NCBI GenBank assembly: GCA_964585635.1
Contig: CAZPEV010000003.1
Span: forward strand, 10,597-51,293
DNA: 40,697 bases
From: an uncultured Ignavibacteriales bacterium
GTDB lineage: Bacteria; Zixibacteria; MSB-5A5; GN15; JAAZOE01
Direction: 5' to 3'
Shown: positions 1-40,697 of the stretch, piece by piece
How the letters are laid out: every line of letters begins with the position of its first letter
How positions within the stretch are numbered: position 1 is the first letter of the stretch
Made by a program: the position numbers and the translations under genes
The notes under the pieces: model-generated
The model's input: the letters and a program-made list of their open reading frames with translations, nothing else
Database searches by the model: none
What the model was told of the DNA's origin: nothing

Positions 1-44
1 GCACCGCTTCATACCCCCCTCCCATTTAATCCCCCCGGTGGGTG

Positions 45-82
45 CAAAAACAACGGGGGGGCGGAAAACCGGCCCGCCCGTT
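45..82 (-). terminator. Putative intrinsic terminator downstream of nfnB
   Basis: An imperfect GC-rich hairpin spans 52-82 (AACGGGGGGGCGG, AAAA loop, CCGGCCCGCCCGTT). On the minus strand it is followed by GTTTTTG (45-51). It lies just past the stop of the 108..1583 gene. Confidence 0.4.
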
Positions 83-107
83 CTCGCCGCTTTATGATTG
101 ACGCTCC

Positions 108-1583
108 CTATTTGCTGACCGAATCGGTCTTATTAACCTCACCTGCCGATGTTTCATTAACCAGCGGTAGGCCCATCATAAACCGGTGCATGGCGCGGGC
201 CGCCACCTTGCCGGCGCCGGCGGCCAGAATCACCGTGGCGCCGCCGGTAACGATGTCACCACCGGCGAAGACCCCCGGTCGCGAGGTTAGCATCGTCTTC
301 TCGTTGGCGATGATGTTGCCCCATTTATTGGTTTCCAAACCGGGGGTGGTCTGCGGAATCAACGGATTCGAGGAGTTGCCGACGGCCACCACCACGGTAT
401 CGACTGGGATGAGAAAATTCGAACCGGCAATCTCCACCGGCCGGCGGCGTCCGGAGGCGTCCGGCTCGCCCAGTTCCATCTGAACACACTCCATGTGGGT
501 GACCCAGCCGTCGTCATTGCCGATATATTTCACCGGGTTCGTGAGAAACTTGAACTGGATGCCTTCTTGCTCGGCATGATGGATTTCCTCGGTTCGAGCC
601 GGCATCTCGGCCCGGCTGCGACGGTACACGATGTAGGCGTTGTCGGCGCCGAGCCGCTTGGCGGTGCGGACCGAATCCATGGCGGTGTTGCCGCCGCCGA
701 GAACGGCGACATTCTTGCCGGAGAAGATCGGCGTATCGTAGTTGGGGAAGTCAAATCCGCGCATCAGATTGGAGCGGGTCAGGTACTCGTTGGCGGAATA
801 CACCCCCTTGAGGTTTTCCCCTTCAATTTTCATGAAGTTTGGCAATCCGGCGCCGGTGCCGACAAAGACCGCGCCATACCCCTCTTCAAACAGCTCGTCG
901 ATGGTTTCGATCTTGCCCATCACATAACTGGTGATTATTTCCACCCCCATCTGACGGAGGACATCCACCTCGGCGGCGACGATCGCCTTGGGAAGACGGA
1001 ATTCCGGAATCCCATAGATAAGTACGCCGCCGGGCTTATGGAGAGCTTCGAAGATCGTCACCTTGTGACCGAGCCGAGCCAGGTCGGCCGCCACGGTCAG
1101 GCCAGCCGGTCCGGCCCCGATGATGGCGGCCTTCTTGCCGGTGGGGGGGGCCAACTGCGGAGTCTCCATTTCATTATGGTCACGCTCCCAGTCGGCGACA
1201 AATCGTTCCAGATTGCCGATTCCGACCGATTGCAGTTTCTTTCCCAGGACGCAGAGCTTCTCGCATTGCTCGTCCTGAGGACAAACCCGGCCGCAGATCG
1301 CCGGGAGGGCGTTGGTTTCTTTGATCTTGCGGGCGGCCGCGCTGAATTTCCCCTCGGTGACCAATCGAATAAATCCCGGAATATCGACTTCCACCGGACA
1401 GCCTTCCATGCATTTAGCTTTGGGACAGGCCAAGCAGCGGGAGGCCTCCAACATGGCCAGTTCCGGGATCAGTCCAAACGGTACTTCGTTAAAGTTTTTG
1501 ATCCGGTCATCCGGTTCCTGCCCCGGCATCGGCTGCCTCGGAATTTTCATTCTATCCTTGTTGCTGAGCTTGTTGTCCGACAC
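108..1583 (-). CDS. nfnB: NfnB / GltD-family NADPH-dependent oxidoreductase, large subunit (glutamate synthase small-chain-like, SudA-like)
   Basis: 491-aa ORF. The N-terminus has two Fe-S Cys clusters (CLACPKAKCMEGCP and CGRVCPQDEQCEKLC). Two dinucleotide-binding motifs are present (IIGAGPAGL and VAVLGGGNTAMD). It lies directly downstream of a PyrK/SudB-like partner, the typical NfnAB arrangement. Confidence 0.8.
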   Translation of the reverse strand: MSDNKLSNKDRMKIPRQPMPGQEPDDRIKNFNEVPFGLIPELAMLEASRCLACPKAKCMEGCPVEVDIPGFIRLVTEGKFSAAARKIKETNALPAICGRVCPQDEQCEKLCVLGKKLQSVGIGNLERFVADWERDHNEMETPQLAPPTGKKAAIIGAGPAGLTVAADLARLGHKVTIFEALHKPGGVLIYGIPEFRLPKAIVAAEVDVLRQMGVEIITSYVMGKIETIDELFEEGYGAVFVGTGAGLPNFMKIEGENLKGVYSANEYLTRSNLMRGFDFPNYDTPIFSGKNVAVLGGGNTAMDSVRTAKRLGADNAYIVYRRSRAEMPARTEEIHHAEQEGIQFKFLTNPVKYIGNDDGWVTHMECVQMELGEPDASGRRRPVEIAGSNFLIPVDTVVVAVGNSSNPLIPQTTPGLETNKWGNIIANEKTMLTSRPGVFAGGDIVTGGATVILAAGAGKVAARAMHRFMMGLPLVNETSAGEVNKTDSVSK

Positions 1584-1595
1584 GGCTAATTCTCC

Positions 1596-2477
1596 TCACG
1601 CATTCGATCGCGGGTTAGGTTCGGATGCGACTGTCTGCCAGGAGCAGGCATCCGTCTGGTGAAGGAATCTGTCATAGGCGATTTTTTCATATCGGTGATA
1701 CATCTTGAGGCGGCTGGTCATTTCGGCAAAGTCAACCAAATGGGCGTCGAAATCGGGGCCGTCCACACAGGCAAACTTGGTCTTACCGCCGACGGTTACC
1801 CGGCAGGCGCCGCACATTCCGGTGCCGTCCACCATGACCGGATTCAGACTGACCCAGGTCTTGATCTGCTTGGGGCGGGTGGTCGCGGCGACGGCCTTCA
1901 TCATCGGCACCGGACCGACGGCCAGCACAAAGTCGATCGGCTGTCCGTCTTCCATCAGCTTCTGCAATATGGTGGTGACAAATCCGTGCGTTCCGAAGGA
2001 ACCGTCATCGGTACTGATATGCAGGAGGTGCGAGGCCGAGGTCAACTCCTCCCGATAAATGAGCAGATCTTTGGTGCGGGCACCGATGATGACTTCGACG
2101 CGGTTCCCCGCTTCCTTCAGGGCTTGGGCGATGGGATAAATCGGAGGAATGCCGACGCCACCGCCCAACAAGACGCAGCGGCCGAATTTTTCGACATGGG
2201 TCGGCAGGCCCAAAGGGCCAACCACGTCCATGAACGATTCGCCGATCTTCATCTGGTTCATCGAGGCCGAAGTCTTGCCAACCTCCTGAATCACGACCGT
2301 CAGGATGCCATTCTGCTTGTCGAGGCCGCCGATCGACATCGGGACCCGCTCGCCGTGTTCATCCTGCCGCAGGATGACAAACTGGCCCGCCATCGCCTTG
2401 TGGACGACCTTGGGCGCTTCGATCCGAAACCGGCAGATTTTGGGGCAGAGCTCTACTTTGTCAAGGATTCTAAACAC
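1596..2477 (-). CDS. nfnA: NfnA / sulfide-dehydrogenase-like FAD-NAD-binding subunit (PyrK family)
   Basis: The ORF runs to 2513. A GTG at 2477 preceded by GGAGGA gives the family-typical N-terminus VFRILDKVEL and removes the overlap with the upstream gene. A C-terminal 2Fe-2S motif is present (GTGMCGACRV...FACVDGP). Confidence 0.75.
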   Translation of the reverse strand: MFRILDKVELCPKICRFRIEAPKVVHKAMAGQFVILRQDEHGERVPMSIGGLDKQNGILTVVIQEVGKTSASMNQMKIGESFMDVVGPLGLPTHVEKFGRCVLLGGGVGIPPIYPIAQALKEAGNRVEVIIGARTKDLLIYREELTSASHLLHISTDDGSFGTHGFVTTILQKLMEDGQPIDFVLAVGPVPMMKAVAATTRPKQIKTWVSLNPVMVDGTGMCGACRVTVGGKTKFACVDGPDFDAHLVDFAEMTSRLKMYHRYEKIAYDRFLHQTDACSWQTVASEPNPRSNA

Positions 2478-2487
2478 GCGTCCTCCG

Positions 2488-2820
2488 CTACCGACCTGAT
2501 CTGTAATTGACAAAATTGATTACGAAATAATTTATCACTTCAGTGGTGGTAAAAAGCGAAATCGCCTCGGCCGCCTTCATCTCCTGCCAGCGCGCGGCAA
2601 AGGCCGCGTCGGAGACCAAGAGAGAATCGACTTGGGCCACCACAGTTTCATAGCGCTTGCTGTCAAAGGCGGTCCGGGCGTTTTCCGGTAAAATCGATCG
2701 GAATCTATCCAGACGCTCCTGGAACTGCTGTTGGCGCGATGGAACGCAGCCGTACAGGGTCACCATGGCCATCAGAATCATGGCTATCGCCGTAAATCGT
2801 TGTCGCCCGGCAACCTGCAT
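2488..2820 (-). CDS. Small hypothetical lipoprotein
   Basis: 110-aa ORF with a signal peptide and lipobox (AMVTLYGC). It is packed tightly between ackA and nfnA in the same operon. I recognise no family. Confidence 0.55.
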   Translation of the reverse strand: MQVAGRQRFTAIAMILMAMVTLYGCVPSRQQQFQERLDRFRSILPENARTAFDSKRYETVVAQVDSLLVSDAAFAARWQEMKAAEAISLFTTTEVINYFVINFVNYRSGR

Positions 2821-2832
2821 CCCGATCTCCGG

Positions 2833-4038
2833 CTAGATGCTTTCCTTCACGATCTGCTCTGTTTCCTGGGCAATGACCAGCTCCTCGTTGGTCGGCACCA
2901 CGATGACGCCTACCGTCGAGCCGGTGGCTGAGATAATCTCAGCCCCTTTCTTGTGCGCATCATTCTTGGCGAGGTCCAAGTGGATTCCAAAGCAGCCCAG
3001 CCTCTCTACGCATCGCCGCCGCACTTCGGCGGCATTCTCGCCTACACCGCCCGTGAACACGACGGCATCCAGCCCGCCCAGGGCCGCCATGTAGGCGCCG
3101 ATATATTTCTTTATCCGGTAGCAATAGACTTCCAGCGCCAATTTGGCGTTGGCGTGTCCTTCGGCCGATCCCTTGAGGATTTCACGCATGTCGGAGGACA
3201 GCCCGGAAATTCCGTACAGCCCGGAGTGCTTGTTCATCAGGGTATTGGCTTCGGCCAGGGTCAATTCCTCACAGGCCATGATATGGAGGATGATGGCCGG
3301 GTCGCAATCGCCGGAGCGGGTGCCCATCAGCAGCCCCTCCAGCGGTGTAAAACCAATCGTGGTATCGATCGAAACGCCCCCGTCAACGGCCGTCATCGAG
3401 GCTCCGTTGCCGAGGTGGCAGGTGATTATCTTCGTCTGCGCGATAGGTTTTCCCAGAAGCTCCGCCGCCTTGAGGGAAACGTAATAGTGCGACGTCCCGT
3501 GGAAGCCATACCGGCGGATGCCAAGTTTCTTGTAGAGCGCGTAAGGGATGCCATAGATATAGGCGTACGGCGGCATCTGGTGATGGAAGGCGGTATCGAA
3601 TACCGCCACCTGGGGGACGCCGGGGAGAAGCATCGCCGCCGCCATGATGCCGCGGATATTGTGCGGATTGTGCAGCGGCGCCAACGAAATCAACTGCTTG
3701 ATCTTATCCATCAGTTCCGCCGTGATCAGGACCGAGCCGGTGAACCGCTCGCCGCCATGAACCACGCGGTGGCCGACCGCGACGATCTCGCTCTTGCTGG
3801 TGATAACGCCATGCTCGGCGGAGAGAAGAATCGAGATCACGGCGTTAATCGCCTGCGTGTGGTCGAGAATTTCAACGGAGGTTTTGATTTGCGGCCGGTC
3901 ATGCGGCTTGTGCATTAGTGACGACTCCGACATCCCGATCCGATCCACCAGCCCCACGGCCAGCGCCAATCCCTGCTCCATGTCGATTAATTGATATTTG
4001 ACCGACGATGACCCGCAGTTGAGCACCAATATTTTCAT
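2833..4038 (-). CDS. ackA: Acetate kinase
   Basis: 401 aa. The N-terminus MKILVLNCGSSSVKYQL and the internal motifs HRVVHGG and FHGTSH are hallmarks of acetate/propionate kinases. Confidence 0.95.
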   Translation of the reverse strand: MKILVLNCGSSSVKYQLIDMEQGLALAVGLVDRIGMSESSLMHKPHDRPQIKTSVEILDHTQAINAVISILLSAEHGVITSKSEIVAVGHRVVHGGERFTGSVLITAELMDKIKQLISLAPLHNPHNIRGIMAAAMLLPGVPQVAVFDTAFHHQMPPYAYIYGIPYALYKKLGIRRYGFHGTSHYYVSLKAAELLGKPIAQTKIITCHLGNGASMTAVDGGVSIDTTIGFTPLEGLLMGTRSGDCDPAIILHIMACEELTLAEANTLMNKHSGLYGISGLSSDMREILKGSAEGHANAKLALEVYCYRIKKYIGAYMAALGGLDAVVFTGGVGENAAEVRRRCVERLGCFGIHLDLAKNDAHKKGAEIISATGSTVGVIVVPTNEELVIAQETEQIVKESI

Positions 4039-4041
4039 GGC

Positions 4042-4935
4042 TTATCGTCCGTTCTCTGGTTCGCTTTTGATTCGGTTTCCGTCTTTGTCGTACTTGAAGA
4101 AGCCTTGACCGGTTTTGACGCCAAGGTTTCCGGCGCGGACCATCTTCCGCAGCAACGGGCAGGGATTATATTTGTGCTCCGACAATTCACTCAACAGATT
4201 TTCCATCCAGGCCATTACTTCGTCCAATCCCATCATATCGGCCAAGGCCAGCGGCCCGACGTTAAACCCGAATCCCTGTCTGATGGCCGTGTCGATATCC
4301 TCCGCGCTGGAAATCCCTTCCATCAGGACATGCATAGCCTCATTGAGAAGGGGAACGATGATACGCGTGGTGACATACCCGGGATACTCATTCACCAAAA
4401 TCGGCTGTTTGCCGATGAGGGCCGCGAATTCACGAATTATCTGATAGGTCTCATCTGAAGTTTTCAGGCCCCGCACGATCTCCACAATCGGAATCCGGTT
4501 GACCGGGTTTAAAAAATGCAGGCCGATGACCTTATCCGGCCGCTTGGTCGCCGTCGCGATTTCTGAAATCGACAGAGTGGAGGTATTGGTGACCAGAATC
4601 GTCTCGGGACGGCAAATTCTATCCATTTCGGCGAACAATTCCCGTTTCATCGCCAGCTTGTCGGGAATCGCCTCAATCACCATCTCCGCCTGGCCGATGA
4701 TCGACAGGTCGGCGCAGGGATGAATACGGGAAAGAATTGATTTCTTGTCCGATTTGGTCAGACCCCAGCGCTCAATCTGGCGATCCATACTCTCGGAGAC
4801 CCGCTCAATCCCTCGTTGGGCCAATTCTGGCGTTTTGTCGATCAGATAGGCCTCGGTGCCGGAGGATGCGACGGTCTCGGCAATACCGGTCCCCATGACG
4901 CCGGCGCCAACAATAAATATCCTGTGCAGTGTCAC
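4042..4935 (-). CDS. hbd: 3-hydroxybutyryl-CoA (3-hydroxyacyl-CoA) dehydrogenase
   Basis: 297 aa with a GTG start preceded by GAGGTGA. It has an N-terminal Rossmann motif (IVGAGVMGTGIA) and the typical HFLNPV and PGYVTTR motifs of the 3HCDH family. Confidence 0.9.
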   Translation of the reverse strand: MTLHRIFIVGAGVMGTGIAETVASSGTEAYLIDKTPELAQRGIERVSESMDRQIERWGLTKSDKKSILSRIHPCADLSIIGQAEMVIEAIPDKLAMKRELFAEMDRICRPETILVTNTSTLSISEIATATKRPDKVIGLHFLNPVNRIPIVEIVRGLKTSDETYQIIREFAALIGKQPILVNEYPGYVTTRIIVPLLNEAMHVLMEGISSAEDIDTAIRQGFGFNVGPLALADMMGLDEVMAWMENLLSELSEHKYNPCPLLRKMVRAGNLGVKTGQGFFKYDKDGNRIKSEPENGR

Positions 4936-4961
4936 GTCAGGTCACCTCGGTGGATATCATC

Positions 4962-4979
4962 ATGTGAAAAATGTAACAA
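4962..4979. promoter_or_regulatory. Rex-like (or CRP-like) palindromic operator candidate in the hbd leader
   Basis: ATGTGAAAAATGTAACAA matches, by hand count, 11 of 14 specified positions of TTGTGAA-N4-TTCACAA. It lies between the predicted -10 box and the hbd start. Confidence 0.3.
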
Positions 4980-5001
4980 CCGTTTTTGGCATATTTGTTC
5001 A

Positions 5002-5029
5002 AATATATCGATTTGTCTCGATTAGGCAA
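5002..5029 (-). promoter_or_regulatory. Predicted sigma70-type promoter of the hbd-ackA-nfnAB operon
   Basis: Read on the minus strand: TTGCCT (5029-5024), a 16-nt spacer, then TATATT (5007-5002). Confidence 0.45.
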
Positions 5030-5453
5030 GAGGTTTTTCCCCCTCATTTCCCGAAAAACCGGAGACGAAAAGGTGAATCTTCGAGGGTATCTTTGGCTGG
5101 ATTCTTGATTGATCTTCAAAGGCGACGGGCTTCCATGATAGTCCTACCTTTCAGGCCGACGCCATGCGCCAAGGTGGCACCCTATAATGCCATTTTGGCG
5201 CTTACCTCTTAATGGCTGAGTCGTGGTTATGGTGTAATTAATTGTAAGTCATTGAGGTGCCTTGATTGGCATATTGCCTGATTGTGTTTGTCATGGAGTG
5301 AATAGAAGAACAAGAAAATAGGAGGTAGGGCTGAATGAGAAACCTGATGATCAGACCAAACCGATTTGGATTCAGCAGCCAACTCGACGCCCTTTTCAAC
5401 GTCCTGTGCCGTGTCCCTCTTTGGGGTAACCAGGACGACAGTTTCATGAGAAG

Positions 5454-5477
5454 AGCCGGCCGACTTGGCCGGCTTTT
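5454..5477. terminator. GC hairpin terminator downstream of the TauE-family gene (possibly bidirectional)
   Basis: AGCCGGCC (5454-5461) pairs with GGCCGGCT (5467-5474). It is followed by TTTT on the plus strand and by CTTCTC on the minus strand. It lies 16 nt past the minus-strand stop at 5493. Confidence 0.5.
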
Positions 5478-5492
5478 CCTGCTAAGGTCCGT

Positions 5493-6398
5493 TCAATGAA
5501 AGAACGCCAGGATATATGAACCGGCGATGTAGAACATAATTAGTCCTAACACCGCCTTAATCACCGGGGCTGGAAGATGGCGCTGTAGTCGCGCGCCCAG
5601 GTACATCCCAGCCGCTCCGCCCAACCCAAACAATCCCCCGAGTAGCCAATCCGGCTGAGTAGCCGGACCGGATGACGACAGCAAGGGAATGATGACGGCA
5701 TAGGTAATGACCCCGGCCAGGGATGTCACTAGATTGCCGAACAAGGCCGCGCCGGCGATCGTGTAGACCGGCAGGCCAAAGACGGTCACGAGAAAAGGCG
5801 CAATTATGGCGCTGCCGCCGATGCCGTAGATTCCGCCGATCATTCCCACGACAAGGCTGAGAATGAAGACCGGCAGGGTGGAAACATAATACGGTCGGCC
5901 GTTGAACTCATAGCCGACCTGCCTGAGATTGAACGCCAGCGGCACGACTTCAAAATGCTCGGGCCGCGCCGGCCCGGGCATGGCGGCGGAATTCTTCGCG
6001 GCCGAGATGACGTCAAAGGCCAGGCGAATTCCGATATATAGCAATACCAAGGCGACGAACAGCTTGAATAATCGCGGATCGGGCAGGTATCTGGTGCGGA
6101 TAAGGACCCCGAGGAATAGCCCCGGCAGAGTGCCGATGATGGTTATCCAAGTAATCGGCCAGACCATCCGTTTCTCCCGGCTGTAGCGGTAGACACCGCT
6201 GGGAGTTGCGACAATATTGAATAACAGATTGGTCGGAGTTACCGCCGGGGAAGTGAATCCCAGCAGGCTGACCTGAAAGGGGAGGAGCAAAAACGCACCT
6301 GATAGCCCACCGGTCGATGTCACGGTCGAAATCCCAAAAGCCGTCACGATCGGCAGCCACCAATAGGTGTCCACGCCGCTGACTGGAAAATGTATCAC
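5493..6398 (-). CDS. TauE/SafE-family (sulfite-exporter-like) integral membrane protein
   Basis: Only the C-terminal ~301 codons of the 613-aa ORF look like protein: multiple TM helices and Gly-rich motifs (GGIYGIGGSAIIAPFL, GLGGAAGMYLGARL). A GTG at 6398 is preceded by AAAGGA. A promoter at 6453-6481 also lies inside the longer ORF. The upstream 312 codons are antisense to the 6606..7433 gene. Confidence 0.7.
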   Translation of the reverse strand: MIHFPVSGVDTYWWLPIVTAFGISTVTSTGGLSGAFLLLPFQVSLLGFTSPAVTPTNLLFNIVATPSGVYRYSREKRMVWPITWITIIGTLPGLFLGVLIRTRYLPDPRLFKLFVALVLLYIGIRLAFDVISAAKNSAAMPGPARPEHFEVVPLAFNLRQVGYEFNGRPYYVSTLPVFILSLVVGMIGGIYGIGGSAIIAPFLVTVFGLPVYTIAGAALFGNLVTSLAGVITYAVIIPLLSSSGPATQPDWLLGGLFGLGGAAGMYLGARLQRHLPAPVIKAVLGLIMFYIAGSYILAFFH

Positions 6399-6452
6399 GC
6401 TGGATCCTTTCCCGCGCCTAATGGTAGTTTCCACTAAGCATCGGCCGGTGCG

Positions 6453-6481
6453 AATATAGCACTGTCCCGCAGTTCCGGCAA
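6453..6481 (-). promoter_or_regulatory. Predicted promoter of the TauE-family gene
   Basis: Read on the minus strand: TTGCCG (6481-6476), a 17-nt spacer, then TATATT (6458-6453). Confidence 0.45.
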
Positions 6482-6515
6482 GGGCCGTAACCGCGATGGG
6501 GTCGTCCATAAGTGC

Positions 6516-6544
6516 TTGACCAATTCCTGTCGTCAGTGTATACT
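6516..6544 (+). promoter_or_regulatory. Predicted extended -10 promoter of the lipoprotein gene
   Basis: TTGACC (6516-6521), a 17-nt spacer ending in TG, then TATACT (6539-6544). Confidence 0.5.
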
Positions 6545-6605
6545 GCTGGTGGGTGTGGCCGCTGGTTCCTGCCGCGGCGGTAACTGCACAGATCGTGGAG
6601 GTTCG

Positions 6606-7433
6606 ATGGCGAGATTGGCAGCATGCACGATCATTATGTTGGTCATGGTATTTGGCCTGGCGACCTGTTCCGATGACGACAAACCGACGATCCCAAATTC
6701 TCAGCCCCAGAAATATGAGGGGATAACCCTGACCGACGAAAATGGCAATATCCTTGGCGGCGATACCACCGACTGGTGTTTTTCGGCGGTCGCCGGCAAG
6801 GGGGGAGTACCGGCCGAGTTTGCCCTGTATCCCGCCTACCCTAATCCCGGCACGGCCCCAATCGAAATCGTTTTCGATCTTCCCGCCGCCGCGGCGGTCA
6901 AGCTCTTTATCATCGATTCCACCGGCGCCACCCGGTGCACCCTGGTTGATTCCACCATGGGCGCCGGGCATTATCATATCGCTTGGGACACCAAAGATGA
7001 AGGCGACCACTATCTTCTGCCGGGCATTTATCGTTACCGGATCAACGCCGGGGATTTTGAGTGCTACGGTGACATCCAGATCGCTGAGACTCCCCACCGA
7101 ATCATCCTTTATTCCCGATTGGCCGACGACACGATGTCGGTTGACTATGATGCCAATACCACCGTCGCCGGATTGTCGCTCGTCTTTCTTTATCAGGGGA
7201 CAGTCGGGGAACCGATCTATGGATCGGCGACGTCCGAGATGGATATCACCTCGACCGCCGTCAATGATTCCCTTCGGATTCTTTTCCTCACCAGCATGCA
7301 AGAGTTGACGTTTATGCCTCCCGGGATCCATCATCTTTGTTCGATTCCGATCGCAGGCAGCATGATTCTGTCATACGCCGATGCCTCGGATACCGGCGCG
7401 GTCATTCCCAGCTTTATCGTCAACACTCCCTGA
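6606..7433 (+). CDS. Lipoprotein with an internal FlgD-Ig-like / T9SS-CTD-like domain
   Basis: An ATG at 6606 is preceded by GGAGG. The longer ORF start at 6516 falls inside the promoter -35 box. A lipobox is present (VFGLATCSDD). The central stretch LYPAYPNPGTAPIEIVFDLP...GHYHIAWDTKDEGDHYLLPGIYRYRI fits the FlgD Ig-like pattern. Confidence 0.7.
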   Translation: MARLAACTIIMLVMVFGLATCSDDDKPTIPNSQPQKYEGITLTDENGNILGGDTTDWCFSAVAGKGGVPAEFALYPAYPNPGTAPIEIVFDLPAAAAVKLFIIDSTGATRCTLVDSTMGAGHYHIAWDTKDEGDHYLLPGIYRYRINAGDFECYGDIQIAETPHRIILYSRLADDTMSVDYDANTTVAGLSLVFLYQGTVGEPIYGSATSEMDITSTAVNDSLRILFLTSMQELTFMPPGIHHLCSIPIAGSMILSYADASDTGAVIPSFIVNTP

Positions 7434-7510
7434 TCATCGGGATCAGCCTCGCATTTCCCGGCGTTGTCATTTCCGCCGTCGGCGGAGCGGCCGGCATTCG
7501 CCCTATTCGA

Positions 7511-7539
7511 TTGACAAGCGCTGATCCGCTGTCTATATT
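7511..7539 (+). promoter_or_regulatory. Predicted promoter of the PPIase gene
   Basis: TTGACA (7511-7516), a 17-nt spacer, then TATATT (7534-7539). Confidence 0.5.
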
Positions 7540-7604
7540 CGCAAAAACTTGACACCGGCGGAGACGGCGCCCAAGCCGTGTCCGTCCTTTAGCGAGGGTC
7601 AAAT

Positions 7605-8210
7605 ATGAAGAAGCTGGCACTGCTGCTTGTCCTCATGTCAATCCTGGTTGGTGGTTCCGTGGCGGTACTCGGCCAGGGAAAGGAGACCAAGGTGGAAAAA
7701 AATAGGCCGCGCGTGATCATGGAAACCGATATGGGGAAGATCGTGCTGGAGTTGTTTCCCGATGTCGCCCCCAATCATGTCAAAAACTTCCTCGATCTGG
7801 CCAATAAGGGATTCTATGATGGCCTTACTTTCCATCGCGTCGTCAAGGGATTCGTCATTCAGGGCGGCGACCCCAAGGGTGACGGCACCGGCAATTCCGG
7901 GAAGAAAATCCCGGCCGAATTCTCCGCCCTCAAGCATAGGCCCGGCACGCTTGCCATGGCTCGGGCACAGGATCCAAACTCGGCTACCTGTCAGTTCTAT
8001 ATCTGCCTGGCCGACCTGCCCTCGCTGGACAATAACTATACCATCTTTGGTCAGACCGTCGAGGGAATGGATGTGGTCAACAAGATCGGGGAAGTCAAGA
8101 CCGACCGACGTGAAAAGCCATTGACAGCGGTCAGGATGATTCGCGTCTATGAAGAAGGAAAGGAACGTCCGGTTGTCAAACCGGATTCGACCGGCGCTAC
8201 GCACAAATAA
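7605..8210 (+). CDS. Secreted cyclophilin-type peptidyl-prolyl cis-trans isomerase
   Basis: 201 aa with a signal peptide, followed by cyclophilin motifs ([27 protein letters not shown]-like CQFYICL). The RBS is GAGGG. Confidence 0.9.
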
Positions 8211-8233
8211 TGAACCGCAGTTCTGCGAATCTT

Positions 8234-8268
8234 CCCGCCCCGGCCCAGCGGCCGGGGCGGGTTTTTTT
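8234..8268 (+). terminator. Rho-independent terminator after the PPIase gene
   Basis: A perfect 12-bp stem (CCCGCCCCGGCC / GGCCGGGGCGGG) with a 4-nt loop is followed by TTTTTTT. Confidence 0.85.
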
Positions 8269-8308
8269 GATTGGGCCTGTCTTGACCAGGCATTATATAT
8301 AGCGAAAC

Positions 8309-8338
8309 TTGAACGAAACGGGTCGACGTTCGTATAGT
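8309..8338 (+). promoter_or_regulatory. Predicted promoter placing the TSS at or next to the dxr ATG (leaderless candidate)
   Basis: TTGAAC (8309-8314), an 18-nt spacer, then TATAGT (8333-8338). Only 7 nt separate the -10 box from the ATG at 8346, and there is no SD sequence. Confidence 0.4.
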
Positions 8339-8345
8339 AGAACAC

Positions 8346-9503
8346 ATGAGACGAATCACCGTACTCGGCTCGACCGGCTCGATTGGCCGGTCTGCCCTTG
8401 ACGTTATCAGCGCCAATCCCGGCCGGTTCGAGGTTATAGCCTTGGCGGCGGGAAGAAATGTCGCCCTCCTGGCCGAGCAGATCAGGCGGTTTCGCCCGCG
8501 GATGGTCGTCGTCCAGACGGAGGCGGAGATGGCCGGCCTCAGGAGCCTGATCGCCGGAGCTGGCTTCGAATTGGCCTATGGTCAAGAGGGCTTGAGGCAG
8601 GCGGCCGCCCTGGGGGAGAACGACATCGTCCTCAATGCCCTGGTGGGGGCAGCGGGGCTCAGGGCCTCCCTCGAAACCGTTCGAGCCGGTAAGCAGCTGG
8701 CGCTGGCCAATAAGGAGTCGCTCGTAGCCGGCGGGCCGCTCTTCGAGGAAGAGGTGGCCAAGTCGGGCGCCAAGATTTTGCCGGTCGATTCGGAGCATAG
8801 TGCCATCTGGCAATGCCTCAATTCCGGTAAGATGACCGAAGTGCGGAGCCTTTGGCTGACGGCCTCGGGCGGGCCGTTCCTTCATCGTGACAAAGCGACC
8901 TTCAAGGATATTACGATCGATGAAGCCCTGAGGCACCCGACGTGGAAGATGGGGCGCAAGATCACCATCGACTCGGCCACGATGATGAACAAAGGGCTGG
9001 AGCTGATTGAAGCCGTCTGGCTGTTTTCGGTTTCCCCGCAAATGATAAAGATCGTCATTCATCCGCAGTCAATCATTCACTCCATGGTCGAATTCGTCGA
9101 CAGTTCGGTCATCGCACAGATGTCGTCGCCGGATATGAGGCTGCCGATTGCCTATGCCTTATTCTGGCCGGATCGGATGCCGTCCGAATACGGCCGCGTG
9201 GCGTTGGCCCGGGTCGGCAGCCTGACCTTTCTGGATCCGGATGAGGATAAATTCCCTGCGCTCCGATTGGCCCGCCAGGCCGCACAGGCGGGCGGGACGG
9301 CGCCGGCCGCGCTCAACGGCGCCAATGAGGCGGCGGTGGAGCAGTTCCTCTCCGGAAGGATCGGATTCACCGGCATACTGGAACTAATAGATCATATCTT
9401 AGTTAAACATTCTGTGATTGCTCGCCCCAGCCTTGACGATATTATGGAGACGGATCGTCAGGTGCGGCGCCAGACACTGGAATTGATCGGGAATTTGCGA
9501 TGA
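8346..9503 (+). CDS. dxr: 1-deoxy-D-xylulose 5-phosphate reductoisomerase
   Basis: 385 aa. The N-terminus ITVLGSTGSIGRSALDV, together with LANKESLV and DSEHSAIWQCL, are canonical Dxr motifs. Confidence 0.95.
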   Translation: MRRITVLGSTGSIGRSALDVISANPGRFEVIALAAGRNVALLAEQIRRFRPRMVVVQTEAEMAGLRSLIAGAGFELAYGQEGLRQAAALGENDIVLNALVGAAGLRASLETVRAGKQLALANKESLVAGGPLFEEEVAKSGAKILPVDSEHSAIWQCLNSGKMTEVRSLWLTASGGPFLHRDKATFKDITIDEALRHPTWKMGRKITIDSATMMNKGLELIEAVWLFSVSPQMIKIVIHPQSIIHSMVEFVDSSVIAQMSSPDMRLPIAYALFWPDRMPSEYGRVALARVGSLTFLDPDEDKFPALRLARQAAQAGGTAPAALNGANEAAVEQFLSGRIGFTGILELIDHILVKHSVIARPSLDDIMETDRQVRRQTLELIGNLR

Positions 9504-10561
9504 TCACTGTCTTGTCAGCCATTTTTGTCCTCGGTGCTCTAATCTTTTTTCATGAATTGGGCCATTTCCTGATGGCCAAATGGGCCGGAATCCAGGTGGA
9601 TCGGTTTTCGCTCGGCTTTCCGCCATCGATTTTGTCGAAGAAGTTTGGCGAAACCGAGTATTGCATTGGCCTGATACCCTTGGGCGGATATGTCAAGATG
9701 GCGGGGGAGAATCCCGATGAGACGGCCACCGGAGCGCCGCACGAGTTCATGTCCAAACCGGTTCGAATTCGGGCGACGGTCATTTTGGCCGGCCCGGTGA
9801 TGAATTTCCTTCTGGCCTGGCTGATCCTCTGGGGGACGTATCTGGTCAACGGCATTGGAGTGACCAATCCCCGGCAGGCGATTATCGGTTCGGTGGTGCC
9901 CGGGTCTCCGGCCGAGGCGGCCGGATTGCAGGCGGGTGATGTCGTCACCTCCATCGACAATATCGCCATCGGTCCGTACTCCGTACTTTCTCAGGTGGTC
10001 TCCAAGGCGGTCGGCAGGCAGATTCCGGTGGTGTGGGAACGGAACGGACAAACCATGACGGCCTCCGTGACGCCCCAAGTCGAGGAGGTGTACACCGATC
10101 GGGGGGAGAAAATAAAGATCGGGATATTGGGTGTCTACTCCAAAGTCGAGTATCGCCCGGTCGGCTTTCTGGAGGGGGCGGGGCTGGGGATAGTCGAAAC
10201 GCTGGGGTTTGTCGAAAAGATCGGAGTATTTCTCTGGGATTTGATCACCCTTCGCGTCTCCGCCAAGATGATCGGCGGCCCGGTCTTCATCACGCAAGCC
10301 GCCGGCCAGATGGCGCACATCGGATTTTCGGCCTTGTTGCTTTTCATGGCTTTCCTGTCCGTTAATCTGGCGATAGTCAACATCATTCCCATTCCGGTTC
10401 TGGACGGTGGGCATCTGCTGTTTTTGGCGATCGAGAAGATCAAGGGGTCGCCGCTGACGATCGGTCAACGGATGATCGCCCAGCAGGTCGGCTTGGTGTT
10501 TCTGCTGCTGGTCATCGTCATGGTCACGTATAACGATATCATGCGCTTCATAGCCGGATAG
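9500..10561 (+). CDS. rseP: RIP site-2 metalloprotease RseP
   Basis: 353 aa. The HELGH zinc motif sits in the first TM helix, followed by a single PDZ-like segment. The C-terminus carries NLAIVNIIPIPVLDGGH. Its start overlaps the dxr stop (ATGA). Confidence 0.9.
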   Translation: MITVLSAIFVLGALIFFHELGHFLMAKWAGIQVDRFSLGFPPSILSKKFGETEYCIGLIPLGGYVKMAGENPDETATGAPHEFMSKPVRIRATVILAGPVMNFLLAWLILWGTYLVNGIGVTNPRQAIIGSVVPGSPAEAAGLQAGDVVTSIDNIAIGPYSVLSQVVSKAVGRQIPVVWERNGQTMTASVTPQVEEVYTDRGEKIKIGILGVYSKVEYRPVGFLEGAGLGIVETLGFVEKIGVFLWDLITLRVSAKMIGGPVFITQAAGQMAHIGFSALLLFMAFLSVNLAIVNIIPIPVLDGGHLLFLAIEKIKGSPLTIGQRMIAQQVGLVFLLLVIVMVTYNDIMRFIAG

Positions 10562-10589
10562 GGCGACAGAATCGAAGATAGGGGTCGAC

Positions 10590-11282
10590 GTGTCCAGAAG
10601 ATTGATTTCCAACACCTACGGTTACCTCAAGGTCCTGTTTTGGGCCGCCATGTTTGCGTTTCTGGTGAAGGCCTCGCTGGCCGAGGCGTATCGCATTCCC
10701 TCGTCGTCGATGGAAGACACCTTGCTGATCGGCGACTTTGTGCTGTCAAACAAGGTGGTCTTCGGGGCCAGGCTGCCGTTTAGCTCGTTTCGCTTTCCGG
10801 CCATCCGTACGCCCAGGCCGGGGGACATTATCACCTTCAAATGGCCGGGCGACAGGAAGACCGATTACGTCAAGCGCTGTGTCGCCGTCGCCGGCCAGGT
10901 GGTCGAGGTGCGCGACAAGCAGCTATATGTCGACAATCAGCCGTTCCCCAATCCTCCTCATTCGAAATTCACCGATTCTCGCGTGCTGGCAAATAAGAAC
11001 GACCACCGCGACAACTTTGGGCCGTTCCAAGTTCCCCCGGGGACGGTTTTTGCCATGGGAGACAACCGCGACAACAGTTTCGATTCCCGCTTCTGGGGGC
11101 CGGTGCCGATTGAACTGATCGAGGGTAAAGTCGAGGCGATCCAGTGGTCGATCGCGCCGGATGATTCGGCCCCCAAGATCAAATTGGCCGATCTGAGGAC
11201 AATCCCCGATCTCGTCTGGCATACGCTGATCCATTTCGGCTCCCGGATACGATGGGATCGAACGGCGCGGTCGGTGAGTTGA
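10590..11282 (+). CDS. lepB: Signal peptidase I, copy 1
   Basis: 230 aa with a GTG start and an N-terminal TM helix. The catalytic boxes are present: IPSSSMEDTL (Ser), YVKRCVAVAG (Lys) and GDNRDNSFDSRFWG. Confidence 0.9.
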   Translation: MSRRLISNTYGYLKVLFWAAMFAFLVKASLAEAYRIPSSSMEDTLLIGDFVLSNKVVFGARLPFSSFRFPAIRTPRPGDIITFKWPGDRKTDYVKRCVAVAGQVVEVRDKQLYVDNQPFPNPPHSKFTDSRVLANKNDHRDNFGPFQVPPGTVFAMGDNRDNSFDSRFWGPVPIELIEGKVEAIQWSIAPDDSAPKIKLADLRTIPDLVWHTLIHFGSRIRWDRTARSVS

Positions 11283-11372
11283 ACGGGAGGGGCATTTTCC
11301 AGTTGCGCCACCGGCTGACAACAGGTATAAAAGAAATTGCAGACGGCAGGGTAGCCTAAGACGGGAGGATTC

Positions 11373-12137
11373 GTGGACAGGAAATCATCGACCGACATGA
11401 GATTAGACAAAGACTCCTCCGTCCCTCAGCGCCGTCCGGGTGGGGCCAAAGCCTCGCTGTCTTCCAGCCTGTTCGAATACGCCAAATCGCTGGGAATTGC
11501 GCTGGTTCTGGCGTTTGTGATCAAGACGTCGATTGTGGAAGCCTACAAGATACCATCCTCCTCGATGGAGGATACGCTCTTGATTGGGGACTTCATCTTG
11601 GCCAACAAGTTTATCTATGGCGCCCAGATTCCCCTGACCGGCTGGCGGCTGCCGGCGCTTCGCAGTCCGAAGCCGGGCGACGTCGTAATCTTCAAATATC
11701 CGGTCGACCGGCAGACGAATTATATCAAGCGCTGTATAGCGGTTGCGGGGCAGGTGGTCAGCCTGCGTGAAAAGGTGTTGTACGTCGATAACCAGCCGTT
11801 CCCGGATCCGCCCTTCAGCAAGTATACCGAACCGTTGGCGGGGGCGCAGGCGGGGGATCAGCGAGTCAATTTTGGCCCCTATCGGGTGCCGATCGGCCAT
11901 ATCTTTGTGATGGGGGACAACCGCGACAACAGCTCCGACTCCCGCTTTTGGGGTCCGGTGCCGCTGACGCTGATCCAGGGGGAGGCGCTTATGATTCACT
12001 GGTCGTGGGAGCCGGACAGCAACGCCCCCGAGATCAGCCTGGCCCACCTGAATTCCATCCCGGCCTCGGTCGCCTACAATCTTATCCATTTCTTCCAGCG
12101 GGTGCGCTGGACCCGCCTTGGGTCGATCGTGCGTTGA
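11373..12137 (+). CDS. lepB: Signal peptidase I, copy 2 (tandem paralog)
   Basis: 254 aa. A GTG start is preceded by GGGAGG. It has the same catalytic boxes as copy 1 (IPSSSMEDTL, YIKRCIAVAG, GDNRDNSSDSRFWG). Confidence 0.9.
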   Translation: MDRKSSTDMRLDKDSSVPQRRPGGAKASLSSSLFEYAKSLGIALVLAFVIKTSIVEAYKIPSSSMEDTLLIGDFILANKFIYGAQIPLTGWRLPALRSPKPGDVVIFKYPVDRQTNYIKRCIAVAGQVVSLREKVLYVDNQPFPDPPFSKYTEPLAGAQAGDQRVNFGPYRVPIGHIFVMGDNRDNSSDSRFWGPVPLTLIQGEALMIHWSWEPDSNAPEISLAHLNSIPASVAYNLIHFFQRVRWTRLGSIVR

Positions 12138-12282
12138 ACGATTTTTTTCAGTTTTCGAGCGGGCCGGCCAAACTTTTTCCATCCTCAGGCAGTATAAAGT
12201 GCAGACAGGGGGATTTTGATGTTGCCAAAAGGTTTGAACTGGCTTATTAGAGCCAAAAATTGATCCGAATGGATTCGGAGGG

Positions 12283-12552
12283 ATGATGAAGAAGAAGCCG
12301 ACGGCCGAGGAGGTGGCCGAGAAGCTGGCCGGCATACAGAAGATTCCCGTTTGTGAGGACTGCGATGTATTGCGGGGCGCGAACATATGTGCCGCGAAGC
12401 ATTTCGGCCGAGGCAAAGCAGTCCTGTTCGACCAGAATTTGCGAGGGATGCTGACCACGCACGTTGATTTGGGGTGCCAGCCATGCCACGTCGACCGGGT
12501 CATGAAGCTGTTGAGCAAAGACCGGTTGGCGGCGATTGCGGCCATGTTTTGA
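12283..12552 (+). CDS. Small hypothetical protein with two CxxC pairs
   Basis: 89-aa ORF with GGAGGG abutting a double ATG, so the start may be 12286. It contains CEDC and CQPC motifs. I recognise no family. Confidence 0.5.
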   Translation: MMKKKPTAEEVAEKLAGIQKIPVCEDCDVLRGANICAAKHFGRGKAVLFDQNLRGMLTTHVDLGCQPCHVDRVMKLLSKDRLAAIAAMF

Positions 12553-12680
12553 GGCGAAAGTTTAGGCATTGAAAGCATCGATGTTGTACTGCCCGATTTC
12601 TTAGTCTTTCCTGCCACCAGTATTCGAGCTTTGGTGTCGGATACCGAACGGTGATGTATACCCATTTAATCATCAAAACC

Positions 12681-12759
12681 CAAAAGGAACCGAGTTTTTG
12701 AATAAAGCCGCCCGGGCAGCGATCTATGTGAATGGTATGCAAAAACTCGGTTCCTTTTG
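12681..12759. repeat. Perfect 20-bp inverted repeat with a 39-nt spacer
   Basis: CAAAAGGAACCGAGTTTTTG (12681-12700) is the exact reverse complement of CAAAAACTCGGTTCCTTTTG (12740-12759). It is followed by TTATTTT. Confidence 0.9.
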
Positions 12760-12973
12760 TTATTTTCGGGGGGCCCCACAAGTTGTCCTCGGTCGGCGCA
12801 TGAGAGCGGGCGCTCACCAGATGAACAGGTTGGCCACACGGGAGTAGTCGTCTGGGGGCGAGGGTATTGAATGCGCGTGTCCATCATATAATGGGGCGCA
12901 GTTGCGATCACCATCAAAGTTGTGGTGATTTGGCGGGAAAAGCCGGCGGCGGGTGAATATGATTTGTAATAAA

Positions 12974-13063
12974 GACCGGCAGGCCATCCGCCGGCGGCGG
13001 ACTGAAGCGGGACAAGAGCTGCCGGGCCGGGAATAATTACGTCGGCGCACGAGGGCGTACGCC
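12974..13063 (+). repeat. Copy A of a ~90-nt direct repeat flanking aqpZ
   Basis: GACCGGCAGGCCATCCGCCGGCGGCGGACTGAAGCGGG...GTCGGCGCACGAGGGCGTACGCC aligns by hand to 14205-14295 with about 10 mismatches and 1 indel. Confidence 0.85.
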
Positions 13064-13206
13064 GACCACAAGTTGATGCAGCATTTGGGTCGAGCTTTCG
13101 CGGTGGACGGGGGCATCCGACAGGCACGAATGGCGGCAGGAAGGGGTTCCTGCCGCCGCCAGCATCAACCAAAACTTGTGGGACGGCCTCAGGGCGTACG
13201 CCGACC
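13052..13206. repeat. 16-nt perfect direct repeats flanking a 123-nt segment with inverted ends (MITE-like footprint or structured RNA)
   Basis: AGGGCGTACGCCGACC occurs at 13052-13067 and again at 13191-13206. The enclosed segment starts CACAAGTTGATGC and ends GCATCAACCAAAACTTGTGG (inverted termini). It contains a perfect 11-bp hairpin, GGCGGCAGGAA-GGGG-TTCCTGCCGCC (13132-13157). Confidence 0.75.
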
Positions 13207-13247
13207 CCGCAATTGTATTTGGCGTCAAATCCCAAGGGACTTGACCT

Positions 13248-13940
13248 TCAGGTTTGGGTGGCTTCCTTAGGCTCCAGTAATCCCTTCCATATGAATGCAG
13301 CCAGCAGCCCGCCGATGATCGGTGCGATAATAAAGAGCCACAATTGGCCGAGCGCCTCGCCGCCAACGAGGACCGCCGGGCCGAAGCTGCGCGCCGGATT
13401 GACCGAGGTCCCGGTGATCGGAATGCCGACCAAATGGATAATTGTCAGCGATAATCCGATGGCGATACCGGCGAATCCCTTGGGGGAATCCTTGTGGGTG
13501 GAGCCAAAAATGACCAGCAAGAATATGGCGGTCAGGACGATCTCGGCGATCAGGCAGGCCATCAGGGAGAATTGATCGGGTGAATGCAGGCCGTAGCCAT
13601 TCTGACCGAGGCCGTTGGCCGCCAGGGAATAGTCCGCCCTACCGGTGGCGACGGCCAAGAGGACGACGGCGCCGACCAGCCCTCCGATGAACTGGGCGAT
13701 CAGATACCCGATGGTATCTTTCAGTTTCATCTTGCCGGCCGCCAGCATGGCGATGGAAATGGCGGGGTTGATATGGCAGCCGGAGATGGGGCCGATGGCA
13801 TACACCATGGTCAGCACCGCCAGGCCGAAGGCAAAGGCTATCCCCAAGAAGCCGATATGCTGGCCGGCGATGACGGCGCTGCCGCACCCGATCAGCACCA
13901 GGACCATCGTTCCAATCATTTCAGCCGTGTATTTCTTCAT
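13248..13940 (-). CDS. aqpZ: Aquaporin Z-type water channel (MIP family)
   Basis: 230 aa with six TM segments and two NPA boxes (HINPAISIA and SVNPARSFGP). The RBS is GGAG. Confidence 0.92.
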   Translation of the reverse strand: MKKYTAEMIGTMVLVLIGCGSAVIAGQHIGFLGIAFAFGLAVLTMVYAIGPISGCHINPAISIAMLAAGKMKLKDTIGYLIAQFIGGLVGAVVLLAVATGRADYSLAANGLGQNGYGLHSPDQFSLMACLIAEIVLTAIFLLVIFGSTHKDSPKGFAGIAIGLSLTIIHLVGIPITGTSVNPARSFGPAVLVGGEALGQLWLFIIAPIIGGLLAAFIWKGLLEPKEATQT

Positions 13941-14029
13941 GGCTGCTCCTTTCTTGGCGGTTGCGCCGATAGAGCCTATATGGCATTGATACCCAGCAAG
14001 TAAATCTCCCCGTCAGAGAATCGGTATCC

Positions 14030-14059
14030 ATAATCTTGGTTTGCGCCGGGGCATGTCAA
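14030..14059 (-). promoter_or_regulatory. Possible aqpZ promoter
   Basis: Read on the minus strand: TTGACA (14059-14054), an 18-nt spacer, then GATTAT (14035-14030). The -10 match is weak. Confidence 0.3.
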
Positions 14060-14204
14060 GATTAAAACGGCCCAGCGTCTCGTGAGTCGAGACTGCCGCG
14101 TCCCGACTGCGTTGGCGCTCGCAACAACGGGGAATGGGTTCTCGGCCGGGCTTGATGATAGAGGGTGAACACGAGCGTACGGGGCGCACAGGCATCGGGA
14201 CGAG

Positions 14205-14295
14205 GACCGGCAGGTCATCCGCCGGCGGCGGACTGAAGCGGGCCAAGGCCTGCCGGAACCGGGAATGATTATGTCGGCGCACGTGGGCGTCCGCC
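14205..14295 (+). repeat. Copy B of the ~90-nt direct repeat flanking aqpZ
   Basis: It has the same orientation as copy A (12974-13063). It lies in the divergent aqpZ/ccmA intergenic region, upstream of both predicted promoters. Confidence 0.85.
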
Positions 14296-14352
14296 TGGCA
14301 CGGACCCAACCCGTGTCCAGGATCACGACCATCGTGCCGCGCGCGTTTTACC

Positions 14353-14380
14353 TTGACTTATCATGGGTCACATTCATAAT
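14353..14380 (+). promoter_or_regulatory. Predicted promoter of the ccm operon
   Basis: TTGACT (14353-14358), a 16-nt spacer, then CATAAT (14375-14380). Confidence 0.5.
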
Positions 14381-14412
14381 TGCCGAAGAATGGGCCGGCG
14401 GCGCTAACGACT

Positions 14413-15030
14413 ATGCATCAGATCGACGTCCAGAGGGTGAGTAAACGGTTCGGCGCGCGCAAAGCGCTGGAGGAGGTCTCGTTTTCCCTCCGTGCCGGCG
14501 ACTCGCTGGCGGTGGTCGGGCGCAACGGCTCCGGTAAGACGACGCTGCTGCGTATCCTGGCCGGGCTGGCGGCGCCGAGCAATGGAACGGTGGGCTATAA
14601 AGATGGCGACCGGAAGCTGGAGCGGGCGGAAGTGCGGCAGCGCCTGGCATACGTCGGGCCGGAACTGGCGCTGTATGATTCGCTGACGGCGGTCGAGAAC
14701 CTGAGATTCTTCGCCACCATGCGGGGTATCGCCGTCGATGACGGCTGGATCGCGGCGATGCTGGCGATGCTGCAACTGACCGGGCGAGGGGACGATTTTT
14801 ACGGCGCCTATTCATCGGGCATGAAGCAGCGGCTGAAATATGCCGTGGCGCTGCTGAACGACCCGGTCTACCTGCTTCTGGACGAGCCGACGGCCAACCT
14901 CGATGATGAGGGGAAGAAGATCGTCGGTGAGATCATCGCCCGCCAGAAACAGAACGGCATCCTGATAATCGCCACCAATGAGACGGGGGAGTATGGCTTC
15001 GCCGAAAAGCTCATACGGCTTGGCAGCTAA
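14413..15030 (+). CDS. ccmA: Heme exporter ATP-binding protein CcmA
   Basis: It is an ABC ATPase with Walker A (GRNGSGKTT), signature (YSSGMKQR) and Walker B (LLLDEP). The ATG at 14413 is chosen because the ORF-track start at 14380 overlaps the -10 box. The operon context with ccmB-F supports the call. Confidence 0.85.
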   Translation: MHQIDVQRVSKRFGARKALEEVSFSLRAGDSLAVVGRNGSGKTTLLRILAGLAAPSNGTVGYKDGDRKLERAEVRQRLAYVGPELALYDSLTAVENLRFFATMRGIAVDDGWIAAMLAMLQLTGRGDDFYGAYSSGMKQRLKYAVALLNDPVYLLLDEPTANLDDEGKKIVGEIIARQKQNGILIIATNETGEYGFAEKLIRLGS

Positions 15031-15685
15031 ATCGCTGGCGGTACTGCGCAAGGATATTCTGTCCGAGTACCGCACCCGTTACGCAATCAACGCCATCTTG
15101 CTGTTCGGCGTCACGACGCTGACGGTGGTGTCGTTTGCCGTCGGCCAGAGCGGCCTTCCGGCCGACGTTTATGCGGCGTTGTTCTGGATTATTATCTTCT
15201 TTTCGGCCATGTCCGGCTTGGCGCAGGTGTTTGTGAAAGAGGAGGAATCCAAGACCGCGATAATCCTCAAGCTGACGGCCGACCCGACGCCGGTGTACTG
15301 GGGGAAGCTGATATTCAATTTCCTGCTCTTGGCGCTGCTGGAGGTGATCGTCACGCCGCTGTACTTTGTCATGACCGACGCCGTCCTGCACAACGCCGCC
15401 TTGTTTATTGCGGTCCTGGTTCTCGGCTCGATCGGACTGGCCGGGGCGACGACCTTGATTGCGGCGATCATTTCCCGGGCGAGCATCAAGGGGGCGCTGT
15501 TTGCAGTGTTGTCGTTTCCGATTTTGCTGCCGCTTCTGATCGGGGCCATCGGCGGGACGAAAAAGGCGCTGGGGTCGGCGGCGACGTTTGCGGCGGCGGC
15601 GTCGGAGCTGCAGCTTTTGATCAGCTATGCCGTGGTGATGATCACCGCCAGCGTACTGCTGTTCGAGTTTGTCTGGGAAGAGTAA
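14993..15685 (+). CDS. ccmB: Heme exporter membrane protein CcmB
   Basis: This polytopic membrane protein immediately follows and overlaps ccmA. The start is uncertain: ATG at 14993 or TTG at 15020. Confidence 0.8.
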   Translation: MASPKSSYGLAAKSLAVLRKDILSEYRTRYAINAILLFGVTTLTVVSFAVGQSGLPADVYAALFWIIIFFSAMSGLAQVFVKEEESKTAIILKLTADPTPVYWGKLIFNFLLLALLEVIVTPLYFVMTDAVLHNAALFIAVLVLGSIGLAGATTLIAAIISRASIKGALFAVLSFPILLPLLIGAIGGTKKALGSAATFAAAASELQLLISYAVVMITASVLLFEFVWEE

Positions 15686-15781
15686 ATTTAAAAGATGGAA
15701 ACAATACGGAAAATAGATTGTTAAAGTCCTCGATGCCTATATATTGGGCGCAACCATGCATGGGAATGAGTTGAACGCGAT

Positions 15782-16441
15782 ATGTGGTGGAAAATCGTAC
15801 TGTTTGGGGTCATGAGTTGGGTGATCGTGGCGGCCTTCGTCTACCCGGCGCCCCAGCAGGGGATCGGCGAGGCGAGCCGGATATTTTATTTTCACGTGCC
15901 GCAGGCCTGGGTGGCGGTGCTGGCCTTTGTGGTGTCGATGATCGCCTCCGTCCGCTATCTGTGGAAGGGAGAGTTACTCGACGACGATCGAGCCCGGGTG
16001 GCGGCCGAGCTGGGGCTTCTCTTTTGCCTGCTGGCCACCATCACCGGGGCGTTTTTCGCCAAGGTGACCTGGAATTCGTTCTGGAACTGGGACCCGCGCG
16101 AGACTTCGATCTTTGTCCTGCTCTTAATCTATGGCGCCTATTTTGCCTTGCGGTCGGCGATCGATGGGGCCGAAAAGCGGGCGCGGCTGGCCTCGGTCTA
16201 TGCCATCTTTGCCTTTATCACGGTGCCGTTTCTGATCTTTGTCGTCCCGCGGGTGTTGCCGTCGCTGCATCCATCGGATTCGGTGGTGGACAGTTCGGGC
16301 CGGATCACGATGTCATCCACGACGGCGCTCGTGTTCTTCCCGTCGCTGGCGGCGTTCACGATTTTGTTTATCTGGGTTTACCGGCTGGGGTTGAAAATAT
16401 CTGTCAGGCAGCGCCGGGCTGCCGAGGAGGCGGTCCGATGA
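15782..16441 (+). CDS. ccmC: Heme exporter / heme lyase-like protein CcmC
   Basis: 219 aa with a Trp-rich WWD-type motif (WNSFWNWDPRETS) and conserved His residues flanking it. Confidence 0.9.
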   Translation: MWWKIVLFGVMSWVIVAAFVYPAPQQGIGEASRIFYFHVPQAWVAVLAFVVSMIASVRYLWKGELLDDDRARVAAELGLLFCLLATITGAFFAKVTWNSFWNWDPRETSIFVLLLIYGAYFALRSAIDGAEKRARLASVYAIFAFITVPFLIFVVPRVLPSLHPSDSVVDSSGRITMSSTTALVFFPSLAAFTILFIWVYRLGLKISVRQRRAAEEAVR

Positions 16442-16548
16442 CGTCGATTTATGCCGTCATGGCGGTGACCCTTATCATCTGGGTCGGGCTGTTCGTATAT
16501 TTGCTGAGACTTGACCGCCGGGTCAAACGGCTCGAGGACAAGAAGTGA
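16438..16548 (+). CDS. ccmD: CcmD-like small membrane protein
   Basis: A 36-codon ORF, MTSIYAVMAVTLIIWVGLFVYLLRLDRRVKRLEDKK: one TM helix plus a basic tail. Its ATG overlaps the ccmC stop (ATGA), and its stop overlaps the ccmE GTG (GTGA). Confidence 0.7.
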   Translation: MTSIYAVMAVTLIIWVGLFVYLLRLDRRVKRLEDKK

Positions 16549-16946
16549 AGGCGAAGTATATCATCGGCGGCGCGATCATCGTGGCCTTTATCATCTGGGG
16601 CATGACCTCATTCATGTCCACGACCATCCGGTATGTGTCCATCGACCAGGTGCAGGGCAGCACCGGGACGGTGCAGGTGATGGGCAAAATTGATTTCGAC
16701 CGGGTGGTGTACGACGCCGAGCATTCCCGGCTCGTTTTTGAAATCACCGGATTGGAGAAGCGAACGCTGAACCAGCGGCTGAAGGTCATCTATTCCGGCG
16801 TCGTCCCCGGCAATTTCGAGCAGGCGACCTCGGTCGTGGCCAAGGGACGATTCCAGGATGGGGCGTTTATGGCCGACCAACTCCTGGTCAAGTGTCCCTC
16901 GAAATATCAGGGACTGGCCGAGCAGGCCAAGAAGGGCGAGGCCTAA
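16545..16946 (+). CDS. ccmE: Heme chaperone CcmE, CxxxY (CPSKY) variant
   Basis: 133 aa with an N-terminal TM anchor and an OB-fold-like body. The C-terminal LLVKCPSKYQG sits where canonical CcmE has HDENY. Confidence 0.85.
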   Translation: MKAKYIIGGAIIVAFIIWGMTSFMSTTIRYVSIDQVQGSTGTVQVMGKIDFDRVVYDAEHSRLVFEITGLEKRTLNQRLKVIYSGVVPGNFEQATSVVAKGRFQDGAFMADQLLVKCPSKYQGLAEQAKKGEA

Positions 16947-16949
16947 GCG

Positions 16950-19136
16950 GTGACGGTCGGCGCATTGCTGATGGTGCTGGCTTTCGCCGCCATGCTGACC
17001 AGTACGGTGGCCTTCTTTCTATCTGCCCGCGGCCGGGAACGATACCAGTCGTTGGCGCGCAGCGGCTATCATTACTTCGCGGTTCTGACGGCGGCGGCGG
17101 TGCTGCTGCTGTTTTACTATTTCATCTCCGGCGATTATTCCATCAAATATGTCTACGAGTATTCCTCGTCGGACCTGCCGGTCTTCTACCTGATTTCGGC
17201 CTTCTGGGCGGGACAGCAGGGGACGTATTTGCTGTGGTTGATGCTTCTGGCGCTCCTGGGGTATTATATTCAGCGCCGGGGGCGGCAGTATACCGATTGG
17301 GCGATGACCTTCTATGGGCTGATCAACCTGTTTTTCCTGGTCATCCTCATGGTCCTGTCTCCGTTTGAGAAACTGGCCACGCCCCAGGTCGAGGGGGCCG
17401 GGCTTAATCCGCTGCTTCATGATCCCTGGATGGTGGTCCACCCGCCGATCATCTTCCTGGGATATGCGGCCGTGGCGATACCATGCGTCATCGCCATGGC
17501 GGCTTTGGCGAAGAAACAGTACGATGACTGGTGGCCGATTGCTCTGGCGCCGGCCGCGCTGGGGGCGGTAGCGCTGGCGGCCGGCAATATCATGGGAGGT
17601 TTTTGGGCGTACAAGACGCTGGGATGGGGAGGGTACTGGGCCTGGGATCCGGTGGAAAATTCCTCCTTCATTCCCTGGATGACCACCGTGGCGCTTATTC
17701 ACGGCCTGCTCATCGAGCGGGCCAGGGGGGCGTTACGGAAGACCAACCTCTTCATGGCGCTCTTTACCTTCCTGCTGGTGGTCTATGGCACCTTTCTGAC
17801 CCGTTCCGGAGTGCTGGCCGATTTCTCGGTGCATAGCTTTGTCGATCTGGGGATTAATCGGTATCTGGTCGGCTTTATGGCCGGGTTTTCGTTTCTGGCG
17901 CTGGCGCTGTTCGTCGCCCGAAGCCGGGGGATTAAAGGGCCGGCCCTGATCCTGGCGACGACCTCGCGTGATTTCGTGCTCTTAATTTCGGTCTGGCTTT
18001 TGACGCTGATCGCGCTGATGGTTTTGGCCGGCACCTCGTGGCCGTTGATCACGACAATCTTCGGCAACCCCGGCACGGTTGACACGGCGATATACACCCG
18101 CGTGACCTTCCCTCTGGCGGTAGTGATCGGGCTTTTCCTTGGATTCGCGCCCTTCATGCTATGGGGTGGTGAAACCTGGCGCGGCCTGCTGGCCAAGATT
18201 ATTCCTTCCGCGATCGGGGCGCTGGTCGCGACTGTCGCCGCGGCGCTGGCCGGTGTCCATTCGGCGTCGTACCTGGTATATGTCTTATTCGCGGCATTTG
18301 CCTTTTTCTCCAATCTGCTGGCGCTGAGAAAGTATCTTCCCGGTCGGCTGGAGGCGGCCGGGCCGCAGATCGCCCATTTCGGGTTTGCCCTGATGCTGAT
18401 TGGCATTCTGGGCTCATCGGCCTATGGCACCGGCCAGAAGGTCAATATTGATCGCGGCGCTTCGGCGGAGGCCTTTGGATTGACCCTTACCTATAAAGGG
18501 ATGGCCGCCGAAATCACCACCCCCAATAATGAGATTCTTCTTGACGTTCGCGACGGTCGCACCAGCTTCGAGGCCCGTCCCAAGCTGTTTTGGTCGCGGC
18601 AGCAGGAGGGGTTGATGAAAAAGCCGTACATAATCCGCAAGCTGCTGTACGACCTTTACTTGGCCCCAGAACAAATTCAGAATTCGCAGCCGGCGGAGGG
18701 GTTGCTGCTCAAGCGAGGCGAAAGCCGGATGATGGGCGGGTACACTATCAGATTCGCCGGTTTTGACCAGCAGGCCCATGCCGCCGGCGGGCCGATGCAT
18801 TTTGGCGCCAAGGTCGAGGTGACCGACAGCCTGGGTCGGTCCGAAACGGTCATACCGTCGGTCATCTACGAACCTGGCAAGGAATTGGGGCACGCTGACG
18901 TCCCTTTGATGTCGGGCCTGTCGACGCCGATACGGCTGGAGCGGATTTTTGCCGATCAGGGGGCGGTGCAGCTATCGATAGCGGGCCTGGCGCCGGCCTC
19001 GGTTCCCGACCGGCTCATTATGGAAATCTCCAAGCAGCCGACCATGAATCTGCTTTGGGGCGGAACGATTCTGCTCCTGGCGGGGGGGCTTTTATCCCTT
19101 CGCCGTCGCTGGCGGGTGTCGGTCCCGGAATCGTAA
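16950..19136 (+). CDS. ccmF: Cytochrome c-type biogenesis protein CcmF
   Basis: A 728-aa polytopic membrane protein with a GTG start. It carries the WWD motif WGGYWAWDPVENSS. Confidence 0.92.
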   Translation: MTVGALLMVLAFAAMLTSTVAFFLSARGRERYQSLARSGYHYFAVLTAAAVLLLFYYFISGDYSIKYVYEYSSSDLPVFYLISAFWAGQQGTYLLWLMLLALLGYYIQRRGRQYTDWAMTFYGLINLFFLVILMVLSPFEKLATPQVEGAGLNPLLHDPWMVVHPPIIFLGYAAVAIPCVIAMAALAKKQYDDWWPIALAPAALGAVALAAGNIMGGFWAYKTLGWGGYWAWDPVENSSFIPWMTTVALIHGLLIERARGALRKTNLFMALFTFLLVVYGTFLTRSGVLADFSVHSFVDLGINRYLVGFMAGFSFLALALFVARSRGIKGPALILATTSRDFVLLISVWLLTLIALMVLAGTSWPLITTIFGNPGTVDTAIYTRVTFPLAVVIGLFLGFAPFMLWGGETWRGLLAKIIPSAIGALVATVAAALAGVHSASYLVYVLFAAFAFFSNLLALRKYLPGRLEAAGPQIAHFGFALMLIGILGSSAYGTGQKVNIDRGASAEAFGLTLTYKGMAAEITTPNNEILLDVRDGRTSFEARPKLFWSRQQEGLMKKPYIIRKLLYDLYLAPEQIQNSQPAEGLLLKRGESRMMGGYTIRFAGFDQQAHAAGGPMHFGAKVEVTDSLGRSETVIPSVIYEPGKELGHADVPLMSGLSTPIRLERIFADQGAVQLSIAGLAPASVPDRLIMEISKQPTMNLLWGGTILLLAGGLLSLRRRWRVSVPES

Positions 19137-19218
19137 ATCGTTCGTCCGGTAATTTATTCTCACTGAACGGGCATGGCCACCTGTTCGTCTTGTGATTTGA
19201 AAAAAGCGATATTTTTGC

Positions 19219-19247
19219 TTGCACGCGGCGGCCAAAGAGTGTATCAT
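19219..19247 (+). promoter_or_regulatory. Predicted extended -10 promoter
   Basis: TTGCAC (19219-19224), a 17-nt spacer ending in TG, then TATCAT (19242-19247). Confidence 0.45.
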
Positions 19248-19284
19248 TGGCCTTTGTGTTGCGATATTTCGGGAGGACTGATAC

Positions 19285-20448
19285 ATGAAACGAGTTGTTG
19301 CGGCCCTTGCCATACTGACTGTCCTGGTGGCCGTCGGATGCAATAAGAACGACGAGAACACGATCAATTCGCTGCCCAAATCACATTTGGCGTTTCCGGC
19401 CTTTCATCTGCAGGTCGACAATGGATATGAAACGTTCGGAATCGATTCGGTTCTTTTGACCGTCAGTCCCAGCGTCGGGTGGCGCGAGCCGGTCTACTCG
19501 AACAGCGATGGATACATTGGCGCGCTCCCGGCCGGAACCTATATCACCGGCATCGACACCATTGTCAGAGTCAACGATACAGTTATCGATACCACTTCGA
19601 TCGTCATGGGCTTCACGCCGGGTCAGGCCTATACGTTCACCTTTGAGCGGAACATGGCCTTCGAATGGGGCGACGTCTTCAAGGCGGTCTTTGCCAGGAC
19701 GGTCGATTCCTCCTGGTCGCGGTTGACGGTCGACACCGAAAAAGTCTGCCTATTACTCGATCCCAACCGGCCTCCGCAACTTGCGACCGACTCAACGGCG
19801 ATTATCACCAATCCGGACGACACGGTGGGGAATTCTCCCCTGCAGGTTTTGCGTCAGCCGATTCTCTATGGGTTCTGGTTCGATTCCGCCTTTGTCATCC
19901 CCGGTTTCGACACGGCCTCGACCGCGGTATATCCGGCCGATTCGTTGAAAATCGACACCCTTCTTTGGGGTTACTGGATGCACGTCGACTCCTTTTACCT
20001 TTCCGGTGACACTGCCACCTGGTGCGATTCCATAGGAACCGACACGACCGTCAGGGTTGTTCAGGACTACTACAATCAGCCGCTGTATATCCGGACGGTG
20101 AAGACCTTATACAGTTGTTCTCCCGATGACACCGAAAAGGTGAATCCGGTCAACGTGCGGAATCGGATATATCGCACCTTTGGGTGGACCGGTTTCGACA
20201 CGATCAAGCATTTCAGCTTCCCGGACACGACCAAGGGATTGATCTTTACGCCATCCGGCATATCGATCTACACCTGGAATGTAACCGGTTCCGATACGAT
20301 CAGCGATACCATGCCGGTTCAGGTTTATCTGATCGACGGCCTGGCCGGGGATACGACGATCATAAACACACTGCAATTCCAGGCGATCATGCCGACGTCG
20401 GAGGAGTACAAATTTCCGGATTACAAGCTTTTGATCAGGTCCCGATGA
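19285..20448 (+). CDS. Hypothetical lipoprotein
   Basis: 387 aa with the RBS GGGAGGA and a lipobox (LVAVGCNKND). It is rich in Thr, Asp and Ser. I recognise no family. Confidence 0.7.
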   Translation: MKRVVAALAILTVLVAVGCNKNDENTINSLPKSHLAFPAFHLQVDNGYETFGIDSVLLTVSPSVGWREPVYSNSDGYIGALPAGTYITGIDTIVRVNDTVIDTTSIVMGFTPGQAYTFTFERNMAFEWGDVFKAVFARTVDSSWSRLTVDTEKVCLLLDPNRPPQLATDSTAIITNPDDTVGNSPLQVLRQPILYGFWFDSAFVIPGFDTASTAVYPADSLKIDTLLWGYWMHVDSFYLSGDTATWCDSIGTDTTVRVVQDYYNQPLYIRTVKTLYSCSPDDTEKVNPVNVRNRIYRTFGWTGFDTIKHFSFPDTTKGLIFTPSGISIYTWNVTGSDTISDTMPVQVYLIDGLAGDTTIINTLQFQAIMPTSEEYKFPDYKLLIRSR

Positions 20449-20483
20449 CCCGGTCAGGTCGGCAAAACGCCAGATAAACCATG

Positions 20484-20511
20484 AAACCCCGCCTTTCGGC
20501 GGGGTTTTTTC
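20484..20511 (+). terminator. Rho-independent terminator
   Basis: AAACCCCGCC, a TTTC loop, then GGCGGGGTTT, followed by a T-run. Confidence 0.85.
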
Positions 20512-20540
20512 TTGACATCCGGCAAGGGAGGAGGCATAAT
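20512..20540 (+). promoter_or_regulatory. Predicted promoter of the riboswitch-controlled receptor operon
   Basis: TTGACA (20512-20517), a 17-nt spacer, then CATAAT (20535-20540). Confidence 0.55.
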
Positions 20541-20556
20541 TATCATCGACAACATG

Positions 20557-20716
20557 TTCCGGCCCCAGGGCGGTTAATAGGGAAGACGGTGCGAATCCGT
20601 CGCAGCCCCGCTACTGTGAGCGGCTACTAAAGGACCGATATCCACTCTTCCGGGCAGACCGGAAGGGGAAGGGGTCCTGACAGGATTGACGCCGCAAGCC
20701 AGGAGACCTGCCGGAA
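20557..20716 (+). promoter_or_regulatory. Cobalamin (B12) riboswitch aptamer
   Basis: GGTTAATAGGGAAGACGGTGCGAATCCGTCGCAGCCCCGCTACTGTGAGC matches the conserved core. CCACTC...GGAAGGGGAAGG and the B12 box AAGCCAGGAGACCTGCC are both present. The P1 stem candidate is TTCCGGC (20557-20563) with GCCGGAA (20710-20716). Confidence 0.9.
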
Positions 20717-20754
20717 CGGAAACCGAAATTCGGCAGCCCTCGCGGGAGGGAAAG

Positions 20755-21561
20755 TTGAATCGATCCCGGATGATTCCACTGGCTGCCGGGATTTTTTGTG
20801 CGAGCAATCCCGGCCCAATCATTTTTCGTCCAGTTGCGCTGTTGTGGATGGCCGGCTTGCTGATGCTGGCCGCGGGGGCGTGGGGTCAAACCACGGTCAA
20901 TCTCGCCGGCAGCGTCGTTGACGCCGTCGACGGCCATCGGCTTGGCGGTGCCGAAATTACCATCCTCAACAGCAGTTTTTCGGCCCGGACGGACCAGTTC
21001 GGCCGGTTTGTATTCGTCAGCCTGCCTGAAGGTCGCTGGCGGCTGCGCGTCGTCGCCGACGGATACGAGGCGCTGGTCAGCGATGAGGTTGAGGTTGTCG
21101 CTGATATTGCGCGCACTCTGGAAATGGCGCTCAGGCGAAAAATCTACGTTCTGCCGGATCATCGCACGGTCGGCCGGTATGAGACGCCGGCGCCGTCGTC
21201 GATTCGGCGGATCGATCGAGCGGCGATCCGGCAGTTGCAGGCATCCGATTTGGCGGATCTTCTCAATCGGATCGAGGGTGTCTCGGTACGGTCATCGGGA
21301 TCGGGGGGCGGGAGCCAGGTCAGTATTCGCGGCTGTGATTCCCGGCAGGTGCTGGTGCTGGTCGACGGCCAGCGAATAAACATGGCCGGCAGCGGCGAGG
21401 CCGATCTCGGCGCCGTTCCGTTTCAGGCGATCGAACGAGTCGAGGTGTATCGGGGAGGGGAGTCGGCCCGTTTCGGTCCCGATGCTCTTGGCGGCGTCAT
21501 CAGCATAATCACTCAAATCAAACGCTCTGATTCCGCCCCCGAGTTGGCGGCGCGGAAATAA
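20755..21561 (+). CDS. TonB-dependent receptor, N-terminal fragment (signal peptide, CarboxypepD_reg-like domain, plug), BtuB-like by context
   Basis: A TTG at 20755 lies 5 nt after GGGAGGG; an alternative ATG is at 20770. It has plug motifs (VSVRSSGSGGGSQVSIRG, RVEVYRGGESARFGPDALGGVISIIT). It ends at TAA 21559-21561, and the same reading frame continues as the barrel. Confidence 0.8.
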   Translation: MNRSRMIPLAAGIFCASNPGPIIFRPVALLWMAGLLMLAAGAWGQTTVNLAGSVVDAVDGHRLGGAEITILNSSFSARTDQFGRFVFVSLPEGRWRLRVVADGYEALVSDEVEVVADIARTLEMALRRKIYVLPDHRTVGRYETPAPSSIRRIDRAAIRQLQASDLADLLNRIEGVSVRSSGSGGGSQVSIRGCDSRQVLVLVDGQRINMAGSGEADLGAVPFQAIERVEVYRGGESARFGPDALGGVISIITQIKRSDSAPELAARK

Positions 21562-21591
21562 TGGGGGGCCTGGAAGGGGGACCGTCGCGAA

Positions 21592-23076
21592 TTGACGGCG
21601 ACCGATCTGCTGCCATGGGGTGGCGTCAATACCAAGTTCGGCTATTTCTATCAGGGATCGAATGGAGATTTTGATTATCGATATACCGTCTCACCCCGTC
21701 CCGATCTGGCCGAGGAATACCGCGGCATCCGCCGCAACGCCGGCCGGGCCGGCCACAATTATTTTATGTCAGCAGGAGGGGGCCTGAGCAGGGCGATTTC
21801 GATTATGGCAACGGCGCAGGCGTATGCGTCCCGCGAAGGGCTTCCCGGCGCGGTTTCGTCGCCCGACACGACCTCCTGGAAAGAGGATCAGCGCCGGTCG
21901 ATCACGGTCGAGGTGGAGCGAGAGCGGTCGGCGGGATATGCCTGGGATTTGTCGACCGGTTTTTCGAGGCTGGAGCAATATTTTAATAATCGGGACGACC
22001 CCAGCCTGCCGGAGCGGTACGAAAATCGATTTATCAACGACATCGCGACCATGCGTGCTTCCCTGCGCCGGGTGCTTTGGCTCGGAAACGAGCTGATGAC
22101 GGGAGGGGAGGTCCGCCGCGATATTTTGTATCACGATGATTTCTATCGGCCGCAGGCCGCGATGGGGCGGACGGTGCGGGATGATATTGGCTTGTCCGTG
22201 ACCGATCAGCAGTCGCTTGACCTGCGGCGCGTCTTGCCGGCCGGCGCGATGGTGGTTGACTATGCCCTCCGCTGGGACGGCATCACCACCCGCCATGAGG
22301 CCGACACGGCCGGGCCGCAGAAAACGGCCGGCTGGTCGCACAAAGTGGGTGCCTCGATTTCAGGCGGCGGCCCGATTCGGGTTGCGGTTCGGGGCAGCTA
22401 TGGGACGTCGTATCGCCTGCCCGAGATCAACGCCCTGTTTTGGAAGGGGGATGTCCGGGCCGGCGGCAATCCGCAGCTGCGCCCGGAACGGGCGGAGCAT
22501 TCCGACGCCGGTATCGACCTGACGCATAACGGCCGGCTGAATCTGACGGTCGGTACGACCTATTTTCATTCGTTTGTCCGGGACCTCATCGTCTGGCAGC
22601 CGGGGTATCAGGAGGTCTGGAAGCCGGTCAATCTCGCTTCGGCCCGTATAACCGGTCGCGAGGACGTTATCCGGGTGGGGCTGTTCGATGATCATCTGCG
22701 GCTGAATTATCAGAACACCGTCACGACCGCCAAGAATCGTACGCCGGGTTCGAGCACGTTCAATAAGTCACTGACCTACCGGCCGCATTATATCACTCAG
22801 GTGGAGGCGGCCGGTTCGCTGTGGCGATTCCGGGCGACCTACCGTATCCGCTGGGTCGATATTCGGTACAACAAAGAGGCCAACACCAAATGGTACGATG
22901 CCTATCGACTCGACGACCTGGATCTGGCCTTCACGGCCGTCTGCTCGAGGATCAGCATCGAGGCGACCGGACGAGTGCGAAACGTCACCGATGCCGACTA
23001 TGTGCTGATCGGCCATTATCCGATGCCGGGTCGTGAGTGGGGGATTGACCTGGCGGCGACGTACCGGATAAAATAA
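21592..23076 (+). CDS. TonB-dependent receptor, beta-barrel fragment (same frame as 20755..21561)
   Basis: 494-aa ORF with alternating beta-strand patterns. It is in frame with the plug ORF: 21592 minus 20686 is a multiple of 3. The first in-frame start candidate after the TAA is a TTG. Confidence 0.75.
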   Translation: MTATDLLPWGGVNTKFGYFYQGSNGDFDYRYTVSPRPDLAEEYRGIRRNAGRAGHNYFMSAGGGLSRAISIMATAQAYASREGLPGAVSSPDTTSWKEDQRRSITVEVERERSAGYAWDLSTGFSRLEQYFNNRDDPSLPERYENRFINDIATMRASLRRVLWLGNELMTGGEVRRDILYHDDFYRPQAAMGRTVRDDIGLSVTDQQSLDLRRVLPAGAMVVDYALRWDGITTRHEADTAGPQKTAGWSHKVGASISGGGPIRVAVRGSYGTSYRLPEINALFWKGDVRAGGNPQLRPERAEHSDAGIDLTHNGRLNLTVGTTYFHSFVRDLIVWQPGYQEVWKPVNLASARITGREDVIRVGLFDDHLRLNYQNTVTTAKNRTPGSSTFNKSLTYRPHYITQVEAAGSLWRFRATYRIRWVDIRYNKEANTKWYDAYRLDDLDLAFTAVCSRISIEATGRVRNVTDADYVLIGHYPMPGREWGIDLAATYRIK

Positions 23077-23102
23077 GCTGCAATAACAGTGAGGAGGAAG
23101 GT

Positions 23103-24320
23103 GTGAAAGGATCGATTGTCCGCCGGCTGATGATTGCCCTGGTGGTGTCGGGGGCGACTCACGCCTCGGGACCGACGGCGTATGTCATCAATGCCACCGG
23201 CGAGACGCTGTCGAAGATAGAGCTACGCACCAATGTGGTGACGAACAGCATCGAACCGCTCGGCTCGGACGTCGACAGCTATCCGAATCAGATTGTTATC
23301 CGCGATACCCTCGCCTACGTGATTGCCTCGGGCACCGATGAAATCCAGATCATCAATCTTAATACGGAGCGGACGGTGGGGTGGATCAGATTCGGCGCCG
23401 GCCAGAATCCGTACTGGATGGCGTTTCTGAACGACCAGGTTCTTTATGTCACCCTGCTGGTCGATAACAGCCTGGCCAAGGTCGATCTGACGACGCGCCA
23501 GGTGGTCAAAACCACCCCGGTGGGATTATCCCCGGAAGGGGTGATTGTTGTGCATGAGACGGCGTTCGTGGCGGTCACCGGTTATGATTTCGGCAGTTGG
23601 TCATGGAAGCAGGGGAAGCTGGTGGCGTACGACACCCGAACCGATAGCGTCATCGCTGAGCTCAACGTGGGCAAGAATCCGCAGTTTCTGGATATTGATC
23701 GGCAGGGGCGGCTTCATGTTTCCTGCACCGGTGATTATGGAGCGACGCCGGGAACTATCTATATCATCGACCCCGGAGCGCGAGCGGTGCTCGACAGCAT
23801 CGCCATCGGCGGCCAGCCGGGGCAGATTTCGATCGGGCCGGATGATATCGGGTATCTGGCGGCCGGCGGGTGGACGGGTGACGGCGAAGTATACACGTAT
23901 CATGCGGCGACCGGCGACGTGCTGCGGGGGCCGTCCAATCCGATCTATGTCGATTCCGGCGCCACCGGCGTGGTCACCTTCCAGGACAGCAGCGCTTTTG
24001 TAGCTTGTTTCGGTGATAAGATCAACCGCGTGAATGCCGCCGGGCAGAAGCTTGGGACATATGTCATGGGTGATGGTCCGGCGCACCTGGATTTCAATCA
24101 TATTCCGGGCGACGCCACCGGGGACTGGGAGGTAAACGTCGGCGACGCCGTGTATATTGTCAATTATATCTTCAAGAATGGTTCGCGGCCGCCGCTGCCG
24201 GTCTGGCGGGCCGACGTGAACGCCGACGGGGCGATCAACGTCGGCGATGCGGTATGCCTGGTCAATTATATTTTCAAAGGGGGGCCGCGGCCGCTGGTTG
24301 GGGCGACATGGCTGAGGTGA
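23103..24320 (+). CDS. Secreted beta-propeller-like protein with a C-terminal dockerin module
   Basis: A GTG start follows GAGGAGGAAGG and there is a signal peptide. Repeated strand-turn patterns resemble YncE/YVTN-like propellers. The C-terminus has two F-hand repeats: GDATGDWEVNVGDAVYIVNYIFKNG and ADVNADGAINVGDAVCLVNYIFKGG. Confidence 0.75.
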   Translation: MKGSIVRRLMIALVVSGATHASGPTAYVINATGETLSKIELRTNVVTNSIEPLGSDVDSYPNQIVIRDTLAYVIASGTDEIQIINLNTERTVGWIRFGAGQNPYWMAFLNDQVLYVTLLVDNSLAKVDLTTRQVVKTTPVGLSPEGVIVVHETAFVAVTGYDFGSWSWKQGKLVAYDTRTDSVIAELNVGKNPQFLDIDRQGRLHVSCTGDYGATPGTIYIIDPGARAVLDSIAIGGQPGQISIGPDDIGYLAAGGWTGDGEVYTYHAATGDVLRGPSNPIYVDSGATGVVTFQDSSAFVACFGDKINRVNAAGQKLGTYVMGDGPAHLDFNHIPGDATGDWEVNVGDAVYIVNYIFKNGSRPPLPVWRADVNADGAINVGDAVCLVNYIFKGGPRPLVGATWLR

Positions 24321-24383
24321 ACCACGTCTTGGTTGCCGGTTTCTAATAGCGGCTGGCGGTGACGGCGTCGTCTCCGATGGCGG

Positions 24384-25730
24384 CTAGTCGAGTAATATCC
24401 CCTTGATCGGCTGGCTGGCCCGATTGACCGCCGCCAGCGAAATCAGTGAGAGGGCTCTTCCTCCGGGAATGCGCAGCAGTTCACATCCGCCGCCCGGCAG
24501 GCCGTTGCCGGATATGTCGAAAACCAGCACCCGCAGACGATTGTTCAGGAAGAGATGCTCGAGGGCGACGCCCTCGCGATTGTACCCGGGATGAGGAACG
24601 AGCGTGCTGTCGGCGGCGTCAAAGACCGCCAGCACTCCCCCCAGCGGGGTTGTGGCGTTGGCCCACATCACCAGGGTATCGCCATATCGTCGCATCGAGC
24701 AGAGGACGATATCTCCCAGCGGTCGCGGGGGGGGGAGGGTGTCGCCGCGCATAATTCGGAGCAGGGAGACCACCGATTCGAGAACCAACGGTGTGCCGTC
24801 AGGGGCATACCCGAGGCGGAACCCATAGACGTTGCGACGTTCGGCGGCGTCGACCCCCTGGCGCAGAATCAGCTCCGCCAGCCGGGTGACGTCACCTTCT
24901 TGTCCGGGGAAACCGTTCTGGTCGACGTCGCCGGGGATGATCAGGTCGGCTGGCGACGGCAGGGGGCATTGCACCTGAATTCCACCGTTGATGAAATCCA
25001 CCGTCCGGCTGGTTGGGACGATGCGGTCGCCGGGGGGAAGAAACGGCGCGGCCGCTGTGGTGCCGGAGTCACTCGAGTATCGCCCGCTGACCGCGGCGGG
25101 GGATTGGGGGGCTGCGTCCAGCACCCGATTGACAAAGTTGGGAAGATGAGTTCGGCCGGTGAAGATGACGTTGTCGTCGAGAGCCTGCCAGACGAACTGC
25201 AGCGGCAAAAAGCGGCAGTTGACGGCGCGGTTAGCGGTTATCCTGAAGACGAGGCGAACCAGTTCGCCGTCGGCCGCGTCGCCGCCTTTTTGAATAATCG
25301 CCGAACGAGCATCTGCCTTTGTCTCGACCCGGAAGCAGCCGAAGGGATAGATCGCTTCACCCGGCCGGCGTTCGATCAAGCGCCAGGAGAAAGCTTGACG
25401 CCCATGACGCGACAGGACCTTACCCGGCTCGACCGATTCCAGGTGGAGGGCCACCGAATCATAGGCCAGACTGAACGTAAATCCGCGGATGTCCGCGTGG
25501 CCGGTGCGGGCAATGATCCCGACGGCGCGAAGTCCTCCCGGCGTTCCCCCTTGGACCCGTTCGATCGCGACGCGGTACGAAGAAGGGGCGGCGCTGTCTA
25601 CCGGGCGGGCCTGATTCTGGGCCGGAAGCGACGGGTAAAGGATACCGATCACCAGGCCCAGGGGCCAAAGATGCCTGGGAGACAGAGGGCCGCGTCGGTG
25701 TCCGGGTGCCGGGTGCGTAATGCATCGCAT
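24384..25730 (-). CDS. Secreted protein with a cohesin-like domain and one dockerin-like F-hand
   Basis: 448 aa. IRGFTFSLAYDSVALHLESVEPGKVL and GELVRLVFRITAN fit the cohesin pattern (x-F-x-L-x-YD...L...V-x-x-G). GDVDQNGFPGQEGDVTRLAELIL is dockerin-like. The opposite-strand 395-aa ORF is Arg/Gly/Asp-rich, which is typical of a shadow ORF. Confidence 0.6.
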   Translation of the reverse strand: MRCITHPAPGHRRGPLSPRHLWPLGLVIGILYPSLPAQNQARPVDSAAPSSYRVAIERVQGGTPGGLRAVGIIARTGHADIRGFTFSLAYDSVALHLESVEPGKVLSRHGRQAFSWRLIERRPGEAIYPFGCFRVETKADARSAIIQKGGDAADGELVRLVFRITANRAVNCRFLPLQFVWQALDDNVIFTGRTHLPNFVNRVLDAAPQSPAAVSGRYSSDSGTTAAAPFLPPGDRIVPTSRTVDFINGGIQVQCPLPSPADLIIPGDVDQNGFPGQEGDVTRLAELILRQGVDAAERRNVYGFRLGYAPDGTPLVLESVVSLLRIMRGDTLPPPRPLGDIVLCSMRRYGDTLVMWANATTPLGGVLAVFDAADSTLVPHPGYNREGVALEHLFLNNRLRVLVFDISGNGLPGGGCELLRIPGGRALSLISLAAVNRASQPIKGILLD

Positions 25731-25906
25731 GCCGATATATAGGCAATTTCCGGCCGGGGGACAATGCCGTATTCAAAGTTGCAGTCCCCATCGTGGAGCC
25801 GTCGATTGGTCATGGCCCGTTGCAAAAGAGGCCAATAATGGACACCGTGGTGCGTATTTGATGGCAGTCCTCCGCCCAAAGGCTGGAGCAATCGAACACA
25901 AAAGGG

Positions 25907-25935
25907 TTGAAAGCATAGCTCGAAGCGGTTACATT
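25907..25935 (+). promoter_or_regulatory. Possible promoter of the E1 gene
   Basis: TTGAAA (25907-25912), a 17-nt spacer, then TACATT (25930-25935). Confidence 0.35.
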
Positions 25936-25996
25936 GCAGCGATAGTCCGACAGGCAGTCCCATTCAAGGGATGTCGAATTTGCGAAGGAGACCGAC

Positions 25997-28291
25997 GTGG
26001 AGATAGTTACCCTAACACAGAAGTTGCGCACGTATAGCGGCAAGGTCGGGAGCCCCCAGGAGGACGACCAACCGCTGGCGGCCTATTCGGGACTTCGTCC
26101 CAGCGAACTGCGCCGGTTGTACGGCTCGATGCTCCTGGCGCGCCGCATCGAGCGCGAGGAGAAGCTGCTTTTGCGCAAGGGTCACTGCCGGTTTGTCATC
26201 GGCTGCGGCGGCAAAGAGATGATCGACGTCGTGGCGGCGTATCACCTGCGTCCCAAAGATCCTTTCTTCGGGTATTACCGGAACAAGGGGTTCGACATGC
26301 AGCGCGGGGTCTCGCTGGAAGAGAAGATGAAGGAAGCGATCGGCGACCGGCGTGGGCGAGCGGTGGGGGGAATGCTGCAGCCCTCGCATTCAGCCTATGC
26401 GGAATTGGAGATCTTGCCGCAGGCCTCGCCGACCGGGTCGCACGCCCTCGAGGCGGCCGGCCTTGGCTCGGCCATCGTTCATTCGGCGCCGATCAGCGCC
26501 CAGGCCATTTATCCCGGCGGGCGTTACCCGAAGGACGCCGTCGTCTACTGCGCCATCGGGGAGGGATCGACCTCGTCGCAGGAGTTCGGCCGGGCGGTTT
26601 TTTACTCAGTTTTCGATCATGCTCCCAATATCTATGCCATCTATAATTGCGGCTGGGCGATTTCGGTAGCGGTAGAGGAGCAGTTCATGGAGGGAAATCC
26701 CACGACGCCGTATGAGGGATATCAACGATTCGGCCTTAAGATCATGAGTTTCGACGGCACCGACATCAAGCAGTCATTGAAGCAGGTCAAGGAGGGAATC
26801 GACTACGCCCGTTCCGGCGCTGGCCCGGTCCTGATGAATATTCGTGTGACCCGGGAGGAGTCCCATTCCGGCTCCGACGACCAGTCGTTCTACATGGCGC
26901 CGGATATCAAGATGTGGCACATAGAAAACGACTGCACGCTGAAAACCGGCCAGGCATTTATCGAGGACGGGATTTTGACTCCCCGGCAAATCGGCGAAAT
27001 GTGGGACGAGATCGACGCCAGGGTGTCGGACGCGTCGGATAAGGCGGTCAAGGATTTCCACCCGAAGACCTATGACGGCATTATGTCGAAAGTTCTCAGT
27101 TGCACGTTCGCGGATATCAAGCGGCGCTGGGGCATGATTCTTCAGACCGGTGCGGTCGATCGCAAGGCGAAATTTGTCGAGTATGCCTCCCAGAAGTATT
27201 TTGCCAAGCCGGAGCCTCCCGAGACGCTCGGCCCGATGACGATGCGATCGGCGATCAATTACACGCTGTTCGAAATCTTGGAGCATTCTCCCGAGGCGCT
27301 GGTGTTCGGCGAGGACGTGGCCGATTTCTCGTGCGAGATACTTAATCATCCGGAGCAGATGGCGGGGCTGAAGGGAAAAGGGGGCGTCTTTCTGGTCACC
27401 AAGAATCTGCAGCGCCATTTCGGTCCCAAGCGATGCTTCAATACGCCGCTGGATGAAGCGGGAATCCTCGGCCGGGCAATCGGACACGCCTTGCAGGGTC
27501 GGCGGCCGTTGGCCGAAATTCAATTCATCGATTACATGTCACCGGCTTACCAGATCCTGAAAGATCGCATCTGCACGCTTCATCAGCGGTCCAATGGTCA
27601 GTGGACGGCTCCGATAGTCATCCGCTGCTCGTACGGCGGTTATAAGCAGGGGGCGGGATCGTTCTGGCACAGCGAGGCGAATATCGGGACCTTCGTCAAT
27701 ATCCCCGGTCTGCACGTCGTGGTGCCGTCGAACGCGTATGACGCGGCGGGCCTTCTGCGCACGGCCTACGCCTGCAACGATCCGGTGCTCTTCTGCGAGT
27801 CGGTGGCGCTATACAACCGCCGCGACTGGGAGGGGGTATCGGTCGAGAGCGAATATCCGCCCCCGGACCTGCTGATACCGTTCGGCGTCGCCAATGTCTA
27901 TCTTCCCGAGAATCATGACATCGCCATCATCACCTACGGCGCTACGGTCCATCTTGCCCGCAAATGCGCTGAAATTCTGAAGGAGCGAGGGATCGGCGTG
28001 CGGGTGGTCGACCTGCGGACGGTCAGACCCTTGGATGAGGAAACGATTCGCAAGACCGCCCAGGAGTGCGGCCGAGTTATCGTCCTGACTGAAGATCGCT
28101 TCTTTGGGGGCGCCGCCGCGACCATCTCGGCCGTGATCACCTCGAGCGATGCCATGACCTATTTGGAGAGTCCCGTCAAGCTCGTGACCGCAATCGACAG
28201 CCGGGTGGCCTATGGCGTCGATGGCGATGCGATCTGCCTTCCGACCACCCAGAAGGTTCTGGCGGCGGTCGACGAGATTTTGGCCTACTAA
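25997..28291 (+). CDS. Fused alpha/beta E1 component of a TPP-dependent 2-oxoacid dehydrogenase
   Basis: 764 aa with a GTG start after AAGGAG. The N-terminal half is E1-alpha-like. The C-terminal half is E1-beta/transketolase-like (FNTPLDEAGILGRAIG, IQFIDY, VVPSNAYDAAGLL). Confidence 0.85.
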   Translation: MEIVTLTQKLRTYSGKVGSPQEDDQPLAAYSGLRPSELRRLYGSMLLARRIEREEKLLLRKGHCRFVIGCGGKEMIDVVAAYHLRPKDPFFGYYRNKGFDMQRGVSLEEKMKEAIGDRRGRAVGGMLQPSHSAYAELEILPQASPTGSHALEAAGLGSAIVHSAPISAQAIYPGGRYPKDAVVYCAIGEGSTSSQEFGRAVFYSVFDHAPNIYAIYNCGWAISVAVEEQFMEGNPTTPYEGYQRFGLKIMSFDGTDIKQSLKQVKEGIDYARSGAGPVLMNIRVTREESHSGSDDQSFYMAPDIKMWHIENDCTLKTGQAFIEDGILTPRQIGEMWDEIDARVSDASDKAVKDFHPKTYDGIMSKVLSCTFADIKRRWGMILQTGAVDRKAKFVEYASQKYFAKPEPPETLGPMTMRSAINYTLFEILEHSPEALVFGEDVADFSCEILNHPEQMAGLKGKGGVFLVTKNLQRHFGPKRCFNTPLDEAGILGRAIGHALQGRRPLAEIQFIDYMSPAYQILKDRICTLHQRSNGQWTAPIVIRCSYGGYKQGAGSFWHSEANIGTFVNIPGLHVVVPSNAYDAAGLLRTAYACNDPVLFCESVALYNRRDWEGVSVESEYPPPDLLIPFGVANVYLPENHDIAIITYGATVHLARKCAEILKERGIGVRVVDLRTVRPLDEETIRKTAQECGRVIVLTEDRFFGGAAATISAVITSSDAMTYLESPVKLVTAIDSRVAYGVDGDAICLPTTQKVLAAVDEILAY

Positions 28292-28400
28292 TCGGGCGGA
28301 AGCACCAGATCCCGATGCCCCGGACGATATCGATCGGGCCTTTTTATTGCTACCACGGCCATTATTTGGTATATGGTGCCTCCGAAGGCTGGTATAACGG

Positions 28401-29558
28401 GTGGATATGATTAAGACCGCTGCCGTCATGATTGCGGCCATGCTGCCTCTGTGGGGCGCGGCGGCGTCCGCGGAAGACGCCGTAAGCGTTGAGCCGTCAC
28501 TTTACCTGGGGCTGGCGGTTCCGATTCCCGATTCGGTTCCGGCGATGATCCTCGTCCCCTCTGCCGGGGGGGCCGTTCCCAACGGTTCCTATCCGGCGGT
28601 GCTCCTGGTAAAGAAGAACGGCAAAATCAAAAAGGTGTTGGCCGGTCCGGATTCGACCCGCTTTTATGAGCCGCTGACGGCGATTTCCAATAAGATTCGC
28701 TGTCGCTTCTTGAGGGGGCGAAAGCTCCATTTTCCGGTGGCCGTACCAGTGCGGCTGGAGTTTTCCAACAATGGCGGCAGTCAGAAGGCTGCCCTCCGTT
28801 TTCCGATTTCGACCGATTTGGTTTCCGATACGATGCTTCTCTTCGAGTTTTACGAACGTAACCGAGTGACGCCGCCATCCGTGACCATCATGCCGTCGCT
28901 TTTTTACCGTTTTGACCATACCGGGAAGGAACCGGTTTGCCTTACCATGACCGCCCATATGGCCCTGGATGAAGGGGGGAGGTTGGTCGATCTCTCTTTC
29001 CCAGGCGGGGCGCCAGGCTCGATGAATCATCAGGTGCAGGTGGCCTTGATGAATGCGGCCTTTGCCCCCGCATCGCTGGACGGCCGCGGCTGGCCCTGTG
29101 AATTCTGGGTGACTTTTCGGTTGTTCGACAACGTCAGGTATCCGTTCACGCCGTCGGCGCCGACGGACACAACCCGGACGCCATCCGTCACCGAGCGATT
29201 TGTCATGACCCGCTATTTCAATCCCCGCGATATATCCATCTGTCCCCTGCCCCGCCGCTATCCGTCCGGTATTATCCTGACCTCGGAGAACTTGTATGGA
29301 GCCCGCGGCACGGTGCGGGCCTTGGTACAAATCGATTCTGAGGGAGAGGTCAGCGGCATTTCGATTGCCGGCGCTTCCACGAGGCTGACGCAGGCTGCGC
29401 GAAAGGCAGTCAAGTTGACGCAGTGGTATCCGGCCGTCGGCCCAACCGGGGAAAGAGAGTCATTTTCCGGCGCGATCACGCTGGAGCTGGACGGATCGGC
29501 ACAGGTCGTATATATCCCCGAATGGGTGTCCGTTTGGCGCATTTTATGCGGGCTGTAA
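28401..29558 (+). CDS. Secreted hypothetical protein with TonB-C-terminal-like segment(s)
   Basis: 385 aa with a signal peptide (AAASAEDA); the start may be the ATG at 28407. The C-terminus GTVRALVQIDSEGEVSGISIAGASTRLTQAARKAVKLTQWYPA resembles the TonB_C fold signature. Confidence 0.55.
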   Translation: MDMIKTAAVMIAAMLPLWGAAASAEDAVSVEPSLYLGLAVPIPDSVPAMILVPSAGGAVPNGSYPAVLLVKKNGKIKKVLAGPDSTRFYEPLTAISNKIRCRFLRGRKLHFPVAVPVRLEFSNNGGSQKAALRFPISTDLVSDTMLLFEFYERNRVTPPSVTIMPSLFYRFDHTGKEPVCLTMTAHMALDEGGRLVDLSFPGGAPGSMNHQVQVALMNAAFAPASLDGRGWPCEFWVTFRLFDNVRYPFTPSAPTDTTRTPSVTERFVMTRYFNPRDISICPLPRRYPSGIILTSENLYGARGTVRALVQIDSEGEVSGISIAGASTRLTQAARKAVKLTQWYPAVGPTGERESFSGAITLELDGSAQVVYIPEWVSVWRILCGL

Positions 29559-29680
29559 TGTGTTGCGGGGTGTAGCGTTACGATTTCAATGAACAAATTG
29601 TGCGGGATTTTGGTTGAAATATATGGAGGAGTGGGGAGGATGTGTCAAGGAGGTGGTAAGGTGTTGTTTTACTGAAGGTT

Positions 29681-29701
29681 ATGAATCAATAATGGATTCA
29701 T
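29681..29701. promoter_or_regulatory. Palindromic operator candidate, ATGAATC-N7-GATTCAT
   Basis: A perfect 7-bp inverted repeat around AATAATG sits in an AT/GT-rich spacer upstream of the Ton cluster. It loosely resembles an AT-rich Fur-type box. Confidence 0.25.
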
Positions 29702-29787
29702 TAGCGGCACAGTTTTTGATTAGGGGAGGGAAACCATTGAGTGTTATGGGAAGAATCGGTCAAGTTCGTGGTAGAAAAGAATAGAAG

Positions 29788-30045
29788 ATGAGGTTGCAGC
29801 ATTATGTAAATATGGCCACGGCGCTGCTTGTGTTCCTGGGTGGCCTGGGGATTGTGTTCTACTTCCCGGATCGTCTGGCCATGCAGTACCGGGTGCTGAT
29901 CGGAGTTTTTGTGACGTTTTACTTTCTTTTACGGGTGGGCCAGAATCTGCTTGCGATCCAGCGGGATCGCCGGAAAGCGGAGCATGAACTCAAGGGTCTG
30001 GCAGGCGAGGAAATGGACGAATCGACCGGGGCAAAAAGGACTTGA
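29788..30045 (+). CDS. Small hypothetical two-TM membrane protein
   Basis: 85-aa ORF with two hydrophobic helices and a charged tail. The RBS is weak. Confidence 0.45.
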   Translation: MRLQHYVNMATALLVFLGGLGIVFYFPDRLAMQYRVLIGVFVTFYFLLRVGQNLLAIQRDRRKAEHELKGLAGEEMDESTGAKRT

Positions 30046-30069
30046 CATCGTGGGCGCAAGGCGTATTAT
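30042..30069 (+). promoter_or_regulatory. Predicted promoter of the TPR-exbBD-tonB cluster
   Basis: TTGACA (30042-30047), a 16-nt spacer, then TATTAT (30064-30069). Confidence 0.55.
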
Positions 30070-30113
30070 GATGATTTGGTTTTCGTTTGGCCATGAAAGG
30101 TGTGGCGGGTGAG

Positions 30114-31916
30114 ATGAGCGACAAGCGATTGAACGGGCGGCTCTTGGGGATGTTGCTTTGGCTGCTGGCGGGATTGGTTATGTCGGCGGCGGCATATGAT
30201 TTGCCCGTGGAGATAACGAATGCGTTGAGCCGTCACGATACGACCGCGGTCTTGGGGCAGATTGACGCGGCCATCAAGATTGACCCGACCTATGCGCCTT
30301 ATTTTTTGATCAAAGGACAGATTTATTATGCCCGGGGGAAATATCCTGAGGCATTGGCGCAGTTTGAAGAAGCCGTCAAGAAGAAACCGAAGCTGGATGA
30401 GGCCGCCTATTACCAGGGATTGGTGCTCCTGGAGCAGGGGAAGCTGACCGAGGCTGAAAAGATATTTGATGAGGGAATCAAGAAGGCCAAGGAGCAGAAG
30501 GCGCGGTTCCATAATGGCATGGGGTTGCTGCTGATCAAGCGCCAGGAGTATGCCAAGGCCGACGTGGAGTTCCGCAAAGCGATTCAGGTCGGTCCCGATC
30601 AGGCCGAGTTTCACGCCAACCTGGGTGACGCCAATTATTACGCCAAGATTTACCCGCTGGCCATCAGCGAATACAACTCCGTCATCGGCATGGACACGAC
30701 CTTTTTGGACGTCTATTTCCGGCTGGCGCGGGCCTATGTTGCCCAGAACCAGTATAATGAAGCGGTGGACCAGTTGCGCATCGTATTGACGCGCGACAGC
30801 CTGTATACCAACGCCTGGCAGGAAATCGGCAAGCTGTACACGCTGGCGGGGCTGTCGGCGCGCGATGCCGAGACCAAGGAACAGCGCTTCAAGGAAGCGA
30901 TCGGCTCCTATCGCAGATATCTGGAGCTATCCCGGGATTCGGCTGACGGCGAGGTTTTTTTCAATTTGGGCCGGGCCTATTTCAACCTGGGCGGGTATCC
31001 GCAGGCGGACACGGCCTTCCAGCGGGTGCTCTCGCTGGGAAACACGCCGGCCAATATCAATCTGTACCTGGGACGGACCAAGATCGGCGAGGAGAAATAT
31101 ACCGAGGGTATCGAGTTGCTCCAAAGGCATCTGGAGCAGTTGCGGGCCAAAGACCCCGGGTACGTGTTTACGGGCGAGGACGCCGATATCTTCCGGCGCA
31201 TGGCCGACGGCTACAAGGCGATGCAGGATTATGCCAACGCCGCGGATAATTATGCCAAGGCCTTTGCCCTCGATTCGACGAACCCCCGGGTGGCGGTCGA
31301 CGCGGCCCTGGCGTTTCACCAGTTGAAGAACTATCCGGAGGCGCTCAAGTACTATGAAAAGCGGATCGCGTTGGGGCCGGACGCCTGGAATATGTTCCTC
31401 AACGCGGCTTATTGCACGCTGGCTTTGGAGGATTATCCCAAATCGGCGGAGTATCTCAAACGGGTCATAGCCCTTGATTCCATGAATGTCAAGGCGTTGA
31501 CCCTGTTGTCGAATACCTATCTGTATCAGATGCAGAATTGCGATGAGGGGATTGCCTGGACCAAGAAGTTGCTGGAGATCGACTCGACCAACTGCGATGC
31601 TATCAAGGGCTTGGGATTCGCCTATTTCAGCGACAACATCTGCCAACCGGATTATCTGAAGGCGATTTCATATTTTACCCGGGCGTTGAGTTGCTATCGC
31701 GCCGCCGGCAGCGACAATTGCAGCCATAGCGACCTGTTGCTGTTTATCGCCCAGGCGGATCAAATGTACGGCATCAAGATGGACGAGGTTGGCAATAAAC
31801 CGGAAAAGAAGAAATACATGAAGGAAGCCTTCGACGGCTATAAGCTGGTGCTAAAGTGCGATCCCGGTAATGCCAGCGCCCAAAAGGGGAAAAAGGACAC
31901 CGAGTTTGAATTCTAA
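30114..31916 (+). CDS. Secreted TPR-repeat protein
   Basis: The ORF opens at 30087. The ATG at 30114 gives a canonical signal peptide (MSDKRLNGRLLGMLLWLLAGLVMSAAA). Many 34-residue TPR-like repeats follow (A..Y..A...DP......LG..Y). Confidence 0.8.
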   Translation: MSDKRLNGRLLGMLLWLLAGLVMSAAAYDLPVEITNALSRHDTTAVLGQIDAAIKIDPTYAPYFLIKGQIYYARGKYPEALAQFEEAVKKKPKLDEAAYYQGLVLLEQGKLTEAEKIFDEGIKKAKEQKARFHNGMGLLLIKRQEYAKADVEFRKAIQVGPDQAEFHANLGDANYYAKIYPLAISEYNSVIGMDTTFLDVYFRLARAYVAQNQYNEAVDQLRIVLTRDSLYTNAWQEIGKLYTLAGLSARDAETKEQRFKEAIGSYRRYLELSRDSADGEVFFNLGRAYFNLGGYPQADTAFQRVLSLGNTPANINLYLGRTKIGEEKYTEGIELLQRHLEQLRAKDPGYVFTGEDADIFRRMADGYKAMQDYANAADNYAKAFALDSTNPRVAVDAALAFHQLKNYPEALKYYEKRIALGPDAWNMFLNAAYCTLALEDYPKSAEYLKRVIALDSMNVKALTLLSNTYLYQMQNCDEGIAWTKKLLEIDSTNCDAIKGLGFAYFSDNICQPDYLKAISYFTRALSCYRAAGSDNCSHSDLLLFIAQADQMYGIKMDEVGNKPEKKKYMKEAFDGYKLVLKCDPGNASAQKGKKDTEFEF

Positions 31917-31964
31917 CTACCTGGGCAAGCTTGGTGTCGGAGACTTGTGGTAACAGGAGAATGT

Positions 31965-32780
31965 ATGGCTGAGGGAGATAACAAGACACGCGCGGTCAAC
32001 TACAGCGACGAGCGGTTCAAGTATATCGGTTTTGAGGTGTTTCCCGGTAAGGCGGGCGACATCTTCAAATCGGATGAAGAACGGAAATCGCTCGTGGCCA
32101 AGGTCATGGCCAAGTTTGGTCACAGCGAGAGCGAGGTCCGGGACCGGTGTACCCTGATGGAAGCGAGAGTGACCAAGACGGAACGGGGAGTTTTGACGCT
32201 GGCGGCGGTGCTGATGCTGGTGGCGCTTTTTATTCCCTGCTTCTCGGGGTATTTTGAAATCGTCAACGTCAAGCAGGTTCCGGTGGAAGCGCCGGCGGCC
32301 GAGGCGGCCGTCCCGGGAGTTCCCGTGGAGATGACCACGGTGACGACCGTTTCCCACGATAATCGTTCGCTGACCGGCATCGGCGCCCTCATCGGCCTCG
32401 GCACCTTCGGCGGGATGGTTTTCTCCGGCGGATTCGCCCTGATGCTGACCGGCCTGCTGTTGCTCCTGTACCTTTTGAGCTGTGTCGCCCTGGGCTTATT
32501 CAACCTGCATATTCTGTACCGGGTAAAGATTCCCGATCCCGACGCCTACGTCCTGTACTTGAAGAAGATGCTTCGGTACAACTGGATTCCGGTTCTCATC
32601 TGGCTGGCCATGCTGCTCTTGTCGATCGTGGGGGCCTCCTATGGATTCAATCCCAAGGGGATGGTTAAGCAGGTGGGTGATTCGTACGGGATGGGGGCCT
32701 TCATCGGCCTGTCTTCTTTCGGCATATATCTGTCGCTGGGTGGATTCTTGATTGCGTCCCTCAAGGGCAAGGAAATTTAG
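31965..32780 (+). CDS. Hypothetical polytopic membrane protein
   Basis: An ATG at 31965 follows GGAGA. A soluble N-terminal region of about 65 aa is followed by 4-5 TM helices. It sits between the TPR gene and exbB. I recognise no family. Confidence 0.65.
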   Translation: MAEGDNKTRAVNYSDERFKYIGFEVFPGKAGDIFKSDEERKSLVAKVMAKFGHSESEVRDRCTLMEARVTKTERGVLTLAAVLMLVALFIPCFSGYFEIVNVKQVPVEAPAAEAAVPGVPVEMTTVTTVSHDNRSLTGIGALIGLGTFGGMVFSGGFALMLTGLLLLLYLLSCVALGLFNLHILYRVKIPDPDAYVLYLKKMLRYNWIPVLIWLAMLLLSIVGASYGFNPKGMVKQVGDSYGMGAFIGLSSFGIYLSLGGFLIASLKGKEI

Positions 32781-32822
32781 ACTGATAGATAGACACAAAT
32801 AGATAGCGGAGGAGTTGAAAAG

Positions 32823-33581
32823 GTGAAACAGACAATTTTCGTCACGGTGAACACGCTGGTTTCCTTTTGTATCGGCTATGTCGTTTGGGGAATCATCCTG
32901 AAGGGCACGCAGGAAGGGACGATTGCGCATTCAGTGTACAAGGGCGGCCCGCTGGTGGTCATCCTGATCGCGGTCCTGTTGATGTTGATCGCCTTCGTGG
33001 TGGAGCGTTTTTTGTCGCTGCGGACGGCCAAGGGCAGCAGTTCGGTGCAGGTCTTTTTCAAGAACCTGATCACCCATTTGCAGGGCAACGATTTTGAGTC
33101 GGCGCTGGCGGCCTGCGACAAACAGCGCGGGACGACGGCCAACGTGTTGCGGGCGGGTATCGAGCGTTACATGCGGGTGAAAGACGATAAGGCGATGGAT
33201 CTGGAAAAGCGGATGGCCGCGACCCAGACCGCCATCGAAGAAGCCAACGCCCTGGAAGGACCGCTCTTGGAACGGAATTTGATTGCGTTGTCGACGATCG
33301 CCTCGATCGCCACTATGATCGGTCTGTTGGGAACGACGATCGGCATGATCCGCGCCTTTGCGGCTACCGGTCATACGGCCGGCGGCGTGATCGACGCCCA
33401 GCAGTTGGCGACCGGCATTTCCGAGGCGCTGGTGAACACCGCCGGCGGGCTGATCTCCGGTATCACGGGGATTTTCTTCTACAACTTCTTTGTCAATAAG
33501 GTCGACGCCTTCAACTATACCACCGACGAAGCCACCTATGAAGTGATGCAGTTGTTGAAGGCCAAGGAGGCGGCAAAGTAG
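32823..33581 (+). CDS. exbB: MotA/TolQ/ExbB proton-channel protein
   Basis: 252 aa with three TM helices. The motifs LLGTTIGMIRAF and GISEALVNTAGGL are typical of ExbB/TolQ. Confidence 0.88.
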   Translation: MKQTIFVTVNTLVSFCIGYVVWGIILKGTQEGTIAHSVYKGGPLVVILIAVLLMLIAFVVERFLSLRTAKGSSSVQVFFKNLITHLQGNDFESALAACDKQRGTTANVLRAGIERYMRVKDDKAMDLEKRMAATQTAIEEANALEGPLLERNLIALSTIASIATMIGLLGTTIGMIRAFAATGHTAGGVIDAQQLATGISEALVNTAGGLISGITGIFFYNFFVNKVDAFNYTTDEATYEVMQLLKAKEAAK

Positions 33582-34052
33582 ATGAAGATCAAAAAGAAAC
33601 GCCGGGTCGGCATTAAGATTGACATGACCCCGATGGTTGACATCGCGTTTCTGCTGCTGATTTTCTACATGTCAACCACGCAGTTCAAACCGCCGGAGAA
33701 AAAGACGGTCACGCTGCCGACGTCCCATTCGCAGATTTCGCTACCCGATAAGGATGTCATCAACGTGACGGTGACGAAGGACGATTCGATCTTTGTCGAC
33801 TATATAATCAAGCGGACGGTTAACATCGACGGCAACGACGTGTCGATGCCGACCCGCATTTATGATGAGGCGACGACGGCGACGGTGGCCTCGCTGATCA
33901 ATGCCGCCCGTGTCCGCAACCGGTTTGCGTTCTTGGTGATCAAGGCCGACAAGGATTCAAGTTACGGGACGATGGAAGGGATCATGAAGACGATGCAGGA
34001 ACAGAACCTGACCCGTTTTCAGATCGTGACCAATATGGAGCAAGACCTATAA
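33582..34052 (+). CDS. exbD: ExbD/TolR biopolymer transport protein, copy 1
   Basis: 156 aa. The segment IDMTPMVDIAFLLLIFYM contains the conserved Asp-containing TM helix. Its start abuts the exbB stop. Confidence 0.88.
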   Translation: MKIKKKRRVGIKIDMTPMVDIAFLLLIFYMSTTQFKPPEKKTVTLPTSHSQISLPDKDVINVTVTKDDSIFVDYIIKRTVNIDGNDVSMPTRIYDEATTATVASLINAARVRNRFAFLVIKADKDSSYGTMEGIMKTMQEQNLTRFQIVTNMEQDL

Positions 34053-34067
34053 AGGTGGTGACGAGCA

Positions 34068-34694
34068 ATGGCTGGAGCAGATGTAGGCGGTGATCGACCG
34101 AAAAAAGCGGCCAAGGGCGGTGTTCGTCGCCCGAAGCACCGGGTCGGCATCCGTATCGATATGACGCCGATGGTCGATATCGCGTTTCTCCTGCTGATCT
34201 TCTACATGGTGACGACGGTGTTTTCCATGCCGCAGGCGATGGAAGTCAACCTGCCGCCGGCGGAGGACAAGCAGGAGCAATTGAAGATCAAAGAGTCTAA
34301 CGTGTTGACCATCCACGTGGATGAGAAAAACAGGTTTTACTGGAATATCGGCCGCGACCTTCCGCTGGCGTTCCCCGTGGACTCGCTGAGGACGCTTTTG
34401 GTCGGCCAGAGCCAGGCCAACGCCAAGCTGAACACGCTGATCATTATCAATCCCAAGGCGAAGTACAAATCGATGGTGGACGTCCTGGACGAAATCGACT
34501 TGATCGAGCGCTCCTTCAACGCCGCCGTGGCGAAGGAGATGGGGGTGACGCCCCAGGAGTTCGACGATCCGAATAATAAGCGGGCGGCCGAGTTCAAAGA
34601 GCGGAAATTCTCGTACCGGTACGCGATGGCGCCGTGGGAAGACCGCGACACCCGTATCATTGAGGCTGTCCTGTCCGGCCGAGGGGGTGAGTAA
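34068..34694 (+). CDS. exbD: ExbD/TolR biopolymer transport protein, copy 2
   Basis: 208 aa with the same TM motif (IDMTPMVDIAFLLLIFYM). It has a longer C-terminal domain than copy 1. Confidence 0.85.
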   Translation: MAGADVGGDRPKKAAKGGVRRPKHRVGIRIDMTPMVDIAFLLLIFYMVTTVFSMPQAMEVNLPPAEDKQEQLKIKESNVLTIHVDEKNRFYWNIGRDLPLAFPVDSLRTLLVGQSQANAKLNTLIIINPKAKYKSMVDVLDEIDLIERSFNAAVAKEMGVTPQEFDDPNNKRAAEFKERKFSYRYAMAPWEDRDTRIIEAVLSGRGGE

Positions 34695-34696
34695 TC

Positions 34697-35425
34697 ATGG
34701 CACAAGCGATGCATATTCCCTACGGTGCGTATGAACTGAAGCGCGATTACCAGAAGAACATGTTTCTGGGGACCGGGTTTTCGGCGGCCCTGACGTTGCT
34801 GTGCATTCTCGGGGTATGGCTCTACGGCGTCATTACCTATGAGGATGTCGGCGACGCCACCAATGTCATCCGCATCAAGACGATCGCCGAATTGGGTGCG
34901 CCGCCGTCGCTGGCGGCCAAGCCGCCGCAGATCGATATCGCCAAGCCGCAGATGGCAGCGCCCAAGGTCGGCATTCCGACGCCGGTCGCCGATGAAGAGG
35001 CGGTCGATGAGAATGCGGTTATCGCCACTCAGGATGAGCTGCAGGAGATCAACACTCCGACCCTGGCGCCGACCGAGGGGGGCGACAAGCAACTGGTGAT
35101 TGATATCCCGGAGGACGATTATATGCCTCCGCCGGACCAATTCGTCCCCGTTGAGGTGTATCCGGAGCAGATCTATGAAGAACCGGCCGAGTACCCTCGT
35201 CTGGCGCGGGAAGGTGGTTTTACGGCCTCGGTGATACTGCAGGCGTTTGTCGATAAGACCGGCACCGTGAAGAAAGCGCAGGCCGTCAAGTGTACGCGAC
35301 CGGGGATGGGGTTTGAGGAAGCCGCGGTCAAGGCGGCTTACAAATGCAAGTACCGGCCCGCGATTCAGAACGGCAACCCCATCGGGGTCTGGATTTCGTA
35401 TACGTACGACTTTGTGATTGAATGA
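34697..35425 (+). CDS. tonB: Energy transducer TonB
   Basis: 242 aa with an N-terminal TM anchor and a Pro/Glu-rich linker. The C-terminal TonB_C signature is present (EYPRLAREGGFTASVILQAFVDKTGTVKKAQAV...AAVKAAYKCKYRPA). Confidence 0.88.
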   Translation: MAQAMHIPYGAYELKRDYQKNMFLGTGFSAALTLLCILGVWLYGVITYEDVGDATNVIRIKTIAELGAPPSLAAKPPQIDIAKPQMAAPKVGIPTPVADEEAVDENAVIATQDELQEINTPTLAPTEGGDKQLVIDIPEDDYMPPPDQFVPVEVYPEQIYEEPAEYPRLAREGGFTASVILQAFVDKTGTVKKAQAVKCTRPGMGFEEAAVKAAYKCKYRPAIQNGNPIGVWISYTYDFVIE

Positions 35426-35432
35426 TTTTATT

Positions 35433-35463
35433 CCGGGGGAAAGAGACCGTCTCTTTCCCCCGG
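35433..35463 (+). terminator. Strong hairpin after tonB (terminator candidate without a U-tract)
   Basis: A perfect 14-bp stem (CCGGGGGAAAGAGA / TCTCTTTCCCCCGG) with a 3-nt loop. It is preceded by TTTTATT and not followed by a T-run. Confidence 0.55.
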
Positions 35464-35614
35464 CTAATCCCCTCACGGGACGGCCGCCCGTCCCAGATAC
35501 TTCCCTCACGCAGCAGCGCGCCAAGGACTAGTGGTGCAGCGTCCCCGACGGTGCACGGATTGACCTGTCGAGAAAAAAGGCAAGACAGATGAGGCCTTTT
35601 GCTCCGAGGGACAG

Positions 35615-35920
35615 ATGCGCTATTCGGTCAAATCCACGGCGGCCGTTCAAACCGGGGTGTCGCCGTTACCGTATGCGGCCACCGGGACGATGCTTTTCCA
35701 ACCGGTCCGGATTGAAGACGTGCGGCTGGCGGCGATTTTGGGGATTCTTATAATCACCATGCTGCTGTCGATCTATATGGTCATGACTCGTCCGGTCCGT
35801 CCATCAATCCCGGAAAATGATCAGATCGGTTTTTACAGCAGTGCCTATGCCTGGTGCGTCCCCGAAACGTCAAACGACGGTTTCGGGATTTCCCCCAGAG
35901 GTTTGTCGCCGACCGTTTGA
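35615..35920 (+). CDS. Possible small single-TM protein (weak call)
   Basis: 101-aa ORF with GAGGGA 3 nt upstream, one hydrophobic helix (LAAILGILIITMLLSIYMVM), and third-position G/C usage similar to neighbouring genes. No similarity recognised. Confidence 0.3.
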   Translation: MRYSVKSTAAVQTGVSPLPYAATGTMLFQPVRIEDVRLAAILGILIITMLLSIYMVMTRPVRPSIPENDQIGFYSSAYAWCVPETSNDGFGISPRGLSPTV

Positions 35921-36127
35921 TAATGAGGCTGCGTTGGCGTTGATCGGCCATGGGGCGTTTAACGCAACCGTTCCCTTTTTGCAGAGAAACGACCCCCGGC
36001 GATCCACTCACTCGGGGGACGTCGGCAAATTCGACTCCCGATAATTCCATCCCCTTGTAGCTCTTTTGGCTTCTGCCACAACCTGCGGTAGTACTCCCTG
36101 GATAAACAAAAAATCAGAAAAAATTGC

Positions 36128-36156
36128 TTGACACCTGCACATATGTTCAGTACTTT
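36128..36156 (+). promoter_or_regulatory. Possible promoter of the zinc-ribbon/helicase pair
   Basis: TTGACA (36128-36133), a 17-nt spacer, then TACTTT (36151-36156). It is preceded by an A-rich tract. Confidence 0.4.
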
Positions 36157-36196
36157 ATGCTTAAGTCGATAATCCAGTACAGACAAGGAGTCGCAT

Positions 36197-36436
36197 ATGT
36201 TGTCTCAGAAACCGGACGGGTTCCCGCCCTCTTCGGCCAGCTCCCAGGCGCCTCTGTGGGTGGCGGCAGGGGGGCAGGAGCCGGTAACCGGGCGGCCGGC
36301 GGTTGAATTTGTCGTCGGGTCAGAGGCTCAGCCTTTCCCAAGGTATGGGGAAAATTGCCCGGAATGTGGAGGCTGGCTGGCTCGGGCCGGCGGCTGTTTC
36401 TCCTGCGTGACCTGCGGCTGGGGGCGATGCGGCTGA
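36197..36436 (+). CDS. Small protein with a C-terminal six-Cys zinc ribbon
   Basis: 79 aa. The ATG follows AAGGAG. The N-terminal ~50 aa are Pro/Ala/Gly/Ser-rich. The C-terminus is CPECGGWLARAGGCFSCVTCGWGRCG. The stop lies 28 nt before the helicase ATG. Confidence 0.65.
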   Translation: MLSQKPDGFPPSSASSQAPLWVAAGGQEPVTGRPAVEFVVGSEAQPFPRYGENCPECGGWLARAGGCFSCVTCGWGRCG

Positions 36437-36464
36437 TGTCTGATTGGAGCGGAAGGAGGAGGAT

Positions 36465-39089
36465 ATGCGCAGAAGATTGGCCAAGTACGCGATCCCCGGG
36501 CCGATTCTGGCCGAATGGGAGCAGCGATTCGGCGGAAGGTTGTTGCCGTTGCAGGTCCGGGCCCTTGAGGAATACGGCTTGCTGGACGGTGCTTCCCTGT
36601 TGATTTCGGCTCCGACCTCGTCGGGGAAGACGTTCTGCGGCGAAATGGCGATTGTGCGCGCGGCGCAGGAGCGGAAGAAGGGAATTTTTCTGACTCCACT
36701 GAAGGCGGTGACGGAGGAGAAATATCGTCAGTTTCGAGACGGTTACGGCCGCCTCGGTCTTCGCCTGGTGATCGGCACCAGAGATCATCCGGAGTATGAC
36801 ACCGCCATCGAAAGCGGCCGATTCGACATCGCGGTCATGGTATATGAGAAATTCAATGCTCTCTTGGTGAACAGCTTCGATCTGCTGGGGCAGGTCGGGA
36901 CGCTGGTCGTCGACGAACTGCAGATGCTTGAGGATGAAGAGCGGGGACCGCAGTTGGAGTTGGCGCTGACGAAGCTGCTGTTCTCGCGGTATCGGCCGCA
37001 GATCGTGGGGCTCTCGGCGGTCCTGGGGGAGGCGACCGGATTGGCGCAATGGCTGGGGTGTCGTCTCCTTTTGGACAACAACCGTCCGGTGGAACTGCGG
37101 CGGGGCGTGGCTGCCTCGGGGACATTCCATTACCGCTGTCACAACAGTGGGGAGGTTGGCCGGGAGGCGTTTGCGGAGGGTGAGGATCGGGGGCGAACGT
37201 TGTTCGAGAATATCAAGGCGGTCTTTGACGGCGGCCACCAAGCCCTGGCATTTCTCAAGTCGCGCCAGGAGACGGTGGTAGCGGCGGCGGGGTTTGTCGA
37301 TCATGCCGGACTGGTCCCCCTGGCGGAGAACGAGGCCTGGTGTGCGTCCCGTCTCGATGATGAAGAGCCCTCAACCCTGACGGAGCAATTGAAGCGATTG
37401 CTGGCCTGCGGGGTCGCCTTTCACAACGCCGACCTGACCGCCAATCAGCGGGCGGTGATCGAGGAAGCTGCCCGGGCCGGGATGATCAAGGTGGTTTTTG
37501 CCACGACGACGCTGGCGACCGGCATCAACCTGCCGGCGGCGACGGTGTTCATCGAGGCCCAGAAATATTGCCCGCAGGGGTATGCCGGCCGGCCCGGCTT
37601 GGCGCCGTTGTCTTGGGCGGAATATGAGGGCATGTCGGGCCGGGCCGGCCGTACGGGGTGGATCGAGGAGGCGACCCCGGGCAGGGCGGTTCTTTTCGCC
37701 GGCAGCGAATTGGAGAAATCGATTCTGTGGGACTATTACATTGAGCGACATCCAATGCCGCTGGAGTCGCATCTGGCCGGACTCGCACCGGCCGATATCA
37801 TCGTGGACCTGTTCGGGTGCGATTTGATCGACCACCCCGATCAGGTGGCCGAGGTGCTATCCCGGTCGTATGGGTCGTCGCGTAATCAATTACATGCCAA
37901 ACAGAAAGACGACACATATGAAGAACTTCTTGATAAGGGGTTCCTTGGCCGGGAGGGTGACCTCTGGTGGGCGACACCCTTGGGGAAAGCGACTGCCGCA
38001 ACTGGACTGAGCGTCGCCGGAGCCGATTACCTGGCCGGGCCGTTCCGGGCGCTGGAGTCGGATGACGAGGGACAGATTATCTATCACGCGCTGCATGCTC
38101 CTGAGGGGCAGCGGATTTATCTCCCCGGAAGATCCGGAGCCCGGTCGAGATATCGTTCTTCTCCCTTCCTCTCAGCCTCGAGTGAGGAGAATCCCTTGGT
38201 GCGGGAGTTGACCAATCTGCAGCGGGAATTGATGCCGGATGAATATGACCGCCTGCGATTGACCTTTCTGCTGACCGACTGGATGGCGGGCAAGCCGGCT
38301 CTCGATATCGAGACGAAATATCACCTGTATCTGGGAACGATCGAGGGTGTGGCGCGGCAGGCGGCCTGGCTCTTGTCATCGGCGGCGGCGGTGATCGGGG
38401 CGCGTGCTCGACATGCCTCGTTCCCGCGCCGGCTGGAGGAGATGGCCTTCTCGGCGGCGGTTGGGCTTCCACCGGAGTTGAGGGAGGTCCATCGCGAATT
38501 CGGCGGCCTGCTTCATCGCGGGGAATTGATGGCTCTGAGAGGGAAAGGAATCGCCGGGATGGCGGATTTGGCCCGGGCGGGCGGGGCGGTGGTGCGGGAG
38601 GTGGTCGCCTCAGAAGCCCGGCGCGGCAAGGTTGAACAACGCCTGCAATCGATAAAGGAGGATGAAATGCAGAAATTCGCTGATGGTACGTCGGGAGCGA
38701 TTACCCGACCGGAGTCGATTGAGATCGACGGCACGCTGGTGCGGGAGCGATACTTGATCCGGATCAACGGCCGATCGATAAAGCTGACCGGAAAGTCATT
38801 CAAGTACCTGGTCAGCCTGGTCTGGTCGCGATTGACCAAGGACTACGGCTGGCTGTACAAGGAGGACTTGGAGTTCGGCTTCAACCAGGCCCGGTATCTC
38901 TACCGTCTGCGTCAGGAGATCTGGCGGGATTTTCTGCCGGATTGGCCGCTGTATGAAAACAATCGGGCGGGATATTATCGTCTGGTGGCCGATCGCGAGC
39001 GCATCCGGGTGAACGTCGACGCCTTGCGGGGCATCCCTGACCATCAAATCCAGCAGATGGCCAGAGACCTTCTGCCGACCGCCAACTGA
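36465..39089 (+). CDS. Hel308/Ski2-like superfamily 2 helicase with a C-terminal OmpR/PhoB-like winged-helix extension
   Basis: The ATG at 36465 follows GGAAGGAGGAGG. SF2 motifs are present: I SAPTSSGKT, II VVDELQ, III SAV, V TTTLATGINLPA, VI MSGRAGRTG. A later HhH-like segment reads LRGKGIAGMADLARAG. The final ~120 aa (IRINGRSIKLTGKSFKYLVSLVWS...LYRLRQEI...RAGYYRLV) fit the Trans_reg_C pattern. Confidence 0.85.
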   Translation: MRRRLAKYAIPGPILAEWEQRFGGRLLPLQVRALEEYGLLDGASLLISAPTSSGKTFCGEMAIVRAAQERKKGIFLTPLKAVTEEKYRQFRDGYGRLGLRLVIGTRDHPEYDTAIESGRFDIAVMVYEKFNALLVNSFDLLGQVGTLVVDELQMLEDEERGPQLELALTKLLFSRYRPQIVGLSAVLGEATGLAQWLGCRLLLDNNRPVELRRGVAASGTFHYRCHNSGEVGREAFAEGEDRGRTLFENIKAVFDGGHQALAFLKSRQETVVAAAGFVDHAGLVPLAENEAWCASRLDDEEPSTLTEQLKRLLACGVAFHNADLTANQRAVIEEAARAGMIKVVFATTTLATGINLPAATVFIEAQKYCPQGYAGRPGLAPLSWAEYEGMSGRAGRTGWIEEATPGRAVLFAGSELEKSILWDYYIERHPMPLESHLAGLAPADIIVDLFGCDLIDHPDQVAEVLSRSYGSSRNQLHAKQKDDTYEELLDKGFLGREGDLWWATPLGKATAATGLSVAGADYLAGPFRALESDDEGQIIYHALHAPEGQRIYLPGRSGARSRYRSSPFLSASSEENPLVRELTNLQRELMPDEYDRLRLTFLLTDWMAGKPALDIETKYHLYLGTIEGVARQAAWLLSSAAAVIGARARHASFPRRLEEMAFSAAVGLPPELREVHREFGGLLHRGELMALRGKGIAGMADLARAGGAVVREVVASEARRGKVEQRLQSIKEDEMQKFADGTSGAITRPESIEIDGTLVRERYLIRINGRSIKLTGKSFKYLVSLVWSRLTKDYGWLYKEDLEFGFNQARYLYRLRQEIWRDFLPDWPLYENNRAGYYRLVADRERIRVNVDALRGIPDHQIQQMARDLLPTAN

Positions 39090-39131
39090 CGGGCGGTCGG
39101 AGAGAATCGGCGGCAATATGCGGCGAGAGCG

Positions 39132-39160
39132 TTGACAAAATCAGACACCGGCGGTAAACT
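39132..39160 (+). promoter_or_regulatory. Predicted promoter of the lon-like gene
   Basis: TTGACA (39132-39137), a 17-nt spacer, then TAAACT (39155-39160). Confidence 0.45.
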
Positions 39161-39207
39161 CCCTTGAGAATCAGGTGTATAAGCCGATAAGAACGGTAAA
39201 GACGGCT

Positions 39208-40697
39208 ATGATAATAAAGTCCCGCAAACATTTACCGCTGGTGGCCTCGGACCGGGAAGCGATTATGCCGGTGTTGCCGCTCAATTCCGTAGTTATATTT
39301 CCGGGTGAAATGCATGCCATCCTCATGGGGCGCAAGGAAAACCTGGCCCTGTTGAAAGGTGTGGCTGAGGAGAATGGCCCTTTGATTGTGTCCTTCGCCC
39401 CCCCGCACGGCGGCGGCGAAGGGGAGGAGGTTCTCTCTGAGGTCGGGGTGTTGGCCCGAGTGCAGTCGACCAAATCGGCGCCGGCCGGTTCGCGAATGGT
39501 CATGCTTGAGGGAATACGCCGAATCGTCATCCGCGAGATTCGCGAATCGGCCCCGTTTCTTCGGGCGCTCGTTGCGGAAGTTGACGACAGCGACGGTGGC
39601 GCCGACCGGCGAGCTGCGGCCCGAGCCGAGATAATCGATCTGTTGTCTCGCCTGATCAGATTCGACAGCCGCTATTCGGGCGACCTGCTGAAAGCGCTCG
39701 AGGAAATCGCCTCGGCGGGGGATTTTGCCGACCGCGTCGCGGCGGCCGTTCATTTCTCCCCGGCCGAGAAGCAGGAAATTCTCGAGGCCGTGACGATTCC
39801 CGAACGCCTGGCCACGCTGCACAGGTTTCTGGAGGAAGAAGTTGAGAAGGCCTCTCTGGCGGTGCAGATAAACGGCAAGGTCACCGAGACGTTGGAGAAG
39901 AAACGGCGCGAAAGTTTTCTGCGCCAGCAATTGATGGAAATTCGGCGGGAATTGGGCGAAGAATTTGTCGAGGAGGATCTCTCCCGTCTCTATCAGCACC
40001 AGGTTCGCAGCAGCAAGGGTCTGCCGAGCGAGGTCGCCGAGCGTCTGCGGTTTGAGGCGGATCGTCTGGGCCATTTGTCGTCCTCATCGACCGAGTATGG
40101 TTCGATCAAGAACTACCTGGAATTCGTGCTGGCCCTGCCGTGGGATAAGCCGGCGGCCGGTGCCTATGACCTGGTGGCGGTCGAAAAGGGCATCAATGCC
40201 GACTATTATGGATCCGGGCCGATCAAGGAACAGGTCCTGGAATATCTGGCGGTCAGGCAGTTGAGCCAAGGGGGGCATGATTTACCGGTGTTGTGTCTGG
40301 CCGGCCCGGTGGGAACCGGCAAGGCCTCGCTGGTGCGGGCGATCGCCGGCGCCACCGGCCGCCAGTTTGTCCGCCTCAACGGCGCCAGCTTGGTGACGGT
40401 CGCCGACATCAAGGGGGCGCATCGCGCCGAAGTCGGCTCCGGATCGGGGCAGTTGGTCCAGGCCATCAAGCAATACGGATCATTCGATCTGGTGATGTTT
40501 CTTGAGGATATCGAATACGTCATCGAGTCTGAAGACACCAACGCCCTGTTGGCCCTGATGGAGGCGATCGATCCTCGTCACAACTATCATTTTATCGATA
40601 ACTTTCTGGGGATACCCCTCGATTTCTCCCGCATTCTTTTTGTCCTGGGGATATCGTATGTCGACAATTTCCCCGAGCCGTTTTCGCACCACCTCGA
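39208..40697 (+). CDS. lon: LonA-type protease homolog, 3-prime truncated by the window end, with degenerate AAA+ motifs
   Basis: This open frame is missing from the ORF track because it has no stop within the window. The N-terminus MPVLPLNSVVIFPGEMHAILMGRKENL is a Lon N-domain signature. The AAA+ region is LCLAGPVGTGKASLVRAIAGATGRQFVRL...LVMFLEDIE. The start may be 39208 or the ATG at 39265. The 280-aa minus-strand ORF at 39232..40074 is its shadow. Confidence 0.85.
   Translation, partial: MIIKSRKHLPLVASDREAIMPVLPLNSVVIFPGEMHAILMGRKENLALLKGVAEENGPLIVSFAPPHGGGEGEEVLSEVGVLARVQSTKSAPAGSRMVMLEGIRRIVIREIRESAPFLRALVAEVDDSDGGADRRAAARAEIIDLLSRLIRFDSRYSGDLLKALEEIASAGDFADRVAAAVHFSPAEKQEILEAVTIPERLATLHRFLEEEVEKASLAVQINGKVTETLEKKRRESFLRQQLMEIRRELGEEFVEEDLSRLYQHQVRSSKGLPSEVAERLRFEADRLGHLSSSSTEYGSIKNYLEFVLALPWDKPAAGAYDLVAVEKGINADYYGSGPIKEQVLEYLAVRQLSQGGHDLPVLCLAGPVGTGKASLVRAIAGATGRQFVRLNGASLVTVADIKGAHRAEVGSGSGQLVQAIKQYGSFDLVMFLEDIEYVIESEDTNALLALMEAIDPRHNYHFIDNFLGIPLDFSRILFVLGISYVDNFPEPFSHHL

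Follow-up and report, generated by a model that had tools for sequence, protein, structure and literature searches.

The window, i.e. the whole stretch of 40,697 nucleotides that was analysed, carries on its + strand a large helicase gene, preceded by a small zinc-ribbon gene and followed by lon. The features of this region are as follows.

36197..36436, + strand: zinc-ribbon mini-gene, an open reading frame of 79 aa that ends in the Cys6 zinc-ribbon CPECGGWLARAGGCFSCVTCGWGRCG
36465..39089, + strand: helicase gene, 874 aa plus stop, with a Hel308-type five-domain core, a linker and a C-terminal winged-helix module
36465..37064, + strand: RecA1 lobe, about residues 1-200 (Pfam DEAD, invariant columns and 2va8 alignment; bounds approximate)
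36912..36923, + strand: motif II, DELQ (D150 E151 L152 Q153) in the translation, replacing DExH
37065..37754, + strand: RecA2 lobe, about residues 201-430 (Pfam Helicase_C, invariant columns and 2va8 alignment; bounds approximate)
37755..38009, + strand: domain 3, the core winged helix of Hel308, about residues 431-515 (elements H442-451...E494-497, E500-503, H505-513; Hel308/Hjm superposition; bounds approximate)
38010..38468, + strand: domain 4, the 'ratchet', about residues 516-668, with a long helix H623-647 (AF2 model and Foldseek; bounds approximate)
38469..38612, + strand: domain 5, helix-hairpin-helix-like, about residues 669-716 (helices 670-679, 685-693, 699-705 and 707-713; PRK02362 reaches to 735; bounds approximate)
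38613..38717, + strand: long connecting helix (717-741), then a linker of variable length (739-751), of low model confidence
38718..39071, + strand: C-terminal module, residues 752-869 (AF2 model, Foldseek and signature)
39208..40697, + strand: Lon protease, N-terminal 496 aa, running off the window (Pfam LON_substr_bdg 5.3e-30, AAA 1e-10)

The helicase reading frame opens at TTG 36444 or ATG 36465 and runs to 39089. The predicted correct start is ATG 36465, because a Shine-Dalgarno sequence GGAAGGAGGAGGAT precedes it and the aligned homologs start with MR or MK at this point; a few of them display an N-terminal extension or a truncated start at the equivalent position instead. A total of 1408 homologs was recorded at E ≤ 1e-10, and the best 120 of these align at 36-94% identity and 98-100% coverage, except for one fragment (P0034).

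Pfam analysis of the helicase revealed DEAD (1.5e-20) at residues 31-188 and Helicase_C (1.4e-07) at residues 307-398, while the NCBIfam Hel308-type model PRK02362 (7.5e-86) aligns residues 10-735 to profile positions 8-708 of 739. The PDB sequence search led to Hel308 2va8 (1.9e-51). The AF2 model of the whole protein (pLDDT 87) was compared by Foldseek, and the best matches are the Hel308/Hjm structures 2va8, 2zj2, 2zj5 and 2p6r (E 3e-39 to 1e-35), with a TM of 0.82-0.87 per target over 700-750 columns (∼690 aa) and superposition of all five domains. The full Hel308 layout that the initial annotation had read in the first ∼750 aa is thereby borne out.

The tandem RecA-like lobes carry helicase motifs I, Ia, III, V and VI, motif III reading SAV. 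In RecA1 these are Walker A APTSSGKT (residues 49-56), Ia PLKA, II DELQ and III SAV, and in RecA2 IVa FHNADL (319-324), V TTTLATGINLPA and VI GRAGR (392-396). Among 83 sequences, the Walker A residues P50, T51, S52, G54 and K55 are invariant, as are P78, L79, D150, E151, Q153 and S184 of RecA1 and F319, H320, D323, L324, T347, T349, G353, G392, R393 and G395 of RecA2, with N321 nearly so. The ATP-binding and arginine-finger motifs are intact. The DELQ reading of motif II, which had been reported in place of DExH, agrees with the translation and extends to the family, as evident from DExQ in 116 of the 120 homologs; the residues of 2va8 matched to it are DELH. Motif IVa retains the aromatic residue and the first His of F/YHHAGL, and the second His and the Gly are exchanged. 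The changes from DExH to DExQ in motif II, SAT to SAV in motif III and F/YHHAGL to FHNADL in motif IVa are lineage-specific substitutions. The H-to-Q and T-to-V changes in motifs II and III could alter the coupling between ATPase activity and unwinding.

The motor is followed by a winged helix (domain 3), a ratchet (domain 4) and an HhH domain (domain 5). Pfam Helicase_dom4_arc scores below its threshold on residues 592-646 (24.3 vs 27 bits) and is among the precomputed matches of most homologs. The HhH-like segment LRGKGIAGMADLARAG at about residues 691-706, which had also been pointed out earlier, sits in two short model helices (H685-693 and H699-705), and Pfam HHH_5 matches this segment in some homologs. 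Beyond domain 5 the linker residues 739-746 have a pLDDT below 50, and in the family alignment (columns ∼830-880) this region shows little conservation and many indels.

The C-terminal module (translation of 38715-39000, SIEIDGTLVRERYLIRINGRSIKLTGKSFKYL...ENNRAGYYRLVADRE) was modelled on its own with a pLDDT of 90.9 and a pTM of 0.87. The AF2 elements are E8-15, E18-23, E26-30, H32-47, E52-54, H55-58, H64-78, E86-88 and E93-96, giving the order β1-3, α1, β4, α2, α3 and β-hairpin wing, plus an extra β-α-α. The model thus contains the N-terminal antiparallel sheet, the three-helix bundle with α3 and the β-hairpin wing that make up the OmpR/PhoB effector fold. Among the top 50 PDB matches by Foldseek, nearly all are OmpR/PhoB-family DNA-binding domains, including BaeR, NsrR, VicR, CadC, PhoP, GlnR, ArlR, ToxR and PhoB (TM 0.45-0.63 per target); these matches are weak, with a best E of 6.8e-3 and none at E ≤ 1e-3. 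The signature KSFxY...GW..K...E.G.NQ.RY.YRL...ENNR.G.YRL...D. is present in all 119 full-length homologs.

At the sequence level, Pfam found no family for the tail alone at E ≤ 10 and no match in the tail of the whole protein at E ≤ 1. The gathering score of Trans_reg_C (PF00486) is 26.2 bits, and ten OmpR/PhoB DNA-binding domains, taken as a control, score 73-107 bits against it. Two hhalign alignments of the module to Trans_reg_C, of 57 columns (probability 15%, P 0.0017) and 79 columns (probability 34%, P 4.2e-4), are in register with the fold alignment, and so is a weak profile match to ArlR (E 0.3). Motif echoes are also in register, LTxKSFxYL with LTxxEFxLL and ENNRxGYYRL with xTVRGxGYxL. 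Since Trans_reg_C goes undetected by Pfam and the profile-profile signal is weak, the module is predicted to be OmpR/PhoB-like at the level of the fold only and to come from an unmodelled sequence family. The initial assignment of the last ∼120 aa to Trans_reg_C hence stands for the fold, but membership in that family is not demonstrated. The structural comparison with both Hel308 and OmpR, which had been proposed as a check, places the tail outside the standard Hel308 domain 5, and the module is modelled as a separate, added domain. The architecture had initially gone unrecognised, and the literature searched likewise holds no description of this helicase with a winged helix.

The module also occurs as stand-alone proteins of ∼125 aa, several of them in phage contigs. 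The polar residues of α3 and the wing are invariant among the helicases across Zixibacteria and are retained in 71-98% of the 82 stand-alone relatives, only one of which reaches Trans_reg_C (E 0.011). Two independent phage contigs carry the stand-alone form 1-2 genes ahead of the late block (terminase, portal and capsid), and other copies are found in recombination or nucleotide-metabolism contexts (YqaJ-RecT; RNR/dUTPase). Conservation of the putative recognition helix and wing in both helicases and stand-alone proteins points to one fixed ligand. An invariant polar surface that recurs in partly phage-borne proteins argues against variable, sequence-specific targeting, and the earlier suggestion that the tail directs the helicase to specific loci is therefore not favoured.

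The taxonomic distribution and neighbourhoods of the fusion were examined as the initial annotation had advised. The helicase-module fusion was recorded in 165 species genomes; the best 80 of these are nearly all labelled as Zixibacteria or FCB-group bins, and in all 80 the module is fused to the helicase core. The fusion is conserved phylum-wide in Zixibacteria, and the synteny is conserved as well, in the order ExbB-ExbD-ExbD-TonB, mini-gene, helicase and Lon. Lon lies within 1.5 kb downstream of the helicase in 61 of 72 loci and is a conserved neighbour, with gene order as the sole association; lon may have its own promoter, as suggested by a promoter-like site before it (39132-39160). Neighbouring genes in the window belong to core metabolism (Dxr, RseP, CcmF and E1 dehydrogenase), and the GC content shows no deviation. 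The conserved synteny gives the locus a housekeeping context, which contradicts the enrichment in defence islands that had been named as a possibility to check; the gene is probably inherited vertically.

The mini-gene upstream has an AAGGAG Shine-Dalgarno sequence, and its stop lies 28 nt before the helicase ATG. Its Cys residues follow the pattern CxxC-x10-CxxCxxC-x4-C. Of 61 Zixibacteria loci, at least 50 have an equivalent mini-ORF (60-80 aa) immediately before the helicase gene, with a median gap of 57 nt. Eight columns of the alignment are invariant, all six Cys among them. The family comprises 239 small 'hypothetical' proteins, and no Pfam model covers it. The product is probably a co-transcribed partner of the helicase, to which it is linked by gene order only. 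The mini-gene, the phylum-wide distribution and the stand-alone versions of the module had gone unmentioned in the initial annotation.

Taken as a whole, the reading that we hold to be reasonably probable is that of a vertically inherited Hel308-family SF2 DNA helicase/translocase across Zixibacteria, which would act at forks or in recombination while anchored either on duplex DNA or on a fixed partner. By analogy with the archaeal enzymes, it would hydrolyse ATP, move 3'-to-5' along single-stranded DNA and unwind or remodel forks, D-loops and similar branched intermediates. The winged helix, attached by the flexible linker, would keep the motor on the duplex beside the single-strand entry or on one fixed partner. 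Such a tail would be a loading or positioning device, comparable in its logic to the Zn and winged-helix RQC region of RecQ, and not a transcription-factor-like reader of different loci; the probably co-transcribed Cys6 zinc-ribbon protein (60-80 aa) may serve as a second accessory. The substrate (DNA or RNA), the polarity and the tail ligand of this family are all predictions.

The OmpR/PhoB fold of the module also suggests a link to transcription, as domains of this family are transcription activators that contact RNA polymerase. The tail might bind RNA polymerase or promoter-type DNA and bring the motor to transcription complexes for R-loop removal, relief of transcription-replication conflicts or termination, and the phage stand-alone versions might be late-gene regulators with the same contact. 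The place of the module 1-2 genes before the late block in two phage contigs is typical of such regulators, and RNA polymerase would fit as the conserved partner of a polar surface that fused and phage forms have in common. However, in structure the core is closest to DNA-repair helicases (Hel308 and Pol theta) and not to transcription factors, and other stand-alone copies lie near YqaJ-RecT and RNR/dUTPase, so that this role is considered unlikely. Likewise unlikely is the conjecture that the tail represents a new, mobile adaptor-domain family (KSFxY...GW...NQxRYxYRL...ENNRxGxYRL) common to the Hel308 helicase and phage proteins, whose single fixed target would be a DNA structure or a conserved protein of the host (e.g. 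RNA polymerase); together with its zinc-ribbon subunit, the helicase would then constitute a pathway of archaeal type for fork restart or recombination control, native to a bacterial phylum, which phages tap or antagonise by free adaptors. Improbable, in turn, is a tail that reads sequence and thereby guides the motor to certain sites on the chromosome, a plasmid or a phage. Sequence-specific DNA binders do have this fold, and the putative recognition helix has Asn, Gln, Arg and Tyr suited to base contacts, but these residues are unvarying across the phylum and between fused and phage stand-alone forms, whereas families reading different sequences vary there (the validated Trans_reg_C set has 4 invariant columns only), and the tail is no Trans_reg_C member by sequence.

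Action on RNA, in decay or ribosome rescue as by Ski2/Mtr4 helicases, is very doubtful. Brr2, Mtr4, Ski2, ASCC3 and Slh1 are significant relatives in sequence and fold, and a motif II of DExQ is also found in the RNA/DNA helicase Suv3 (the Pfam DEXQc_Suv3 match is sub-threshold); however, no RNA helicase ranks as high, by sequence or by structure, as Hel308/Hjm and the Pol theta helicase domain, a Hel308-type HhH domain 5 is present, and neither the Mtr4/Ski2 arch insertion nor the Sec63 unit is. The most doubtful of these readings is defence against phages or plasmids by a helicase akin to Hachiman HamB or PDC-M23B, with the phage stand-alone tails as decoys. The tail module is indeed shared with phage proteins, the best PADLOC matches are PDC-M23B (8.6e-31) and HamB models, and HamB 8vx9 is among the PDB sequence matches (3.2e-16), but the PADLOC matches are confined to the RecA lobes (residues ∼26-199 and 308-398) and do not cover full proteins. 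No HamA or nuclease partner adjoins the helicase, and the syntenic neighbours, the core-metabolism genes of the wider window, the unremarkable GC content and the constant fusion in all 80 loci examined speak against this role.

The usual description of Hel308/HELQ is that of a helicase conserved 'from archaea to humans' (PMC13623763). With an enzyme of the Hel308 type that is complete in its five domains and fixed throughout a bacterial phylum, this helicase can be studied in a bacterial setting, and with natural variants of the motifs that tune activity (DExQ, SAV and an altered motif IVa). The kind of helicase is itself known; what is new is its OmpR/PhoB-like winged-helix tail, which was previously undescribed. 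Neither the tail family nor that of the zinc-ribbon mini-protein has a Pfam model, and the tail, which occurs in a host helicase as well as in phage proteins, provides a concrete and testable way into the recruitment of SF2 motors by accessory domains. In practical terms the impact is modest; the Zixibacteria considered here are represented by metagenome-assembled genomes only, and function is deduced from sequence and models.

Among known systems, archaeal Hel308/Hjm (S. solfataricus 2va8, A. fulgidus 2p6r and P. furiosus 2zj2) is the best match in both sequence and fold, with the same order of RecA1, RecA2, winged helix, ratchet and HhH and conserved Walker A and motifs Ia, V and VI. The identity is only 24-26%, however, and the Zixibacteria enzyme is bacterial, reads DELQ, SAV and FHNADL where the archaeal one has DExH, SAT and F/YHHAGL, and possesses an extra C-terminal linker and winged-helix module of ∼160 aa and a zinc-ribbon gene partner. 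The last of these motif consensus sequences, F/YHHAGL of motif IVa (PMC13623763), governs annealing and unwinding (PMC13623763, PMC10484726). Curated Hel308 equivalog cut-offs range over 887-1216 bits, and the helicase scores 213-289 (213 vs 1200 bits for NF040935 helicase_Hel308 and 289 vs 887 bits for PRK02362); so wide a miss leaves strict functional orthology with archaeal Hel308 unproven, and by these scores the helicase appears as a distant branch and no Hel308 equivalog.

HELQ and the Pol theta helicase-like domain form a second tier (sequence 1e-35, fold E ∼1e-34, TM 0.73-0.78) and likewise combine a Hel308 core with lineage-specific accessory regions. Those accessories are an N-terminal disordered region and a PWI-like region in HELQ and a polymerase fusion in Pol theta (PMC13623763), and differ from the C-terminal winged helix of the Zixibacteria helicase. 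The OmpR/PhoB effector domains (PhoB, OmpR, BaeR, VicR and PhoP, and the receiver-less CadC/ToxR) have the same order of secondary structure as the module; the identity is 11-22%, and the module differs in its extra C-terminal β-α-α and its many invariant polar residues. It is either fused to a helicase or free-standing (∼125 aa), whereas OmpR/PhoB domains are fused to a receiver or a membrane anchor.

Bacterial Lhr has a Ski2-like core, to which a lineage-specific C-terminal domain adds a DNA-repair function (PMC10953399, PMC7437997). It resembles the Zixibacteria helicase as a bacterial Ski2-like core extended at the C-terminus, but is without the Hel308 ratchet and HhH arrangement, and its C-terminal domain is unrelated to the module. 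Lhr-type models match the helicase weakly and in part (TIGR04121 2.4e-21 at residues 17-198; PRK13767 and PRK09751 marginal). RecQ is an SF2 3'-5' DNA helicase in which the RQC zinc module and a duplex-binding winged helix position the enzyme at branch points. The likeness to RecQ is a functional analogy only; the Zixibacteria system has its zinc module on a polypeptide of its own, and its winged helix, OmpR/PhoB-like in type, is attached by a flexible tether.

The helicase is encoded by a single long open reading frame on the forward strand, ending at 39089 and opening either with a TTG at 36444 or with an ATG at 36465. Judged from the sequence, the ATG is the true start, since GGAAGGAGGAGGAT precedes it and homologs begin with MR or MK at the equivalent position; a few aligned homologs deviate there by N-terminal extensions or truncations. 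Pfam detects DEAD (1.5e-20) and Helicase_C (1.4e-07) in the product, with Helicase_dom4_arc and DEXQc_Suv3 below threshold, and the NCBIfam Hel308-type models PRK02362 (7.5e-86, residues 10-735) and helicase_Hel308 (5e-63) also match, every such score being well under the equivalog cut-off. The top solved sequence relative is Hel308 of S. solfataricus (2va8, 1.9e-51), followed in the PDB by further Hel308/Hjm entries, ASCC3, Slh1, Pol theta and Brr2; with matches of this strength, chance cannot account for the helicase assignment. An AlphaFold2 model of the whole protein, computed from an alignment of 83 family members (pLDDT 87, pTM 0.78), was compared with the PDB by Foldseek, which ranked archaeal Hel308/Hjm structures first (2va8, E 2.9e-39, then 2zj5, 2zj2, 2zj8 and 2p6r; TM 0.82-0.87, normalised to the targets of ~690 aa), followed by the helicase domain of Pol theta and then Brr2. 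Therefore all five Hel308 domains are present, and the layout proposed in the initial annotation is complete.

Residue alignment to 2va8 and the 83-sequence alignment revealed conservation of Walker A, of motifs Ia and V and of the arginine finger, together with family-wide substitutions in three other motifs:

Motif II: DELH in Hel308, DELQ in the helicase family (Q153 invariant; DExQ in 116 of 120 homologs)
Motif III: SAT in Hel308, SAV in the helicase family
Motif IVa: YHHAGL in Hel308, FHNADL in the helicase family

The DELQ is encoded by 36912-36923, where the initial annotation had placed it. The DExQ form need not by itself signal an inactive enzyme, because the active Suv3 helicase family, which has its own Pfam model, also has it. 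In Hel308/HELQ, the change between annealing and unwinding is reportedly governed by motif IVa (PMC13623763, PMC10484726).

The C-terminal tail (about residues 752-869), also found where it had been marked (38715-39000, translating to SIEIDG...KSFKYL...NQARYLYRLRQEI...ENNRAGYYRLVADRE), is among the most conserved parts of the helicase family, its signature being present in 119 of 119 full-length homologs. In the divergent clade of the homolog P0112, the signature reads AKSFKYL...G[DE]NQTRYLHRL. Ahead of the tail, the full-length model has a long helix (717-741) and then a low-confidence stretch (739-746), which varies in length and sequence across the family alignment; hence, the tail is probably flexibly tethered. 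The tail model (residues 745-874, AlphaFold2 on 39 sequences; pLDDT 90.9, pTM 0.87) displays a beta-beta-beta-alpha-beta-alpha-alpha-beta-beta topology followed by an extra beta-alpha-alpha. Its top 50 Foldseek matches in the PDB are almost exclusively OmpR/PhoB-type DNA-binding domains, including BaeR, NsrR, VicR, CadC, CosR, PhoP, GlnR, ArlR, ToxR, RstA and PhoB, with weak statistics (best E 6.8e-3, none at E<=1e-3; TM 0.45-0.63 per target; identity 11-22%).

The tail alone matched no Pfam model at E<=10, and phmmer against the PDB gave nothing but a chance Cas9 match (E 0.93). A short local match of the helicase-tail alignment profile (A2) to the EpiP protease in the PDB (E 0.004, 48 residues) has no fold support and was held spurious; an ArlR domain was matched marginally by the tail profile (E 0.3). 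For an independent profile test, ten OmpR/PhoB DNA-binding domain sequences (set A5) were validated against Pfam as Trans_reg_C (73-107 bits). With hhalign, the helicase tails aligned to A5 in register at low probability (P 0.0017, probability 15%), and the stand-alone relatives did so, also in register, over 79 columns reaching through the wing (P 4.2e-4, probability 34%). No genuine OmpR-type domain was found in 1.2 Mb of fetched loci. The predicted fold of the tail is OmpR/PhoB-like, and remote homology to those domains is plausible; on every sequence criterion the tail lies outside Trans_reg_C, as a family without a Pfam model. The initial assignment to Trans_reg_C holds for the fold and not for the sequence family.

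The module also occurs outside the helicase. Searched exhaustively with a profile, 1.84 billion representative proteins gave 654 matches at E<=1e-3, and the best 150 of these include 82 complete proteins of ~115-220 aa with little beyond the module (typically ~125 aa), an upper bound, as some are probably helicase fragments (e.g. P0176/P0270, beside Lon at a contig end). A word-indexed search with the divergent stand-alone relatives (A3) gave 5 proteins. Stand-alone module genes lie at the following positions of the fetched loci:

L087, 4176-4556
L092, 235-624
L091, 5989-6366
L093, 7001-7402
L090, 7001-7369

Two independent phage contigs carry such a gene 1-2 genes upstream of a terminase-portal-capsid block, and on an IMG/VR contig the gene follows YqaJ-RecT; one case falls within a phage-like run of small ORFs and one in a nucleotide-metabolism cluster (NrdR-RNR-dUTPase-dCMP deaminase-thioredoxin). 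The pattern scan of IMG/VR yielded a single locus. None of the 82 stand-alone proteins matched PHROGs or was assigned to a Pfam family, BFVD viral structures gave nothing at E<=0.2 for the module, and tblastn with the tail found no match among INPHARED isolate phages. The polar residues invariant in helicase tails (K777, S778, W796, E803, N807, Q808, R810, Y811, R814, E831, N832, G836, Y838, R839 and D859) are shared by 71-98% of the stand-alone proteins, whereas the genuine OmpR/PhoB domains of A5, which have different DNA targets, share only four invariant columns. This contrast in conservation is the reason why the module seems to be built for one fixed ligand.

The helicase gene is flanked by the following features:

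36197-36436, forward strand: mini-gene, a 79-aa ORF with its own AAGGAG ribosome-binding site, its stop 28 nt before the helicase ATG
39132-39160: promoter-like site TTGACA-17-TAAACT, after the helicase stop and ahead of the start of lon
39208-40697, forward strand: Lon protease, N-terminal substrate-binding domain and AAA+, running past the window end

The mini-protein ends in CPECGGWLARAGGCFSCVTCGWGRCG, a Cys6 zinc-ribbon. Of 61 loci, at least 50 have an equivalent ORF of 60-80 aa ahead of the helicase, the median distance being 57 nt; the consensus of these ORFs is CP[DE]CGxxM[VI]RxGxCFxCPxCG[FWY]xxC, in which 6/6 cysteines are invariant. The family numbers 239 proteins, all of them small and hypothetical by annotation; with two exceptions, its named entries carry a Zixibacteria label, and no Pfam model matches it. 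The gene order suggests that the mini-protein serves the helicase as a zinc-ribbon subunit or cofactor. A likeness of the ribbon to the C-terminal end of class II ribonucleotide reductases was unsupported; the one ribonucleotide reductase compared ends in ...NCPECDAA, and none is found among the 239 relatives. Ahead of the mini-gene, a TTGACA-17-TACTTT spotted by visual inspection failed the promoter scan, and the terminator-like sites are at chance level.

In the window as in distant relatives, an ExbB-ExbD-ExbD-TonB cluster lies upstream of the helicase and Lon downstream, the latter within 1.5 kb in 61 of the 72 loci with enough sequence. An ORF antisense to lon (39232-40074, reverse strand) was rejected as probably spurious. 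The rest of the window encodes Dxr, an RseP-type protease, CcmF, a 2-oxoacid dehydrogenase E1 and a TonB-dependent receptor, and its GC content is even. With this synteny and core metabolism, the locus is a chromosomal housekeeping context, neither the defence island raised in the initial annotation nor a mobile element. At the single locus examined for P0112 (L005), the mini-gene and Lon are missing and Peptidase_M78 and DUF4411 genes follow the helicase; therefore, the helicase/mini-gene/Lon partnership is not universal.

The upstream run (28401-35425, forward strand) comprises a TonB_C protein, a 609-aa TPR protein, an unassigned 277-aa ORF, ExbB, two ExbD paralogues and a second TonB_C protein, and further ExbD/TonB duplications precede the helicase in related genomes (L001, L004, L094). 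The gap from the TonB gene to the mini-gene (35426-36196) is unusually long (~770 nt); its sole ORF (35615-35920, 101 aa) has a hydrophobic stretch and no Pfam match, and Rfam at gathering threshold found no family there. A cobalamin riboswitch (20543-20729, forward strand; Rfam 108 bits) stands ahead of the TonB-dependent receptor, which is divided into two ORFs, 20686-21561 (Plug/CarboxypepD_reg; its listed start overlaps the riboswitch) and 21592-23076 (beta-barrel), parted by a stop and a ~30-nt gap. A pseudogene or a sequencing error could explain the split, or the gene could genuinely consist of two parts.

The helicase-tail architecture is kept at 98-100% coverage down to 36% identity, the sole exception being the fragment P0034, and the named homologs are Zixibacteria or FCB-group 'DEAD/DEAH box helicase' or JGI 'replicative superfamily II helicase' entries. 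When the GTDB species were scanned, each represented by one genome, 165 genomes had the module; nearly all of the best 80 carry the label of Zixibacteria or of related or unclassified bins of the FCB group, and in 80/80 loci the module directly follows the helicase core, the few short helicase ORFs being frameshifted assemblies. The helicase is vertically inherited across the phylum and has a conserved zinc-ribbon gene partner.

In the enzyme, a complete motor of the Hel308 type, its catalytic motifs intact, is joined to a separate, tethered OmpR/PhoB-like winged helix. By analogy with archaeal Hel308, HELQ and Pol theta, it would translocate 3'-5' on single-stranded DNA and may remodel forks or recombination intermediates. 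Fold and conservation make it fairly likely that the tail holds the enzyme to duplex DNA, or else to a single conserved partner, by which the motor would be loaded or positioned; the arrangement would resemble in its logic the RQC region of RecQ, with its zinc and winged helix.

A transcription-linked role through contact with RNA polymerase or a promoter would accord with the position of phage module genes ahead of late operons, and is rather unlikely. Sequence-specific targeting of loci by the tail, as the initial annotation proposed, is disfavoured as improbable by a recognition surface that is invariant across helicase tails. A role as an RNA helicase has a small chance, and one in defence a slighter one still, with PADLOC matches confined to the RecA lobes, no partner nuclease and housekeeping synteny.

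The helicase with its tail is a well-supported, previously unannotated architecture with two protein families lacking models, but its function is inferred, and the organisms are known here from metagenome-assembled genomes only. The literature searched yielded no account of a Hel308-type helicase from bacteria that has a tail or partner of this kind; a recent review presents Hel308/HELQ as conserved from archaea to humans, stating for bacteria only that Ski2-like helicases in general occur there (PMC13623763). The closest families are archaeal Hel308/Hjm for the core and the OmpR/PhoB/CadC/ToxR domains for the fold of the tail. The helicase differs from strict Hel308 members in the DExH motif and equivalog scores, and the tail from Trans_reg_C by the Pfam HMM; most probably, the helicase works like a Hel308.
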